From positions 1 through 59,730 of IMG/VR virus record IMGVR_UViG_3300020395_000008: 59,730 bases of DNA. One strand, written 5' to 3'. Position 1 is the first letter of the stretch, and each line of letters starts with the position of its first letter. The notes beneath the pieces are model-generated. The model worked only from the letters and a program-made list of their open reading frames with translations. It was not told where the DNA came from and ran no database searches. Both the position numbers and the translations under genes were made by a program. Source of the DNA: a virus (Duplodnaviria; Caudoviricetes). Shown in pieces: positions 1 through 59,730 of the stretch.

Positions 1-237
1 ACCGCACCAGACCAATTCAAGTCATATGATGACCTGAAGAAGCGTTTGGACTATGTTTTAGGTAATAAGCAACCTGTTCGTCGTATAGATGAAGAGGTAG
101 TAGAAGAGGATAGTAATCGTTCTTATGCACCTGATTTTGGTGCTCGTAAAGAACCTGTAGCTGCTGCTCCTGTAGCATCTGCTAGTTCAGATGAGGATGA
201 TGCTCTTTCTTATTTCCAAAAACTCGCAGAGGAATAA
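1..237 (+). CDS. gp32: ssDNA-binding protein gp32, C-terminal part (5' truncated by window)
   Basis: Frame is open from base 1 (TAPDQFKSYDDLKKRLDYVLG...) and ends in the acidic tail DEDDALSYFQKLAEE typical of cyanophage gp32; adjacent to gp53. Confidence 0.9.
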   Translation, partial: TAPDQFKSYDDLKKRLDYVLGNKQPVRRIDEEVVEEDSNRSYAPDFGARKEPVAAAPVASASSDEDDALSYFQKLAEE

Positions 238-906
238 CTAAGAATATATTACAATATTTTCTCCTCGTACCAAGGTTTCACTCACATACTGGGTGGAACC
301 TTCTTTGTATGTCATGGCATCTTCCATATCATTAAGGATAAGATTAACATAATTTGGTTTTAGGACAAATATATTTCTTTTTTCATCTTCAATTTTATTT
401 TCATAAGTATAATTGGTTATTTCAGTTGTTATATTTGAAACTGTTGTAGTAGTTTCGAGTCGAGAGTCATAAAATTCAATAGAATAGTTTTTAGGAACTT
501 CTAAACCTTCAGGAACAATAATAACACCATCAGTATTTCTTATTTCTATTGTTTCATAGTGATGAACCGCATGAATTTGTTCTTCACTCCCATATTTGTC
601 AATGAGAAAATTGTAAAAAGATTGATGATCTAGAGGCCATTCAGTTTGGATATTTGTGACATTATTAGATAGAAGAACAATCCAATCTAAGGTTTCGTCA
701 CCATACATCTCAAATGCAACATTATCAGGTCTATCATCCCCTACAATTTTATATTTGGTAAATTTGGTTAAATCTTTAAAAATATCATTCTTTAATTTTC
801 CTCTTCTAAAGAGGTTTTTTACTTTTCTATAATCGGAGATCTTTTTGGAATTAGATTCTCTACTTACATATTCAAAGTCTGGTATATTTCTGAAATAAGA
901 GGACAT
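238..906 (-). CDS. gp53: baseplate wedge protein gp53
   Basis: YF..IPDFEY start, LysM-like RPDNVAFEMYGD..LDWIVLLSNN..EWP, HHYET motifs; synteny. Confidence 0.88.
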   Translation of the reverse strand: MSSYFRNIPDFEYVSRESNSKKISDYRKVKNLFRRGKLKNDIFKDLTKFTKYKIVGDDRPDNVAFEMYGDETLDWIVLLSNNVTNIQTEWPLDHQSFYNFLIDKYGSEEQIHAVHHYETIEIRNTDGVIIVPEGLEVPKNYSIEFYDSRLETTTTVSNITTEITNYTYENKIEDEKRNIFVLKPNYVNLILNDMEDAMTYKEGSTQYVSETLVRGENIVIYS

Positions 907-907
907 T

Positions 908-2305
908 TTAGTAACCTAAGGTAGTGTCTTGATTTTCATCTAAATCTTTATAGTCAGTATCATATATAGGATCAAGTTCATTGAATTGAAGATTTAATTG
1001 ATATGATGTCATTGTTCTGTCTGGATCATCATATGTCATATAGGTTCCATCAGGGGTATATTGAACATCACATGAAAGAAGAGCACAAGTTTTAATTTTA
1101 TTAATGGATGGATGAGTTATTTCAGTATTCCCCTCAAATGTTTGGTAATTTATATCAAATACATTAGGAGCTTTAAGGAAAACATTAGAATCCGATGTTT
1201 TAACAGACATTCCTTGTTTAAAGAATCTAATAATCTTTTTTACTTGATTTGCTTCTGATGCATCTCTTGGTGATAATTTAAAAGTAAATGTAAAATTTCT
1301 TAATTGAGGAGAATTAAAAAGCATCTCTAAGTTGGGATTAAGAACTGCCCCCGTGGTTCTTGAGAGTAAACTTTGAGCTCCTACTGCTTGTTGTGCAAGA
1401 TAGGTATTCATAGCAGTTGCAATATCAGTACCTGCATTCTTCTGTCTTAGTTCTCTACCTAATGCACCTGCAGCACCTCCAATTCCTCTCACTGCCTCTG
1501 CAATACCTGCATCTTTTGCAGTTTCAAAGAGGTTGATTGCTGCTCCTGCACCTAGTGCTTGGAGGGGATTAAGTTCTGCTCCTTTCCAATCTACACTATT
1601 TTGATCACTAATACCTGATACAATTGGAAGAGTTACTGATCCACCAATTTTAGTAGGTTCTCTTCGTTGAAATACTCTTGATGCTGAGTCAATGGTGGCA
1701 TTAACAACGGTTCCTTCACTAAATTTCATCGTAAATCTAATTCTATCTTGCTTATTTGCTGCTAAGTCTTCAGGGTAATAATAGTTTCCATAGGAAGATC
1801 TATAATTTCTTCCTTTAACGTTTATATTAATATCTTTGAGATCATTTAGAGTTACAGCTGGTGGGGCATCTCCACCATTTTGTTCTCCATCTTTTTTAAT
1901 TGTTACTCCATCGGCTGTTGTACTATTAATAAGAGCTTGACTCCCATTTCCTCCTCTTAGATTATATGTTTCTTGTTCGGATGCAGTTAAACCTCCAGGT
2001 TTAAGGTTAGTTGCTTGACTTTTTGTTTGTTTATTAACTTTATCATAATATTTTCTTTCTGTATCATTCTCATTATTATTGTAAGTTAATTCTCCTCTTT
2101 TATTTCTGGTTCCTATTTTAGTGGCATTATTTATGGTGCAACTACCAAGTTTAGGACATCTGTATACATCAAATGTAAAATCTTTTTTACCGTCTACGGT
2201 TGTTTCAATAACATTAGTGGCATATTTATCACTCTTCCCACCACTAATAAGACCACTACCAGAAGCCCCTTCAAATGTTATGAGTTTTGATTTACTGATA
2301 GTCAT
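908..2305 (-). CDS. gp48: baseplate tail-tube cap gp48
   Basis: NPNLEMLFNSPQLRNFTFTFKLSPRDASEA..VKKIIRFFK and YTPDG motifs. Confidence 0.88.
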   Translation of the reverse strand: MTISKSKLITFEGASGSGLISGGKSDKYATNVIETTVDGKKDFTFDVYRCPKLGSCTINNATKIGTRNKRGELTYNNNENDTERKYYDKVNKQTKSQATNLKPGGLTASEQETYNLRGGNGSQALINSTTADGVTIKKDGEQNGGDAPPAVTLNDLKDININVKGRNYRSSYGNYYYPEDLAANKQDRIRFTMKFSEGTVVNATIDSASRVFQRREPTKIGGSVTLPIVSGISDQNSVDWKGAELNPLQALGAGAAINLFETAKDAGIAEAVRGIGGAAGALGRELRQKNAGTDIATAMNTYLAQQAVGAQSLLSRTTGAVLNPNLEMLFNSPQLRNFTFTFKLSPRDASEANQVKKIIRFFKQGMSVKTSDSNVFLKAPNVFDINYQTFEGNTEITHPSINKIKTCALLSCDVQYTPDGTYMTYDDPDRTMTSYQLNLQFNELDPIYDTDYKDLDENQDTTLGY

Positions 2306-2320
2306 TAAATTATTTTTAGT

Positions 2321-2328
2321 TATTTATA
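2321..2328 (-). promoter_or_regulatory. T4-type late promoter TATAAATA (gp48)
   Basis: TATTTATA on + strand, 15 nt upstream of the gp48 start. Confidence 0.75.
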
Positions 2329-2722
2329 GGGTTCTTAAGAAATATGCATATGATACATTACGTAGGTCATTAATTTCACTGGGTCGAACGACATAGAGGA
2401 CTCCTCCAATCTCTTCCCATGTATAGTTTTTAAATTTACCCCAGTGGTAATTTATTCCTCTAAATCCCCATCTTTCTATATCAGTTACAGCAACGAGGGG
2501 ATGTTGATCATATGTGAGTCTAGGAGTTTTAGCAGTATATAAAAAAGTATAATACTGACCTACATCAGGTACTACTTCTACATCCTTTAAGGTATCCATA
2601 ATAAGAAGCATCATTTCTTCAGGATCACTCATCTCCTTTAATTCATCCATGATAGGTGCTATCCTGTTATCACCTACCTGTTGTTCATATTGTTCAAAGT
2701 AACCTTCTAATTCATCTGCCAT
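2324..2722 (-). CDS. gp2-like DNA end protector protein (short form)
   Basis: GQYYTFLYTAKT...YDQHPLV...GFRGINYHW resembles the gp2 core; next to gp4. Confidence 0.6.
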   Translation of the reverse strand: MADELEGYFEQYEQQVGDNRIAPIMDELKEMSDPEEMMLLIMDTLKDVEVVPDVGQYYTFLYTAKTPRLTYDQHPLVAVTDIERWGFRGINYHWGKFKNYTWEEIGGVLYVVRPSEINDLRNVSYAYFLRTL

Positions 2723-3164
2723 TATATATTCCTAGTTCTTGTTCGGTAATGATTTTAAATTCAATTTTTCTATCATTACAAAATTCTCTTGCTGCTTTCC
2801 ATTTAGCTGTATTAACAGCATAGGTCTTACATTCATAGAGATAGGATTGAGTCACTTTTTTTCTTTTCTTGGGAGGTTGAGTTTGTTTCTTGGGTTTTAC
2901 CTCAATCACATATGTTTTAATGGATCCATTGCTTTCTTTGACTTTAATAAGAAAGTCTGGATAGTAACGATGAAACCGATTATCAACAGGAGAGATATAT
3001 TTAATAAAAAATTCTTCACTGCCCCACTCAAGAATATTTTCATTTAGATCACAATAGTTGCAGAATTTGGTTTCCCAAGTGCTACGACATATAATATTAT
3101 TTGGATTTCCCTTGTATTTTTTGGGAAAAGAGGGTCTGAAGAAACTTTTTTTACTTTCTCCCAT
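2712..3164 (-). CDS. gp4: head completion protein gp4 (TnsA-like PD-(D/E)xK fold)
   Basis: KYKGNPNNIICRSTWE, HRYYPDF, IEVKPKKQT, NTAKWKAA, FKIITE motifs. Confidence 0.92.
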   Translation of the reverse strand: MGESKKSFFRPSFPKKYKGNPNNIICRSTWETKFCNYCDLNENILEWGSEEFFIKYISPVDNRFHRYYPDFLIKVKESNGSIKTYVIEVKPKKQTQPPKKRKKVTQSYLYECKTYAVNTAKWKAAREFCNDRKIEFKIITEQELGIYNGR

Positions 3165-3187
3165 TATACATAATATATAAGCAAAAG

Positions 3188-3195
3188 TATTTATA
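3188..3195 (-). promoter_or_regulatory. T4-type late promoter TATAAATA (gp4)
   Basis: TATTTATA on + strand in the divergent gp4/gp54 intergenic gap. Confidence 0.7.
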
Positions 3196-3201
3196 GATCC
3201 G

Positions 3202-3819
3202 ATGGGGACTCCGAAGCCACATAAAAAAGTATTATCAGATTTAAAGGCATCTATTTTAAGTCCTGCACTTACTTCTCATTTCCAATGCTGGTTTTATCCA
3301 CCTCCTCAAGTAAGAAGTTTATTAGAAGGTGATGAAAGGGATGATAGATTTATTTCATTATCATGTTCTGAAGCATCATTACCTGGAACTTCATTAGCCA
3401 CTAATGAAATGATTAATGATCATACAGGAGTCACAGAAAGACATGCTTATAGAAGACAATATGATGCAACTTCTTCTTTTACTTTTTATGTAGATCATGA
3501 TTATACAATGCTTACTTTTTTTGAAAAATGGATAGGGTTTATTGTGAATGAACCAAATTTAGATTTATCTGAAAGATCTGAATTTGGATTAAATCGGGAT
3601 GATTATTTTTATAGGGTCAATTTCCCTAAAGAATATCAAACTGCTATTTACATTAAAAAGTTTGAAAAGGATTATAATAATGGAAAGATGCTACAATATA
3701 AGTTTTTAAAATCTTATCCTGTCAGTATTGATTCAATGCCAGTTACATATGAGGCATCTCAGGTGCTTAAATGTACTGTTAATTTTAACTTCTCCCGTTA
3801 TTGGGTAGAGACCACCTAA
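3202..3819 (+). CDS. tail-tube-fold baseplate protein (gp54-like tail tube initiator)
   Basis: CSEASLPG, FTFYVD...FFEKW, YPVSIDSMPVTY...KCTVNF typical of the gp19/gp54 fold; synteny. Confidence 0.7.
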   Translation: MGTPKPHKKVLSDLKASILSPALTSHFQCWFYPPPQVRSLLEGDERDDRFISLSCSEASLPGTSLATNEMINDHTGVTERHAYRRQYDATSSFTFYVDHDYTMLTFFEKWIGFIVNEPNLDLSERSEFGLNRDDYFYRVNFPKEYQTAIYIKKFEKDYNNGKMLQYKFLKSYPVSIDSMPVTYEASQVLKCTVNFNFSRYWVETT

Positions 3820-3850
3820 ATAAAACACGCTGAAATTTTTGTAAGATATT

Positions 3851-4570
3851 ATGCCTTTACCAAAGATTGCGACACCGACGTATGAGTTGGAATTACCTTC
3901 GACCAAAAAACCTATTCATTATAGACCATTTTTAGTTAAAGAAGAAAAACTTTTAGTTCTTGCCTTAGAAAGTGAGGATATAAAGGAGATAACAACTGCA
4001 ATTAAAAATGTAATTAAAGCTTGTATTAAAACACGAGGGATTAAAGTAGAGAGTCTTCCTACTTTTGATATTGAATATTTGTTCCTTAACATTCGTGGTA
4101 AGTCTGTTGGAGAAGATATTGAAGTTAATCTTATGTGTCCTGATGATGGTAAAACTCAAGTTCCTGTAACTATTAGTATTGATGATGTTCAAATTCAACG
4201 AACTGAAGGGCATACTAATAAGATTAAATTAGATGATTCTCTAATGATGGAGATGAAGTATCCATCTCTGGGTGAGTTTATTAAAAATAATTTTGATTTT
4301 AGTGAAGAGAATGTGATGACTCAATCTTTTGATTTAATTGCTTCTTGTATTGATAAAATTTATAATGAAGAAGAAGTATGGAGTATGGGTGATTGTACTA
4401 AGAAAGAAATTAATACTTTCTTAGAGTCAATGAATTCATCTCAGTTTAAAGAGATTGAAAAGTTCTTTGAGACAATGCCTAAACTTTCACATACGGTGAA
4501 ACTCACTAATCCGAATACTAAGGTAGAAAGTGAAGTTGTAATGGAGGGTTTATCCAGTTTTTTCGGTTAG
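3851..4570 (+). CDS. gp26: baseplate hub subunit/assembly protein gp26
   Basis: MPLPKIATPTYELELPS..YRPFLVKEEK, FDIEYLFLNIRGKSVGE, FFETMPKL motifs. Confidence 0.93.
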   Translation: MPLPKIATPTYELELPSTKKPIHYRPFLVKEEKLLVLALESEDIKEITTAIKNVIKACIKTRGIKVESLPTFDIEYLFLNIRGKSVGEDIEVNLMCPDDGKTQVPVTISIDDVQIQRTEGHTNKIKLDDSLMMEMKYPSLGEFIKNNFDFSEENVMTQSFDLIASCIDKIYNEEEVWSMGDCTKKEINTFLESMNSSQFKEIEKFFETMPKLSHTVKLTNPNTKVESEVVMEGLSSFFG

Positions 4571-4593
4571 CTCTAGTCCACATGGATCTAGAG
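4543..4593 (+). other. candidate -1 programmed ribosomal frameshift signal (gp26 to gp51)
   Basis: GGAGG at 4543-4547, in-frame heptamer T TTT TTC at 4558-4564, hairpin 4571-4593; the -1 frame is open into gp51. Confidence 0.65.
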
Positions 4594-4749
4594 AGTTATT
4601 ATAAGTTGAATTTTTCCTTGATTCAGTACCATAAATATTCATTAACAGAGATTGAAAACTTGATCCCTTGGGAAAGAGACATTTATGTTGAACTACTTCG
4701 AGCACATCTTGAAGAGGAGAAATTAAAACAGCAGCAAGCATCATCTTAA
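4582..4749 (+). CDS. gp51: baseplate hub assembly catalyst gp51 (55 aa, absent from ORF track)
   Basis: Manual translation MDLESYYKLNFSLIQYHKYSLTEIENLIPWERDIYVELLRAHLEEEKLKQQQASS; PWERDIY motif; follows gp26. Confidence 0.9.
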   Translation: MDLESYYKLNFSLIQYHKYSLTEIENLIPWERDIYVELLRAHLEEEKLKQQQASS

Positions 4750-6275
4750 TGGCAGTAGCAGCTAAACCAGAAATTGCACGAATTCTATTGGATCTTGGGA
4801 TTGATCCAGTGGATGTTTATGCTGTTGATAATGCAGAACAAACTTATATCGCTGCATTAGTAGAAGGTATTAATACTCTTGAAGTTGCTAATAAAGGAGA
4901 GAGCACAAGATCAAAAATACTACGAGAGGAACTTAAAGGAGTAAGAGAGAAGAAAAGGAAAAAGGTAAGTGCTAGTAAATTATTTGCTCAGAAAAAAATA
5001 TTACCTGTTAGTAGGATTCGTTCTCAGGCATTACTTTCTCCAGCATCTGAAGGAGAATCATCTGCTGGAGAAGGAAAAGGTGTGGGTAACATATTAAATG
5101 GTATTTTAAATATTTTAAGATTGGGAAATAAGCAAGATAAAAAAGAATCTGCTGAAGATAGAAAAGAAAGACAAAGGCAAAGAAGAGAAAAAAGAGAAAG
5201 TGCAATAGAGTCATTGAAGGGAGGAACAAAAAAGGCTGCGAGTGCAGGTAAGAAAGCAGTAAGTTCTTTAATTTCTCCTTTTAAAAATATGTTGGATGGA
5301 TTAATTAATTTTCTTAAGGTTACTCTTTTAGGAACGTTGATTAATGGTGCTTTGAACTGGTTTAGTAAAAAAGAAAATCAGAGGAAGATAACAAATTTGG
5401 GAAGATTTTTTAAAGATTGGTGGCCTTCATTACTAGCAGGATTTTTATTATTTTTTACACCTATAGGTACTTTAGTTTCTGCAACTGCAACTTTATTAGC
5501 ATGGGCTCTTCCTGCACTTGCAGCTCTTGCTAAAAATCCTCTTATAGCAGGAGCAGCCTTATTCAGTGCAGGAAAAATTGCTCCTGAATTATTTCCTGAT
5601 CTTGTAAAAGATGAAGCGGATACGGCAATTGATGACTCTGTAAATAAACAAGGTTCAGATAAAACTATCACTGATTTAAAAGAACAACAAGAGAATAGGG
5701 GTCCGTTGCAGAGAATAGGTGATTTTATTACTGGTGCAGGAGCAGAAAGAGAAGAACAAATACAAAAATTAGAAACGGGAGAAGAAAAGAAATTTGGATT
5801 CTTTGGGGAAATAAAACCAAAGAAAATGAATGAAGGTGGAATAGTACCTGCTCCTTATCCTGTAGATAATGTATTGGGTACGGTTGGATTGACTGATGCG
5901 GAGAATACTCCTCCTATTATAACGGGATATAATAAAGGCGGGGTTGTTCCTGGAATGGGCAATAAAGATACAGTTCCTGCCATGTTAACTCCAGGTGAAC
6001 TGGTTATTCCTAAAAATTTGCTGGAAGGTCCAACTAATCCAACTAATGTTGATAGATCTTTTATGACTCCTGTAAAGAGTACTGCTAGAACTCCTGTCGG
6101 TACTCCTGTAAAAGTTAAGTCTATGAGTACTACTACAGTATTACCTCCAATTAAAAAACCTAAACCTTCTCAAAGGATAAGAGAAGGAAGTACTATTCCT
6201 GTCTTTAGAGTTGCTAGTAAATCTAATGCTAGAGAAATTACAATAAGATCATTGGGGATTGAAGAGGCATTATAA
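4749..6275 (+). CDS. putative tape-measure-like/baseplate protein A
   Basis: Basic coiled segment, long hydrophobic stretch, GGVVPG.GNKDTVPAMLTPGELVI motif seen in tape-measure proteins; position after gp26/gp51. Confidence 0.55.
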   Translation: MAVAAKPEIARILLDLGIDPVDVYAVDNAEQTYIAALVEGINTLEVANKGESTRSKILREELKGVREKKRKKVSASKLFAQKKILPVSRIRSQALLSPASEGESSAGEGKGVGNILNGILNILRLGNKQDKKESAEDRKERQRQRREKRESAIESLKGGTKKAASAGKKAVSSLISPFKNMLDGLINFLKVTLLGTLINGALNWFSKKENQRKITNLGRFFKDWWPSLLAGFLLFFTPIGTLVSATATLLAWALPALAALAKNPLIAGAALFSAGKIAPELFPDLVKDEADTAIDDSVNKQGSDKTITDLKEQQENRGPLQRIGDFITGAGAEREEQIQKLETGEEKKFGFFGEIKPKKMNEGGIVPAPYPVDNVLGTVGLTDAENTPPIITGYNKGGVVPGMGNKDTVPAMLTPGELVIPKNLLEGPTNPTNVDRSFMTPVKSTARTPVGTPVKVKSMSTTTVLPPIKKPKPSQRIREGSTIPVFRVASKSNAREITIRSLGIEEAL

Positions 6276-7540
6276 TGACTGTAGTTACTCAAAAACTTTT
6301 ACCTTCGGCTAAGATAGTTGCTAAAAAGAAAACTATTCCTGTTAGTACTCTTAAATCCGTTGAAATAGAGAATTCAACTGAGACTTCTTCTCTTAAAGAG
6401 AAATTGATCTTAATCAAGAATTTTTTAGGAGAAAAATATGAACGTGGATTAACTTCTTGGAGAATGAAACGAAGGCAAAGACAAGAAGAGAAACGTAAGT
6501 TAAGAGAAGAAAAGATAGAAAAAAAGAAAGAAACTAAGGTGACTTTACCTAAAGTTTCTAATCCTTTCTCAAATATTTTTAAATCTATCAGTAATTTTCT
6601 TTTATTTTTAGGAGGAGGGATTCTCCTTAATGCGTTTTTGGATTTGCAGGATTTATTTATTGTTCTTGAAGAGAAAATTTTACCTGCAATAAAGACAGGA
6701 ATTTTAATCTTTGCTGGTGTAATATCAAATACAACTGATTTTATTGATTCTGCCTATGCGGGTTATGATAAGTTTAAAAAACAAATTTTAGATATAACTG
6801 GAGTAAAGGAAGAAGATGTTGAAAAATTTTCGGGTCTTTTGAATAAGGTAATTAATGGAACTATTATTGCCGCAATGATAACTTTGAGAGCCCTTCCAGG
6901 TATTTTAAGCCGAAGGGGATTAAATTCAGGTAGGGGTGGTGGTAGTCCTAGAATAACACGAGGTAGAGGTACTCCTCGACCTTTTTTAGATCGTTTTAGA
7001 AGTAATCGTCGTATATCATCTCCATCTTTAGCAACTACTAAATCATTACCAAGAGGAGGTCGTCCGAAAGTGACAGGTTTTACACCTGGAAAATTTGGAA
7101 GGTCTGCTGTTACTAATTTTTCAAGAAAAACTCTTGTTAGAACTTTAGGTAAACCTGCTACTAAAACCTTATTAAAGTTCACTAAGAAGTTTATTACTCC
7201 TGCTGTTAGCAAGATTCCTTTAATTGGGGGTTTAATTGATTTTGCCTTAAATTATTTTGTATTTGGAGATCCTGCAGGTCAAGCCGCATTTAAAGCAATA
7301 GGTGCAGGATTAGGATTATGGATCGGGGGTTTACTTGGTAGTATTCCTGTTCTTTTGCCTTGGGGTCCGTGGGTTGGATCAATGATAGGTAGTACAGCTG
7401 GTGATGCACTAGGGGGACTCATATATGATAGTCTTTTTGGTGATAAAACCTTAGATCTATCTTCAGATTTAAATGAAAATGCGTCTTATGATTTAATTAG
7501 TGATATTACTACTAATATTATCCAACCAATAGAAGTATGA
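6275..7540 (+). CDS. putative tape-measure-like protein B (paralogue of A)
   Basis: Same charged-coil plus amphipathic pattern; Gly-zipper C-terminal region (IPLIGGLIDF, GAGLGLWIGG). Confidence 0.5.
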   Translation: MTVVTQKLLPSAKIVAKKKTIPVSTLKSVEIENSTETSSLKEKLILIKNFLGEKYERGLTSWRMKRRQRQEEKRKLREEKIEKKKETKVTLPKVSNPFSNIFKSISNFLLFLGGGILLNAFLDLQDLFIVLEEKILPAIKTGILIFAGVISNTTDFIDSAYAGYDKFKKQILDITGVKEEDVEKFSGLLNKVINGTIIAAMITLRALPGILSRRGLNSGRGGGSPRITRGRGTPRPFLDRFRSNRRISSPSLATTKSLPRGGRPKVTGFTPGKFGRSAVTNFSRKTLVRTLGKPATKTLLKFTKKFITPAVSKIPLIGGLIDFALNYFVFGDPAGQAAFKAIGAGLGLWIGGLLGSIPVLLPWGPWVGSMIGSTAGDALGGLIYDSLFGDKTLDLSSDLNENASYDLISDITTNIIQPIEV

Positions 7541-8895
7541 CTGCTAATCCATTACAATTTAATAAGTTTGAGATTAAGTCTAATGTAGATAGTAGGACTG
7601 TGGATCTACGTGGATCAGGAACTCCTATTATTGAATATCGTGAGAGTATTTTTATGCCTTATGTTGAAGTAACAGCATATATTGTTGATACTGGTAATAC
7701 TTTACCTGCAGATGATGGAACTGATGCTGGTATTGGTTTATTAGAGTCTGGTTTTTGCCAAGGAACAGAAACTATATTGTTTAATATTGCCGATCAAAGA
7801 GGAAATAAAATTAACTTGTCTAATGATAATGATTTAAGAGTTTCTTCTATATCAGATACTCATCAATCTTTTAAGAATACTACTTTTGTTCTTACTGCTG
7901 TTTCTAAGGAAGCATTTGATAATACTTTAGTAGATAATAGATGTAATCTTAAGTATAGTGGACCTATATCTGATATTGCTCGATCCATCGTAAGAGCAAA
8001 TTTAAAATCTCCTAAATGGAGATCGATGAATGTTGATGTTACTTCTAATCAATATCATGAATGGGGTCAAAATAGGTATCCATTTGAGATGATTCTAGAT
8101 CTACAACAATTGGCCATTCCTTATGGAATACAGACTTCAAAAGGTAAAGCACCTGATGGTAAAACTGCAGGATATCTTTTCTGGCAAACCTCTAATGGTT
8201 ATCAATTTAAATCCTTAGATAAATTATTTGACACTAAAGATAAGGTAATTAAAAAATATATTGAGAATAGTAAATCAGGATCTGATCTGTTGCCTGTAGT
8301 AAAAGATCATGAAGTTTATAATGGTAAAATTCTTTGGTCTACCATGTCTAGAAATATTGATGCTCTTAATCAATTTGAATGTGGTGCATGGGGATCTCAG
8401 GTACAGGTGTTTAATGATGTAACCAAGGAATATGAAAAAGTAGATTTATCTTCAGATGGTAAAGGAAATGGTATTAGTGCAGGAAAACATTTACCTCAAC
8501 TAAATTCTGAGTATAAGGATGCAATTACCACCATTGAAAGAATAGATCAAGCAGTTGGCCAGACAGTAGTGGGATTTGATAGTGTAGAACAACAAGTTAG
8601 ACAGACTGGTCAACTTAACTTTGATGTAAAACATACCACTCAACAATCTCATCAAAATTATAGACAAAAGATGAATACTTCAATGGAGATTGTCATTGAG
8701 GCTGATTTAAGTTTACATGCAGGTGATTTGATATTTTGTGACTTTCCTGAACTTTCTACTAAAAAGACACTCAGAGAAAGTAGGGATCGATCAAGTGGCA
8801 TATATATGATAGCAGATCTCTGTCATTATGGTGATAAAGGAAATGCCTTTACTGGTCTGCATTTGGTAAGAGATTCTTATGGAGTTAAAACATGA
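7537..8895 (+). CDS. gp27-like baseplate hub protein
   Basis: GYLFWQT..GYQFKSLD and LHAGDLI...SGIYMIADLCH motifs; upstream of gp5-like gene. Confidence 0.65.
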   Translation: MTANPLQFNKFEIKSNVDSRTVDLRGSGTPIIEYRESIFMPYVEVTAYIVDTGNTLPADDGTDAGIGLLESGFCQGTETILFNIADQRGNKINLSNDNDLRVSSISDTHQSFKNTTFVLTAVSKEAFDNTLVDNRCNLKYSGPISDIARSIVRANLKSPKWRSMNVDVTSNQYHEWGQNRYPFEMILDLQQLAIPYGIQTSKGKAPDGKTAGYLFWQTSNGYQFKSLDKLFDTKDKVIKKYIENSKSGSDLLPVVKDHEVYNGKILWSTMSRNIDALNQFECGAWGSQVQVFNDVTKEYEKVDLSSDGKGNGISAGKHLPQLNSEYKDAITTIERIDQAVGQTVVGFDSVEQQVRQTGQLNFDVKHTTQQSHQNYRQKMNTSMEIVIEADLSLHAGDLIFCDFPELSTKKTLRESRDRSSGIYMIADLCHYGDKGNAFTGLHLVRDSYGVKT

Positions 8896-9155
8896 CTATT
8901 AAACACGACTTAGAACACGAAGTTTACATTGATCCTAAAGATGGTAAGGAGCATACTAATCATGGTATGCATGAATATACTAAAGAAGACTTAGAGAATG
9001 TTCATGCTGATTATGATGTTTATCATAAAGATGACGTAGTGGATACGAATGAAGGTAAGATTAATGATTATCATACACGTCATGAAGATCATCATTTGGA
9101 AATTTATTGCGATAATCATCCAGATGCAGATGAATGTAAGGTATACGACGATTAA
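8892..9155 (+). CDS. cp12: CP12 Calvin-cycle inhibitor (auxiliary metabolic gene), His-rich variant
   Basis: C-terminal LEIYCDNHPDADECKVYDD is the CP12 C-x8-C motif. Confidence 0.85.
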   Translation: MTIKHDLEHEVYIDPKDGKEHTNHGMHEYTKEDLENVHADYDVYHKDDVVDTNEGKINDYHTRHEDHHLEIYCDNHPDADECKVYDD

Positions 9156-12100
9156 ATGGAATCATTAAGCCAAAAAGTATTAAGAAAAAAATATGAGGGA
9201 TATAGTGAACTCATCTTGGCTCAGATTGCTGACAATTTGAGTTATACGGAGACTATTAATAGGACGAAGTTTAGTAAGACTGATGAAAAGAAAATTATTC
9301 TCCCTCGTTATAAAATAAGAATACCAGGAGAGCATGATGAAAGCATTCCTTCTGTTGCTTTGCCGTGGGCATATGCTAAGTATCTTACGGGTGGATTGAG
9401 AGGAGAGTCGATAGGTAATCCCGTGTATCCTAAAGGTACATGGGTTTATGTAGTGCGTGATTATAGGACTAATTTATATTATATTGATAGAATTTCTCCT
9501 AATACTTTATATAATCCTGAGATAACTGGTTTTACGACTGGTGGTAAAGATGATGTCTTAATTCCCAATACGATGACGACTCCCGATGGAGAGGGATTAG
9601 CAAAGGGAGCAAGTATCTATAATAATCTAGTAGAATCGGAACAGGATAAAAAACAAAATAGTCCAGAAGAAGATGCTGATTTATACTTACCTTCTTTTTG
9701 TGATGCTAAAAATACAAAATTAGCAGGGACTGGTATTCAGATTGAAATCGAGAATACTATTAAGATGACTGAGAGGTTAAAGGTAATTACTGATCCTCTT
9801 AAAGATTTACAAACTTCCATCTTAGATGCTAAAAGATCTAATGATGAAGTCATTAAAAGTTTTAATAACACCATTTCAATTTATCAAAAAAACCTTTCTC
9901 AAGCAGCAGCGGATATATCAAAATGGTTGGTTACTCTTTTTAATAATATCAAGAAAAATTTAATAAGAAAAGCATCAATAGCAAATAATGTTGCAAGAAG
10001 TGCTGTTCCCAACTCATCTAAACATGCTTGGCAGCAAGGATTTGATGTTATTATCAATGCAATTATTTGTATTTGGAATAAAATAATAACCTTAGCACCT
10101 GGTCTTATTGAAAAGGCACTTGCTTCTTTTTTAGGTAAAGTTGTAAATGCTACAACCTGTTTAGTAGAGAATTTTATTGGAGATTTTTTAGGTCAACTTT
10201 TAGGTCAAGTATCGGCACTAATTAACTCAGTATTAAAGGCAGTAAGTAGTTCGTTAGGACAAGCTGCCAAAACTCTTGGAGCAGGACTTGATTTTATTAG
10301 TGAAGTTGGAAAATTTTTAGACAGTCTTTTAAGTATTTTTGAGTGTGAATTTAAAAGTTGTATGGGTGCAGATAATAAAATTATTCGTTATAGTCTTATA
10401 AATGGTGCTAAACCAGAAAGAAAAACAATAAATTTTGATACAGTTTTTGAAAAGGCAAGAACTGTTGCATCTGAATTTGAAAAATTAACTAAAGTACCTG
10501 AGAATATTGATCTTTATGAGTTTGAGTTTGATGTTCAGAAAGAAATTGATGCGATATTTGATGAATGTGATCCAGGACCAATTTTTTGCGGAGGACCAGA
10601 TGTTATCATTTGGGGTGGTAATGGATCAGGAGCACAGGGTAATCCAGTTATAAGTATTGCTGGTGATCTTTTAGGTGTAGATGTAATTGCCTCTGGTGAA
10701 TATAAAGAACCTCCTTTAATTTCTTTTGAAGATGAATGTGGAAATGGTCAAGGGGCAATTGGGGAAGTTTTTATTGGCCCTGTAGTTGGTGGTATTGGTA
10801 CTCTAGGAGGTGCAACTCCTGGTATTGGTACAACTGGTATTATATCTGATTTAGATGACCCTACTTATGATGATACAGAGATTGGAACTGGTTCGGGTGC
10901 AGGGATAGGAATTACTCATTATGTAACAGTAAATGCAGTAGCAGCGGGTAATAGATTTTTTATTGATGAGAAACAACAAAAAACTCTTATATTTGAGAGA
11001 GGTAATACTTATATTTTAGATCAACAAGATTCTTCTAATGAAACTCATCCTCTTAGATTTTCTGAAACAAAAAATGGAACATGGGGAGGTGGTGATGAAT
11101 ATGAAAGAGGAGTAACTATAGATGGAGTTCCTGGTGAGATAGGTGCTTATTCTAGAATAGTAGTTAATAACAATACTCCTGATACTTTATATTATTATTG
11201 TGAAAATCATTCTAAGATGGGAGGAAAAATTAATGTTATTACCCCCACAACCCCCACAACTTTAGCAGAGCCTTCTCAAAAAGGTAAAGATGCTTCTGTT
11301 GAAGTTTCTGCTGTAAATTCTAAGGGTGGTGTAATTGCGATTAAGAATTTAGTAGGAGGTAGTGGATATAATCACTGTATGGCTAATGTTCCAACTCATG
11401 GTGGGAGTGGTAGTAGATTTACAGTTGAACTGAAAAAGGTAGAAAATGGAGTTATTAAATTACTATCGATTAATAATAAAGGATCTAATTATAAAATAGG
11501 TGATATTGTTACTCTTACAGCAAGATCATCTTCAGATGTTGTTTTAAAGGATTCTACAGGAGTAACCAAAGTTCTTATAAGAGAATCTGGTTACGGATAT
11601 TTGAGAGCACCTGATGGATCTATGGGTGGAATGAGAAGAACTTGGGCAAATAGATGTCAAACTATTGTAAGAAGAAAAAATTTAGATTGGGATAGTCCTT
11701 ATTCTACAGGAGATGTAATAACTTTGAACATTGGAGATATGGTGCAGTTACCAGGCAAATCTAAAGTGTATATCGGTGAGGATTTTGATGCCAATAAACT
11801 TCCTGGAGCTCAGATTACTGGTATAGGTACATATATTGCTAGAGATATGAGTAATTTTCCTTTAGCAACCAATCAAATTGTTGCAGGGGATTTATCTACG
11901 GTTCTTGATTTTGGTTTTGATAGTGTAGATTTAATTGCGGAGAAATGGCAATGGCTTCCTGATTATAGTATGGATGAGGCCTATGGAATAGTCAGAAAAG
12001 ATGGTAGAAATCCTGATCTTAGTGAAGATGGTATTGTAGGAGGAATCGGAATAGATCGTAATTTAATTGCAGAATGGGATTTTTATGCTGAAGGTGAGTT

Positions 12101-13313
12101 AATTGCTACTGTTCCGCAGACTAGTTTTTCTGAGGATCCTCAATATTATGATGAAGAAAAGAATATTTTATATCGGGTAGGATTTCCAAAAACTTATAAT
12201 CCTCCATCCGTAGTAGCACAACAAAAACCGTGGGTTAGAGCAGCAGATAATCTTCCTGTTGGGGTAAGAGGATTATGGTCACCATTCTTGATTAACTATG
12301 GAATTTTCCCTACTAATACTGAAACTTTATTAGAACAAAAGCAGGAAGCTACTTGGAGGGTAACTACTTATATTCCAGGAGATTATACATTTGAGATTCA
12401 GGCAGATAACCGAGGAACTATGTCATGGGATGGAGTTGAATTAGGAAAAACTCCTGATTATGAGGCTCATAATCTTAATACTATCTTTATGACAACTGTT
12501 CCCTCCGTGGAACCACAGGTGCATGAGATAACAGTTTCAATTACAAACTTGCGACATAGAGAACCTGAAAAACAAGCAACTACCCATTTATGGGATTTTA
12601 ACCCTGCTGCGGTGGCATGGACATTAAAGGATCCTCATGGAGTCATTATAAAATCCTCTTTGGATCCGTTTGAAGAGCAAGATAAAATAACATATGATTT
12701 TGATACTTATTTTAGTATTAGAATGTTTAGTGTGAATAAAGTAGAGGATCCTCTAATTCTTCCTGGTGATGAGTGGTTTGGATGTGTGAATGATTATAAT
12801 AATGCACGACTTTTAGGGTTCAGTGATTGTGATATCCGACATTTCCTTGAGGCAAATCCTGACATAAAGTTAGATCAGTGTATGCAAGATAAATTAAATG
12901 ATGAAAATTGGGGTAATTGTGATGGTGATTTGACGGTATCTATTACTGCACCTGCATGTCCTCCTGATCCTTGTCTTCCAGAAGGTACTTATCCTGTTAT
13001 TGCATGTTTAGATGAAATAGTTGTAGATAATCCTGGATTTGGATTTAATTGTTGTGATGATACGGTAGTAATTATTCCTGATAATGGTGCAAAGGCTGAG
13101 ATTGCTGAGTGTGAACAGGGTAAAATATTAAGAATTAAGGTTACTGATTGTGGGTCAGGATTTACTGAACTTCCTCAGGTGTTTATAAATACTGAAACAG
13201 GTTATAATTCGGTTTTGAAACCTATTTTAAAATTCCATAGACCTGAAGAGATTGATGTTCCTAAAGGTACTAACGTGGTTCAAGTTATTGATTGTGTGGG
13301 GAAGGTTAACTAA
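9156..13313 (+). CDS. gp5-like baseplate hub/spike protein, N-terminal OB fold with inserted cupredoxin-like and PA14-like domains
   Basis: RYKIRIPGEH...LPWA...P..GTWV OB-fold motif; V.NPGFG repeats; HPLRF...YYYCENHSKMGG; YTFEIQADN. Confidence 0.7.
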   Translation: MESLSQKVLRKKYEGYSELILAQIADNLSYTETINRTKFSKTDEKKIILPRYKIRIPGEHDESIPSVALPWAYAKYLTGGLRGESIGNPVYPKGTWVYVVRDYRTNLYYIDRISPNTLYNPEITGFTTGGKDDVLIPNTMTTPDGEGLAKGASIYNNLVESEQDKKQNSPEEDADLYLPSFCDAKNTKLAGTGIQIEIENTIKMTERLKVITDPLKDLQTSILDAKRSNDEVIKSFNNTISIYQKNLSQAAADISKWLVTLFNNIKKNLIRKASIANNVARSAVPNSSKHAWQQGFDVIINAIICIWNKIITLAPGLIEKALASFLGKVVNATTCLVENFIGDFLGQLLGQVSALINSVLKAVSSSLGQAAKTLGAGLDFISEVGKFLDSLLSIFECEFKSCMGADNKIIRYSLINGAKPERKTINFDTVFEKARTVASEFEKLTKVPENIDLYEFEFDVQKEIDAIFDECDPGPIFCGGPDVIIWGGNGSGAQGNPVISIAGDLLGVDVIASGEYKEPPLISFEDECGNGQGAIGEVFIGPVVGGIGTLGGATPGIGTTGIISDLDDPTYDDTEIGTGSGAGIGITHYVTVNAVAAGNRFFIDEKQQKTLIFERGNTYILDQQDSSNETHPLRFSETKNGTWGGGDEYERGVTIDGVPGEIGAYSRIVVNNNTPDTLYYYCENHSKMGGKINVITPTTPTTLAEPSQKGKDASVEVSAVNSKGGVIAIKNLVGGSGYNHCMANVPTHGGSGSRFTVELKKVENGVIKLLSINNKGSNYKIGDIVTLTARSSSDVVLKDSTGVTKVLIRESGYGYLRAPDGSMGGMRRTWANRCQTIVRRKNLDWDSPYSTGDVITLNIGDMVQLPGKSKVYIGEDFDANKLPGAQITGIGTYIARDMSNFPLATNQIVAGDLSTVLDFGFDSVDLIAEKWQWLPDYSMDEAYGIVRKDGRNPDLSEDGIVGGIGIDRNLIAEWDFYAEGELIATVPQTSFSEDPQYYDEEKNILYRVGFPKTYNPPSVVAQQKPWVRAADNLPVGVRGLWSPFLINYGIFPTNTETLLEQKQEATWRVTTYIPGDYTFEIQADNRGTMSWDGVELGKTPDYEAHNLNTIFMTTVPSVEPQVHEITVSITNLRHREPEKQATTHLWDFNPAAVAWTLKDPHGVIIKSSLDPFEEQDKITYDFDTYFSIRMFSVNKVEDPLILPGDEWFGCVNDYNNARLLGFSDCDIRHFLEANPDIKLDQCMQDKLNDENWGNCDGDLTVSITAPACPPDPCLPEGTYPVIACLDEIVVDNPGFGFNCCDDTVVIIPDNGAKAEIAECEQGKILRIKVTDCGSGFTELPQVFINTETGYNSVLKPILKFHRPEEIDVPKGTNVVQVIDCVGKVN

Positions 13314-13951
13314 TGGCAGAGACTTCAGTTTCAAATTATCAGGCATTTAATAATACTGATGGAGGATTATTCTGCAGTTATGTTAATAAAAATAATGCTA
13401 AGGTAGCAACTGCTCTTAGACGTATTTTTCCATCTCCAGGTTGCCGACGTGCTCAATCTATAGAGTTGATAGAGAGTGGTAATTTGGAGGGTGGTATTTT
13501 GTGTAGTGCTCCAGGTGTATTTTCTATTGGATGTGGAGAAAAACCTACAGGTGTAACATGGGATGATAGAGGAATTGGTGGAATATGGTATGCTGAAAAT
13601 GGTGATATTGTATTACATGCACCCAAAGGAAGAGTGAGAATTGTTGCAGAAGGAATTGATCTTATTTCTAAGGGAGATCCTCAGAGTGAGAAAGGAGGTG
13701 TAAATGTTGCTGCACCAGATGGAGCATTTGAAGTGAAATCTAATAATATTATTATGGAAGCTGATGAGACAGTATCAATTGATGCAACTGGTAAAATACA
13801 AATATCTTCTATATCTGCTACTAAAATAGAGGGTGGTGAAGTTGAGGTTACTGAAGGTGATAATGCACTGATTCCACCTGGTAGTGGTGCGAAGACTGTG
13901 TTACAAGATGCTCTTGATAAAGCAAAGATGGTTGGTAAATTCTTGAAATAA
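13313..13951 (+). CDS. gp5 C-terminal-like beta-helix spike protein
   Basis: AENGDIVLHAPKGRVRIVAEGIDL beta-repeat pattern; coupled to the upstream gene. Confidence 0.55.
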   Translation: MAETSVSNYQAFNNTDGGLFCSYVNKNNAKVATALRRIFPSPGCRRAQSIELIESGNLEGGILCSAPGVFSIGCGEKPTGVTWDDRGIGGIWYAENGDIVLHAPKGRVRIVAEGIDLISKGDPQSEKGGVNVAAPDGAFEVKSNNIIMEADETVSIDATGKIQISSISATKIEGGEVEVTEGDNALIPPGSGAKTVLQDALDKAKMVGKFLK

Positions 13952-13968
13952 TGAGAGGTATTTTATAA

Positions 13969-14979
13969 ATGAGAGTACAAAACATACAAACTGGAATGCA
14001 ACTCCATGTTGCTTCGGCAACACCTGGACTTAATGAGAGTCCTGCAACTCCAGGTAGAGATCCTACGGCTTTGGGAATCGGACCTGCTGCTATTCCAGGA
14101 TCGATATATGCCAATGGTTGTGTATTGATTGGTAACCCTCTAGCATTTCCTGCTATTGCTGAAGCAACGTGTATGATTGCACCAGCAAATCCAGTGGTAA
14201 ATCCGCTGGCATTTAAAACTCCATCTATTTTAAAAGTAACAAATAGACTTACAAGACCACCTAATCCTTTTGATGTATGGTTTGGAGATCCTGCTGGATT
14301 GGTAGGAGTTACTATGAATACTGCAACGATTAATATTACAGAGACGGTAGCTATTAATATTGCTACTCCTACTATTAATATTACTGGGGTTAAGAATCAA
14401 GCAGGAGCACAGAATGATGTAGGTGCTCAAACTGAAACAGGAGCTCAGGTTCAATCGGGAACCAAGGTAATATCTGGTTCATCTAAAGATAATGGAAAAA
14501 GAGCCACTACAGTCCTAAGAGCAGATAAAATAATTTGCCCTAATATTTCAGGGAGAATCAATGTACAGTCTTGGAAAAAATTTGATATTCCTCATCCCAA
14601 TAAAAAAGGATATAGATTAACTCATGTATGTGTTGAAGGTCCAGAGGCAGCTGTTTATATAAGAGGTAGATTAAATAATACCCATATTATTGACTTACCA
14701 GACTATTGGCAAGGATTGGTAGACTATGATACAATTACAGTAAATCTTACACCATGCGGAAAACCTGATTTGTCTTTATATGTAAAAGAAATTAAAGAGG
14801 ATAAAATTATTCTTTCTTCGGATCATTTGACTCAAGTAGAATGTTTTTATCAGGTATGGGCAAATAGAATTGGTCCAGAATTGCATGTTGAGTATGAAGG
14901 AGAATCACCAGCAGATTATCCAGGAGATGATTCTCTACATTCTATTGTAGGTTATCATTATGATGTTAGGGAGGATTAA
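13969..14979 (+). CDS. virion structural protein with C-terminal fibre chaperone-like domain
   Basis: KFDIPHP...RLTHVCVEGPEAAVYIRG...LPDYWQGLVD domain common at phage fibre C-termini. Confidence 0.6.
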   Translation: MRVQNIQTGMQLHVASATPGLNESPATPGRDPTALGIGPAAIPGSIYANGCVLIGNPLAFPAIAEATCMIAPANPVVNPLAFKTPSILKVTNRLTRPPNPFDVWFGDPAGLVGVTMNTATINITETVAINIATPTINITGVKNQAGAQNDVGAQTETGAQVQSGTKVISGSSKDNGKRATTVLRADKIICPNISGRINVQSWKKFDIPHPNKKGYRLTHVCVEGPEAAVYIRGRLNNTHIIDLPDYWQGLVDYDTITVNLTPCGKPDLSLYVKEIKEDKIILSSDHLTQVECFYQVWANRIGPELHVEYEGESPADYPGDDSLHSIVGYHYDVRED

Positions 14980-14981
14980 AA

Positions 14982-16691
14982 ATGTTATCTAAAGATATTA
15001 AAGACGCAATTTCCGACAGTTTACAAGAATCTTTTGATACTGTTCGATTTTTTCAAGATCAAGTGGTTATTTCCGATGATAAAAAGTCTAAATGGGACAA
15101 TGCCATTTTTAAATTAGATAATGAGATTTTAGGAGAAATAGAAATTGTAAATAGAGCACTGGATGATGTTAAAGATGCATATCAAGACAGAATCGTATCT
15201 GGTTGTAGAACAGATATGTTTTGGATGCTTACTAATGTGGATACTACGGGGGATACTGAATGGACGTTTAGATGTACGAGACTGAATGGAAGAGGATATA
15301 CTGAGATAGTGCATGATGTGGTGGGTATTGATAGTACTCATTTTTATATGTTAGAACCAGGAGCTTCTAGTGAGGCAGGAATAACAACTCGACCTCTTAC
15401 AGGTGATTTATTTGGATTTGATCCTAGAAATTATTTTGGAATCAAATATTATGATCAGGCTTTTGCTCAAGATATTGGAGACACTTTTGTTACTAGTTTC
15501 ATTGGAACGATGAAACAATCTTCTAATCTTTTAACAGTAATGAATCCAGTAAGTGCAGGATCATCGGAAGTTTTGGAAGCAGGTCAACTTGTGATATGTG
15601 GGAAGGATGGAGTTTTCCCAACTACAACTAGAATTGTTGGTGTTGATACCACTCAAGTAGATCTTCAAGGAATTCCCACTTTAGTTGGAATTGGAACTTC
15701 TCTTACAACAGTTAATATTCTTAATTTAAGTAGTAATGCAGGAGTCGCAGTCAGTGCTCCTGAAGCTGATGGAAGTTTTGTGTCATTTAGAGTGCTTGAT
15801 GATCCTGATGCTGGTCCTCTTGTTTCAATTAGTACGGTAACTTCTAATGGAAATGCTTATGGTGTTTCTCAAGTATATGAAGAGATTGTTACTACATCTA
15901 ATAGGCAAGGATTTGGATGTTTAATAAAAGTTGAAACAAATGCCAGTGGAGGAATTAGTACTGTAATTCCCCAAACAGGAGGGATGAGTTATACAAGAGG
16001 TGAGACTATTACTATTTCGGGAGATTTGTTGGGAGGAATTGCTGGAACCGATGATGTTACTGTTTTAGTTGACTGGTTACAATCTACTATAGGGAGTAGA
16101 CATCAGTATATGTTACCATTTGAAGCAGATCCATTTTCTCCTCAGACTGTAGGAATAATGCAGACATCTAATCTTGGAATTGGAGTTTCTACTGTGTTAG
16201 ATCATTCTGGGAATCCTAAAGGTACTCAAAGTTGGAATCTTTGGTTAGATGGAGTTGATCTTGGTAATGGAGTTACGGTTAGTCCTCCTAATGTGGGTTC
16301 AGATATATCTTGGTGGACTGTAGGTTTTTCAACTAGACCGATAGATGGGGTGTCAGCAGCAGAGGAAGGTGATATAGTAACCACAGATGATTTGAGTGAC
16401 TTATATGGATCTTTACCATCTTGTGCGGCTGCATTAGAAACTGCTATTACTAATGCAGGGACAGCGGCTAGCACCAGTGAAACTTCCTTTCTTGCAGAGG
16501 GGGGTAAAAATAATACATTGATCGGTGCGTCAAATGGATTAAGGAATATGCGTAATGATGTATCTTTACAGATATGGGGAACGAGACAATCTATAGGAGC
16601 TGAAAATGCGAATATTGATAAACAAGAAAAATTAAATCAATATATAGGTATTACAACTGTTAAAATGGTAGTGGATGATTTAAATGAATAA
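14982..16691 (+). CDS. putative virion structural protein
   Basis: 569-aa G/T/V/S-rich ORF in the late structural cluster. Confidence 0.55.
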   Translation: MLSKDIKDAISDSLQESFDTVRFFQDQVVISDDKKSKWDNAIFKLDNEILGEIEIVNRALDDVKDAYQDRIVSGCRTDMFWMLTNVDTTGDTEWTFRCTRLNGRGYTEIVHDVVGIDSTHFYMLEPGASSEAGITTRPLTGDLFGFDPRNYFGIKYYDQAFAQDIGDTFVTSFIGTMKQSSNLLTVMNPVSAGSSEVLEAGQLVICGKDGVFPTTTRIVGVDTTQVDLQGIPTLVGIGTSLTTVNILNLSSNAGVAVSAPEADGSFVSFRVLDDPDAGPLVSISTVTSNGNAYGVSQVYEEIVTTSNRQGFGCLIKVETNASGGISTVIPQTGGMSYTRGETITISGDLLGGIAGTDDVTVLVDWLQSTIGSRHQYMLPFEADPFSPQTVGIMQTSNLGIGVSTVLDHSGNPKGTQSWNLWLDGVDLGNGVTVSPPNVGSDISWWTVGFSTRPIDGVSAAEEGDIVTTDDLSDLYGSLPSCAAALETAITNAGTAASTSETSFLAEGGKNNTLIGASNGLRNMRNDVSLQIWGTRQSIGAENANIDKQEKLNQYIGITTVKMVVDDLNE

Positions 16692-16926
16692 AATACTAAT
16701 TGAACATGGGAGAACCCAAAAGAAACTAATTAACCTTCCAGAAGAATGGGAGGAGTTAGTTGACTTATCTACCGTCACAGTGCATCTTACAGAAGTAGGA
16801 TCCAAACAAAATCTTGTAGTAAAAAGAGTACAAGGCCTTGAAGTTCATTTACAGACTCAGGGATTGCCTGTGGACTGTTATTATATGATCGTTGGTGACC
16901 TGCTTGACATCAAGGACTCGGTATGA
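16684..16926 (+). CDS. small protein homologous to the C-terminal domain of 13969..14979
   Basis: INLPEEWEELVDLSTVTVHLT...CYY vs IDLPDYWQGLVDYDTITVNLT...CFY. Confidence 0.65.
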   Translation: MNKILIEHGRTQKKLINLPEEWEELVDLSTVTVHLTEVGSKQNLVVKRVQGLEVHLQTQGLPVDCYYMIVGDLLDIKDSV

Positions 16927-16932
16927 TATAAT
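16904..16932 (+). promoter_or_regulatory. sigma70-type early promoter
   Basis: TTGACA(16904-09)-N17-TATAAT(16927-32) with extended TG. Confidence 0.85.
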
Positions 16933-16956
16933 ACATAGACCTATATAAGGTTTACA

Positions 16957-17148
16957 ATGGAAGATGATTACCTTTCCCGTTGTGTGGTGGATACGATTCA
17001 ACGAAAAGTACACCTATATTCAGATGAAGGAGAGGCAAGAACAGTAGAGTGTGAGACGGTGGAAGAGTTTATGAATGTGTTGCATTTTGTACGTGAAAAT
17101 TGTCCAGACGATATGCTCTCATATACCAATCCTTTGGATGATAAATAA
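16957..17148 (+). CDS. hypothetical cyanophage protein
   Basis: 63-aa ORF directly downstream of a consensus promoter. Confidence 0.75.
   Translation: MEDDYLSRCVVDTIQRKVHLYSDEGEARTVECETVEEFMNVLHFVRENCPDDMLSYTNPLDDK
17140..17147 (+). promoter_or_regulatory. late promoter (GATAAATA)
   Basis: Late-promoter core upstream of the 1960-aa gene. Confidence 0.6.
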
Positions 17149-17176
17149 ATCATAATAGAACTACCGTGCAAATAAG

Positions 17177-20100
17177 ATGCCTCTCAGTCGTCTAGATAAT
17201 TTCCTTAAGAATGTTCGTGGTAATATTCTGTACGTTAATCCGAATGATTTGGATGCCACAGACAGTATTGAGAATCAAGGAAATTCATTAACCCGTCCAT
17301 TTAAAACCATTCAAAGAGCTCTTGTTGAAGCATCAAGGTTTTCATATCAGAAAGGTTTAGATAATGATAGATTTGGTAAGACTACTATTCTTCTTTATCC
17401 TGGTGAACATATTGTAGATAATAGGCCTGGATGGATTCCTGATGGTGCAGATAATTATAAATTAAGAGATGGTACTACGTCAGATAATTTCCCTGCATGG
17501 TCTCTTACAACTAATTTTGATTTAACTACAGACGATAATGCTCTGTATAAGATGAATAGTGTCTACGGGGGTATTATCCTTCCTCGTGGTACTTCTCTTG
17601 TTGGTTTAGACTTAAGAAAGACAAAGATAAGACCGAGATATGTTCCTAATCCTGAAAATGATAATATTGAGAAGTCTGCTATTTTCAGAGTAACAGGTTC
17701 TTGTTATCTTTGGCAGTTTACTATCTTTGATGGCAATCCTAATGGTTCTGTATATAAGGATTATACTGCTAATAGATTTGTTCCTAACTTCTCTCACCAT
17801 AAGTTAACAGTATTTGAATATGCTGATGGTGTAAATGATGTTAAGATCGATGATGCATTCATATCTGATTATGATGCAGCCAGAACTGACCTTGATATGT
17901 ATTATGAGAAGGTTGGTCTTGCATATGGACCTTCCTCTGGTAGAGAGATTGAACCAGATTATCCTTCATCAGGTCTTGATATTCAACCCAAGGTTGATGA
18001 GTATAGAATTGTTGGTCCTTTAGGTGGAACAGTAGGTATAACCAGCATTAAAGCAGGTGATGGATCTACCACTTCTACTGATATTACTGTTGAATTGACA
18101 ACAGCTCTTTCTGGTTTAGATGTAGATACTGCGTTCCAGTTAGAAGGAATTAGTGCGGCGGGTTATAGTGGAGAGTTTGTTGTTAGTGATGTTGTCACTA
18201 CAGATTCAACAGGAACTACAGAATTTAAGTATAAAGTACTAAGTGCTCCTGTTAATCCATTACCTTCTGTAACTGGTTCAACTGTTACTCTTCAGATTGA
18301 TACTGTTACCTCTTCTTCTCCATATATCTTTAACATCTCTTTGAGATCGGTTTATGGTATGTGTGGTATGTATGCTGATGGAAACAAGGCCACAGGATTT
18401 AAATCAATGGTTGTGGCACAATACACTGGTATTGGTCTGCAGAAGGATAATAATGCCTTTGTTAAGTATGATGAGACTAGTGGAGAATATAAGGATAGTA
18501 CGTTTGCAGGAAATGAAAATATAAATTCCGATTCTCTAGCCGTATATAAACCTTCTTATAGGAACTATCATATTAAAGCAAGCAATGATGCTGTTATTCA
18601 GGTAGTTTCCGTTTTTGCTATTGGTTATTCCCAACATATGCTTGCGGAGAGTGGTGGTGATTTATCGGTTACTAACTCTAACTCTAACTTTGGTGCAAAA
18701 TCATTAGTTTCTGAAGGATTTAAGAAGGATGCTTTTGCAAGAGATGATGTTGGATACATTACTCATATTATTCCTCCTAAGGAGATAGAAACATCAACCA
18801 TAGCTATTGAATATGATGCTATTGATGTTAATAAAACTGGATCAGCAGTTGGTGTAGGTTCTACAAGTCGGTTATATCTGTATAATCAAACTAACTCAGA
18901 TGTAAAACCAAGTAGTGTTATAGAGGGATATAGAATTGGTGCGAAAGAAAATGATAAATTAAATGTATTAATTTCTGTTGCACCAGGAACAACTAATCAG
19001 TATGCAGCACGAATTGTGATGCCAGATACTGAGTTGAATGATGCTCCAACATCTTTTGAGAAGACATTTCAGGTTGGTAGATCTGCAGCAGGTATTAGTA
19101 GTATTTCTGCTTCTACTTTAACTTTAACTTCAGATCATACTTTATTAGAAGGTGAAAGTATTCGTGTTGTTTCTGAGAATGGTCATCTTCCTGATGGATT
19201 AGATTCTAATACTGTATACTATGCTATAACTTCTAGTTTAGATGATAATCAAGTTAAGGTTGCCCAGACATTAAATGATGCAGTTTCTGGAGATAATATA
19301 ACCATTAATAATAAGGGTGGTATTCTTCATATTCAAAGTAGGGTTTCGGATAAGGTTGCAGGAGATTTAGGTCATCCAATTCAGTATGATAGTGATGAAA
19401 GTCAGTGGTATGTAACTGTTGGAACTGCTTCTACTGAGAATGATATCTATTCTACAATTGTTGGACTTGGATCAACTACCTTAGGTACGGCAACTCCAAG
19501 AACATTTATTAAAAGAACACCTGATACAAGAAATATTATTGATACGGTTTACAGAGCTCGTTATGTAATTCCTGCAGGTAGTGGAATTACCTCTGCTCGT
19601 CCTCCTGTAGATGGTTATATTTTAGAAGAATCTAGTTCTGTTACTGGTGCAACTGATACTGAAGTCCAAACATACTTTAGTCCTACCGCAGTCAGTTTAA
19701 GTAATAAGAGTGAACAAAGAAACTTTAGTTTCCTTGCTCATGCTCATTGGGCAAGTAATACTGGATATTACTTATCAGAACTTCCTCATGGATTAAAAGT
19801 TGGTTCTCAAGTAGAAGTAAAGGATATTGTTAGTTCTAATAATCCAGTTGGAACAGCTAATTCAGGATTCAATGGTACATTTAACGTTACTGGGATCAGT
19901 AGTGCAAGAGAATTTACTGTAACTATTACAAGTAGCACTGGACCTGGAACAATGACTAATAACATTGATTCTAGAACTACTAGTCTTCCTACTTTTACGC
20001 AGAAGAAGTATGCTGGTACATTCCAAGTTTATAGATCACAACAGATTCAAGAGTATATCTCTGGAAGTCAGGATGGAATCTATCATTTACTCTTAGTCAA

Positions 20101-23059
20101 TTCATCTAACAAACCAACTGCGAGTCCTTTCTCTACTGAAAGATATTCTCAACCAATTCAGAATCTTTATCCTCAACTTAATAGGGATAATCCTACATCA
20201 GATCCTCAAGAGGCATCATCTTATGCTCTTCCTACTCCTGTTGGCCAGGTTGTAGTGGATGAACTTCAGCATAGTGTTACTAAAGAAACTATTGAGGAAG
20301 GAATATTTGATTGGAGTATTGGTATGGGAATTACCGATATTACTTCAAATACTGCTGGTACTGCTCATACTATCTTTACCACTATTAGTCATGGATTGAA
20401 TAGAATGACTACAGTTGGTATTGCAAGTAGTGGTACAAACTATGGTCATGGAACTGCTGGTTATCTTTATAATGCAGAGTTTATTTCTGCGGCAGGTATT
20501 TCCAGTCAAGGTCATTTTGCAACAGGTAGAATTCAAGTTAACTCTTCTGGTAATATAGTTGCTGTGAAGGTTATGGATGGAGGTAGTGCTTATGCGGTAG
20601 GTGATTGTTTACATGTTGTTGGTGTTGCTACTACAGGTGCAACTCATGCTATTGGTATTGTTACTGTTACATCCATATATGATAATGTAGGTGACACTAT
20701 TGAACTTAAGGGAATTGTTCCTGATAGTAATAATCCATATAATACTCTTTATAGAATTACAGGTATTGGGGAAGGAGCAACTGGAGCAATTCAGGTAGCA
20801 TCAGCAGCTACGATTGGAGTTACTAATACTACGGGGCTCGGAGTAACGGATACATCTGTAGCAACTGCTTATGTTACTGGTCAATCATTAAATGTAAGTG
20901 CATTTAATTTTAATAAAGACACAGGAGTTGGTGTTGTTACCACTACTCAACGACATGGTTTAAGTGTAGATAATAAAGTGAAGTTAGGGGGATCTGATAT
21001 ACCTCTTTATCGTGGTGATTTCATTGTTAAGAAGATTAATGATCAAACTTCATTTAATCTTAGCATCGGTATAGGTACAACAGGCCCTGATCCTAGTGGT
21101 ACAATGTATGCATATAAGTTTGGATATGCATCTGCTGGTGGTAATATTTCTGTTGATAATGAGAATCTTTCAGGTAGACAAGTTGCAGAGTATGCTGGTA
21201 TTACAACTACTCTTTCTTCTGCTGTTCTTACCGAATCTACCACTAGTGTTTCTATAACTGGTATTACTGATCTTGATATTAATATTGGAGATTATCTGAA
21301 GATTGGTTCTGAAATTGTAAGGGTGAAATCTACTGTTACTGGAAATCCAATCACGGTATTCAGAGGAGTTCAAGGAACCGAACCAACGACTCATGTAGTG
21401 GATACAGTAGTAACCAGAATTAAGTGTCGTCCAGTTGAATTTAGACGTAACTCTATCATTCGTGCATCAGGTCAGACATTTGAGTATGTAGGATTTGGAC
21501 CAGGAAATTATTCCACTGCTCTTCCTGAAAAGCAAGATCGTAGTTTAAGTGCTCAAGAAGAACTCTTAGCACAATCAACTAAGAAAGATGGTGGTGTGAA
21601 TGTTTACACTGGTATGAATGATGCTGGTGACTTCTATATTGGTAATAAGAAAGTAAGTTCTGCAACAGGACAGGAAGAAGTATTTGATGCTCCTATTCCT
21701 ACCACAACAGGTGAGGATGCAACTGAGCAAGGAATTAACATTGGATTTGATGTTCTTACTCCACTTGAAGCATCAATCAGTAGATCACTAAGAGTTGAAG
21801 GTGGTCCAAATGCAAATATTATCTCTGAGTTTGATGGCCCAGTCGTCTTTAACAACAAACTTACGTCCACATCTACTAAAGGTATTGAGGCAGGATCATT
21901 ATTCTTACAAGGTGATGCAACTGTTTCTAGAAAGCAAACGATTGGGGTGGGAACTCCTTCTCTTGCTGGTAATCCTGGTGATATAACATACTTTGCTAAT
22001 CCTACTAAGGGTGGTTACAGTGGTTGGATTTATACTACAGATAATGATTGGTATCGTTTTGGTAATGTAAGTCTATCTAAGACTCTTGATATTGGAGTCT
22101 TTGATCAGTTAGGTATTGGAACTACTTCACCTGGTTTGAATACGCTTCAGGTTGGTTCTGCATCTTCTCTATTCTCAGTAGATGGAACGGGTGTTGGTAT
22201 TGGAACCACTGCAAATGGATATAAACTTCATGCGATTGGTAATGTAAATGTAGTTGGTATTGTAACTGCTACAAGCTTTAAGGGTGATGGTTCTGCGTTA
22301 ACTAATCTGGCAACAGATAGTCTTTGGGAGACAGTTGGATCGGGAGACACTGCAGGATATGCTCCTGTTCTTGCAGCATCCAAGTATATTGGTATTGGTA
22401 ATTCTAATCCAGAGTTCTTACTTGATGTGGGTAAGACTGGTATTGGTACGACTGCCTTATATGTAAGAAATACCGCATTCTTTGCAGGATTTACTACAAC
22501 TAAGGATCTTCAGGTGGGTGGAGCATTAAGTGCAACCACTTATAATCTAAATGGTTCTTCCAGTAATATAGTAACAGGTATTGTAACTGCTACTACTTTG
22601 ATAGTAGGAACTGCAGTTACTACTTCTTCTGGTCAAGTTGGTTTGGGAACAGGATCTCCCAGAGCAGATATAGATCTTGAGGGTTCAACTAAACTTAAGA
22701 CTTACTCCCAATTCGTACAGGATCTGGATATTTCGGGTGGAGTAGTAACAATTGATTTATCTATTGCACAATCATTTACATTGACTGTAGATGAGGCAAT
22801 TGATAACTTTAAACTTACTAATCCTCCAACAGAGGCAACATCATTTACAATTAAAATTACTCAAGATAGTACAGGTTACTCTGTAGGTATAGATACATTC
22901 AAAGATAACGGTGGGTCAACAATCCCCGTATATTGGCCTGGTGGAGGTACTCTTCCTGAGGTAACTCAGACGGCATCCAAGACGGATATCTATTCCTTCA
23001 TGACCTTTGACGGTGGTTCATCACTTTACGGTGTAGTAGGAGGACAAAACTTCGCATGA
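17177..23059 (+). CDS. large virion structural/tail fibre protein (1960 aa)
   Basis: MPLSRLDNFLKN..GNILYV N-terminus, PFKTIQRA, VGIGTT repeats, C-terminal IDLS..SF.L...W.GG..P...DIYSF.TFDGG domain. Confidence 0.8.
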   Translation: MPLSRLDNFLKNVRGNILYVNPNDLDATDSIENQGNSLTRPFKTIQRALVEASRFSYQKGLDNDRFGKTTILLYPGEHIVDNRPGWIPDGADNYKLRDGTTSDNFPAWSLTTNFDLTTDDNALYKMNSVYGGIILPRGTSLVGLDLRKTKIRPRYVPNPENDNIEKSAIFRVTGSCYLWQFTIFDGNPNGSVYKDYTANRFVPNFSHHKLTVFEYADGVNDVKIDDAFISDYDAARTDLDMYYEKVGLAYGPSSGREIEPDYPSSGLDIQPKVDEYRIVGPLGGTVGITSIKAGDGSTTSTDITVELTTALSGLDVDTAFQLEGISAAGYSGEFVVSDVVTTDSTGTTEFKYKVLSAPVNPLPSVTGSTVTLQIDTVTSSSPYIFNISLRSVYGMCGMYADGNKATGFKSMVVAQYTGIGLQKDNNAFVKYDETSGEYKDSTFAGNENINSDSLAVYKPSYRNYHIKASNDAVIQVVSVFAIGYSQHMLAESGGDLSVTNSNSNFGAKSLVSEGFKKDAFARDDVGYITHIIPPKEIETSTIAIEYDAIDVNKTGSAVGVGSTSRLYLYNQTNSDVKPSSVIEGYRIGAKENDKLNVLISVAPGTTNQYAARIVMPDTELNDAPTSFEKTFQVGRSAAGISSISASTLTLTSDHTLLEGESIRVVSENGHLPDGLDSNTVYYAITSSLDDNQVKVAQTLNDAVSGDNITINNKGGILHIQSRVSDKVAGDLGHPIQYDSDESQWYVTVGTASTENDIYSTIVGLGSTTLGTATPRTFIKRTPDTRNIIDTVYRARYVIPAGSGITSARPPVDGYILEESSSVTGATDTEVQTYFSPTAVSLSNKSEQRNFSFLAHAHWASNTGYYLSELPHGLKVGSQVEVKDIVSSNNPVGTANSGFNGTFNVTGISSAREFTVTITSSTGPGTMTNNIDSRTTSLPTFTQKKYAGTFQVYRSQQIQEYISGSQDGIYHLLLVNSSNKPTASPFSTERYSQPIQNLYPQLNRDNPTSDPQEASSYALPTPVGQVVVDELQHSVTKETIEEGIFDWSIGMGITDITSNTAGTAHTIFTTISHGLNRMTTVGIASSGTNYGHGTAGYLYNAEFISAAGISSQGHFATGRIQVNSSGNIVAVKVMDGGSAYAVGDCLHVVGVATTGATHAIGIVTVTSIYDNVGDTIELKGIVPDSNNPYNTLYRITGIGEGATGAIQVASAATIGVTNTTGLGVTDTSVATAYVTGQSLNVSAFNFNKDTGVGVVTTTQRHGLSVDNKVKLGGSDIPLYRGDFIVKKINDQTSFNLSIGIGTTGPDPSGTMYAYKFGYASAGGNISVDNENLSGRQVAEYAGITTTLSSAVLTESTTSVSITGITDLDINIGDYLKIGSEIVRVKSTVTGNPITVFRGVQGTEPTTHVVDTVVTRIKCRPVEFRRNSIIRASGQTFEYVGFGPGNYSTALPEKQDRSLSAQEELLAQSTKKDGGVNVYTGMNDAGDFYIGNKKVSSATGQEEVFDAPIPTTTGEDATEQGINIGFDVLTPLEASISRSLRVEGGPNANIISEFDGPVVFNNKLTSTSTKGIEAGSLFLQGDATVSRKQTIGVGTPSLAGNPGDITYFANPTKGGYSGWIYTTDNDWYRFGNVSLSKTLDIGVFDQLGIGTTSPGLNTLQVGSASSLFSVDGTGVGIGTTANGYKLHAIGNVNVVGIVTATSFKGDGSALTNLATDSLWETVGSGDTAGYAPVLAASKYIGIGNSNPEFLLDVGKTGIGTTALYVRNTAFFAGFTTTKDLQVGGALSATTYNLNGSSSNIVTGIVTATTLIVGTAVTTSSGQVGLGTGSPRADIDLEGSTKLKTYSQFVQDLDISGGVVTIDLSIAQSFTLTVDEAIDNFKLTNPPTEATSFTIKITQDSTGYSVGIDTFKDNGGSTIPVYWPGGGTLPEVTQTASKTDIYSFMTFDGGSSLYGVVGGQNFA

Positions 23060-24648
23060 TAGGATTTCAAATATTTTCCAGTATTCCTACCAGCATTGAT
23101 TTAAACGGTCCTACCCTTTCTTTTTTAGAACAACCAGTAGGAATTACAACTATTGAATCAACTGCTAGTTTTACTGGAATTGTAACATCAACTCCAGTAG
23201 GAACAGGGCATCTCTCTTATCAGTGGTATGAGGTTGGTGTGGGTGCAGTAGGATCTGCATCTACTGCTGAAGTTGGGATAGGAACAACTCTTACTCTAAC
23301 AGGACTTGTTGATCCTGATGATAGTGGAAGACAGTTTTATCTTCAATCAAGTTATGTTGCTTCTGCATATGGAAGTGGTCCTATCACTGCAGGAACAGCA
23401 AGATCTACAGGTAAGGCACTCAATGGGCCTTTAAATTCTAATACTATTGCATTAGGTATTTCACCTACAATTTCTATCACTACACAACCAGGAATTTCTA
23501 CTGTTGTCACATCTGCTAATGCTTCATTCGGGATTGCAGCTACAGTTACAGATGGAACAATCAATAATCTTACTTATCAGTGGCAAGAAGATGGTAGTGA
23601 TCTGAGTGATAGCACAACTGTTGCAGGATCAGCAACTACTTCTCTTACTATTTCGTCTGCTACGGTGGGAGTATCAACAATTAGATGTGTGGTATCTCAT
23701 CCAAATGCCTCTAATTCTCCATTGAACTCCAATACAGTTGACTTTAATGTAGTATCACCAACGGCAAGAAAGATTCTTTATATTGAAGAGTTTGATGTGA
23801 ATGCTACTTTACATAGCACTCAAGAGGTTGATTTGGTGGATGGAGCACTGGAAATAATTCCTGATCAAACAGGTATTGCTGCTACATCTAATTGGAATAG
23901 AATATATTCAATCTATGCACCAGAGGATGATCTCAGTGTGAAAGTAACATTATCAGGTGCTGAAGGTGAAGATTTTGGATCATTTGTTGCAGGACAAGGA
24001 GGAGTAACTACTTTTAATTTAACTCTTACTCAGAGTCAAGAGTATGTTGCCAACTTAGGAGCAGCAATCTGGCCATCAGGTGGTTTTGGTAGTGGTTCTA
24101 ATGGGGGAGGAGGATCCTTCTTCTATAAAGGTGGTGAATTATTAGTTGCATCGGGCGGTGGCGGTGGTGCTGGTGCTACCTTGAATGGTGGTGCAGGAGT
24201 GGGTGGAGGTCTTGGGGTAAATCCAACTTTAACTCCTATTGGTGAATTTTCTAGTGGAACAACAACTCCCGATACTATACATACGGGTGGTGGAAGAGTT
24301 GGTGGATGTACTATCGGTAATTATTGGCAAACTCAGGGAGTTGCTCCTTGTGCATCGATTGGATCAACCACATTCTTTACAGGACAAGATGGTCAAAAAA
24401 CTTCTAACATGAATGGAGTAACTGTAACCAGAGGATATAAGGCAGGATTGAATTATCAATTTAATGGTGGAAATGGAAGTGGTACAGATAGTGCGGGAGG
24501 AGGAGGTGGAGCTCTTGGTGGTGATGGAGGACTTGGATCTTCTGGATCTGGTGGAGGTGGACAAGGATTTGATGGTCTTGGAAGTGCCACAGGAACTGTT
24601 GGGGGTAATACCAGAAAAGTAGGTGTCATTAAGATCGAAGCAGTATAA
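23056..24648 (+). CDS. tail fibre tip/adhesin: two Ig-like domains plus glycine-rich domain
   Basis: QP...SYQW and ITTQP...TYQWQ Ig motifs; poly-Gly repeats. Confidence 0.7.
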   Translation: MIGFQIFSSIPTSIDLNGPTLSFLEQPVGITTIESTASFTGIVTSTPVGTGHLSYQWYEVGVGAVGSASTAEVGIGTTLTLTGLVDPDDSGRQFYLQSSYVASAYGSGPITAGTARSTGKALNGPLNSNTIALGISPTISITTQPGISTVVTSANASFGIAATVTDGTINNLTYQWQEDGSDLSDSTTVAGSATTSLTISSATVGVSTIRCVVSHPNASNSPLNSNTVDFNVVSPTARKILYIEEFDVNATLHSTQEVDLVDGALEIIPDQTGIAATSNWNRIYSIYAPEDDLSVKVTLSGAEGEDFGSFVAGQGGVTTFNLTLTQSQEYVANLGAAIWPSGGFGSGSNGGGGSFFYKGGELLVASGGGGGAGATLNGGAGVGGGLGVNPTLTPIGEFSSGTTTPDTIHTGGGRVGGCTIGNYWQTQGVAPCASIGSTTFFTGQDGQKTSNMNGVTVTRGYKAGLNYQFNGGNGSGTDSAGGGGGALGGDGGLGSSGSGGGGQGFDGLGSATGTVGGNTRKVGVIKIEAV

Positions 24649-24651
24649 ATA
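24644..24651 (+). promoter_or_regulatory. late promoter TATAAATA
   Basis: Exact consensus overlapping the upstream stop codon. Confidence 0.8.
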
Positions 24652-24682
24652 ATAAAAAATAACGGGGGAGAGTGAACCCAAA

Positions 24683-27130
24683 ATGGCTGTAAATAAGAAT
24701 TTTGTAGTAAAGAACGGCCTAGAAGTAGATACCGATCTTATTTTCGCTGATGCGAGTACGGATAAAGTAGGTATAGGAAGTACAATTCCGAGCACCAAGT
24801 TTGATGTTATAGGTGGAATTGGTGCGTCGGAGTTAAATGTAACTGGTGTAGGTACAATTGTTACTATTAATGGTACTACGGGAATTGTAAGTACTGTTGT
24901 TGGTCATTCGATACAAGCAAATAATTTAAATGTAGCAGGTATTACGAGTGTTGTTGATCTATCTCCTGTTAATTTAAATGTTACTGGGGTTACCACTACT
25001 CCTAGTATAGATGTAATAGGTACTGGTAATATGACGGTTGGTATTATTACCAACGCTCAGGGTACTAATTTAGAATATTCGGGTATAGGTACAATTGTTA
25101 CTGGTATTGTAACCCATTTAACTGCTGAGAATTCAAAGGTTAATGGTATAAGTACAGTTGCTACTGGTGTTGCCACTCATCTGATTGCAAATAATTTAAA
25201 TGTTGGTGGAATTAGTAGTATTAGGTCGGGTGTTGTTACTCATTTAGCAGTTAATAATCTAAATGTTGGTGGAATAAGTACGATTGGTAATTTTATAGTT
25301 ACTCCGAGTGCAGGTGGTATCGGTGCAACGGTAGGAGCTAATGTTGGTGTTATAACATATTATGGTGATGGTGCGAATCTTATCAATACTGGTGGTGGAG
25401 TTGGTATTGGATCTACTCTTGGTGTTGTTGGTTATGGATTTACCTTCATAAATTTTGTTGGAACAGGAAATACTTTTAAGGTTACAGGAACAACGGTAGA
25501 TATTGGTATCTCTGGTGGTGGAGGAGGAAGTGGAAGTGTAAGTATTAGTAGTGTAGCACCTGCACTTCCCACTAATGGTGATTTATGGTACAGTACAGAA
25601 TATGGTAGAACATTTGTATGGTTTGATGAAGATGAGTTAGGAATAGGAAATACTGCGGTGTGGGTTGATGCTGCACCATTTAATGCAGGTGGTAAGTTCA
25701 TAGGTAAGTACGGAGATAATGCTTATGGTGCTATTGGATATACTGGTGGTACTACTTCTCAGGCAAGTATTTACTTCACTGGTGATCCTAACACTGGTTT
25801 ATATCAACCTTCTGCAGATCATTTAGGTGTTGTTGCTGGTGGAACAGCATCATTAGTAGTTAATCCTCATGGTGTGACTGTAGTTGGTGTTCTTACTGGA
25901 GATGGTACAGGACTAACTGGTGTTGCATCTACAGATAATATCATCACAACCACTGAGGCTAAGTTACTTGGTGGTGTGGTGATGCAAGGAATTACCACTG
26001 CTGCTGCACTGAAGGTAACAGGAGTATCTACCTTTAGTGGTAACATCGCACTTTCAGGTAATCTTGATATGTCAAGTGGTTCCATAGGAATAACTGATAG
26101 CGAAAAAGTTACTTTCGGCACGGGAACAGATCTGGAGATCTACCATGATCCAGCATCAACAGGGACAAATAAAATAGTCAGTACTGCTGGTCAGTTCGCT
26201 ATCTATACAAATGGTAACTTACAAATATTTAATGAAAACGGCTTTGCAAATCTAGCTGATTTTATTGAAGGAGGTGCTTGTAATTTATACTTTGATGCAA
26301 CTAAGCAATTTGAGACGGCTGCGGGGGGTGTTATAATAACGGGTATTCATTCAGTTGGTACGGGTGCAACGATTAGTAGTCAAGGTAATGCTGCCTTTGC
26401 TGGTGTTTGTACTGCATCATACTTCTATGGTGATGGTGCTAATTTAACTAATCTTCCTTCTAGTGGTGGCGGTGGATCAGGAGACTTTAATACTGGTATT
26501 AGTAGTGCTCAACAGTATGATGTTACTAACTCAATGGCAACAGCATATACTGCAAATGCAAGTTCAAGTTATAGAACAATCGTCCATTCTATTCATATTT
26601 GTAATATTACGGGTAATGAAGTTAGTATTAGTGGTGAGATGCAAACTGATTTCTCTTTTGCTCATACAATACCAGTTCCTGCAGGTTCAGCAGTTGAACT
26701 GCTTAAACAACCTAAGGTTCTTGGACCTAGTGAGACAATAGAACTTCAAGCAAGTTCTGGTTCATCATTAGAAGCAACTATTATTACTGAACTCAAAGAA
26801 GATACTGCGTATTGGGATGCTCAACTTGCTCTTTCTTCTGCTGAAACAATGACGGATCTTTATACTTCGTCTTCTAATCCTTCTGTTGTTCAAAGTATTC
26901 TTCTTTGTAATAATGATGGTACTAATGACGTGAAGGCAAGAGTGGTATGGACAGATGAAGGTGATAATATTCAATCTTATTTGGTATATGATATGATTAT
27001 TCCTGCTGATTCAACAGTTGAGATATGTGAGACCCCTAAGTATCTTATGACAGGATATAAGTTACGAGCATATGCTAACCAAGCAAACAGGTTAGAAATT
27101 ACTGCATCTGGTAAACAGATAGTATCATAA
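24683..27130 (+). CDS. tail fibre protein
   Basis: MAVNKNFVVKNGLEV N-terminus, NLNVxGI repeats, YGDGANL, duplicated C-terminal domain. Confidence 0.8.
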   Translation: MAVNKNFVVKNGLEVDTDLIFADASTDKVGIGSTIPSTKFDVIGGIGASELNVTGVGTIVTINGTTGIVSTVVGHSIQANNLNVAGITSVVDLSPVNLNVTGVTTTPSIDVIGTGNMTVGIITNAQGTNLEYSGIGTIVTGIVTHLTAENSKVNGISTVATGVATHLIANNLNVGGISSIRSGVVTHLAVNNLNVGGISTIGNFIVTPSAGGIGATVGANVGVITYYGDGANLINTGGGVGIGSTLGVVGYGFTFINFVGTGNTFKVTGTTVDIGISGGGGGSGSVSISSVAPALPTNGDLWYSTEYGRTFVWFDEDELGIGNTAVWVDAAPFNAGGKFIGKYGDNAYGAIGYTGGTTSQASIYFTGDPNTGLYQPSADHLGVVAGGTASLVVNPHGVTVVGVLTGDGTGLTGVASTDNIITTTEAKLLGGVVMQGITTAAALKVTGVSTFSGNIALSGNLDMSSGSIGITDSEKVTFGTGTDLEIYHDPASTGTNKIVSTAGQFAIYTNGNLQIFNENGFANLADFIEGGACNLYFDATKQFETAAGGVIITGIHSVGTGATISSQGNAAFAGVCTASYFYGDGANLTNLPSSGGGGSGDFNTGISSAQQYDVTNSMATAYTANASSSYRTIVHSIHICNITGNEVSISGEMQTDFSFAHTIPVPAGSAVELLKQPKVLGPSETIELQASSGSSLEATIITELKEDTAYWDAQLALSSAETMTDLYTSSSNPSVVQSILLCNNDGTNDVKARVVWTDEGDNIQSYLVYDMIIPADSTVEICETPKYLMTGYKLRAYANQANRLEITASGKQIVS

Positions 27131-27144
27131 GGAGGTATTGAATT

Positions 27145-28404
27145 ATGACTAGAAGAGGGGTATGGGACATTCAGGATGTAAGGGATAAACTCCTTGCAGG
27201 AGATCCTTGGAATAGATATAATGCTCTGTTTACATCAGGAATTAATATCTATGGGGAATTAGGACAAAATAATCAAGATGGTACTGGAATAGGAACAAAA
27301 CTTGCACAGGTTGATTCACAAGAGAATTTTGCACATGTTGGTGGATGTGATAATACTTCATTTGGAGTTACGGAAGATGGAAAATTATATTCATGGGGAG
27401 CTTCACAGGCGGGAAGATTAGCAAATGGTGGACCAAATTTTAAATATTATTCATCACCAGTTCAAGTACCTGGTACAACATGGGCTGCTACTTGTTATTC
27501 TGACACCTATTCTATGATGGCAACCAAGACTGATGGATCCGCATGGTTTTGGGGAGGTTCAGGTCCAAGCAACTATGCAAGAAGTATAGCGGGATGGCCG
27601 TATAATAATAGTTGTTCTTCTCCAGTTTTGATACCTGGTACTTGGACAGCAAATCCTAATAGAATAGATCAGCAAAAAATGATATTCACAGAAAAATCAG
27701 GATTTGCCATTGATGCAAGTGGTAATTTATATTCATGGGGAAGTAATGGTCATGGATGCTTGGGACTCAATGCACCAGATACTGTGGTTGCTAAAACTCA
27801 AGTAGGTACTGATTCTACTTGGCAATGGGTTACTGGTTATCATCATAGTCCTTCTTCTAATACTGCGGCCGTTAAAACTGACGGTACACTGTGGATGGTA
27901 GGTGGAGGAGGAGCTCCTAATGGATGTTTAGGATTAGGACCATATAAACCAGATGGACTTTCCTCCCCAACTCAAATAGGTACTCTTGATCATTGGACGA
28001 GTGTTACTTCTGGACAGATGTATTGGCTCGGAGGAGGTTTTGCTGCATGTGATAATTCAGGAAAAATATTTGTATGGGGAGCAACTGATACAGGGACGTT
28101 TGGGACAAATCAAGCAGATGTCCAAATTTCTTCCCCATATAATTTACCTGGTGGACCTTATAAAATGGTTCAGATATGTGAAAAGACTATGATTCGTATG
28201 AAAGGCGATGACACTTTATGGGTAAGTGGTGATGTTCATGCTGCTGGAATGGTTCCCGAAACAGGACATCAGTATATGTCATCACCAGTTCAAGTACCTG
28301 GTGCTGTTGTTGGATTCTCTAGTGATAAGATTGGTATGTGGGGCAGCGGTACTTACCTGAATATAGGAGTTATCGGTCCTAACTTGACCCCTGCTCAATT
28401 ATAA
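27145..28404 (+). CDS. RCC1/BLIP-II-like beta-propeller protein
   Basis: Repeated KTDG.LW.WG...LG...SSPxQ.PG blades. Confidence 0.85.
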   Translation: MTRRGVWDIQDVRDKLLAGDPWNRYNALFTSGINIYGELGQNNQDGTGIGTKLAQVDSQENFAHVGGCDNTSFGVTEDGKLYSWGASQAGRLANGGPNFKYYSSPVQVPGTTWAATCYSDTYSMMATKTDGSAWFWGGSGPSNYARSIAGWPYNNSCSSPVLIPGTWTANPNRIDQQKMIFTEKSGFAIDASGNLYSWGSNGHGCLGLNAPDTVVAKTQVGTDSTWQWVTGYHHSPSSNTAAVKTDGTLWMVGGGGAPNGCLGLGPYKPDGLSSPTQIGTLDHWTSVTSGQMYWLGGGFAACDNSGKIFVWGATDTGTFGTNQADVQISSPYNLPGGPYKMVQICEKTMIRMKGDDTLWVSGDVHAAGMVPETGHQYMSSPVQVPGAVVGFSSDKIGMWGSGTYLNIGVIGPNLTPAQL

Positions 28405-28407
28405 ATA
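28400..28407 (+). promoter_or_regulatory. late promoter TATAAATA
   Basis: Exact consensus overlapping the stop codon. Confidence 0.8.
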
Positions 28408-28438
28408 CAAACAAAGAAAGGATTAAATTTAAACAATT

Positions 28439-29146
28439 ATGGCTAAGAATATTAAATGGATACAGGTTGATGCAGATACTCAAGTATCCATAGCTATTAC
28501 TCCTCCTAAAACAGGTGCTACTAATCCTAACCTAACAGATTTGGTTGAGCAGTTTGATTGGGGACAGTATAAGTATGGAACTGTTGCTGATAGTGTAACT
28601 GTAGATAATTCTAATTTTATATTTGAAATAAGTGATGCAGAATATATTGCTGATATTGTAGCAAAAATTAATGAATATGTGAGTGAATGGAAAGTGGATG
28701 TATATAAGGAAGAGAAAGAAGTGCGTAAGCAACAATTAGGAACCTATGCGGATAGTGTTTATGCATCAGCATCTGGTTATAAGTATGATGCTGCAGTTGC
28801 ATTTATTAGTAGTGCAACACCTAATGCAGGATTAACTACAGAAGCATTCTATCGTGGGTGTACTGTCAGTACTCTTGCTAATAAGATTAAAACTAATCAT
28901 GAAGCATATATTACTGATGAGGCTAGAATTGCTGGAGTGCGTGGACTGATTTATGATAGAATAGATGGGATTAATGCAGGACTCGATACTTCTACTGTGA
29001 CAAAAGCACTGGAATCATATGCTGGTATTCATACTAATGAGAAGGTTGGAACCAGATCTATAGGAATAGGGACTGAAACCGAAGATGTAAATGTAGGATA
29101 TTATAAACCCTCTGGAATGGCAGAGCGTATCCAATATAGTATTTAA
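28439..29146 (+). CDS. hypothetical protein, possibly tail fibre assembly chaperone
   Basis: Helical 235-aa ORF between RCC1 genes (L..EA..RG..V..LA.KI pattern); late promoter upstream. Confidence 0.45.
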   Translation: MAKNIKWIQVDADTQVSIAITPPKTGATNPNLTDLVEQFDWGQYKYGTVADSVTVDNSNFIFEISDAEYIADIVAKINEYVSEWKVDVYKEEKEVRKQQLGTYADSVYASASGYKYDAAVAFISSATPNAGLTTEAFYRGCTVSTLANKIKTNHEAYITDEARIAGVRGLIYDRIDGINAGLDTSTVTKALESYAGIHTNEKVGTRSIGIGTETEDVNVGYYKPSGMAERIQYSI

Positions 29147-29149
29147 CTT

Positions 29150-30379
29150 ATGGCTATAACTGATAAAGAACAGGGAGTCTGGGATGTTGATCAGGTTTAT
29201 AATAAAATAAACCAAGGTGGCATCTGGAAATATAATGGTGCAGCAGGGGAACCTGGTGGTGTATGGCAGTGGTACTACGATAATTATGGAAGATTAGGAA
29301 TTAATGAGGAACCCACTACTCCGAATACTTATTATTCTTCTCCTGTTATGGCTAATGGAACATTTGATGATAGTTGGGGGCAGACTATTACTACGTTTGC
29401 AAGGGGAAATGATGGATCACTGTGGGCATGGGGATATAATGGTATGGGATTATTAGGACAAAATGATACTGCCAGTCGTTCTGTACCAGTTCAAATAGGA
29501 ACTGATACTGATTGGGCTAAGAATGGTAGTATTGGGAGGTGGGTCAAAACTAATGGAGCAATGTATGTTTGTGGCCCCAATAGTGATGGAGCACTTGGTC
29601 TTAATATGCATTATGGTTCTGGGGAGGTGACTTCAAGTACTGGAAAATCATCACCAGTTCAACTAGGAACTGAGACTACATGGGCCCAATCAGAATATTC
29701 CCATTCAAAGTTGTTTAGTCTTAAAACTGATGGAACCGCATGGTATTGGGGAGGTTGGAGTTTTGGATGTGCAGGAAATGGAACAACATCTGGAACTCGT
29801 TCATCACCAACTCAACTTGCTGGATATACTTTTGCCAGTATGGGAAATTGTGGTGCTCCTACTACTCATCATTATGGGGGAGTTACTCCAACTGGATCTT
29901 TGTATATGTGGGGAGCAAATGCTTCTGGACAATTAGGACTTAATGAAGGCCCTTATAGAGCTCCTTGGCAACCTAACTGGGGTAGAACTAACAGAGATAA
30001 ATCTACTCCTAATAGTGTGCCTGGTACTACATGGAAATACATGCAGAACGGTCTAAGCACTACTCTTGCAAGTAAAACTGATGGTACATTATGGGCATGG
30101 GGATATGGTGCTCCTGGAGGATTGGGACTTAATAGCACAGGACAATATTCATCACCCACCCAAATCGGAACTGACACTACATGGACAGGAAAGATATTCC
30201 AATCTGGTTATAGGTCTGCTGCTGTCAAGACTGATGGATCAATATGGGTATGGGGAGCTAATAGTTATGGTGGTTTAGGGGTTAATGATAATACAAGTTA
30301 TTCATCACCTATTCAATTACCTGGATCGTGGACAGATATGGGAGATGGTTACTATATGAACCTCATCAAAGCTGGATAA
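29150..30379 (+). CDS. RCC1-like beta-propeller protein
   Basis: Seven WG/LG/SSPxQ repeat units. Confidence 0.87.
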   Translation: MAITDKEQGVWDVDQVYNKINQGGIWKYNGAAGEPGGVWQWYYDNYGRLGINEEPTTPNTYYSSPVMANGTFDDSWGQTITTFARGNDGSLWAWGYNGMGLLGQNDTASRSVPVQIGTDTDWAKNGSIGRWVKTNGAMYVCGPNSDGALGLNMHYGSGEVTSSTGKSSPVQLGTETTWAQSEYSHSKLFSLKTDGTAWYWGGWSFGCAGNGTTSGTRSSPTQLAGYTFASMGNCGAPTTHHYGGVTPTGSLYMWGANASGQLGLNEGPYRAPWQPNWGRTNRDKSTPNSVPGTTWKYMQNGLSTTLASKTDGTLWAWGYGAPGGLGLNSTGQYSSPTQIGTDTTWTGKIFQSGYRSAAVKTDGSIWVWGANSYGGLGVNDNTSYSSPIQLPGSWTDMGDGYYMNLIKAG

Positions 30380-30382
30380 ATA
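30375..30382 (+). promoter_or_regulatory. late promoter (GATAAATA) upstream of the modification cluster
   Basis: Late core overlapping the stop codon. Confidence 0.65.
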
Positions 30383-30403
30383 AGTAAAAATTGCTTTTTT
30401 ATT

Positions 30404-31039
30404 ATGCAAAATCTATATGACTTGATTATAATTAGAGAAAATGTGGTTCCTCAAGAACATATAGAGGAATTGATGTTTTTGACTAATAGTGAGGATACAT
30501 CCCAAGCAACGGTTTTTAAGGAAGAAACTGAAGGAAAAAGCATAGATAGAAAAGAAGATAAAGGAAGGGAAGATTTAAAAATTAGAAATACTTTATGGTA
30601 TCCCATACCTGATGAACAGTGTGCTAAATTGGAAGGAGGTATTTCTCAAGCTTATTTTAATCATGTTCAACCAAAGTATAATTGTGAGTTTAAGAATTAT
30701 GAACCAGCACAATTTCTTGGTTATCCAGTAGGAGGACATTATCTGCAGCATATTGATGGAGAACAAATAAATCGTCAAACTGGAGAATGGGAACCAGCTT
30801 TAGATAGAGATGTTTCCTTTTTATTTTATTTGAACAATGAGTATGGAGGAGGAGAAATTGAGTTTCCTACTTTAGGGTTGACTATTAAACCCAAAAAAGG
30901 TATGATGATAGCATTCCCTTCTTATAAGGAATTTCCTCATAAGGTACATCCTGTTACATGGGGACATAGATACACATTGGTTAGTTGGATATCAACAAAA
31001 GAAAAACTTTATGACACCATTCCAAAAACAGGGGTTTGA
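30404..31039 (+). CDS. 2OG-Fe(II) oxygenase, prolyl-4-hydroxylase-like
   Basis: HID, FYLNNEYGGGEIEF, FPS..HKVHPVTWGHRY. Confidence 0.9.
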   Translation: MQNLYDLIIIRENVVPQEHIEELMFLTNSEDTSQATVFKEETEGKSIDRKEDKGREDLKIRNTLWYPIPDEQCAKLEGGISQAYFNHVQPKYNCEFKNYEPAQFLGYPVGGHYLQHIDGEQINRQTGEWEPALDRDVSFLFYLNNEYGGGEIEFPTLGLTIKPKKGMMIAFPSYKEFPHKVHPVTWGHRYTLVSWISTKEKLYDTIPKTGV

Positions 31040-31571
31040 GGTAGTAAAGGGGTATATTCCTCCTTTTTTTTCCACTTACCTTAGAAATTATTTTACTCTT
31101 AGAGCACAAATTGATCCTACTTTAACGGGTGATCCTCAAGCTCCTAACTCTCATTGTGTTTATGGAGATCCTGCATTTGAAATGGTAATGGCTATGTCAA
31201 CCATTGATATACAAAATATAGTAGGTAAGAATCTTATACCACAATATACCTATGCAAGAATCTATAAGAATGGTTCTGTCCTTAAAAGGCATAGTGATAG
31301 ACCTGAGTGTCAATACTCCATCACTCTATGCTTAGGTGGAGAGTATGATAAGCACTGGCCTATATGGATAAATGATTATTCTGGTAAAAGTCATGAGGTT
31401 CCACTTGACGAGGGAGACATGGTGGTCTATCATGGGACAGCGTTAGAACATTGGAGAGATAAATTTGAAGGTACTACACAGTATCAACTCTTTATGCATT
31501 ATGTGGATGCACAGGGTGAATTTAAGGATAGAGTATTTGATGGTAGACCTAATCTTGGAATGGAAAAATGA
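31011..31571 (+). CDS. 2OG-Fe(II) oxygenase
   Basis: YARIY..GSVLKRHSDRPECQYSITL, GD.VVY.G..LEHWR, QLFMHYV. Confidence 0.87.
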   Translation: MTPFQKQGFEVVKGYIPPFFSTYLRNYFTLRAQIDPTLTGDPQAPNSHCVYGDPAFEMVMAMSTIDIQNIVGKNLIPQYTYARIYKNGSVLKRHSDRPECQYSITLCLGGEYDKHWPIWINDYSGKSHEVPLDEGDMVVYHGTALEHWRDKFEGTTQYQLFMHYVDAQGEFKDRVFDGRPNLGMEK

Positions 31572-32878
31572 ACATGATACCTCAGTTAATTGGAGAACTT
31601 TTTCAGGGAAGGGAATATCCTGCTGCACGAGAACTTGCTATTGCATATTTGAGGCAAAAGGAAGATGATGATATAAGATTTATGCTTGCAGGAATTTACC
31701 ATGAGGAAAAGAAATATGAAGAAGCATTAAAATGTATAGAGAAAGTTCCTCTCAGTGAGATGGTTATTGTTCATAAAGCAAAAATTCTTTATTATCTAGA
31801 AAGAGCACCAGAAGCAGAAGCACTTCTTCGATCTCTTCCTAAAAAATGGAAAAAGGATGAATCATATATGATAGATCTTGGATTGTATATGACAGCTCAA
31901 GGTAAATTAAATCAGACTAGAAAATTAATAGGTCCGATTGCTGATACAAATGTACGTGCTTCATTTAATTATGGTTGGCATTTATTAGCAGAGGACAAAT
32001 TTCAGGAAGGTTATAGGTATATTCGTGCAGGTGCTATAGATGAATTAAGAGTATGGGGACATGAGTGGATATTAAGAAAGGACTATAATATAGGTGAACA
32101 ATATCGGTGGAAACTTGGGGAGGAAGTAGATACGATTGCTTTTTACCTTGAAGGTGGTATGGGTGATGGAATGATATTTGTTCGTTATGTAGAACATCTT
32201 AAAAAGTATTGTAAGACAGTAAAAATATTCTCTCCAAAACAATTGATACCTTTATTAGGGGCATGTGGGTTTCAGAATTTGTATGAACCAAAACAGATAG
32301 TAAAGACTAAGTGGGATAAGTATGTACCTGCTATGTCAGCTCCTTACTTCTTAGGACTCAATGATCCTATGGAAGGTGTGACTTTTCCATATTTTAAAAA
32401 GAAAGCAAATCCTGTTCCAGAAATGAATCGGATTGCAAATGGTAAAAAGAAAATTTGTATTCGTTGGAAAGGAAGTGCTCAGTTTGAACATGAGCAGTTT
32501 AGAAGTATTCCTATAGAAAAGATGTTGGGACTTGAAAAGTTTGGACAGTTATTTTCTATTCAACTTGAAGATAGTGATTTACCTAAGAATGCAAATGTAT
32601 GGGATCTTGCTCCTAGTATTAAAACATGGAATGATACCTATGATATCTTTGCAGAATCTGATTTGGTGATTACTTCTTGTACTTCTGTTGCTCATTTAGC
32701 TGGTGCAATGGGAGTACGGGTGATAGTATTACCTCCTTTAAATTCATATATTACATGGAATACAAAAGAGATGAGATGGTATCCTGATAACGTTGTGGTA
32801 TTGCAGCAAATGGAGTATAATAGTTGGGATAAGACCATAGATAAACTATACGAAATGATGGAGAACTGGGAATGGTAG
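31568..32878 (+). CDS. TPR-containing GT-B glycosyltransferase (GT9/heptosyltransferase-like)
   Basis: N-terminal TPRs, EGGMGDGMIFVRY, W.G...RSIP, DLVITSCTSVAHLAGAMG, WY. Confidence 0.85.
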   Translation: MNMIPQLIGELFQGREYPAARELAIAYLRQKEDDDIRFMLAGIYHEEKKYEEALKCIEKVPLSEMVIVHKAKILYYLERAPEAEALLRSLPKKWKKDESYMIDLGLYMTAQGKLNQTRKLIGPIADTNVRASFNYGWHLLAEDKFQEGYRYIRAGAIDELRVWGHEWILRKDYNIGEQYRWKLGEEVDTIAFYLEGGMGDGMIFVRYVEHLKKYCKTVKIFSPKQLIPLLGACGFQNLYEPKQIVKTKWDKYVPAMSAPYFLGLNDPMEGVTFPYFKKKANPVPEMNRIANGKKKICIRWKGSAQFEHEQFRSIPIEKMLGLEKFGQLFSIQLEDSDLPKNANVWDLAPSIKTWNDTYDIFAESDLVITSCTSVAHLAGAMGVRVIVLPPLNSYITWNTKEMRWYPDNVVVLQQMEYNSWDKTIDKLYEMMENWEW

Positions 32879-33495
32879 AACAAATAGAAACTATGAAATA
32901 TGACTTATTCCCTACTCATATAGTAAGGAGTAAGTGTCCATCCATCACACCAGAGGATAAGCAAGAGATGATGGCTTGCACTGACTGGATGATAGAGCAG
33001 AAGATGTATACTGAGAGTGAATTAGTACCTAAGTATCAAACTCATGTAATGTTATTCAGAGATGATGCACCACCTATCTGGAAGAAGTTGAGAGAAGAAT
33101 TTTATAATGCATGTAGGAATTATCTGCAGAATGTAGATAGTTTTTGTAGTAATCAGGATGCATTGGACTTTACTGGTTCAGGTGCATGGGTATATAAAGG
33201 ATGGAAGTCTATAGATCAGCAAGAAACTAATCCTTGGCATGATCATAACCCTTCATTCTTATCTGGTGTATATTATCTACATGATCCTGGTGATGGAACC
33301 ACTGGAGGCACTGAGTTTCATGATCCAAGAAAGGCAGAAGCACAGGGAACCAGAATGCAAGAGATCTTACCAATAGAGAATACATGGATTATATTTCCTG
33401 GTTGGTTGGCTCATCGGAGTAGACAGTTACCATTAGAAGCACCAAGATATGTGGTTTCGGGTAATTTGTATGTGAAAGTAAGGGATGGATTATGA
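32872..33495 (+). CDS. putative 2OG-Fe(II) oxygenase (TIGR02466-like)
   Basis: LFPT start, WHDH..SFLSGVYY, F.DPR, IIFPGWLAH, RYVVSGN. Confidence 0.85.
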   Translation: MVEQIETMKYDLFPTHIVRSKCPSITPEDKQEMMACTDWMIEQKMYTESELVPKYQTHVMLFRDDAPPIWKKLREEFYNACRNYLQNVDSFCSNQDALDFTGSGAWVYKGWKSIDQQETNPWHDHNPSFLSGVYYLHDPGDGTTGGTEFHDPRKAEAQGTRMQEILPIENTWIIFPGWLAHRSRQLPLEAPRYVVSGNLYVKVRDGL

Positions 33496-34190
33496 AAAGA
33501 GCCATATTTACATTTTATAATCTTTCTCTTGATATTGATATCGTAAGACTTCAGGCAGAGGTAGTTAATAAACTTAATACAACAGCAGACTTTCTTCCGT
33601 TATGTTCTCAGACACATGGAGAGGAAGTTATTCATCCTGATGCGGTTGATTATGGATTTACTCAATTGTTTGTAGAGAAGAAGTATGATACTGTTCTTTT
33701 ATTAGATGTGGATTGTATTCCTTTAAATGCTTATGCACTTGAATATACTTTTGAGCAAGCAGAGAAAGGTAAGTTGATTGGTAATGTACAGAGAGGAATG
33801 CATTTAGACAATGATGAGCATAATTATGTTGCACCATCAGCATTTTGTTTGACACGTCAGATGTATGAAGACTTTGGAAGAATGACAGTGAAACCTGATC
33901 ATAGGAAGGCTGATACTTGTGGATATTATACTTATAGAGCACAGGAAAATGGAATAGATGTTGAGATGTACCAACCCACTCACTTTCAACGTAGACCTAA
34001 AGAGGGTGTATGGGATCTTGGGAAAGGTCGTGGAGAATGGGGTATAGGTACTACATATTCAAATCATCTAGGAGTAGAAATGTTCTATCATTTATTTTCT
34101 GCTCGTGAAAAAATATATAATGTTTACTTCTATGATAAATGTGAGAAGATTGTAGGAATAAATAGGTTGAAAGGATCCTCTCAGGTATAA
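33492..34190 (+). CDS. putative GT-A glycosyltransferase
   Basis: YDTVLLLDVDCIPL DxD motif; cluster context. Confidence 0.65.
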   Translation: MKRAIFTFYNLSLDIDIVRLQAEVVNKLNTTADFLPLCSQTHGEEVIHPDAVDYGFTQLFVEKKYDTVLLLDVDCIPLNAYALEYTFEQAEKGKLIGNVQRGMHLDNDEHNYVAPSAFCLTRQMYEDFGRMTVKPDHRKADTCGYYTYRAQENGIDVEMYQPTHFQRRPKEGVWDLGKGRGEWGIGTTYSNHLGVEMFYHLFSAREKIYNVYFYDKCEKIVGINRLKGSSQV

Positions 34191-35419
34191 TGGCAGAACT
34201 TAGACAAAATACTTGGACATTAAATCAATGGTATGATCAGGATGTGGCAGGAGATGCGAAGTATGCGGCCGCAGGTAAATTATGGGCATGGGGATATAAT
34301 TTATATGGACAATTAGGACAGAATCAAAGTGGACCTACAGCAAGTTATTCATCACCAATTCAAATAGGAACTGATACTAATTGGAGTAAGGTAGCGAATA
34401 ATGGTTACAACAATATGTTTGGCATGAAACAGGATGGAAGTTTATGGGCATGGGGAAGGAACTCAACTTACATAGGAGGTGGATCTTTAGGACTTAATGA
34501 TGCTATAGATCGTTCATCACCAACTCAATTACCTGGTACAGGGTGGCAGATGACTCGTGATACTTTTAATTCGGGTTATGGGGCTACAAGTGCCATAAAA
34601 GAAAATGGATCATTATGGATATGGGGATCTAATCAAGAGGCACAATTAGGTCTTCCAAGAGTTGCACCTTATTGGTATTATCTATTAGAGTATTCATCAC
34701 CTGTTCAACTTCCTGGAAATTATTCCAAAACGAGATATGGGAGTAGACTGAGTACTGGTGGAGCATTGTCGATGTGGGGTGCTAATCAATTTGGTGAATG
34801 TGGGCAAAACACTGGTCCTACAACACCAATGGGTGCTTATTCATCACCTGTTCAAATACCAGGTACTTGGTCTGATTTTATGAGAACTAATAATGCACCC
34901 TATCAATCTTGTAGTGGAATTAAAAGTGATGGAACCTTATGGGCATGGGGATATGGTGGTGAGGGAGCATTGGGACTAAATGATAGATCATATCGTTCAT
35001 CACCAACTCAAGTACCAGGTACGTGGTTAAGATGTGCTAGTGGAAATCAAGGCGTTTATCAAGCATGGCAAAAACCTGATGGATCTATATGGTTTGCAGG
35101 AGGTTCTACATCCCCCTACATTAACTTTGGATATCCTGGTAAGAGATCCTCACCCACACAAGTTCCTGGTACAATGATACCATCAATAAGTCATTTTGTT
35201 ATTGGTGGTCAAGGACTCTTTTTAGATGTACCTAATAGTAAAAATTATGTTACTGGTCCTAATGGTCAAGGTAAACAGGGAAATAATACTACCCCTGGTG
35301 GATATGCAGATGTAACTTATGTTCCTTCGGTATGGGATAAGTTTAAAGATAGTGGGATGGGTATAGATCAGATAGGAAATGCAAATTCTGACTCAAACTT
35401 TGCCATTGAACAACAATAA
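34190..35419 (+). CDS. RCC1-like beta-propeller protein
   Basis: LWAWG.N.YGQLG...SSPxQ repeats; AATAAATA late-like core at 34157-34164. Confidence 0.87.
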   Translation: MAELRQNTWTLNQWYDQDVAGDAKYAAAGKLWAWGYNLYGQLGQNQSGPTASYSSPIQIGTDTNWSKVANNGYNNMFGMKQDGSLWAWGRNSTYIGGGSLGLNDAIDRSSPTQLPGTGWQMTRDTFNSGYGATSAIKENGSLWIWGSNQEAQLGLPRVAPYWYYLLEYSSPVQLPGNYSKTRYGSRLSTGGALSMWGANQFGECGQNTGPTTPMGAYSSPVQIPGTWSDFMRTNNAPYQSCSGIKSDGTLWAWGYGGEGALGLNDRSYRSSPTQVPGTWLRCASGNQGVYQAWQKPDGSIWFAGGSTSPYINFGYPGKRSSPTQVPGTMIPSISHFVIGGQGLFLDVPNSKNYVTGPNGQGKQGNNTTPGGYADVTYVPSVWDKFKDSGMGIDQIGNANSDSNFAIEQQ

Positions 35420-35439
35420 ATAATCAAAATCACTTTATT

Positions 35440-36273
35440 ATGCAACAACTTCATTATTGTCTAGGTCTTCCTAGAACTTGCTCATCAGTCATTATGAACA
35501 TACTGAATGAGAATCCAAGAATATTTACAACAGGCACATGCTGTACGCCTTATCTGGTAGATGCATGTCAGAAAAGATCAGGAGAAGTATCTGAATTTTT
35601 AGCATTAGATAAAGAGGTATTAAAGAAGTCATATATTAACTTCCTACGTCAGGGAATGAAGGGATGGTTTGAGGCGATGACTGATAAACCTATTGTCTTT
35701 TCCAAGTCAAGGGTATGGTCAGAGTGGCTTCCTCATACTTTTGCAATAGATCCTAACTCTAAGTATCTGGTGATACTGAGAGATCTAAGAGATATTATTT
35801 GTTCTTTTGATTCTCTTCTATGGAAGTTTCCTCAAGTCACTTATGGTGATAGAGAGAAACAATTCTATCAAGAATCATTTGAGCATAGAATGGAGATGTA
35901 TTGTCGGGATATAACATCTCTTTTAGGTCGGCCATTAAAAGTGCTTCCACATGTATTAGAAGTAGCACAGAAGAATCCAGGTAGTTTTTTCATATGTAAA
36001 CATGAGCATTTCAATGAGAATCCAAGAGAAACATTGAGAATGATATATGAATGGATAGGAGAACCAAACTTTGAACATGATTTTGATAATATTCCAGAAC
36101 CAGATTATAAGGAGAATGATTCAGTTTACAGATCTTTAGTGTATCATAAGACAGGAACTAAATTAAAGAAGTTAGAACCAAGATGGCCAAAGATTATGAC
36201 AGAAGAGCAATCTAAGGCAGTCATTACAAACAATCTATCTTACTATCAAACATTTTATCCTGAAGTATTATGA
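35440..36273 (+). CDS. sulfotransferase family protein
   Basis: GLPRTCSS (PAPS 5'-PSB-like), KSR.W, RDLRDIICSF (3'-PB); late-like core AATAAATA at 35415-35422. Confidence 0.82.
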   Translation: MQQLHYCLGLPRTCSSVIMNILNENPRIFTTGTCCTPYLVDACQKRSGEVSEFLALDKEVLKKSYINFLRQGMKGWFEAMTDKPIVFSKSRVWSEWLPHTFAIDPNSKYLVILRDLRDIICSFDSLLWKFPQVTYGDREKQFYQESFEHRMEMYCRDITSLLGRPLKVLPHVLEVAQKNPGSFFICKHEHFNENPRETLRMIYEWIGEPNFEHDFDNIPEPDYKENDSVYRSLVYHKTGTKLKKLEPRWPKIMTEEQSKAVITNNLSYYQTFYPEVL

Positions 36274-36998
36274 ATTATTTTAATCATTATAAGATGGAGG
36301 TAGAGGGAACTTATATTATTTCTATTCAAGGTAATGAACTTTCTCACCAACTAACTCACCAATGTCTTGATTCTTGTGAAAAGGTAGGACAACCTAATGT
36401 TCGTTTATTTCCTGCATTTGATGCTACTGATTCTCCAATTGAACAACAAGATTATGATTTGGGTCAACCTATAGGTGAATTGGGAAGCATTAAGGTTCCT
36501 GAAATGCTTAAGGATCAATCATTTATTAATTTTTTAAGATTACGTAGATCTGATCTTTTAATGACTCAGATTGCGTGTTTTCTTTCTCATTATTCATTAT
36601 GGTGTAGGTGTTTAGAACTTGATAAACCTATTGTAATCTTAGAACATGATGCTATAATGGTAAAACCTTATCTCAAGCATATGTATTATAATAATATAGT
36701 ATACTTAGGTGGTATAGAGCAAGTAGAAGGGGATTTTCATTCTAATACTCCTATTCCTCCTCATGCATCGGATCAGAAAGGATTAGATAGATTTATTTGT
36801 AGGGCTCATGCATATGCTATTGATCCTGCGATTGCTAAGAATTTGGTAGCATATTCTATACATCATGGTATTATAACTACTGCAGACGCAATTATGAGAT
36901 GTGACATGTTTGGAATTGTTCAGGATGGAGTATATGCTTATGATAATAATCATGGGTTATCTACAATCACAGAAGATGGGAAGGTAGCAAACACATGA
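36270..36998 (+). CDS. glycosyltransferase family 25-like
   Basis: YIIS, FPAFD, IACFLSHYSLW, PIVILEHDA, AHAYAI.P..AK.L. Confidence 0.85.
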   Translation: MNYFNHYKMEVEGTYIISIQGNELSHQLTHQCLDSCEKVGQPNVRLFPAFDATDSPIEQQDYDLGQPIGELGSIKVPEMLKDQSFINFLRLRRSDLLMTQIACFLSHYSLWCRCLELDKPIVILEHDAIMVKPYLKHMYYNNIVYLGGIEQVEGDFHSNTPIPPHASDQKGLDRFICRAHAYAIDPAIAKNLVAYSIHHGIITTADAIMRCDMFGIVQDGVYAYDNNHGLSTITEDGKVANT

Positions 36999-37573
36999 CC
37001 AGTCGATTTGAGATACAACATGTTAATAAACCAATGGCAGTTTTTACTACCATTTTAGATGGTCATGTAGAACTTAATAAGTATCTAAAGGAAGTGATAC
37101 TGGAACACCGACAGAAATTTCCAGAGTCAATTAAGAGTAATGTTAAGGCATGGCACAGTTCATGGGTAACTCACCAACAGAATCCAAAGTTTCAACCACT
37201 TGTAGATCTAACTCTTGATGCATGTAACTTTATTACTGAAGGATATTATAATACTGCATCTGATCTTCGATTTAGGGTTCTTAATTTCTGGGCTATGATG
37301 TATGAAGATACTGAGTGGACAAAGAGACATTCCCATTTTCCGTCTGATTTTGCTGCTGTATATTATGTGGATGTAGAACCAGGTTGTGCTCCTGTTATTT
37401 TTGAAAGTGTGCAAAAAGATGGAATTAATGATAATAATCAACCATTGACACTTCAACCCCAAAATGGTATGCTTGCAATATGGCCAGCGATTTTACATCA
37501 TGAAGTTCCACCTACAAAAGGAAGAAGAATGTGTATTTCTATGAATATTGATAAAGGAGAAAGAAATGTTTAA
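36995..37573 (+). CDS. putative 2OG-Fe(II) oxygenase (TIGR02466-like)
   Basis: HSH...AAVYYV, WPAILHHEVPP, RMCISMN. Confidence 0.85.
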   Translation: MTSRFEIQHVNKPMAVFTTILDGHVELNKYLKEVILEHRQKFPESIKSNVKAWHSSWVTHQQNPKFQPLVDLTLDACNFITEGYYNTASDLRFRVLNFWAMMYEDTEWTKRHSHFPSDFAAVYYVDVEPGCAPVIFESVQKDGINDNNQPLTLQPQNGMLAIWPAILHHEVPPTKGRRMCISMNIDKGERNV

Positions 37574-38177
37574 TCATTCCCATTTACCTAATCCAGGTGT
37601 TACTAATGGTACAATTCCTATAGAGATATATCAGGCTCTTAACCAAGAGATAGTAGATATTAATACTGATGATAGTAATACTATGAAGATGAATATGCAT
37701 CTTGCAGGACAGATCACAAAAGAATATCAAATTACAAAAAGTAGACAACTTCTTGATCCATATCTAGAAGAGATGGGTAGAGCATATCAAAAAGAATGGG
37801 ATTATTATCCTAAAGAGAATCCAAATGCAGATTTAAAAGTTGAATCAGTATGGGTTAATATGCAAAGGAAATTAGAGGTGAATCCTCTCCATAATCATGA
37901 TGGTACTCTTAGTTTTGTTGCATGGTTACATGTTCCATTTAAATTAGAAGATGAAAGAAACATGCAGAATTGTAAAAACTCAAGAACAGTGAAATTAGCA
38001 TCTACTTTTCAGTTTGTTTATACTCAGGTATTAGGTAATGTTGTAAATTTTCCATTGTTCGTTGAAAATGGGTGGGAAGGAAGAATCGTAATGTTCCCTT
38101 CTTCGCTTTTACATATAGTATATCCTTTTCAGAGTAGTGACGATTATAGAATTTCTATTGCAGGTAACTTACATTAA
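37566..38177 (+). CDS. putative 2OG-Fe(II) oxygenase
   Basis: WVNMQ...NPLHNHDG.LSFV.W, FPS.L.H.VYPF, RISIAGN; ATG at 37566 preferred over 37548. Confidence 0.87.
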   Translation: MFNHSHLPNPGVTNGTIPIEIYQALNQEIVDINTDDSNTMKMNMHLAGQITKEYQITKSRQLLDPYLEEMGRAYQKEWDYYPKENPNADLKVESVWVNMQRKLEVNPLHNHDGTLSFVAWLHVPFKLEDERNMQNCKNSRTVKLASTFQFVYTQVLGNVVNFPLFVENGWEGRIVMFPSSLLHIVYPFQSSDDYRISIAGNLH

Positions 38178-39133
38178 TGCTTCATATTATTACCAGAACA
38201 TGTGATAAAGCTTCAATCCAATCAGAAAGGATTGTGAATAAGACAGAGTGTGCTCTTCGGTGTGTCAACTCTGTTCTTAAGAATATGGAGAATCTTGAGG
38301 AGGTAGATTATCATATTATTGATGATCGATCTAGTGAATATTTTAGAGATAGTCTTAAAAAAATATGCGACGAGTCAAAGCAGAAAGTTACATTTAATTT
38401 TTTAGAAGATAGAGATACGGAAGGACAAAATCCTCATATACAGTCAAGATTTTCTGTAAAGGTGGCTTATGATTACATTTATAATTTACCTGATGAAGAT
38501 TTTGTATATATTGTAGATGATGATCATCTTCATTATCCTGATGCCCTTAAAAAGATGATGGTAACATGGGAATATTTAGATAATTTAGTAAATTTTATCA
38601 CTCCTCGTGATCAATATAGAAAAAAATTATGGGCAGAAGGAGTGAGTTATGAGGATACAGACTTGAAAGTGGAAAAGTTTAATGAAAGAACTGACGAAGA
38701 TATTGGTATCTTTCCTCAGTGTTTTGTTCAGATGTTTCCTTATGATAAAAATTTAACTCTTGATTTTTATGTAGGTTCCTGTGTAGTAGTCCCTACACCA
38801 ACAGGGTATTATAGAACAACATGGTATACTCACGAAACATTTATGCTTAAGGCAAAGGTATTTAAGAAACATAAAGAAACTTTTGATAGATTGCAATTAA
38901 CAGGAACTCCTGCAGCTGGATGGGAAGGTGATACTATTAGTAAGTTATGGGAAAACCATGTTAGAATGTTTATGCCTTTAAATCCATCGGTAATGCACAT
39001 GTCAGTTTCAAGAGATCTTCCCTTTACATGGCAACCTCAAGATCTTATGGCGTTATGGGACGAAAACCAAACATCATATTCAATACCTGAAAATTCAATT
39101 GTTAAATTAGACCCTACGGAGATTATTTTATAA
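38177..39133 (+). CDS. GT2-like glycosyltransferase
   Basis: IIDDRSS and VYIVDDDHLH motifs. Confidence 0.75.
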   Translation: MLHIITRTCDKASIQSERIVNKTECALRCVNSVLKNMENLEEVDYHIIDDRSSEYFRDSLKKICDESKQKVTFNFLEDRDTEGQNPHIQSRFSVKVAYDYIYNLPDEDFVYIVDDDHLHYPDALKKMMVTWEYLDNLVNFITPRDQYRKKLWAEGVSYEDTDLKVEKFNERTDEDIGIFPQCFVQMFPYDKNLTLDFYVGSCVVVPTPTGYYRTTWYTHETFMLKAKVFKKHKETFDRLQLTGTPAAGWEGDTISKLWENHVRMFMPLNPSVMHMSVSRDLPFTWQPQDLMALWDENQTSYSIPENSIVKLDPTEIIL

Positions 39134-39813
39134 TGAGAAAACTTATTCATGTTGTTAATATTAATAATTTCTTTCCAGAATTATTTGCATTAACATATCC
39201 TACCATAAGAACTTATGCAGAAAAGCATGGTTATATGATTAATATGATAACAGAGAGAAAGTTCCCTGATTATCCTCTTCATTATGAGAAGTTTCAGGTG
39301 TATGAGGATGGTAAAGAAGCAGAGGTGAATATTTTATGTGATGCTGATATGCTCATACATCCAGAATTTCCTGATGTAGTAAGTAGATTAAGAAGAGATT
39401 CTATTGCATTCAATGATAATTATAATATTAGTTGGAAGTATCATGTTGAGAGAATACCCTATTTTATGCGAGATGGTAGAGATGTGGGCATAGCAACTAA
39501 CTTTGTTGTAACATCTGATTGGACACATGATGCATGGAAACCTATTCCATTAAGTCCAAAAGAGATTGAAGATCTTGCAAAGAAAGAAGTGACTGAAGGG
39601 GGAAGTGATTCTTCACAAAGAGGATGGGGACACTATGCAGATGAGTTTGCAATATCTTATAACTTAGCAAAGTATGGACTTAAATATACTGGAGTTACGT
39701 GGGAAGATTGGATGAGACCTTGGCTTGTACATACAGGTACGGGTGATAAGAATGAAGCACTTGAGATTGCAAGGAGAACATTAGCACAATGGGCAACTTT
39801 AGAGAACTCTTAG
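39133..39813 (+). CDS. putative GT-A glycosyltransferase
   Basis: YAEKHGY, YEK, ILCDADMLIHP DxD motif. Confidence 0.7.
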   Translation: MRKLIHVVNINNFFPELFALTYPTIRTYAEKHGYMINMITERKFPDYPLHYEKFQVYEDGKEAEVNILCDADMLIHPEFPDVVSRLRRDSIAFNDNYNISWKYHVERIPYFMRDGRDVGIATNFVVTSDWTHDAWKPIPLSPKEIEDLAKKEVTEGGSDSSQRGWGHYADEFAISYNLAKYGLKYTGVTWEDWMRPWLVHTGTGDKNEALEIARRTLAQWATLENS

Positions 39814-40679
39814 AAAAGATGCACTCTGAGAGGATGAGTGATTGTTGGGGTTCATATACACGTCCCCATAAAAAACCTATTTGGGATGGAAAATTTGAAA
39901 AAGGAAAAACAATATTAATTGATGGTGAAGGTGGGAAAGGTGATGAGTTATTTGGTGCAAAGTTCTCTCATAATTTTGTTGAGAGGGGAATGAAAGTTGT
40001 TTTTGCAACTAATTATTGGTCATCCTATAATGTTATTGCAAGAATTAAAAGTATTGATAAGGTGGTTCATGTGTTTGAGTTAGAAGATTATGAGGATTAT
40101 GACTATTGGGTTCCTGTGGGTGAGGTTCCTGTTGCATTGGAGATGACTCAAGATCAAGTACCTACTCATCCATATCTTGAGCCTAATGAAGAGTATCTTA
40201 CTAAATGGAAAAGGATTATACCCTCAAGTGATAAATTTAAGATTGGTGTGAGATGGACAGGCCATCCTAATTTTGAGGATAAAACTATAATTCCTGTAAA
40301 ATATTTTGAAGAATTAGGTTCTCTTCCGAATGTTGAATTATATTCTTTATGCAAGGAACATGGAGTTGATGATGTATCAGACCATTCTAATATTATTCCT
40401 TTATATGAAGAGAATGGTACAGAGTGGTTAGAAACATGGGATGATACATTTGCAGCTATCTCTCAGTTAGATTTAACGATCAGTAGTTCTACATGTATTC
40501 CTATTATATGTGCAGGATTAAATAAACCTATATGGACAGTAGTTCCTGAAGATCCTTATTATTTGTGGTTGCAAGACTTTTGGTTTGGTGATAAAATGAG
40601 AATATATACACAGTCAGTAAAAGGAGATTGGAATCACCCTTTTGAAGATGTTAAAAATGATTTATTAAAGATACTATGA
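39789..40679 (+). CDS. GT9-like glycosyltransferase lacking TPRs (paralogue of 31568..32878)
   Basis: PIWDG..KTILI.GEGGKGD, KIGVRWTG, WDDT.AAISQLDLTIS. Confidence 0.8.
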   Translation: MGNFRELLEKMHSERMSDCWGSYTRPHKKPIWDGKFEKGKTILIDGEGGKGDELFGAKFSHNFVERGMKVVFATNYWSSYNVIARIKSIDKVVHVFELEDYEDYDYWVPVGEVPVALEMTQDQVPTHPYLEPNEEYLTKWKRIIPSSDKFKIGVRWTGHPNFEDKTIIPVKYFEELGSLPNVELYSLCKEHGVDDVSDHSNIIPLYEENGTEWLETWDDTFAAISQLDLTISSSTCIPIICAGLNKPIWTVVPEDPYYLWLQDFWFGDKMRIYTQSVKGDWNHPFEDVKNDLLKIL

Positions 40680-41287
40680 TACGTAGAAATTTAATTGTTG
40701 TTGATGATTTTTTACAGAACCCTGATGCTGTAAGAGAGTATGCTCTAGAGCAACAGTTTGAATTTTTTGGAGGAAAGAATTGGCCTGGTAGAGATAGTGC
40801 TGAGTGTCATGGTGAGGAGGAGATGACTGAAGCATGTTCTCAGGTAGTAGGGGAGAAACTTACTATCAAACCAGAGAACAAGTGTTCTTACTTTAGATTA
40901 ACTAAAGAAGGACAGTATGGAAGACAGCATATTCACTTTGATCCCAATCCAGGATTGATATGGGCTGGTGTTCTTTATCTCACACCTACTATTCATCCTA
41001 CAGGAGGTACAAAGTTCTGGAAACATAAAGAAACAGGATGGGAGAGTTCTCCTACTACCCACGAGGGTGCAAAGTATGGTGTGCATTCTCACCAGGATAT
41101 GGTAAAATTTTTTGATATTGAAGGAAAGGATGAGTCCAAATGGATAGAACTAGATAATGTTGCTTTTAAATATAATCGTTTGGTTATGTTTAATCCTTCT
41201 CTTTGGCATTCAAATGGTGATTTGTTTGGAACTATGGAAGAAGATGCAAGACTAGTACAACTATTTTTCTTTCATGGAGCAGATTAG
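40676..41287 (+). CDS. 2OG-Fe(II) oxygenase-like (DUF6445-like)
   Basis: IVVDDFL.NPD.VR, WPG, IHFD, WAGVLYLTP, GGT.F, YNRLV.F...WH, RLVQLFFF. Confidence 0.8.
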   Translation: MIRRNLIVVDDFLQNPDAVREYALEQQFEFFGGKNWPGRDSAECHGEEEMTEACSQVVGEKLTIKPENKCSYFRLTKEGQYGRQHIHFDPNPGLIWAGVLYLTPTIHPTGGTKFWKHKETGWESSPTTHEGAKYGVHSHQDMVKFFDIEGKDESKWIELDNVAFKYNRLVMFNPSLWHSNGDLFGTMEEDARLVQLFFFHGAD

Positions 41288-41711
41288 AGAGTGTGGTGAG
41301 TGCGACCTATGTTGTAATTGGTTGTCTCATAATGTCTATGGGCAACAGATAACCTTAGACAGTCCATGTAGGTTTTTAAATAATGGATGTTCTATTCATC
41401 CTAATAGACCTGCTCAATGCAAGAGATACTTCTGTATGTGGGCTCAAGGAGTTCTACCTGAGTGGATGTTTCCTAAAGATATAGGTATTATAGTGAGTGT
41501 CAAGAATTGGCCATATGGTCAATGGTTAGAGGTAATTGAGGCAGGAAAGCCAATAACAGATGAAATATTGGCAGAGTTAGGTAAGTTTAATGTGCCTGTT
41601 AAATATACGAGGGAGGGAAAAGAATATATACTCGGAGGATCTGAATTTGAAGAGTTCTACCAAGATTATGTCACAAAAAATCGCCATCTTTTATCACCTG
41701 TATCAGACTGA
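41274..41711 (+). CDS. YkgJ/CxxCxxCC cysteine-cluster protein
   Basis: CGECDLCC...PCRFL..GCSIH..RP..C..Y.C. Confidence 0.8.
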   Translation: MEQIRECGECDLCCNWLSHNVYGQQITLDSPCRFLNNGCSIHPNRPAQCKRYFCMWAQGVLPEWMFPKDIGIIVSVKNWPYGQWLEVIEAGKPITDEILAELGKFNVPVKYTREGKEYILGGSEFEEFYQDYVTKNRHLLSPVSD

Positions 41712-42300
41712 ACTATCTGGTCTAATATATCAACAACAGATGCATAGATTACGCACATCTGGATTGATGGATGCATGTGAGTTTATTCATATTGGAACCG
41801 TGGGTGAGAATGAACTTTTTTCATTACCTAAGAAAGCAAAGGTTCATAAGAATGAAAGACTGACTAAGGATGAGGGTGAGACAGTAGAGTCAATGTATAA
41901 ATTCTCTAAGGAGAATCCAGACTATAAAGTATTATTCTTTCATGCAAAAGGAGCAAGCAGACAATTTGTTCCTCAACTTCATGCATGGAGATTATTCTTA
42001 GAGTATTATGTAATTGATAAATGGAAAGAATGTATTAGTTATCTGGATGAATATAATGTAGTGGGAGCCAAGTTAAGAATGAAACCTTACCCACATTTTA
42101 GTGGTAATTTTTGGTGGGGAAATTCGGATTATCTTGCTACATTAGATGAGAACTTTTTGTATACTCAAGGAGAACATGGTAAAATTGATAGGGAGTTGAT
42201 GATTGGAACTGGACCTAAGTTTGACCCTTATAATATTCATCATGTTCACATAGACACCAACATGTATGATACAATATTTACAGAAGACAATTATATATGA
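41668..42300 (+). CDS. putative glycosyltransferase-associated protein
   Basis: IFYH start, VLFFHAKG, WR..LEY, HFSGNFWW motifs found in viral glycosylation clusters; ATG at 41668 preferred. Confidence 0.6.
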   Translation: MSQKIAIFYHLYQTELSGLIYQQQMHRLRTSGLMDACEFIHIGTVGENELFSLPKKAKVHKNERLTKDEGETVESMYKFSKENPDYKVLFFHAKGASRQFVPQLHAWRLFLEYYVIDKWKECISYLDEYNVVGAKLRMKPYPHFSGNFWWGNSDYLATLDENFLYTQGEHGKIDRELMIGTGPKFDPYNIHHVHIDTNMYDTIFTEDNYI

Positions 42301-43058
42301 TCAACAGACTTGAAGTTTCTAAATTAAAATCTGAGTTTATTAAGGGACAACCATTTCATCATGTAGTAATAGATAATTTTTTTGATGATGAAACTGCTAT
42401 GTCATTGAGTCGGGAGTTTCCTGATTATAATTCTGATGTGTGGTATGTATATAATAATCCCCTAGAGAATAAGAAGGCTTGTAATACATGGAACCTCTTT
42501 CCACGGAACTTATATTCTACATTTTGTTATTTGAATTCTCCTTCCTTTATCTCTAAACTGCAGAAGATTACTGGCATCAAGAAATTATATCCTGATGTAG
42601 GACTGCATGGAGGAGGGTTGCATATGCATGGTAAAGGTGGTAAACTGAACGTGCATTTAGATTATTCTATTCACCCTAAACTTAAACTTCAAAGGAAATT
42701 AAATCTCATTGTTTATCTTGCTGAGAACTGGAATCCTGAGTGGAAAGGCCAATTAGAGTTCTGGTCAGCAGATAGAAAACAATGCATAACTTCCACTGAT
42801 ACACTCTTTAATCGTGCAGTAATGTTCGATACTACCCAAAACTCATATCATGGACTTCCAACTCCTCTGGAGTGTCCTGAGGGTCGTTATAGAAAGAGTA
42901 TAGCAGTTTATTATCTTACTGATCCCGTAGAGAATTGTCCTGTTAATTCCAAGGCAATATACATACCAACTGAGGATCAGAAAGATGACCCTGAAGTGAA
43001 TAGAATCATCAGCAAGAGGGCAAGTATGGTAACTGTAGACGAGGTTTATCGTGTCTAA
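42297..43058 (+). CDS. 2OG-Fe(II) oxygenase
   Basis: PFHHVVIDNF, GGGLH..GG.LNVHLD, FNR.V.FDT...HG.P, RKSIAVYY. Confidence 0.9.
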   Translation: MINRLEVSKLKSEFIKGQPFHHVVIDNFFDDETAMSLSREFPDYNSDVWYVYNNPLENKKACNTWNLFPRNLYSTFCYLNSPSFISKLQKITGIKKLYPDVGLHGGGLHMHGKGGKLNVHLDYSIHPKLKLQRKLNLIVYLAENWNPEWKGQLEFWSADRKQCITSTDTLFNRAVMFDTTQNSYHGLPTPLECPEGRYRKSIAVYYLTDPVENCPVNSKAIYIPTEDQKDDPEVNRIISKRASMVTVDEVYRV

Positions 43059-43452
43059 AATTGTATGGACTAATGGTACATTTGATATCCTGCACCCTGG
43101 CCATATACAACTCTTCAAAGTTGCAAGGTCATTGGGTGATAAGGTTATAGTTGCTACTGATACTGATGAAAAGATAAAGAAAGATAAAGGTGATCATAAA
43201 CCAGTGAATGATTTAAAGTATAGAGTTGCTATGCTTGAATCAATTAAATATATTGATGTAGTATTGACATTTGGTGACAGACCAGAACTTGAGGGGTTGA
43301 TACAATTATATAATCCTGATATACTATTACTTGGTGATGACTGGAGGTATGGGGATGTGGTAGGTAGAGAGTATGCTAAGGAAGTTAGATTCCTTCCAAG
43401 AGTGGGAGGTTATGCAAGCAGTAACACTATTAAAAGGATTCACAACCTATGA
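43051..43452 (+). CDS. HldE/RfaE domain II-like nucleotidyltransferase (heptose-1-P adenylyltransferase-like)
   Basis: WTNGTFDILHPGH, KG..KPVN....R, GDDW, GYASSNTIKRI. Confidence 0.87.
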   Translation: MSKIVWTNGTFDILHPGHIQLFKVARSLGDKVIVATDTDEKIKKDKGDHKPVNDLKYRVAMLESIKYIDVVLTFGDRPELEGLIQLYNPDILLLGDDWRYGDVVGREYAKEVRFLPRVGGYASSNTIKRIHNL

Positions 43453-44228
43453 AGGTATTATTAATTGGTGATAGTTGTGAAGACAGGTATTTCTATGGAG
43501 ATGTTAAGAGACTGAATCCAGAGGCTCCTGTTCCTATCTTAGAGTATAAGAGAGGAGTAACTACTGAGGGGATGGCATGGAATGTTTATAATAATTTGAA
43601 AGTATTTGGTGTGGATGTTTATATGTTGACGAATGAGGAGAAAATTATTAAGACAAGATTTATAGATGAGAAGTCTAATCAACAAATCTTACGTTCAGAT
43701 GAAGAACCAGAGATTACTCCTTTACCTCACAAACAACCCTTTATTGATGATAGGTCTGCATATCACAAACTACATCATAAAGTTCCCCCTGAAGATTGGT
43801 ATGACATCATGGTCATATCTGATTATAATAAAGGTTATATAACACAGGAAAAGTTATTTGAGTTAGTTGATTGGTTTGAGGGTCCAGTGATTATCGATAG
43901 TAAGAAGACAAATTTACCTGATAAATGTTATATTAAAGTCAATGATCTTGAGTATGAAAAGTTAGAAACTAAAACTAATAATGTGATTATAACTAAGGGT
44001 GGTATAGGTGCAGAGTATCAAGGTAAATTATATCCAGCAGAGAAAGTAAACGTCTTTGATGTAGTGGGTGCAGGTGATACGTTCCTTGCTGCCCTTACCT
44101 ATGGATACTTAAAGTATGGTACAATAGAGGAAGCAATACCTCTTGCAAACAAGGCAGCAGCAATGGCTGTATCACATAGAGGAACTTATGTATTAACGGA
44201 GGAAGATGTCAAAAAGATACTGCATTGA
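43449..44228 (+). CDS. HldE/RfaE domain I-like PfkB kinase (heptose-7-P kinase-like)
   Basis: GD...D...G.V.RLNPEAPVP, ISDYNKG, VFDVVGAGDTF, AN.AA. Confidence 0.88.
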   Translation: MKVLLIGDSCEDRYFYGDVKRLNPEAPVPILEYKRGVTTEGMAWNVYNNLKVFGVDVYMLTNEEKIIKTRFIDEKSNQQILRSDEEPEITPLPHKQPFIDDRSAYHKLHHKVPPEDWYDIMVISDYNKGYITQEKLFELVDWFEGPVIIDSKKTNLPDKCYIKVNDLEYEKLETKTNNVIITKGGIGAEYQGKLYPAEKVNVFDVVGAGDTFLAALTYGYLKYGTIEEAIPLANKAAAMAVSHRGTYVLTEEDVKKILH

Positions 44229-44556
44229 TATTGATGGTACTATTTGTACTCCAACTGTGGGTAGAGATTACCATAAAGCAGAACCTTGGAAAGATAGAAT
44301 CAAGGTACTAAATAAACTCTATGATGAGGGTAATTATATTATCTACTTTACTGCACGAGCAATGGGTAGATTTTCTGATCAAACTCATTTTGATGCTGCA
44401 ACAAAAGCAAAAGAAGTCTTATTTGAACTTACTGAAAAACAATTGAATGATTGGGGTGTTAAGTACCATGAGTTGATCATGGGTAAACCACATGCTGATT
44501 ATTTCATAGATGATAAAGCATGGCCTGATAAAGTATTCTTTAATGATAAACGATGA
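44206..44556 (+). CDS. HAD-family phosphatase (possible GmhB role)
   Basis: DIDGT, YFTAR, MGKPHADYFIDDKA. Confidence 0.8.
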   Translation: MSKRYCIDIDGTICTPTVGRDYHKAEPWKDRIKVLNKLYDEGNYIIYFTARAMGRFSDQTHFDAATKAKEVLFELTEKQLNDWGVKYHELIMGKPHADYFIDDKAWPDKVFFNDKR

Positions 44557-44915
44557 GAGAAACTAAACCAAAATTTGTACCTAAAGGATGGGGTTGGGAG
44601 AAGTGGATTGCCAACTCTTCTGAGTACTGTGGTAAGTTATTGTTTATCAAAAAGAATCATAGATGTTCATGGCACTATCATGTTTTAAAGGATGAGACTT
44701 TTTATTTACAGTCAGGAAAGATTCATTTGTTCTATGGTAAGACTGATTCTTTGGATGAAGCAGAAAGTATGATATTAGAACCTGGTGATAGTTTTCATTG
44801 CTGTAGGAAGACTAGACACCAGATGGTTGCAATAGAAGATGCAGAATTATTTGAGTTCTCTACTCAGCATTTTGATGAAGATTCTCATAGGGTGATAGCT
44901 GGAGATACTCTTTAA
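44553..44915 (+). CDS. cupin-fold sugar isomerase-like protein
   Basis: VPKGWG.E.W..N...YCGK, SWHYH..KDETFY, RH, EFSTQH. Confidence 0.8.
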   Translation: MRETKPKFVPKGWGWEKWIANSSEYCGKLLFIKKNHRCSWHYHVLKDETFYLQSGKIHLFYGKTDSLDEAESMILEPGDSFHCCRKTRHQMVAIEDAELFEFSTQHFDEDSHRVIAGDTL

Positions 44916-45684
44916 CACTAATAAATTTATTATCCCATTCTTTCTTAGCACATGTGTAAGTTTGATACTTACCTTTTAAGTGTTCAGGGAATGGGATATA
45001 TTCTATTGTACCGTTATATTTTTCTGCTATTAGTTCTCCTACTGTCTGGAAACTAATAGGATTACTAGTTCCTAAATCATATATACCTGATGGTTTATCA
45101 TTGTTAAGAACAGTCTCTACTATATCTCCTACCCATACAAAATCTCTTAGAAACTTATCTGATCCTTTAAATAGTTTGAGTCTCCCTGTTTCTTGAATCT
45201 GTTTGGTGAACTTATGCACAGGACTAGCTTGATCACCTTTATGATCTTCACCATCTCCATATACATTAAAGTATCTGAAACTTTGGATAGATGAGAACTC
45301 TTCTATGTGATCTTGAATATAATAATCCATCTGCAACTTAGTAATTGCATAATAGTTGAGTGGATTGATTATACCTTGTTGATTACCATAAACAGATGCA
45401 GAGGATGCAAATTTAACATCTATTTCATGCTCTATTGCCTTCTCAAACAACTCTATGGTGAACCAAACATTAGTTCCATGAAGTTTATCTATGTCTGTTT
45501 CTGTTGTATCTGAAATTGCTCCTTGATGTAGTATAAGAGATACTTCATCCCACTCCTCAAAGAATGTTATCCAATCCCAACAATCCTTTTCATCTACTGT
45601 AATTATTTTTTCATCCGAATGTTCTATGAGATATTTTAGGAAATTTTGACCTATGAAACCCTTTGAACCCGTAATTATTATCAT
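44860..45684 (-). CDS. hldD: ADP-L-glycero-D-manno-heptose 6-epimerase-like SDR
   Basis: IIITGSKGFIG, HQGAISDTTE, ASSASVYG, PLNYYAITK, FRYFNVYG, RDFVWV.D, PFPEHLKGKYQ.YT.A. Confidence 0.85.
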   Translation of the reverse strand: MIIITGSKGFIGQNFLKYLIEHSDEKIITVDEKDCWDWITFFEEWDEVSLILHQGAISDTTETDIDKLHGTNVWFTIELFEKAIEHEIDVKFASSASVYGNQQGIINPLNYYAITKLQMDYYIQDHIEEFSSIQSFRYFNVYGDGEDHKGDQASPVHKFTKQIQETGRLKLFKGSDKFLRDFVWVGDIVETVLNNDKPSGIYDLGTSNPISFQTVGELIAEKYNGTIEYIPFPEHLKGKYQTYTCAKKEWDNKFISVKEYLQLSPYENLHQNAE

Positions 45685-45698
45685 ATCTTTTTCATTAG

Positions 45699-45727
45699 AT
45701 TATAACAGAGATAAATAAGAAAAGCAA
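45699..45727 (-). promoter_or_regulatory. sigma70-type promoter for hldD
   Basis: On the minus strand TTGCTT-N17-TATAAT with TG extension, 14 nt upstream of the ATG. Confidence 0.65.
45710..45717 (+). promoter_or_regulatory. late promoter (GATAAATA)
   Basis: Late core upstream of the 45750 fibre gene. Confidence 0.65.
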
Positions 45728-45749
45728 GTAGTATTATCGTTGTCGTAAT

Positions 45750-48323
45750 ATGCCATCACGAAAGGCCCAATTAGTTTCACCTTTATCGGGAGATTATATT
45801 CCTATAGCAGGACTGAGTGTGACAGGAGTTATCACTGCTATAGGTGGAATATCTGGACCAGTAACAGGAGCTGCACAATCAATTACTGATGGTGCTAATT
45901 TAGATTTGGGAACCGTTACAGCAACTACTTTTGTTGGAGATTCTATTGGTACATATAGAGCAGCAGGATTAACTAATACAGGTGCAGGTACATCTAATTT
46001 AAATGTAGGAGTAGTTACTGCTACAAGTATTTCGGGAGTGGTTACAGGAAATATTACAGGTACAGCAAGTAGTATAATCAGTGGATCAGATTTAACAGTT
46101 GGTGTTGCTACTGCTGTAACATGGTTAGGTGATGGATCAGGAATTACAGGTGCTGGTTCAAGTGCATTTATAGGACAGTCTGTTAGTGCTGGAACAGGAA
46201 CTACTACAATTGATTTAAGTAGTGGTAATATAATTAATTTTACTCAAACAGTTAAAACCACTACTGTATCATTTGCAAATACTGGAACAGCGAATAGAGT
46301 TACTATTATTAGAAACCCTAATGCTGAAAATATAGACTGGAATATAAGTTACTCCACTGGTGGTGTAGAATTTGATGGTACTGATTATTTAAGTATTCCT
46401 GATGATAGTGATTTTACTTTTGGAACAGATGATTTTACTATTGAATTTTGGTATAAAACAAATAATATTTCTGGTCTAGCAAATGGTTATGACTACATTT
46501 TTTCTTCAGGATGGCCTGTTCAACTAGCACATCATGAGAGTGGTGGTAGTAAGATTGGTTTTTGGATGAGAGACAGTGCTACTGGTGATAGTGGTAGTTA
46601 TTTCATAAGTGATTTAAATACTGGTGGAGGTTCAATTGCTTCAACATCTGTTTGGTATCATATAGCAGTAACAAGAAGTGGTAGTACCTTTAGAATATTT
46701 TTAGATGGTGTATTAAAAAATACACAAACTTCTTCAAGTTCTGCTCCAGCACCTGGTGAAGCTGCACAAATAGGTCGATTCGCTGGTGGTATGGATAGTA
46801 TGTATGCGAATGGAACGCTATCTAACTTCAGGTATATAAAAGGAACTGCACTTTATACTCAAGATTTTGTACCCCCATCAGCAGCACTTACGAATGTAAC
46901 CAATACTAAACTTTTATGTTGTCAATCAGATAGTTCTACTACTACTGCTGCTGTTATTCCTACTGGATCTATAACAGCTGGTGGAGATCCAACCGCAGCT
47001 GCTGAAACTGTTGCTTCCTCTGGAACTACAGTAATACTTCCACAAAACATAGAATGGCCTAGTAGTATTAAATGGAATGATGACAGCACACCTACTTTAA
47101 TTTCTAACGTTAGAACTTCTGCATTCCAAGTTTTTAATTTAACTACTGCCGATGCGGGAGTAACTTGGTATGGATGGGAGAGTTTTGAGGATGATCCCCA
47201 AACATTTACTCTGTGGTCATGGGGATATAATTATAGGGGACAATTAGGACAAGATAATGTAACACCCCTTTCATCACCAAAACAAGTTCCTGGTACTACT
47301 TGGTTAATGACGAATAATGGATGTAGTTATGTAGCCAACAATGTATCTATAGCAACTAAAAGTGATGGAACTATATGGTCATGGGGATATGGTAGTCAAG
47401 GAATGTTAGGACTGAACCAGAGTACACCCTCTGCAAAAATCTCATCACCCACCCAAATCGGAAGTAATACTAATTGGGGAGTGGGAAGTTCGAGTAGATC
47501 AGTTCTATGGTCTAAAACTGATGGAACACTATGGGCATGGGGATATAATACTGGTGGACAATTAGGACTTAATGAATCAGGGCCTGGGACTCCTAAAAAA
47601 TCATCACCCACCCAAGTAGGAACTGATACTAATTGGTCAACTTCCCATTCTACGGGAGGAAAGTATGCATCGGATCAAAATTCACCATCTGGTCGCACAG
47701 GAGCAATTAAAACTGATGGATCGTTGTGGATGATGGGAAATGGAGACTTAGGACAAAATAATACGACAAGATATTCATCACCAGTTCAAATTCCTGGCAG
47801 TTGGAAATCAATTAGTCTGAGTGGAGGGGGTTCCATTGCTCTTAAAACTGATGGAACAGCATGGGCATGGGGAACTAATAGTAATGCAATGTTAGGACAA
47901 AATAATAGAACAACATATTCATCACCAATTCAAATACCTGGCAGTTGGGCATCAATTACTTCAGGAAGACAGAATTCTTCTGGAGTTAAAACTGATGGAA
48001 CACTGTGGTCATGGGGATATAATAATTATGGTCAATTAGGACTCGGTGATAAAACATCATATTCATCACCAGTTCAAGTAGGAGCCAACGACACATGGTC
48101 TACTAATGCTTTTGCTGCTGGTGCTATGGGATATTTGTATAATACTACATATCTTAAAACTAATGGAACATTATGGACATGGGGAAGGAATGATAAAGGA
48201 CAATTAGGTCAAAGTCTTCCAGTTAATTCTCATCGTTCATCACCAGTTCAAATTCCTGGTACTAATTGGGGAGGTGTCACAAAGAGTGGAGAGACAGTGG
48301 TAGCACACCAATTTACCGCATGA
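45750..48323 (+). CDS. tail fibre/adhesin: stalk + LamG/ConA-like lectin domain + RCC1 propeller
   Basis: KAQL N-terminus, FDGTDYL...DFTIEFW...WYHIAVTR...SNFR..KGTALYT, seven SSPxQ blades. Confidence 0.87.
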   Translation: MPSRKAQLVSPLSGDYIPIAGLSVTGVITAIGGISGPVTGAAQSITDGANLDLGTVTATTFVGDSIGTYRAAGLTNTGAGTSNLNVGVVTATSISGVVTGNITGTASSIISGSDLTVGVATAVTWLGDGSGITGAGSSAFIGQSVSAGTGTTTIDLSSGNIINFTQTVKTTTVSFANTGTANRVTIIRNPNAENIDWNISYSTGGVEFDGTDYLSIPDDSDFTFGTDDFTIEFWYKTNNISGLANGYDYIFSSGWPVQLAHHESGGSKIGFWMRDSATGDSGSYFISDLNTGGGSIASTSVWYHIAVTRSGSTFRIFLDGVLKNTQTSSSSAPAPGEAAQIGRFAGGMDSMYANGTLSNFRYIKGTALYTQDFVPPSAALTNVTNTKLLCCQSDSSTTTAAVIPTGSITAGGDPTAAAETVASSGTTVILPQNIEWPSSIKWNDDSTPTLISNVRTSAFQVFNLTTADAGVTWYGWESFEDDPQTFTLWSWGYNYRGQLGQDNVTPLSSPKQVPGTTWLMTNNGCSYVANNVSIATKSDGTIWSWGYGSQGMLGLNQSTPSAKISSPTQIGSNTNWGVGSSSRSVLWSKTDGTLWAWGYNTGGQLGLNESGPGTPKKSSPTQVGTDTNWSTSHSTGGKYASDQNSPSGRTGAIKTDGSLWMMGNGDLGQNNTTRYSSPVQIPGSWKSISLSGGGSIALKTDGTAWAWGTNSNAMLGQNNRTTYSSPIQIPGSWASITSGRQNSSGVKTDGTLWSWGYNNYGQLGLGDKTSYSSPVQVGANDTWSTNAFAAGAMGYLYNTTYLKTNGTLWTWGRNDKGQLGQSLPVNSHRSSPVQIPGTNWGGVTKSGETVVAHQFTA

Positions 48324-48329
48324 TAAATA
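48322..48329 (+). promoter_or_regulatory. late promoter (GATAAATA)
   Basis: Overlaps stop codon; same downstream ACTAAAAA motif as the 50493 promoter. Confidence 0.7.
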
Positions 48330-48343
48330 ACTAAAAAAGAAAT

Positions 48344-50497
48344 ATGAGTCAGACTAAAGCACAATTATTAGCACCTATAGGAGTAGTAACCGCACCAGGA
48401 CTTACTGTTACGGGTGTTTTAACTACGACGAGTGCTTTTGACGGACCTGTGACTGGTACGGCTAATAGTATTGTTCAAGGAAGTAATATAATTGTAGGAG
48501 TAATGACTGCAGCAGGGTTTGCGGGTGATTTTACAGGAACAGCAACAGGAATTAAAACAACTTCAAATTTAAATGTTGGTGTGGTTACTGCCTTAAGTTT
48601 TGTTGGTGATGTAACGGGAAATCTAACAGGATCAGCAGGTGGATTATCAGGTACTCCAAATGTTCATGTAGGAGTAGTTACTTCTTCTGCAATGTCAGGG
48701 GATGGTAGTAATTTAACAGGAATAGCAGCAACTGCTTTTACTTCTCAAACTGTTCCTGGAACAACATATGCAATAGATGTTACCTCTCCTGCTGGTGGAA
48801 ACTATACACTATCTGGAACTGATAGAAATGGTTCAGTTAGTGGTAGTGATCCAACAGTTACTGTTGAGGTAGGTGATACACTTAATTTTGTTGTGGATGC
48901 TTCAGGACATCCATTTTATATTAGAGTGTCAGATGGAGGTGCAAATGTAAGTACTCCTGCAGCAACCAATCAAGGTTCTCAAAGTGGCACTGTTTCTTGG
49001 ACACCTAACACTGCTGGTACTTATTATTATCAGTGTGGAAATCATGCTGGTATGATTGGAACCATTACTGTAACTGCTACAACGACAATAGATATAAGTG
49101 CTGGTAACAATATAGTTTTTAATCTAACTTCAAATACAACTGTTTCATTTGCAAATACAGGAACTACCGAAGTTATTAGTATTACTTTTCCCAATGCAAC
49201 TGGTAATATAATATGGCCTGATAGTGTTAGATGGAATGGTGGAGTCGCACCTAAGATGCAGCATTCAGATGATGCTAATCAATTTACTAATGAGTGGAAC
49301 GTCCTTAAATTATTAACTCGTGATTCAGGTCTATCATGGAAAGGATGGGAAGAATCATCATATAATGGTTCTTATTATGCATATGTAACGGGAAGTAATA
49401 CTTATGGAGCATTAGGACAAAATAATACAGTAAAATATTCATCACCAACTCAATTAGGAGCTGGATATAAAGGTATGAGAAGTTGTGCTATTTTCCAATA
49501 TGGTACTTCATATACAAAAACTGATGGAACACTGTGGGGTTCAGGGGCTAATTACTTTGGAATGTTAGGTCTTAATGATACAACATTCCGTTCATCACCA
49601 GTTCAAGTAGGAAGCGATAAGACATGGGATAAAGTATCATACATCTGGAAACACAAATATGGTATTAAAACTGATGGAACAATGTGGGCATGGGGACTTA
49701 ATGATTATGGATCATTAGGACTTAATCAGGCAAATAATCTAGCTCTATCATCACCAACTCAACTACCTGGTACTAATTGGAAAAGTGTAATGGGATCTTA
49801 TTACAACAATGCGGCCGTTAAAACTGACGGTACATTGTGGACATGGGGACTTAATTATGGTGGAGGATTAGGACTTAATCAAGGTTATACTCCTACATTT
49901 CAGGGAATAAGTTCACCTACACAACTTCCTGGTACTGGTTGGCTTAATACAGCATCGGCAGGTTATGAACATATGGCCGTTGATGATGGTGGTGGATTAT
50001 GGACATGGGGAAGTAATTCTTATGGTCAATTAGGACAGAATAATAACACAGCATATTCATCACCAGTTCAAATTTACTCTGGTTTTTCTGCAACTCCGTG
50101 GTCTGGGTGGGCTCAGGCGGCGAACTCTATGGTAGGAACTGTGGATGGTGCATATATGGCACTTAAAGCTGATGGAACAATGTGGTCATGGGGACACGGT
50201 GGTGCGGGAATATTGGGACAAAATGATGAAATAAAACGTTCATCACCAACTCAAGTAGGAACTGTAAGTCCTACATTATATTGGACTCATCTGGTGCAGT
50301 CGGGATGGAAGACTATATTCGGAATTAAAAATGATAATACATTATGGGGATGGGGATATAATGCTGATGGTCAACTAGGACTTAATAGCACATTGCCATA
50401 TTATTCATCACCAACTCAAATTCCTGGTGATTGGTATATGAAGGATGGGCAGATTTCAGCTGATGCTTATGCAACTCTTTGGCGTAAAGCTGACTAA
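48344..50497 (+). CDS. tail fibre/adhesin: stalk + cupredoxin-like domain + RCC1 propeller
   Basis: MSQTKAQL, GDTLNF...GHPFYI...GTYYYQCGNHAGMIG, seven SSPxQ blades. Confidence 0.87.
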   Translation: MSQTKAQLLAPIGVVTAPGLTVTGVLTTTSAFDGPVTGTANSIVQGSNIIVGVMTAAGFAGDFTGTATGIKTTSNLNVGVVTALSFVGDVTGNLTGSAGGLSGTPNVHVGVVTSSAMSGDGSNLTGIAATAFTSQTVPGTTYAIDVTSPAGGNYTLSGTDRNGSVSGSDPTVTVEVGDTLNFVVDASGHPFYIRVSDGGANVSTPAATNQGSQSGTVSWTPNTAGTYYYQCGNHAGMIGTITVTATTTIDISAGNNIVFNLTSNTTVSFANTGTTEVISITFPNATGNIIWPDSVRWNGGVAPKMQHSDDANQFTNEWNVLKLLTRDSGLSWKGWEESSYNGSYYAYVTGSNTYGALGQNNTVKYSSPTQLGAGYKGMRSCAIFQYGTSYTKTDGTLWGSGANYFGMLGLNDTTFRSSPVQVGSDKTWDKVSYIWKHKYGIKTDGTMWAWGLNDYGSLGLNQANNLALSSPTQLPGTNWKSVMGSYYNNAAVKTDGTLWTWGLNYGGGLGLNQGYTPTFQGISSPTQLPGTGWLNTASAGYEHMAVDDGGGLWTWGSNSYGQLGQNNNTAYSSPVQIYSGFSATPWSGWAQAANSMVGTVDGAYMALKADGTMWSWGHGGAGILGQNDEIKRSSPTQVGTVSPTLYWTHLVQSGWKTIFGIKNDNTLWGWGYNADGQLGLNSTLPYYSSPTQIPGDWYMKDGQISADAYATLWRKAD

Positions 50498-50500
50498 ATA
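50493..50500 (+). promoter_or_regulatory. late promoter (ACTAAATA)
   Basis: Late core overlapping the stop codon. Confidence 0.65.
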
Positions 50501-50514
50501 ACTAAAAAAGTAAT

Positions 50515-52356
50515 ATGAGTCAGGAAAAAGCCCAATTAATTGCTCCGATTGAGAATATTACAGCTACAGGAATGGTAGCTTCAGGAGTCATTACTGCTAC
50601 TTCTTTTGATGCAAATATAATTGGAAGTGCAAGTAGTATTATTCAAGGAGAAAATATAGTTGCAGGAGTAGTAACCTCTACTTCTTTGATTGGTAATTTA
50701 ACAGGTGATGCAGGTGGTCTTTCTGGTGATCCTGATATACATGTAGGAGTATTGACTGCTACCAGTTTTGTAGGAAATGTAACAGGTATTGTTACTGGTA
50801 GAGCAACAGGATTATCTAATACAGGTGCAGGTACATCTAATTTAAATATAGGAACTTTTACTGCCACTACTTTTTATGGTGATGGATCAAGTTTAAGTGG
50901 TGTTGCAGGTGCAGCATTTAGGCAACAATCTATTGGTATCACATCTGCGACTACAACAATCGATTTAAGTAATGGTAATGTAATAAATGCCAATCAGAGT
51001 GCTAGTACTACCGTTTCTTTTGCTAATACTGCTGGTACTAATGAAGTATATATTTTTAGAGATAAAGATGCTACGGCGACTGTTAGAACTATTACATGGC
51101 CTGCTAGTATCAAATGGGATGGTGGAATAGAACCTACGTTAACTAATGTTAGTGCGGCAACTACAGAAGGTCAAATATTTAAATTAACTACTCTTACCAA
51201 TGGTGAAACATGGTATGGGAAGCAAGTTTATGATGATAGGGGTTCTTATGCACTATTTGCATGGGGATACAATCAATTTGGTTACTTTGGAAATAATACA
51301 TCACAGGAGTATCGTTCATCACCCGTTCTAATTGGTGGAGGAAATCCTTGGACTGGATTGGTTAAACTTAGTGACTGGGCTTCTGCTGGTTTTGGTTATC
51401 AAAATGATGGATCAATATGGACAACAGGAGGAAATAACAGTTATGGAACGATGGGACTTAATACTGCCACTCCAGCTCCATTTATTTCTTCACCTACTCA
51501 AATAGGAACAGATACTGATTGGACCGAGGGGGGAGTTACATCTAGTACTTCTGTCTTCTCACTTAAAACTAATGGATCATTATGGGCATGGGGTAGAAAT
51601 GATCAGTATGGACACTTAGGAGTAAATGATATCATTCAACGTTCATCACCCACCCAAATACCTGGTACTACATGGTCTACAGTAGGAGCTGCAGAAAACA
51701 CGATACTTGCAACTAGATCTGATAATACAATGTGGGTATGGGGACTTAATAATTTTGGACAAGTAGGAAAAAATGATACAAATAGTGGATATTCATCACC
51801 AACTCAATTAGGAGGTGGTGGTGATTGGGCTTTTGGTTGTGGTAATAAATATTCTCTATATGCAAGCAAAACTGATAATACATTGTGGATATGGGGAGCT
51901 AATGAATATGGAATGTTAGGACTTAATCAATCTTGGGGTACGCCTTCATATGGGGCAATAAGTTCACCAACTCAAATACCAGGAACTAATTGGGGTAACA
52001 CTAGAATTACCATGTCTGCTGGTAATCGTTTAAACATGTTTAATATTAAAACTAATGGAACACTGTGGTCATGGGGATATGGTGGTCATGGAACATTAGG
52101 AGTTAATGATATCCTACATCGTTCATCACCAATTCAAGTAGGATCGGATAATACATGGGCGAGTATTGGTGTTGTTGGTAATTCGGCTTTTGCTACTAAA
52201 ACTGACGGAACTACATGGACATGGGGATCTGGGGGTTATGGATATCAAGGACACAATGATATTGTAAGTCGTTCATCACCAACTCTACTACCAGGTAAAT
52301 GGAGGCCTGACTGTGGTGGTGCTGGTAACTATGGAGGAATTCATCTTCAAGGTTAA
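50515..52356 (+). CDS. tail fibre/adhesin: stalk + RCC1 propeller
   Basis: MSQEKAQL, GVVTATSF repeats, seven SSP blades. Confidence 0.87.
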   Translation: MSQEKAQLIAPIENITATGMVASGVITATSFDANIIGSASSIIQGENIVAGVVTSTSLIGNLTGDAGGLSGDPDIHVGVLTATSFVGNVTGIVTGRATGLSNTGAGTSNLNIGTFTATTFYGDGSSLSGVAGAAFRQQSIGITSATTTIDLSNGNVINANQSASTTVSFANTAGTNEVYIFRDKDATATVRTITWPASIKWDGGIEPTLTNVSAATTEGQIFKLTTLTNGETWYGKQVYDDRGSYALFAWGYNQFGYFGNNTSQEYRSSPVLIGGGNPWTGLVKLSDWASAGFGYQNDGSIWTTGGNNSYGTMGLNTATPAPFISSPTQIGTDTDWTEGGVTSSTSVFSLKTNGSLWAWGRNDQYGHLGVNDIIQRSSPTQIPGTTWSTVGAAENTILATRSDNTMWVWGLNNFGQVGKNDTNSGYSSPTQLGGGGDWAFGCGNKYSLYASKTDNTLWIWGANEYGMLGLNQSWGTPSYGAISSPTQIPGTNWGNTRITMSAGNRLNMFNIKTNGTLWSWGYGGHGTLGVNDILHRSSPIQVGSDNTWASIGVVGNSAFATKTDGTTWTWGSGGYGYQGHNDIVSRSSPTLLPGKWRPDCGGAGNYGGIHLQG

Positions 52357-52382
52357 TGATAGTAAGTCTTAATCTGATCTGA

Positions 52383-52390
52383 TATAAATA
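52383..52390 (+). promoter_or_regulatory. late promoter TATAAATA
   Basis: Exact consensus upstream of a fibre gene. Confidence 0.8.
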
Positions 52391-52416
52391 CATAAAAAGT
52401 AGTGTAGTAGTGAAGA

Positions 52417-54318
52417 ATGGCAACACTTAATTTTCCAGATAATCCCACGACAGGTGACGTTTATACTGACAGTAACTCTGGATTTAGTTATGAGTGGAAT
52501 GGAACCGTATGGATAAGCACAGATCCTTCTACTGCATCTAATATTAGAGAACTGGATGATATTTCCTCAGGTTTTGATAATACAGAGACAGATTTTGCAT
52601 TAAGAGTATCAGGAGAGAGTGTAGAACCAGTCAATGCACAACAACTCATCATCAGTCTTGGTGGTGTGATGCAAAATGCTGGAGATGACTTTACTGTCTC
52701 TGGTTCTACTATTACTTTTACTACTGCTCCTCAATCATCATTATCATTCTTTGGTACTCTTTTAGGAACTGCTTTATCACTTAATACTATTGCTGATGGA
52801 ACTGTACTTCCTACATCATTATCTACAACCAGTAATTATTTGATGAATGGGCTTACTCTTGATCAGGGTGCTGGTATTATAACTGCATTTGCATTTCAAG
52901 GTGGATCTGTTGCTACTGATTTAGACTCATCCTTTGGAGCCGATGTAACATTTGCAGCCAATGTATCTATTGGCGGTTCTTTAACAGTTCAGGGTACTCA
53001 AACTATTATTAATGTTGATGAATTAAATATACAAGACAAAACTATTGGTATTGGATCTACTAATGCACCATCATCTGCTAGTCAAGATGGTTCTGGTGCT
53101 ATAATCTATGGACAAACTCATATTGATATTCTTTATGATAGAGACACAGCATCATTAGGTATTAGCACTGCGGTCACTGTTACTGGTGTTGTTACTGCTA
53201 CTAATATTACTGCTAATGATTCAAGTAAACCATCTCTTTCTCTTCACACGGGTTCAACACTACGTGCTGATTTAAGTGCCAACTCTGGTATAACCAGTAT
53301 TAGAAGTCATGCTAACAGTCCATTTTCCATAAACGTTGGGGGTTCTGGAGAGACTGAAGCACTTCGCATCACATCAGCAGGTAAAGTTGGTATCGGAACT
53401 GATGCTAGTCTAACACATATTTTAACAGTTAATGATACAAATCCAAAAATCTCTATGAGAGATGGAGGAGCAGAAAGAGCATTTTTACATGTTGATGGTT
53501 CGGATGATTTTATTATTAATAATAAATCTATATCAAATCTTATATTTAAAACACAAGATGCTGAAAGACTTCGCATCACATCTGATGGTGATGTGGGTAT
53601 AGGAACTTATGGTGATAGCACTTATAGAACCCACATCAAAAATGATACTTATGGTGTTTTAAAGTTAGAAACAGATCTTACAGGTGGAGATGGAGCTTAC
53701 CTTGATTTGTATCACAATTCAGCTTCTCCAGCAGATGATGATAATTTAGGTAGTATAGGTTTTAAAGGAAAGAATAGTGCAGATGAGGAAACAGATTATG
53801 CTCGAATTAGTGGTTATTCAGGTGATGTCACAGATGGAACAGAAGATGGATATTTCACAATTAATACGAAGTCTGCTGGTACTATGGGAGAAAGACTTCG
53901 CATCACATCAGGTGGTGGATTCTCCTTTAATAATGCTCAGTTAATAGAGAGAGTAGCAATAGTTGCTGGTAAGTTAAGTAATAATACTAATATTAATCTT
54001 GCAGATGGTATGGTTTATTACTTCTCTACTACTGAGACTGGTACATCCACCCCAAACATCAGAATTGATGGTAGTAATACCTTAAACAATGCAATGGATA
54101 CTGGTGATGTCATCTCTGTTACTCTTATAACTACTGCAGCCGCTGCTGCTTATAGTGCTGCATTAAATATTGATAGCAGTAGTGCAACAGTAGAGTGGAG
54201 TGGGGCAACAGCTCCAGCTGCTGGTGGAGCAAGTGGTCTCGATGTTTATGCATATACAATTATAAAAATAGGTAGTGGATCATATAAGGTATTAGGAAAC
54301 TACACCAATTTTGATTAA
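52417..54318 (+). CDS. tail fibre protein with ERLRITSxG modules
   Basis: LNFP..P..G N-terminus, LDDIS..F, three (E)RLRITS.G.VGIGT-type repeats, C-terminal DVY.YTIIK domain. Confidence 0.82.
   Translation: MATLNFPDNPTTGDVYTDSNSGFSYEWNGTVWISTDPSTASNIRELDDISSGFDNTETDFALRVSGESVEPVNAQQLIISLGGVMQNAGDDFTVSGSTITFTTAPQSSLSFFGTLLGTALSLNTIADGTVLPTSLSTTSNYLMNGLTLDQGAGIITAFAFQGGSVATDLDSSFGADVTFAANVSIGGSLTVQGTQTIINVDELNIQDKTIGIGSTNAPSSASQDGSGAIIYGQTHIDILYDRDTASLGISTAVTVTGVVTATNITANDSSKPSLSLHTGSTLRADLSANSGITSIRSHANSPFSINVGGSGETEALRITSAGKVGIGTDASLTHILTVNDTNPKISMRDGGAERAFLHVDGSDDFIINNKSISNLIFKTQDAERLRITSDGDVGIGTYGDSTYRTHIKNDTYGVLKLETDLTGGDGAYLDLYHNSASPADDDNLGSIGFKGKNSADEETDYARISGYSGDVTDGTEDGYFTINTKSAGTMGERLRITSGGGFSFNNAQLIERVAIVAGKLSNNTNINLADGMVYYFSTTETGTSTPNIRIDGSNTLNNAMDTGDVISVTLITTAAAAAYSAALNIDSSSATVEWSGATAPAAGGASGLDVYAYTIIKIGSGSYKVLGNYTNFD
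53361..53909 (+). repeat. three identical 15-bp direct repeats ACTTCGCATCACATC
   Basis: Copies at 53361-53375, 53568-53582 and 53895-53909. Confidence 0.85.
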
Positions 54319-54331
54319 GGAGGATTAAACA

Positions 54332-55717
54332 ATGTCTAATTGGGAACATAAAAAAGAAAAACCCTTCTTAGGGATGCAAGGAATGGGTGGAGGTGTGAGT
54401 TCTCTCATGTGGGCAGGAGCAGGGGGAACGGAAGTATTTGATTTATATGCATGGGGAGCTGGTGAGCATGGAATATTGGGTTTAAATTACGGTGTTCCTG
54501 GATGGCCAGGTTTACCTTGGCAAGGCAACCAACCTGCTTCAATAAATGATAAATCATCTCCTGTTCAAGTACCTGGTGATTATTATTCGATATATGGAGG
54601 AGCAGGTTATACCCTTGGCCATATGTTGGCAGAAAAAGATGAAGAAGGAACCCTATGGGCATGGGGATCTAATTCTTATGGACAATTGGGAATGAATGAT
54701 AACAACGATGGCCCCCATGAAAGAAGAAAATCAAAACCTACTCAAATAGGAACAGATACCAATTGGGTAATGGCAGGATGCTCAGCTGGTAAATCTCTTG
54801 GTCTTAAAGATGATAATACATTATGGGGATGGGGAGAAGGTCATCATGCGATTTGGGGTGGTCAGACCCCGACTTCAGGAACACATAAAAGTTCACCAAC
54901 ACAACTTCCATCTAATTTTAACTTTCCTGGAAAAACGTGGTCAACTAGTCAATTGGCAATGGATGTTGGTCGTGAATCATTTCTGATGATTAATACGGAT
55001 GGAGAATTATGGGGTTGGGGACAAAATTATTCTGGAGAATTGGGACAAAATACAAGTGCTGATAGTGCTGCTCCTTGGGGTGGATATACGTTCTCATCTC
55101 CTGTTCAAATACCTGGTACTTGGGTAACTTGTCGCTCTTGGGATCGTTATGCTATGAAGGGTGGTACTAAAACTGATGGATCACTGTGGTTATGGGGAGG
55201 ATCAGTAGTATGGTCAGGGGCTGGTTCACCCTATTTTCGTGGATATTCATCACCCGTTCAAGTGCCTGGTACTACATGGACTAGTTTGAATACCATTCCT
55301 GGAAATTATTTTGCTACTAAAACTGATGGTACTATGTGGTATGCGGGTAGTAAGGAATATGGACTCCAAGGAATCAATGAGGATGCACCAGGACAGTATG
55401 AATCACCTATTCAAGTGGGTGGCCCAACAAGTACGGATTGGAGTACAAGTATATTATTATCTGAAGGTCAGGGTGGAAAGTCAGCAATGGCACTCAAGAC
55501 TAATGGCTCCTTATGGACATGGGGAGTAAATTATAGAGGAGTATTGGGGCATAATGAGGCAGGAACAATAACCCCTAGTCCAGTTAGTTCACAGGAACAA
55601 GACTCTAAATCATCACCCACTCAAGTAGGTTCTGATAGTACGTGGGGTGGAAGTGATAGTGATAAAGTATATATTGCTGAATCTTATAATTCCTTCTTTG
55701 CTTTAAAAAAGCAATAA
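54332..55717 (+). CDS. RCC1-like beta-propeller adhesin with fibre-tip-type N-terminus
   Basis: KKEKPFLGMQGMGGG N-terminus, seven SSPxQ-type blades; AGGAGG RBS. Confidence 0.85.
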   Translation: MSNWEHKKEKPFLGMQGMGGGVSSLMWAGAGGTEVFDLYAWGAGEHGILGLNYGVPGWPGLPWQGNQPASINDKSSPVQVPGDYYSIYGGAGYTLGHMLAEKDEEGTLWAWGSNSYGQLGMNDNNDGPHERRKSKPTQIGTDTNWVMAGCSAGKSLGLKDDNTLWGWGEGHHAIWGGQTPTSGTHKSSPTQLPSNFNFPGKTWSTSQLAMDVGRESFLMINTDGELWGWGQNYSGELGQNTSADSAAPWGGYTFSSPVQIPGTWVTCRSWDRYAMKGGTKTDGSLWLWGGSVVWSGAGSPYFRGYSSPVQVPGTTWTSLNTIPGNYFATKTDGTMWYAGSKEYGLQGINEDAPGQYESPIQVGGPTSTDWSTSILLSEGQGGKSAMALKTNGSLWTWGVNYRGVLGHNEAGTITPSPVSSQEQDSKSSPTQVGSDSTWGGSDSDKVYIAESYNSFFALKKQ

Positions 55718-55743
55718 TCAGATCAATTAAACAACTGTCACAC

Positions 55744-55773
55744 AACCCCTTGCCAGAAATGGTGAGGGGTTTT
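55744..55773 (+). terminator. stem-loop/terminator ending the late island, overlapping an early promoter
   Basis: AACCCCTTGCCA-GAAA-TGGTGAGGGGTT followed by T residues. Confidence 0.75.
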
Positions 55774-55778
55774 ATAAT
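55750..55778 (+). promoter_or_regulatory. sigma70-type early promoter
   Basis: TTGCCA-N17-TATAAT; AACTGTCACA motif upstream. Confidence 0.8.
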
Positions 55779-55798
55779 ACCTTTGTTCGTGGATTATT

Positions 55799-55906
55799 AT
55801 GCAACTCACTGGATCTGAAAAATTGATTTTCATCACATCTTTCATGGTTCTTATGAACTGGGGTGTACGTGTTTCTCAACTAGTGATTAACAATGCTCTT
55901 TCTTAG
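55799..55906 (+). CDS. small hydrophobic protein (35 aa, absent from ORF track)
   Basis: MQLTGSEKLIFITSFMVLMNWGVRVSQLVINNALS directly after the promoter. Confidence 0.6.
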   Translation: MQLTGSEKLIFITSFMVLMNWGVRVSQLVINNALS

Positions 55907-56306
55907 TCACTCTGGTTACAAATATTCCACGAACAGATGTGAGAGCATCGTTACTTGGTTCGTGGATAAGTATCTCCCACGCCATAAGATCTTCGTGCAT
56001 GTAGACCATAAGGGCCTACTTCGAGAGGGTGTATTTGGTTGGCAGTGGATTACTGATTCTGATTCCAGACCTCGTGAATTTGAGATCGAGATCCACAATC
56101 GCTTATCAGTGGAAGAGTACACTAAAACCCTTCTACATGAACTCTGGCACATATTACAGCATGTGCGTGGTGATTTAAGAGATAAGCGTAATCAACGCCT
56201 CTGGAAGGGCATAGACCACTCTCAGACGGACTATAGTGACCAGCCATGGGAACTAGAGGCACAACACATGGAAAAAGTATTATATGAAGAATATACAAAG
56301 ACATAG
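55893..56306 (+). CDS. putative zinc metallopeptidase (HExxH)
   Basis: TLLHELWHILQH and YSDQPWELEA. Confidence 0.78.
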   Translation: MLFLSHSGYKYSTNRCESIVTWFVDKYLPRHKIFVHVDHKGLLREGVFGWQWITDSDSRPREFEIEIHNRLSVEEYTKTLLHELWHILQHVRGDLRDKRNQRLWKGIDHSQTDYSDQPWELEAQHMEKVLYEEYTKT

Positions 56307-56766
56307 ATATAAAGATAAGAAGATCTTTGAGACTAGAACTCTCACATTTGATGCTTATCCCTACTCTGAAATAGATCAGGTAATAAGATTAATTCAAGAC
56401 AATCTTACGTCTGATTTATTGAAGGGAAGGAAGTCGTTAATGTATCCTAGTGATGTATTAACTAACAAATATTATGGTCATTGTTATCATTCATCACAGG
56501 CCTTGCATTATCTGATGGACTGTGATATACTTATTCCCATGAGTGGAGAAGACTATCGAGGTGAAAAGCATTGGTGGTTACAGGATGGTCAAAAGATTTA
56601 TGACTGTACCGCAAAGCAATACCTTGACAAAGGAAAACTTCCACCCTATAATACAGGAAAGAAATCAGTTTGGTATGGTTGGAAACAACGACCACAACAA
56701 GTTTCTCTCAAACTAATGAAACGAGTATTGAAAGATCGTTTGGTTAGTGATACTATTACTAAATAG
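56284..56766 (+). CDS. hypothetical protein, possible Cys-His-Asp (transglutaminase/papain-like) fold
   Basis: GHCY..S.AL, HWWL, IYD.T..QY. Confidence 0.55.
   Translation: MKNIQRHRYKDKKIFETRTLTFDAYPYSEIDQVIRLIQDNLTSDLLKGRKSLMYPSDVLTNKYYGHCYHSSQALHYLMDCDILIPMSGEDYRGEKHWWLQDGQKIYDCTAKQYLDKGKLPPYNTGKKSVWYGWKQRPQQVSLKLMKRVLKDRLVSDTITK
56624..56652 (+). promoter_or_regulatory. intragenic consensus sigma70 promoter
   Basis: TTGACA(56624-29)-N17-TATAAT(56647-52). Confidence 0.75.
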
Positions 56767-56837
56767 TATCATACCACTCTGGTGTATGTCAGAGTTGGTT
56801 TTACAACTTTCAAATTGTTCTTACGAATTTACCCCCG

Positions 56838-58079
56838 ATGACAACAACATCTAAACCACCATTAGCGGTGGGACAACAAGCTGCTGATAATTTAACAGCA
56901 GTACTAGCAACCGATTTGGTTAAAGGAACCAAATTTAAGATTTTATTAAAAACAGTTAAAGATAATATTGATAGAGCAGGGATTCGCTATCCAGTAGGTA
57001 GCGAGCCCTGCTTGTCTTTTGAGACATTTCAGAACCTTAGAGCATCTCAACTAGATGAGATGACTACTTACCTAGTAGAAGTTCCTGTATCTAAACTCAA
57101 CTATAAGCAAGGACAAATTCGTTTAGTCCGTCCTGAGTTTTGTGTACAGAACTTTAACCTATTTGGTCATGTGGTTGATTTTACACAATCAGAATTTCCA
57201 GTTGCTCACTATGATGAGACTACAGGTTTATGTGATCTTGTTAAGAAACAGCACCTTTCTGCTCAAGCAGCTGCTGTTGCTGTAGTTAAAGAAGAAGATC
57301 TTACTGTACGAGTAAGAGTAGTTGCTTTCCAAACAAAAGTAACTGCTCAAGAAAGAGATATTCTTAAGTCTAAACTCTTTTACTCCGAAGTTAAAGGTAT
57401 CAATGATACTAAAGAGTGGGAAAAACTTCTTCACCAATGTGCTTTGGATGAACCAGTTGCCCTTGCAACCAAATCATTCTATGAATCTATTCCTGGATTA
57501 ACATGGCAACCCTATGCGTTTCCATTCCCTTATGTTCAAGGTGTTCAGTTCTGCTGTACTAAAGTCTCTCAGATGACTAAAGTTATTCAGTATGCAACTA
57601 ATGATGATGCACTCGGTGAATTACGTGATATCGTTCAAACTTTGTGCAATACTTTTGATTGGGAAAGAGAAGCACCTAAGAAAGAACTTTCTGTTTATCT
57701 TATTAGAGCTTTCTACAACTTTGAGAAACGTTTACATCCTTTGATTGATGATGCAATGGGAGGATTGGGTTACCAATTCGATATCCTAGATCATATTGAA
57801 TCTTTCTTTGCAAAGAAACCTCAAAAAATGTATCTTGGTAGTACGACTACTGATAAGAAACCTTGGCAGCATCTTGTTAAGGTTGCCGATAGAGTGAATG
57901 AATCTCTAATCGAGAGTGGTCAAGGTATTAATACCCCATTCTTCCATCTTGGAAAACGTACATTTGTTGATGCTGTTTATGCACTAGCAAATCCAAATAT
58001 GGGTAAGAGAAGAACTGAGGCAGTCGATAGAGATCTTATTGAGAAGTATATTAAGGTTCATGTAAGAAACTTTAATTAA
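56838..58079 (+). CDS. hypothetical protein with degenerate ParB/Srx-like N-terminal domain
   Basis: VPVSKLNY...QIR...LVKKQHL...V.VRVV...SKLF..E pattern; late-like core ACTAAATA at 56758-56765. Confidence 0.55.
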   Translation: MTTTSKPPLAVGQQAADNLTAVLATDLVKGTKFKILLKTVKDNIDRAGIRYPVGSEPCLSFETFQNLRASQLDEMTTYLVEVPVSKLNYKQGQIRLVRPEFCVQNFNLFGHVVDFTQSEFPVAHYDETTGLCDLVKKQHLSAQAAAVAVVKEEDLTVRVRVVAFQTKVTAQERDILKSKLFYSEVKGINDTKEWEKLLHQCALDEPVALATKSFYESIPGLTWQPYAFPFPYVQGVQFCCTKVSQMTKVIQYATNDDALGELRDIVQTLCNTFDWEREAPKKELSVYLIRAFYNFEKRLHPLIDDAMGGLGYQFDILDHIESFFAKKPQKMYLGSTTTDKKPWQHLVKVADRVNESLIESGQGINTPFFHLGKRTFVDAVYALANPNMGKRRTEAVDRDLIEKYIKVHVRNFN

Positions 58080-58103
58080 TTACATCCAGTTTCTAACTGG
58101 CAC

Positions 58104-58130
58104 AAGGGGGATTTACTTCCCCCTTTTTTT
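58104..58130 (+). terminator. rho-independent terminator
   Basis: AAGGGGGA-TTTACT-TCCCCCTT followed by a T tract. Confidence 0.85.
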
Positions 58131-58140
58131 ATGTTATACT
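58112..58140 (+). promoter_or_regulatory. sigma70-type early promoter with -35 in the terminator loop
   Basis: TTTACT-N17-TATACT with TG extension; CCAGTT-TCT-AACTGG palindrome upstream. Confidence 0.72.
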
Positions 58141-58161
58141 ATCGTTAATTCAAAACTTTCA

Positions 58162-58356
58162 ATGAAATCTGAATTCTTGTACGTCAAACCTAGATCACTT
58201 GAAGCCACTAATCGCTTCGTGAATAAAATGGATAGACTACATTCATGTCGCATAGATAAACGTGAGGATGGTAGAGTATTTTTATCATCTATTTCAGGTC
58301 GTTATCTATTCTCTATTATGGAAAGTGACGACAAAGATTGGGAGATTATTAAATGA
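58162..58356 (+). CDS. hypothetical early protein
   Basis: 64-aa ORF after promoter; V.PRS..A.NRF.N.MD.LHSC pattern. Confidence 0.75.
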   Translation: MKSEFLYVKPRSLEATNRFVNKMDRLHSCRIDKREDGRVFLSSISGRYLFSIMESDDKDWEIIK

Positions 58357-58685
58357 AAGATCAAAAATCATTAGACGAAAAGATAACAGATTTTGATAAG
58401 TGGGATAGAGCTCGTTCTATCTTTATTGAATCTTTAATGCGTCCTGATAATCATCTACGCAGTTGTGCTTACAATCAGCAATGTTATGATGAGTTGATGG
58501 AAATTAGGGATTATGTTATTGATAAAACAAGAAATATGATTAACCCTAGAGTTCCACCCTCAAAATTTGGAGCAAAAAATGATCACGTAGAACCTACAAT
58601 TACTACACCAAATGGTGAAATTAGTGAAACTTTAATGAGTGGAGCATTGCGTGAACATTACATGACAGACCATAGAGAGTATTAA
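58353..58685 (+). CDS. hypothetical early protein
   Basis: ATGA-coupled 110-aa ORF. Confidence 0.72.
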   Translation: MKDQKSLDEKITDFDKWDRARSIFIESLMRPDNHLRSCAYNQQCYDELMEIRDYVIDKTRNMINPRVPPSKFGAKNDHVEPTITTPNGEISETLMSGALREHYMTDHREY

Positions 58686-58687
58686 TT

Positions 58688-58882
58688 ATGATTACTAAAG
58701 AAAAACAACGTAACCAAGTTAAATCTAAATTTTATTATATCTTTTGGGGTATCGCAACATTTTCTGTAGTAGCAGGCCAATTATATGTTGGATCTGGATA
58801 TAGAATATTTGCTCAATCATTAAATAGAATTTTTGATACCATTGAAGTTCAAGTTAGTGATGATTATGAGAGATTTTATTAA
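58688..58882 (+). CDS. small membrane protein
   Basis: One hydrophobic segment FYYIFWGIATFSVVAGQLYVG. Confidence 0.72.
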   Translation: MITKEKQRNQVKSKFYYIFWGIATFSVVAGQLYVGSGYRIFAQSLNRIFDTIEVQVSDDYERFY

Positions 58883-58888
58883 ATAGTA

Positions 58889-58948
58889 TTGCATAACTCT
58901 AAAGAGAATATTAAAATCATAGATATATTACATACATTATGTTATAAT
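58889..58948 (+). promoter_or_regulatory. candidate sigma70 promoter(s)
   Basis: TTGCAT-N17-TAAAAT (58889-58917) and extended TGTTATAAT (58940-58948). Confidence 0.5.
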
Positions 58949-58971
58949 ATCCTCACATACCTCTTAAAACC

Positions 58972-59190
58972 ATGATTAACTTAGACGAGCGATACCATTC
59001 TTACCTAGATGGCAGTAAGAAGATGAGAATAGATGGTGTTGAAGAACGAGTTAAGGCATATGGTTGGCATTGTGATGGCAATGACATTAAAGGACATTAT
59101 GTAACAACAGAGAATTATCAGTTGTATTATAATATGGATGGGCTTTTTACAAAGATGGTGGCACTTAGAGAACTGTCCACTGTTGGTTGA
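58972..59190 (+). CDS. hypothetical cyanophage protein
   Basis: 72-aa ORF starting MINLDERYHSYL, downstream of promoter. Confidence 0.75.
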   Translation: MINLDERYHSYLDGSKKMRIDGVEERVKAYGWHCDGNDIKGHYVTTENYQLYYNMDGLFTKMVALRELSTVG

Positions 59191-59215
59191 CTTTTCCTCG
59201 TGAATGTAATATTAT
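59187..59215 (+). promoter_or_regulatory. sigma70-type early promoter
   Basis: TTGACT-N17-TATTAT; AACTGTCCAC motif upstream. Confidence 0.72.
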
Positions 59216-59220
59216 ATAAA

Positions 59221-59370
59221 TGTTGAGAGGGATACTACAGGGTAACGTCCAACAGACTTCGCACGTGCTGTGACCCACTTCTCAACAACACACAACACAC
59301 ACTAACGAGGAGATGGATGTGCCTCTGGGATCGCAACCCAAGAAAGAACTAACATCCGCTAGCCTTTTCA
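59221..59370 (+). ncRNA. candidate structured RNA (two stem-loop domains joined by a CA-rich linker)
   Basis: TGTTGAGAGG/CTTCTCAACA and GGATGT/ACATCC closing stems; begins at the predicted TSS; GC-richer than flanks. Confidence 0.55.
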
Positions 59371-59381
59371 TTATTTTATTA

Positions 59382-59564
59382 ATGGCATACCATCACGAGT
59401 GGAGTCAATCTTATCTTAAAGATTATAGATTGACATTTGAAGAGCATCACATGAACAATGAGTGGTTCAATAGTATGCTATCTAAGTTAAAAGATGATGG
59501 CGAACTTTATGTGCCAATGTTAGACAAATCATTCAACAAATCAGGTGAGGAGGTATCTTCGTGA
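59382..59564 (+). CDS. hypothetical early protein (60 aa)
   Basis: ATG at 59382 (MAYHHEW...) preferred to the track start at 59313, which lies inside the structured RNA. Confidence 0.65.
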   Translation: MAYHHEWSQSYLKDYRLTFEEHHMNNEWFNSMLSKLKDDGELYVPMLDKSFNKSGEEVSS

Positions 59565-59683
59565 ATAAAGATCATTTAAACCAAACTGATGAAATGATTG
59601 AGAAGTTTATTGAAGAATGTGAAAGAGAAGCAGCTTCGTTAGAAATCACTGTTGATTACTACATTGCTGAGTTCCTTGTTTGA
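59561..59683 (+). CDS. small acidic protein (40 aa, absent from ORF track)
   Basis: GTG start with GAGGAGG RBS; MNKDHLNQTDEMIEKFIEECEREAASLEITVDYYIAEFLV. Confidence 0.7.
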   Translation: MNKDHLNQTDEMIEKFIEECEREAASLEITVDYYIAEFLV

Positions 59684-59721
59684 CAAATAGTACCCTATCG
59701 GTTATACTGATAGGGTATTTT
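59680..59721 (+). promoter_or_regulatory. sigma70 promoter with -10 in a stem-loop
   Basis: TTGACA-N17-TATACT; hairpin TACCCTATCGG-TTATA-CTGATAGGGTA followed by TTTT. Confidence 0.8.
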
Positions 59722-59730
59722 AATATATAC

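What the first reader, a model, noticed from the sequence alone, without database searches (positions are those of the whole stretch)
4543..4749. Complete -1 programmed frameshift signal would fuse gp26 to gp51 upstream of tape-measure-like genes
Seen: gp26 ends AGT TTT TTC GGT TAG, giving an in-frame X_XXY_YYZ heptamer T TTT TTC (4558-4564). An internal SD-like GGAGG (4543-4547) lies 10 nt upstream. A hairpin CTCTAG-TCC-acat-GGA-t-CTAGAG (4571-4593) starts 6 nt downstream and contains the gp51 ATG. The -1 frame reads ...FF-RLALVH-MDLESYY with no stop into gp51, giving a ~299-aa fusion. Known: this three-part arrangement matches E. coli dnaX-type frameshifting, and lambda G/GT-type tail assembly chaperones use a -1 shift just upstream of the tape measure gene. 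Inference: gp26/gp51 in these phages are a G/GT-like chaperone pair made by recoding rather than two independent genes. I am not aware of this being standard annotation for T4-like phages.
Basis: partly seen in the sequence, partly recalled or inferred. Interest (0 to 1): 0.88.

Follow-up and report, generated by a model that had tools for sequence, protein, structure and literature searches.

The report
Frameshift in cyanophage tail-chaperone gene gp26/gp51
One tail-assembly gene of this uncultured T4-like cyanophage very probably makes a short and a long protein because some ribosomes slip back one base on a conserved TTTTTTC, a real device that genome records leave unannotated but that a 2022 paper appears to have described.

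Summary
gp26 (3851-4570) ends AGT TTT TTC GGT TAG. T_TTT_TTC (4558-4564) is in frame, GGAGG lies 10 nt upstream, a hairpin (4571-4593) starts 6 nt downstream, and "gp51" lies in the -1 frame.

Within one window the motif is no more than chance (18 copies found, 19.8 expected). Comparison gives it weight. Of 184 distinct gp26 junctions, 182 have a gp51-like extension in the -1 frame, and all 182 have an in-phase T_TTT_TTN.

Phage T4 has two PF12322 genes. gp26 is the short form. gp51 is collinear with gp26 plus the extension. Four complete frameshift-type genomes have only one PF12322 gene. The N-terminal domain of gp26 best matches the three solved tail assembly chaperones.

It is not new. Vladimirov, Gautam and Davidson (Virology 2022) identified these chaperone genes in T4-like phages. 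I saw that paper only through two citing papers. This scan has also noted the same device in many other genomes.

No protein evidence exists here. Transcriptional slippage and separate initiation of gp51 remain minor rivals.

The parts
3202..3819 (+). Tail-tube-like gene directly upstream (gp54/gp19-like). It stands where the tube gene stands before lambda-type chaperone genes.
   Evidence: PHROG phrog_45 'tail tube' E 1.1e-32. Pfam PF23849 Phage_TTP_2 E 1.2e-15.
3851..4570 (+). gp26, the short chaperone form (TAC-N), 239 aa including its own stop codon.
   Evidence: PF12322 T4_baseplate E 1e-74. phrog_150 E 5.9e-79. AlphaFold model pLDDT 94.9. Residues 1 to about 90 best match the three solved tail assembly chaperones.
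4543..4547 (+). Internal SD-like GGAGG, 10 nt upstream of the heptamer. Possible stimulator.
   Evidence: Read directly. GAGG/GGAGG lies at a 10-nt spacer in 112 of 182 junctions. The Glu codon here is GAG in 112 and GAA in 42, against 28% GAG elsewhere in gp26.
4558..4564 (+). Slippery heptamer T_TTT_TTC, the proposed -1 shift site.
   Evidence: An in-phase T_TTT_TTN is present in 182 of 182 junctions that have a -1 extension. Synonymous-site constraint is shown.
4568..4570 (+). gp26 stop codon TAG, one sense codon after the heptamer.
   Evidence: The heptamer starts 10 nt before the stop in 174 of 182 junctions.
4571..4593 (+). Hairpin 6 nt downstream of the heptamer. The gp51 ATG (4582-4584) lies in its loop and 3' arm.
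   Evidence: Minimum-free-energy fold, -11.3 kcal/mol. The inner stem is 84.6% paired across 79 distinct sequences, and 5 of 5 pairs show double changes. Junction windows are more stable than own-locus controls.
4564..4749 (+). -1 frame extension (61 codons plus stop), the C-terminal part of the long form (TAC-NC). It includes the ORF usually annotated as gp51 (4582-4749).
   Evidence: phrog_634 E 2e-25 and a match to the C-terminus of phrog_150. It aligns to T4 gp51 residues 200-244, starting at the slip-site Phe-Arg.
4749..7540 (+). Two tape-measure-like genes (4749-6275 and 6275-7540) directly downstream.
   Evidence: Weak PHROG matches to tail length tape measure families (phrog_934 E 1e-3; phrog_167 E 4.7e-6). 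The syntenic phiM12 gene is annotated 'similarity to phage tape measure proteins'.

Best explanation
gp26 and 'gp51' are one recoded gene for the tail/hub assembly chaperone of this T4-like cyanophage.

Most ribosomes stop at TAG 4568-4570 and make the 239-aa short form (TAC-N). A minority slip back one base on U_UUU_UUC (4558-4564), with the two tRNA-Phe re-pairing on UUU UUU. They read CGG as Arg and continue through the 'gp51' frame to make a 299-aa long form (TAC-NC). The hairpin 6 nt downstream, and in this clade probably the GGAGG 10 nt upstream, raise the slip rate.

By analogy with lambda G/GT (inferred, not shown here), the shared N-terminal chaperone domain holds the tape-measure-like proteins encoded next door. 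The C-terminal extension then recruits a tube or hub component.

Phage T4 makes the same pair from two paralogous genes: 26 (short) and 51 (long, contiguous).

Shown here: the signal, its conservation, the homology and the chaperone-like fold. Inferred: that ribosomes actually shift, the ratio of the two products, and the binding partners.
For: 1. Conservation. All 80 of the closest IMG/VR loci have TTTTTTC 10 nt before the stop and gp51 in the -1 frame. Over 220 sequences with a gp26 match (219 fetched loci plus a slice of the window), 34 are duplicates and 2 run off the locus end. That leaves 184 distinct junctions. Of these, 182 have a gp51-like -1 ORF, and all 182 have an in-phase heptamer: TTTTTTC 154, TTTTTTT 23, TTTTTTA 5. 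They form 13 clusters at 50% identity, and all 13 have the heptamer. Named distant phages keep the arrangement: phiM12, DLP_6, S-PRM1, VmeM-32 and Aswh_1.

2. Synonymous constraint. The codon before Phe-Phe always ends in T (AGT 91, TCT 64, GAT 15, AAT 8, GGT 4). The first Phe codon is always TTT. The second is TTC in 154 of 182, against 27% TTC elsewhere in gp26.

3. The -1 frame is the one under selection. After the heptamer the -1 residue is Arg in 147 of 182. The 0-frame residue varies (A 100, G 36, T 13, and others).

4. Missing start codons. 17 of 182 junctions have no ATG/GTG/TTG within 15 codons of the heptamer, and 26 of 182 have no ATG. In Aeromonas phage Aswh_1 the first ATG/GTG/TTG in the -1 frame of the extension lies about 30 codons past the slip site, inside the conserved region. 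In Vibrio phage VmeM-32 the -1 frame reading of the extension shows no Met codon until about 17 codons after the slip site. Neither record annotates the extension.

5. Collinearity with T4. T4 gp51 has PF12322 at residues 1-201 (E 3.9e-52) plus a C-terminal part matching phrog_634. The window's gp26 profile aligns to gp51 residues 7-188 (probability 94.3%). The -1 ORF aligns to gp51 residues 200-244, starting at the slip-site F-R (E 3e-6; probability 84.6%).

6. Complementary gene counts. T4 has 2 PF12322 genes. Four complete frameshift-type genomes have 1 each.

7. Natural control. T4 gene 26 keeps Phe-Phe at its end but spells it TTC TTT, which is not slippery.

8. Hairpin. The inner stem is 84.6% paired, 5 of 5 pairs have changes on both sides, and 0 of 500 shuffles reach this. 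Slid controls pair in 54% of cells or fewer. Mean folding energy at the junction is -7.9 kcal/mol against -3.1 for control windows. In 115 of 182 junctions it is in the lowest 10% of the locus.

9. Chaperone fold. The top three of 48,161 chains are 3fgx_B (Z 7.9), 2ob9_B, the HK97 tail assembly chaperone (Z 7.7, rmsd 3.4 over 83 residues), and 3klu_A (Z 7.5). The next chain scores 4.8. PMC9603447 calls all three tail assembly chaperones (passages).

10. Synteny. The gene lies between a tube-like gene and tape-measure-like genes.
Against: - There is no protein, ribosome-profiling or reporter evidence. Everything here is comparative.
- 154 of 182 junctions, the window included, have an ATG within 10 codons of the heptamer, so gp51 could also be initiated on its own.
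- Vibrio phage K445 keeps a gp51-like -1 ORF but has no heptamer. Its ATG overlaps the gp26 stop (TAATG), so a free C-terminal protein may be workable.
- The loci are related. The 182 junctions collapse to 27 clusters at 70% identity and 13 at 50%.
- The window hairpin is not significant against shuffles (z -1.43). RNAalifold found no consensus structure. In 18 of 182 junctions the fold is weaker than the locus median, and Aswh_1-type phages lack a stable hairpin.
- The SD-like core is absent in 65 of 182 junctions.
- Fold Z scores of 7.5-7.9 lie in the range the tool calls possibly a common arrangement. Foldseek found nothing significant (best 2ob9_B, E 0.58).
[quoted passage not shown] I could not read it.
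Confidence: 0.78

Rival explanations
1. Transcriptional slippage. RNA polymerase adds one extra U on the T6 run in a fraction of transcripts, and normal translation of those mRNAs gives the same long protein. The ribosome does not shift.
For: - The site is a homopolymer run (T6 here, T7 in 23 of 182 junctions, T8 in locus L211).
- The long form of such chaperones is needed only at a few percent (PMC9603447 passage), so weak slippage could suffice.
- Single database ORFs read straight through the junction as ...FFR..., as if one T had been added (P0005, P0006, P0007 and P0015).
[quoted passage not shown] I did not read the paper.
Against: - The second Phe codon is TTC in 154 of 182 junctions although TTT is the commoner Phe codon (73%). 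This caps the run at six, whereas selection for polymerase slippage would favour a longer run.
- A conserved hairpin at 6-10 nt and an SD-like core at 10 nt are ribosomal stimulators.
- Contigs from RNA libraries of relatives carry the unedited T6C. This is weak evidence, because contigs drop rare variants.
- Programmed slippage sites known to me use runs of about 9 (recalled, not from a call).
Confidence: 0.1
2. No recoding. gp26 and gp51 are two separate proteins. gp51 is started at its own ATG (4582) by termination-reinitiation coupling. The hairpin hides that ATG until a ribosome finishing gp26 opens it. The T-run is only the coding of a conserved Phe-Phe.
For: - An ATG lies within 10 codons of the heptamer in 154 of 182 junctions.
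- The ATG sits inside the hairpin.
- Vibrio phage K445 has a TAATG overlap and no heptamer.
- Public records annotate two genes.
Against: - It does not explain the invariant T at the third position of the preceding codon, the TTT-TTC choice, or Arg conservation in the -1 frame upstream of the ATG.
- 17 of 182 junctions lack any start codon within 15 codons, yet keep the conserved N-terminal part of the extension.
- T4 gp51 is a contiguous protein whose residues 200-208 align to the stretch before the window's ATG.
- T4 gene 26 codes Phe-Phe without a T-run.
Confidence: 0.08

Closest known systems
[quoted passage not shown] Vladimirov, Gautam & Davidson, Virology 2022;566:9-15.
   Same: Same protein family (gp26/gp51, PF12322) and same short/long logic. 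PRFect (PMC10885494, passage) summarises that some T4-like phages carry one short gene plus one long fused gene instead of frameshifting. PMC12846349 (passages) cites the paper for poly-T slippery sequences in TAC-N genes of T4-like phages.
   Different: I could not read the paper (not held). I therefore do not know whether it covers cyanophages, the hairpin, the SD-like element or the counts given here. This window is an uncultured phage whose locus is unannotated.
Phage T4 gp26 (208 aa) and gp51 (249 aa), hub assembly chaperones (Leiman et al. 2010, PMC3004832, Table 2 and passages).
   Same: Both carry PF12322. gp51 has the C-terminal extension homologous to the window's -1 ORF. gp26 ends ...GLKEFFELL, like the window's ...EGLSSFFG.
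   Different: In T4 the two genes are divergently transcribed paralogues, so no shift is possible. The Phe-Phe of gene 26 is TTC TTT, which is not slippery.
Lambda gpG/gpGT and the conserved -1 frameshift of tail assembly chaperone genes (Atkins et al. 2016 review, PMC5009743, passages).
   Same: The gene lies between tube and tape-measure genes. The short form comes from normal decoding and the long form from a -1 shift near the 3' end. The N-terminal domain folds like HK97 gp13.
   Different: The protein is larger (239 aa with an extra C-terminal domain). The heptamer is U_UUU_UUC, whereas lambda's is G_GGA_AAG (recalled). The review lists T4 as the exception. Binding to the tape measure and tube is not shown here.
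Phage P2 E / E+E' tail chaperone frameshift (recalled; mentioned in PMC5009743, only for its higher efficiency).
   Same: A contractile-tailed phage with a T-rich slip site (TTTTTTG as I recall it).
   Different: I detected no sequence homology between the two. The details of P2 come from memory, not from a call.
E. coli dnaX -1 frameshift signal (internal SD, heptamer, downstream stem-loop). Its details are recalled.
   Same: A three-part layout with an SD-like core 10 nt upstream and a hairpin 6 nt downstream.
   Different: The heptamer and tRNA differ (A_AAA_AAG with tRNA-Lys in dnaX). In dnaX the shift truncates the protein, whereas here it extends it. The SD-like element is absent in 65 of 182 relatives.

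Membership tests
PF12322 T4_baseplate (gp26/gp51 family) | Sequence match above the curated cut-off. | tested here: met
   E 1e-74, 251.4 bits against a cut-off of 24.5, residues 9-238. A six-frame search of the window's own record finds one copy.
Frameshifted tail assembly chaperone (lambda G/GT type; TAC-N/TAC-NC) | Two ORFs, the second in the -1 frame and overlapping the end of the first, open from the slip site. | tested here: met
   182 of 184 distinct junctions have the extension in the -1 frame.
Frameshifted tail assembly chaperone (lambda G/GT type; TAC-N/TAC-NC) | [quoted passage not shown] | tested here: met
   T_TTT_TTC at 4558-4564. 182 of 182 junctions with a -1 extension have T_TTT_TTN. 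Synonymous constraint is shown.
Frameshifted tail assembly chaperone (lambda G/GT type; TAC-N/TAC-NC) | Position between the tail tube gene and the tape measure gene. | tested here: met
   The upstream gene matches phrog_45 tail tube / PF23849. The downstream genes give weak tape-measure PHROG matches. The phiM12 record has the same order.
Frameshifted tail assembly chaperone (lambda G/GT type; TAC-N/TAC-NC) | Tail-assembly-chaperone fold of the shared N-terminal part. | tested here: met
   VIA-align wide: the three solved chaperones rank 1-3 of 48,161 chains (Z 7.9, 7.7, 7.5). The next chain scores 4.8. The match covers model residues 1 to about 90. Caveat: Z is below 8, and Foldseek was not significant.
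Frameshifted tail assembly chaperone (lambda G/GT type; TAC-N/TAC-NC) | Two proteins actually made, the long one at a low fixed ratio. | not testable with these tools
   Needs mass spectrometry, western blot or reporter data. The RNA runs on hand were contigs only.
Frameshifted tail assembly chaperone (lambda G/GT type; TAC-N/TAC-NC) | Short form binds the tape measure protein. The extension binds the tube protein. | not testable with these tools
   No binding data. This is an inference from lambda (PMC5009743).
dnaX-type three-element -1 signal | Internal SD-like sequence about 10 nt upstream of the heptamer. | tested here: inconclusive
   Present in the window (GGAGG 4543-4547). GAGG/GGAGG lies at a 10-nt spacer in 112 of 182 junctions, with GAG enriched (73% against 28% background). 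It is absent in 65 of 182 and not fixed in position in phiM12 or DLP_6.
dnaX-type three-element -1 signal | Stable stem-loop 5-9 nt downstream. | tested here: met
   The window hairpin is -11.3 kcal/mol with a 6-nt spacer. Compensatory changes are seen. It is not universal: in 18 of 182 junctions the fold is weaker than the locus median.
dnaX-type three-element -1 signal | A_AAA_AAG heptamer decoded by tRNA-Lys (recalled). | tested here: not met
   The heptamer is T_TTT_TTC. The signal works like dnaX in layout but is not a member.
Programmed transcriptional slippage | Long homopolymer run (about 9 or more, recalled) whose reading phase does not matter. | tested here: not met
   The run is 6 in 154 of 182 junctions and is capped by a selected C. 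Its phase is fixed in 182 of 182. Low-level slippage is not excluded.

The most novel reading that the evidence does not exclude
In cyanophage-type T4-like phages the shift is ribosomal and is tuned by a dnaX-like pair of stimulators: an internal GAGG 10 nt upstream, kept by synonymous codon choice, and a covarying hairpin 6 nt downstream. The same hairpin also masks the gp51 ATG. The locus could then yield three products (short form, long form and a little free C-terminal peptide) in a set ratio. The one-gene frameshift would be the ancestral state of all T4-like phages, and T4's two-gene arrangement a later replacement. If the 2022 paper did not cover these points, they would be a new variant of the known device.
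Probability: 0.25. Interest if true: 0.45.

Novelty: new member of a known kind. Interest (0 to 1): 0.3.

Why it matters
It corrects the annotation of a core gene pair in hundreds of cyanophage and other T4-like genomes. The small "gp51, baseplate hub assembly catalyst" ORF is most likely the tail of a frameshift product, not a gene of its own. In some records it is not annotated at all.

It also places T4-like phages under the general rule that long-tailed phages make a short and a long tail chaperone. A 2016 review still listed T4 as the exception.

The very deep conservation (U_UUU_UUY across hosts from Prochlorococcus to Aeromonas) makes this a convenient natural system for studying -1 frameshifting in cyanobacteria. 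The principle itself is already in print.

Tried and rejected
- RNAalifold on 81 junction sequences gave no consensus structure, because the outer stem changes register between clades. I counted pairs on a named inner stem instead.
- Foldseek against the PDB gave no match at E <= 0.001.
- Sequencing runs: all 24 listed were Logan contigs. Laying X15, X16, X17 and X1 showed only that contigs of relatives cross the junction with T6C. Nothing on rare +1 U transcripts can be read from contigs.
- Complex prediction, with the C-terminal extension (alignment A3) as partner of the upstream tube-like protein (A4): 'no answer', score 0.00. This says nothing for or against binding.
- Tree of PF12322 domains: T4 gp26 and the gp51 N-terminal part join, but on two long branches with support 86/60. 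The order of events (duplication in the T4 line versus an ancestral pair) stays open.
- The search for homologous proteins in 'longer' mode found only single-member ORFs that read through the junction (30 proteins at E <= 0.01 among 56 candidates). I take these as probable homopolymer indels in assemblies, not as a natural fused lineage among close relatives. One of them (P0005) served as a stand-in to model the long form (pLDDT 91; extension helical). That model matches contiguous long forms in BFVD over 250-281 columns.
- A scan with Aeromonas gp26 as query gave only 6 loci.
- Literature: searches found nothing on a gp26/gp51 frameshift. led to the 2022 paper through citing papers. The paper itself is not held, and three other citing papers only list it in their references.
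Full report
**What is there.** The window is a 59.7-kb fragment of an uncultured T4-like cyanophage. Its own record is rated 27% complete. The closest isolates by gp26 are P-TIM68 and SynMITS9220M01 at about 77%.

The gene order on the + strand is as follows:
- a tail-tube-like gene (3202-3819)
- gp26 (3851-4570; PF12322, E 1e-74)
- a 55-codon ORF usually called gp51 (4582-4749; phrog_634, E 2e-25)
- two tape-measure-like genes (4749-6275 and 6275-7540)
- a gp27-like gene
- a CP12 ORF
- a gp5-like hub gene

- GGAGG at 4543-4547
- T_TTT_TTC at 4558-4564, in the gp26 frame
- one more codon (GGT), then TAG at 4568-4570
- a hairpin at 4571-4593 that starts 6 nt after the heptamer and holds the gp51 ATG
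- an open -1 frame from the heptamer to 4749

A -1 shift would give 238 + 61 = 299 residues.

**Is it more than chance?** Not within one window. TTTTTTC occurs 18 times against 19.8 expected. The hairpin is unremarkable against shuffles (z -1.43).

The weight comes from comparison. In the 80 closest IMG/VR loci (70-90% gp26 identity; the best 80 of 597 confirmed relatives), all 80 have TTTTTTC exactly 10 nt before the stop and gp51 in the -1 frame.

I widened the sample with three divergent queries and with named phages. I then scored all loci with HMMs for gp26 and for the extension. Of the 220 sequences scored (219 fetched loci plus a slice of the window, all with a gp26 match), 2 run off the end and 34 are duplicates. 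That leaves 184 distinct junctions. Of these, 182 have a gp51-like ORF in the -1 frame, and all 182 have an in-phase T_TTT_TTN (C 154, T 23, A 5). In 174 the heptamer lies 10 nt before the stop.

The two remaining junctions are a truncated locus (L215) and Vibrio phage K445. K445 lacks the heptamer and starts its gp51-like ORF at a TAATG overlap.

The 182 junctions are not independent. They form 127 clusters at 90% identity, 27 at 70% and 13 at 50%. All 13 carry the heptamer. Carriers include phages of Sinorhizobium, Stenotrophomonas, Aeromonas and Vibrio.

**Selection acts on the nucleotides and on the -1 frame.**
- The codon before Phe-Phe always ends in T. This holds across both serine codon families and three other residues (AGT 91, TCT 64, GAT 15, AAT 8, GGT 4).
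- The first Phe codon is always TTT.
- The second Phe codon is TTC in 154 of 182 junctions, although TTC is only 27% of Phe codons elsewhere in gp26.
- The next residue in the gp26 frame is variable, but in the -1 frame it is Arg in 147 of 182.
- 17 of 182 junctions have no ATG, GTG or TTG within 15 codons of the heptamer. 26 of 182 have no ATG.

In Aeromonas phage Aswh_1 the first possible start codon in the extension's -1 frame lies about 30 codons past the slip site, inside the conserved region. In Vibrio phage VmeM-32 the -1 frame shows no Met codon until about 17 codons past the slip site. Neither record annotates the extension. In such genomes the conserved sequence can be made only by a frame change.

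**T4 supplies the key comparison.** In T4, genes 26 and 51 are transcribed divergently, so no fusion is possible. Both proteins are nevertheless PF12322 members.
- gp26 (208 aa) is the domain alone.
- gp51 (249 aa) is the domain (residues 1-201, E 3.9e-52) plus a C-terminal part that matches phrog_634.

The window's gp26 profile aligns to gp51 residues 7-188. The window's -1 ORF aligns to gp51 residues 200-244. That alignment begins at the Phe-Arg encoded on the slip site, upstream of the 'gp51' ATG.

T4 has two PF12322 genes. Four complete frameshift-type genomes have one each.

T4 gp26 still ends ...FFELL, but its Phe-Phe is spelled TTC TTT. The T-run is therefore not needed to encode the protein.

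A model of a database ORF that reads through the junction (a stand-in for the long form; pLDDT 91) shows a helical extension. It matches contiguous 'baseplate hub assembly protein' long forms over 250-281 columns.

**Stimulators.** The inner hairpin stem (columns 20-24 and 29-33 of alignment A1) is paired in 84.6% of cells. All 5 pairs show changes on both sides. None of 500 shuffles reaches this, and slid registers pair in 54% of cells or fewer.

Over all 182 junctions the 36 nt after the heptamer fold at -7.9 kcal/mol on average, against -3.1 for control windows of the same loci. In 115 junctions the fold is in the lowest 10% of its locus. In 18 it is weaker than the median, and some clades have no hairpin.

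The SD-like core is less general. GAGG/GGAGG lies at a 10-nt spacer in 112 of 182 junctions. GAG is used for the Glu codon in 73% of cases against a 28% background. The core is absent in 65 junctions.

**What the protein is.** The gp26 model is confident (pLDDT 94.9). In a search that aligns it to 48,161 representative chains, the top three are 3fgx_B, 2ob9_B and 3klu_A (Z 7.9, 7.7, 7.5, on residues 1 to about 90). The next chain scores 4.8. These are the three solved tail assembly chaperones (PMC9603447, passages). Foldseek ranked 2ob9_B first, but without significance.

T4 gp26 and gp51 are listed as hub assembly chaperones (Leiman et al. 2010, Table 2). Taken with the position between tube-like and tape-measure-like genes, this fits the lambda G/GT model summarised in Atkins et al. 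2016. Binding partners are inferred only.

**Rivals.**
- *Transcriptional slippage* on the T-run would give the same protein. The selected C that caps the run at six, the fixed phase and the ribosome-type stimulators argue against it as the main route. It is not excluded (confidence about 0.1).
- *Two independent proteins* with coupled initiation would explain the ATG inside the hairpin and the K445 case. It would not explain the nucleotide-level constraints, the start-less extensions or the collinearity with T4 gp51 (confidence about 0.08). The window could do both.

**Novelty.** My first four searches found nothing. A later one led to PRFect (PMC10885494). That paper cites Vladimirov, Gautam and Davidson, Virology 2022, for T4-like phages that carry a short gene and a long fused gene of the chaperone instead of frameshifting. 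PMC12846349 cites the same paper for poly-T slippery sequences in TAC-N genes of T4-like phages. The 2022 paper itself is not held, so I cannot say how much of the present detail it contains.

Earlier notes of this scan report the same device in many other genomes, and several name the same paper.

None of the seven public records I opened annotates a joined CDS.

**Verdict.** The recoding signal is real, strongly conserved and still unannotated. This window is a new member of a known kind. Interest is modest.

Noticed in passing
window 8892-9155 (+): An 87-aa ORF with a CP12 domain (Pfam PF02672, E 1e-6) sits between the gp27-like and gp5-like hub genes. This host-derived metabolic regulator domain is embedded in the baseplate module.
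   Followed up: no
window 27145-28404, 29150-30379, 34190-35419, 45750-48323, 48344-50497, 50515-52356, 54332-55717 (+): Seven ORFs match the same PHROG families labelled 'regulator of chromosome condensation' (phrog_4219 and relatives). Some also match tail fibre or baseplate wedge families. They look like a large paralogous set of repeat proteins in the structural region.
   Followed up: no
window 3851-4570 (gp26), residues about 93-100 and 217-225: The family consensus, and T4 gp26 and gp51, carry two CxxC-like motifs. The window's protein has ...MCPDDGK... and ...LTNPNTK... at those places, so most of the putative zinc-binding cysteines are lost. The model is still confident there.
   Followed up: partly
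L086 (Vibrio phage K445) 2560-2800: The only complete junction without a slippery heptamer. gp26 ends ...CTT TTC AAG TAA, and a gp51-like ORF in the -1 frame starts at an ATG overlapping the stop (TAATG). My gp51 HMM did not score it, although the similarity is visible by eye.
   Followed up: partly
L105-L107 (IMG/VR loci), junctions: A small clade has TTTTTTT 31 nt before the gp26 stop instead of 10 nt. It has no start codon in the extension frame for more than 15 codons. The 0-frame tail after the slip site is therefore longer here.
   Followed up: no
window 4749-6275 and 6275-7540 (+): The tape-measure-like function appears as two consecutive ORFs (508 and 421 aa) joined by an ATGA overlap. 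T4 has a single gp29. PHROG matches to tape measure families are weak (E 1e-3 to 5e-6).
   Followed up: no
P0005, P0006, P0007, P0015 (database ORFs): Single-member ORFs from metagenome assemblies read straight from gp26 into the extension as ...FFR..., as if the T-run held one more T. They could be homopolymer errors or real variants. P0007 also runs on past the usual end.
   Followed up: partly
L081 (Synechococcus virus S-PRM1) 2212-2395; L085 2715-2927; L087 2628-2790: In three public records the gp51-like extension is not annotated at all, and the stretch is left as intergenic.
   Followed up: yes
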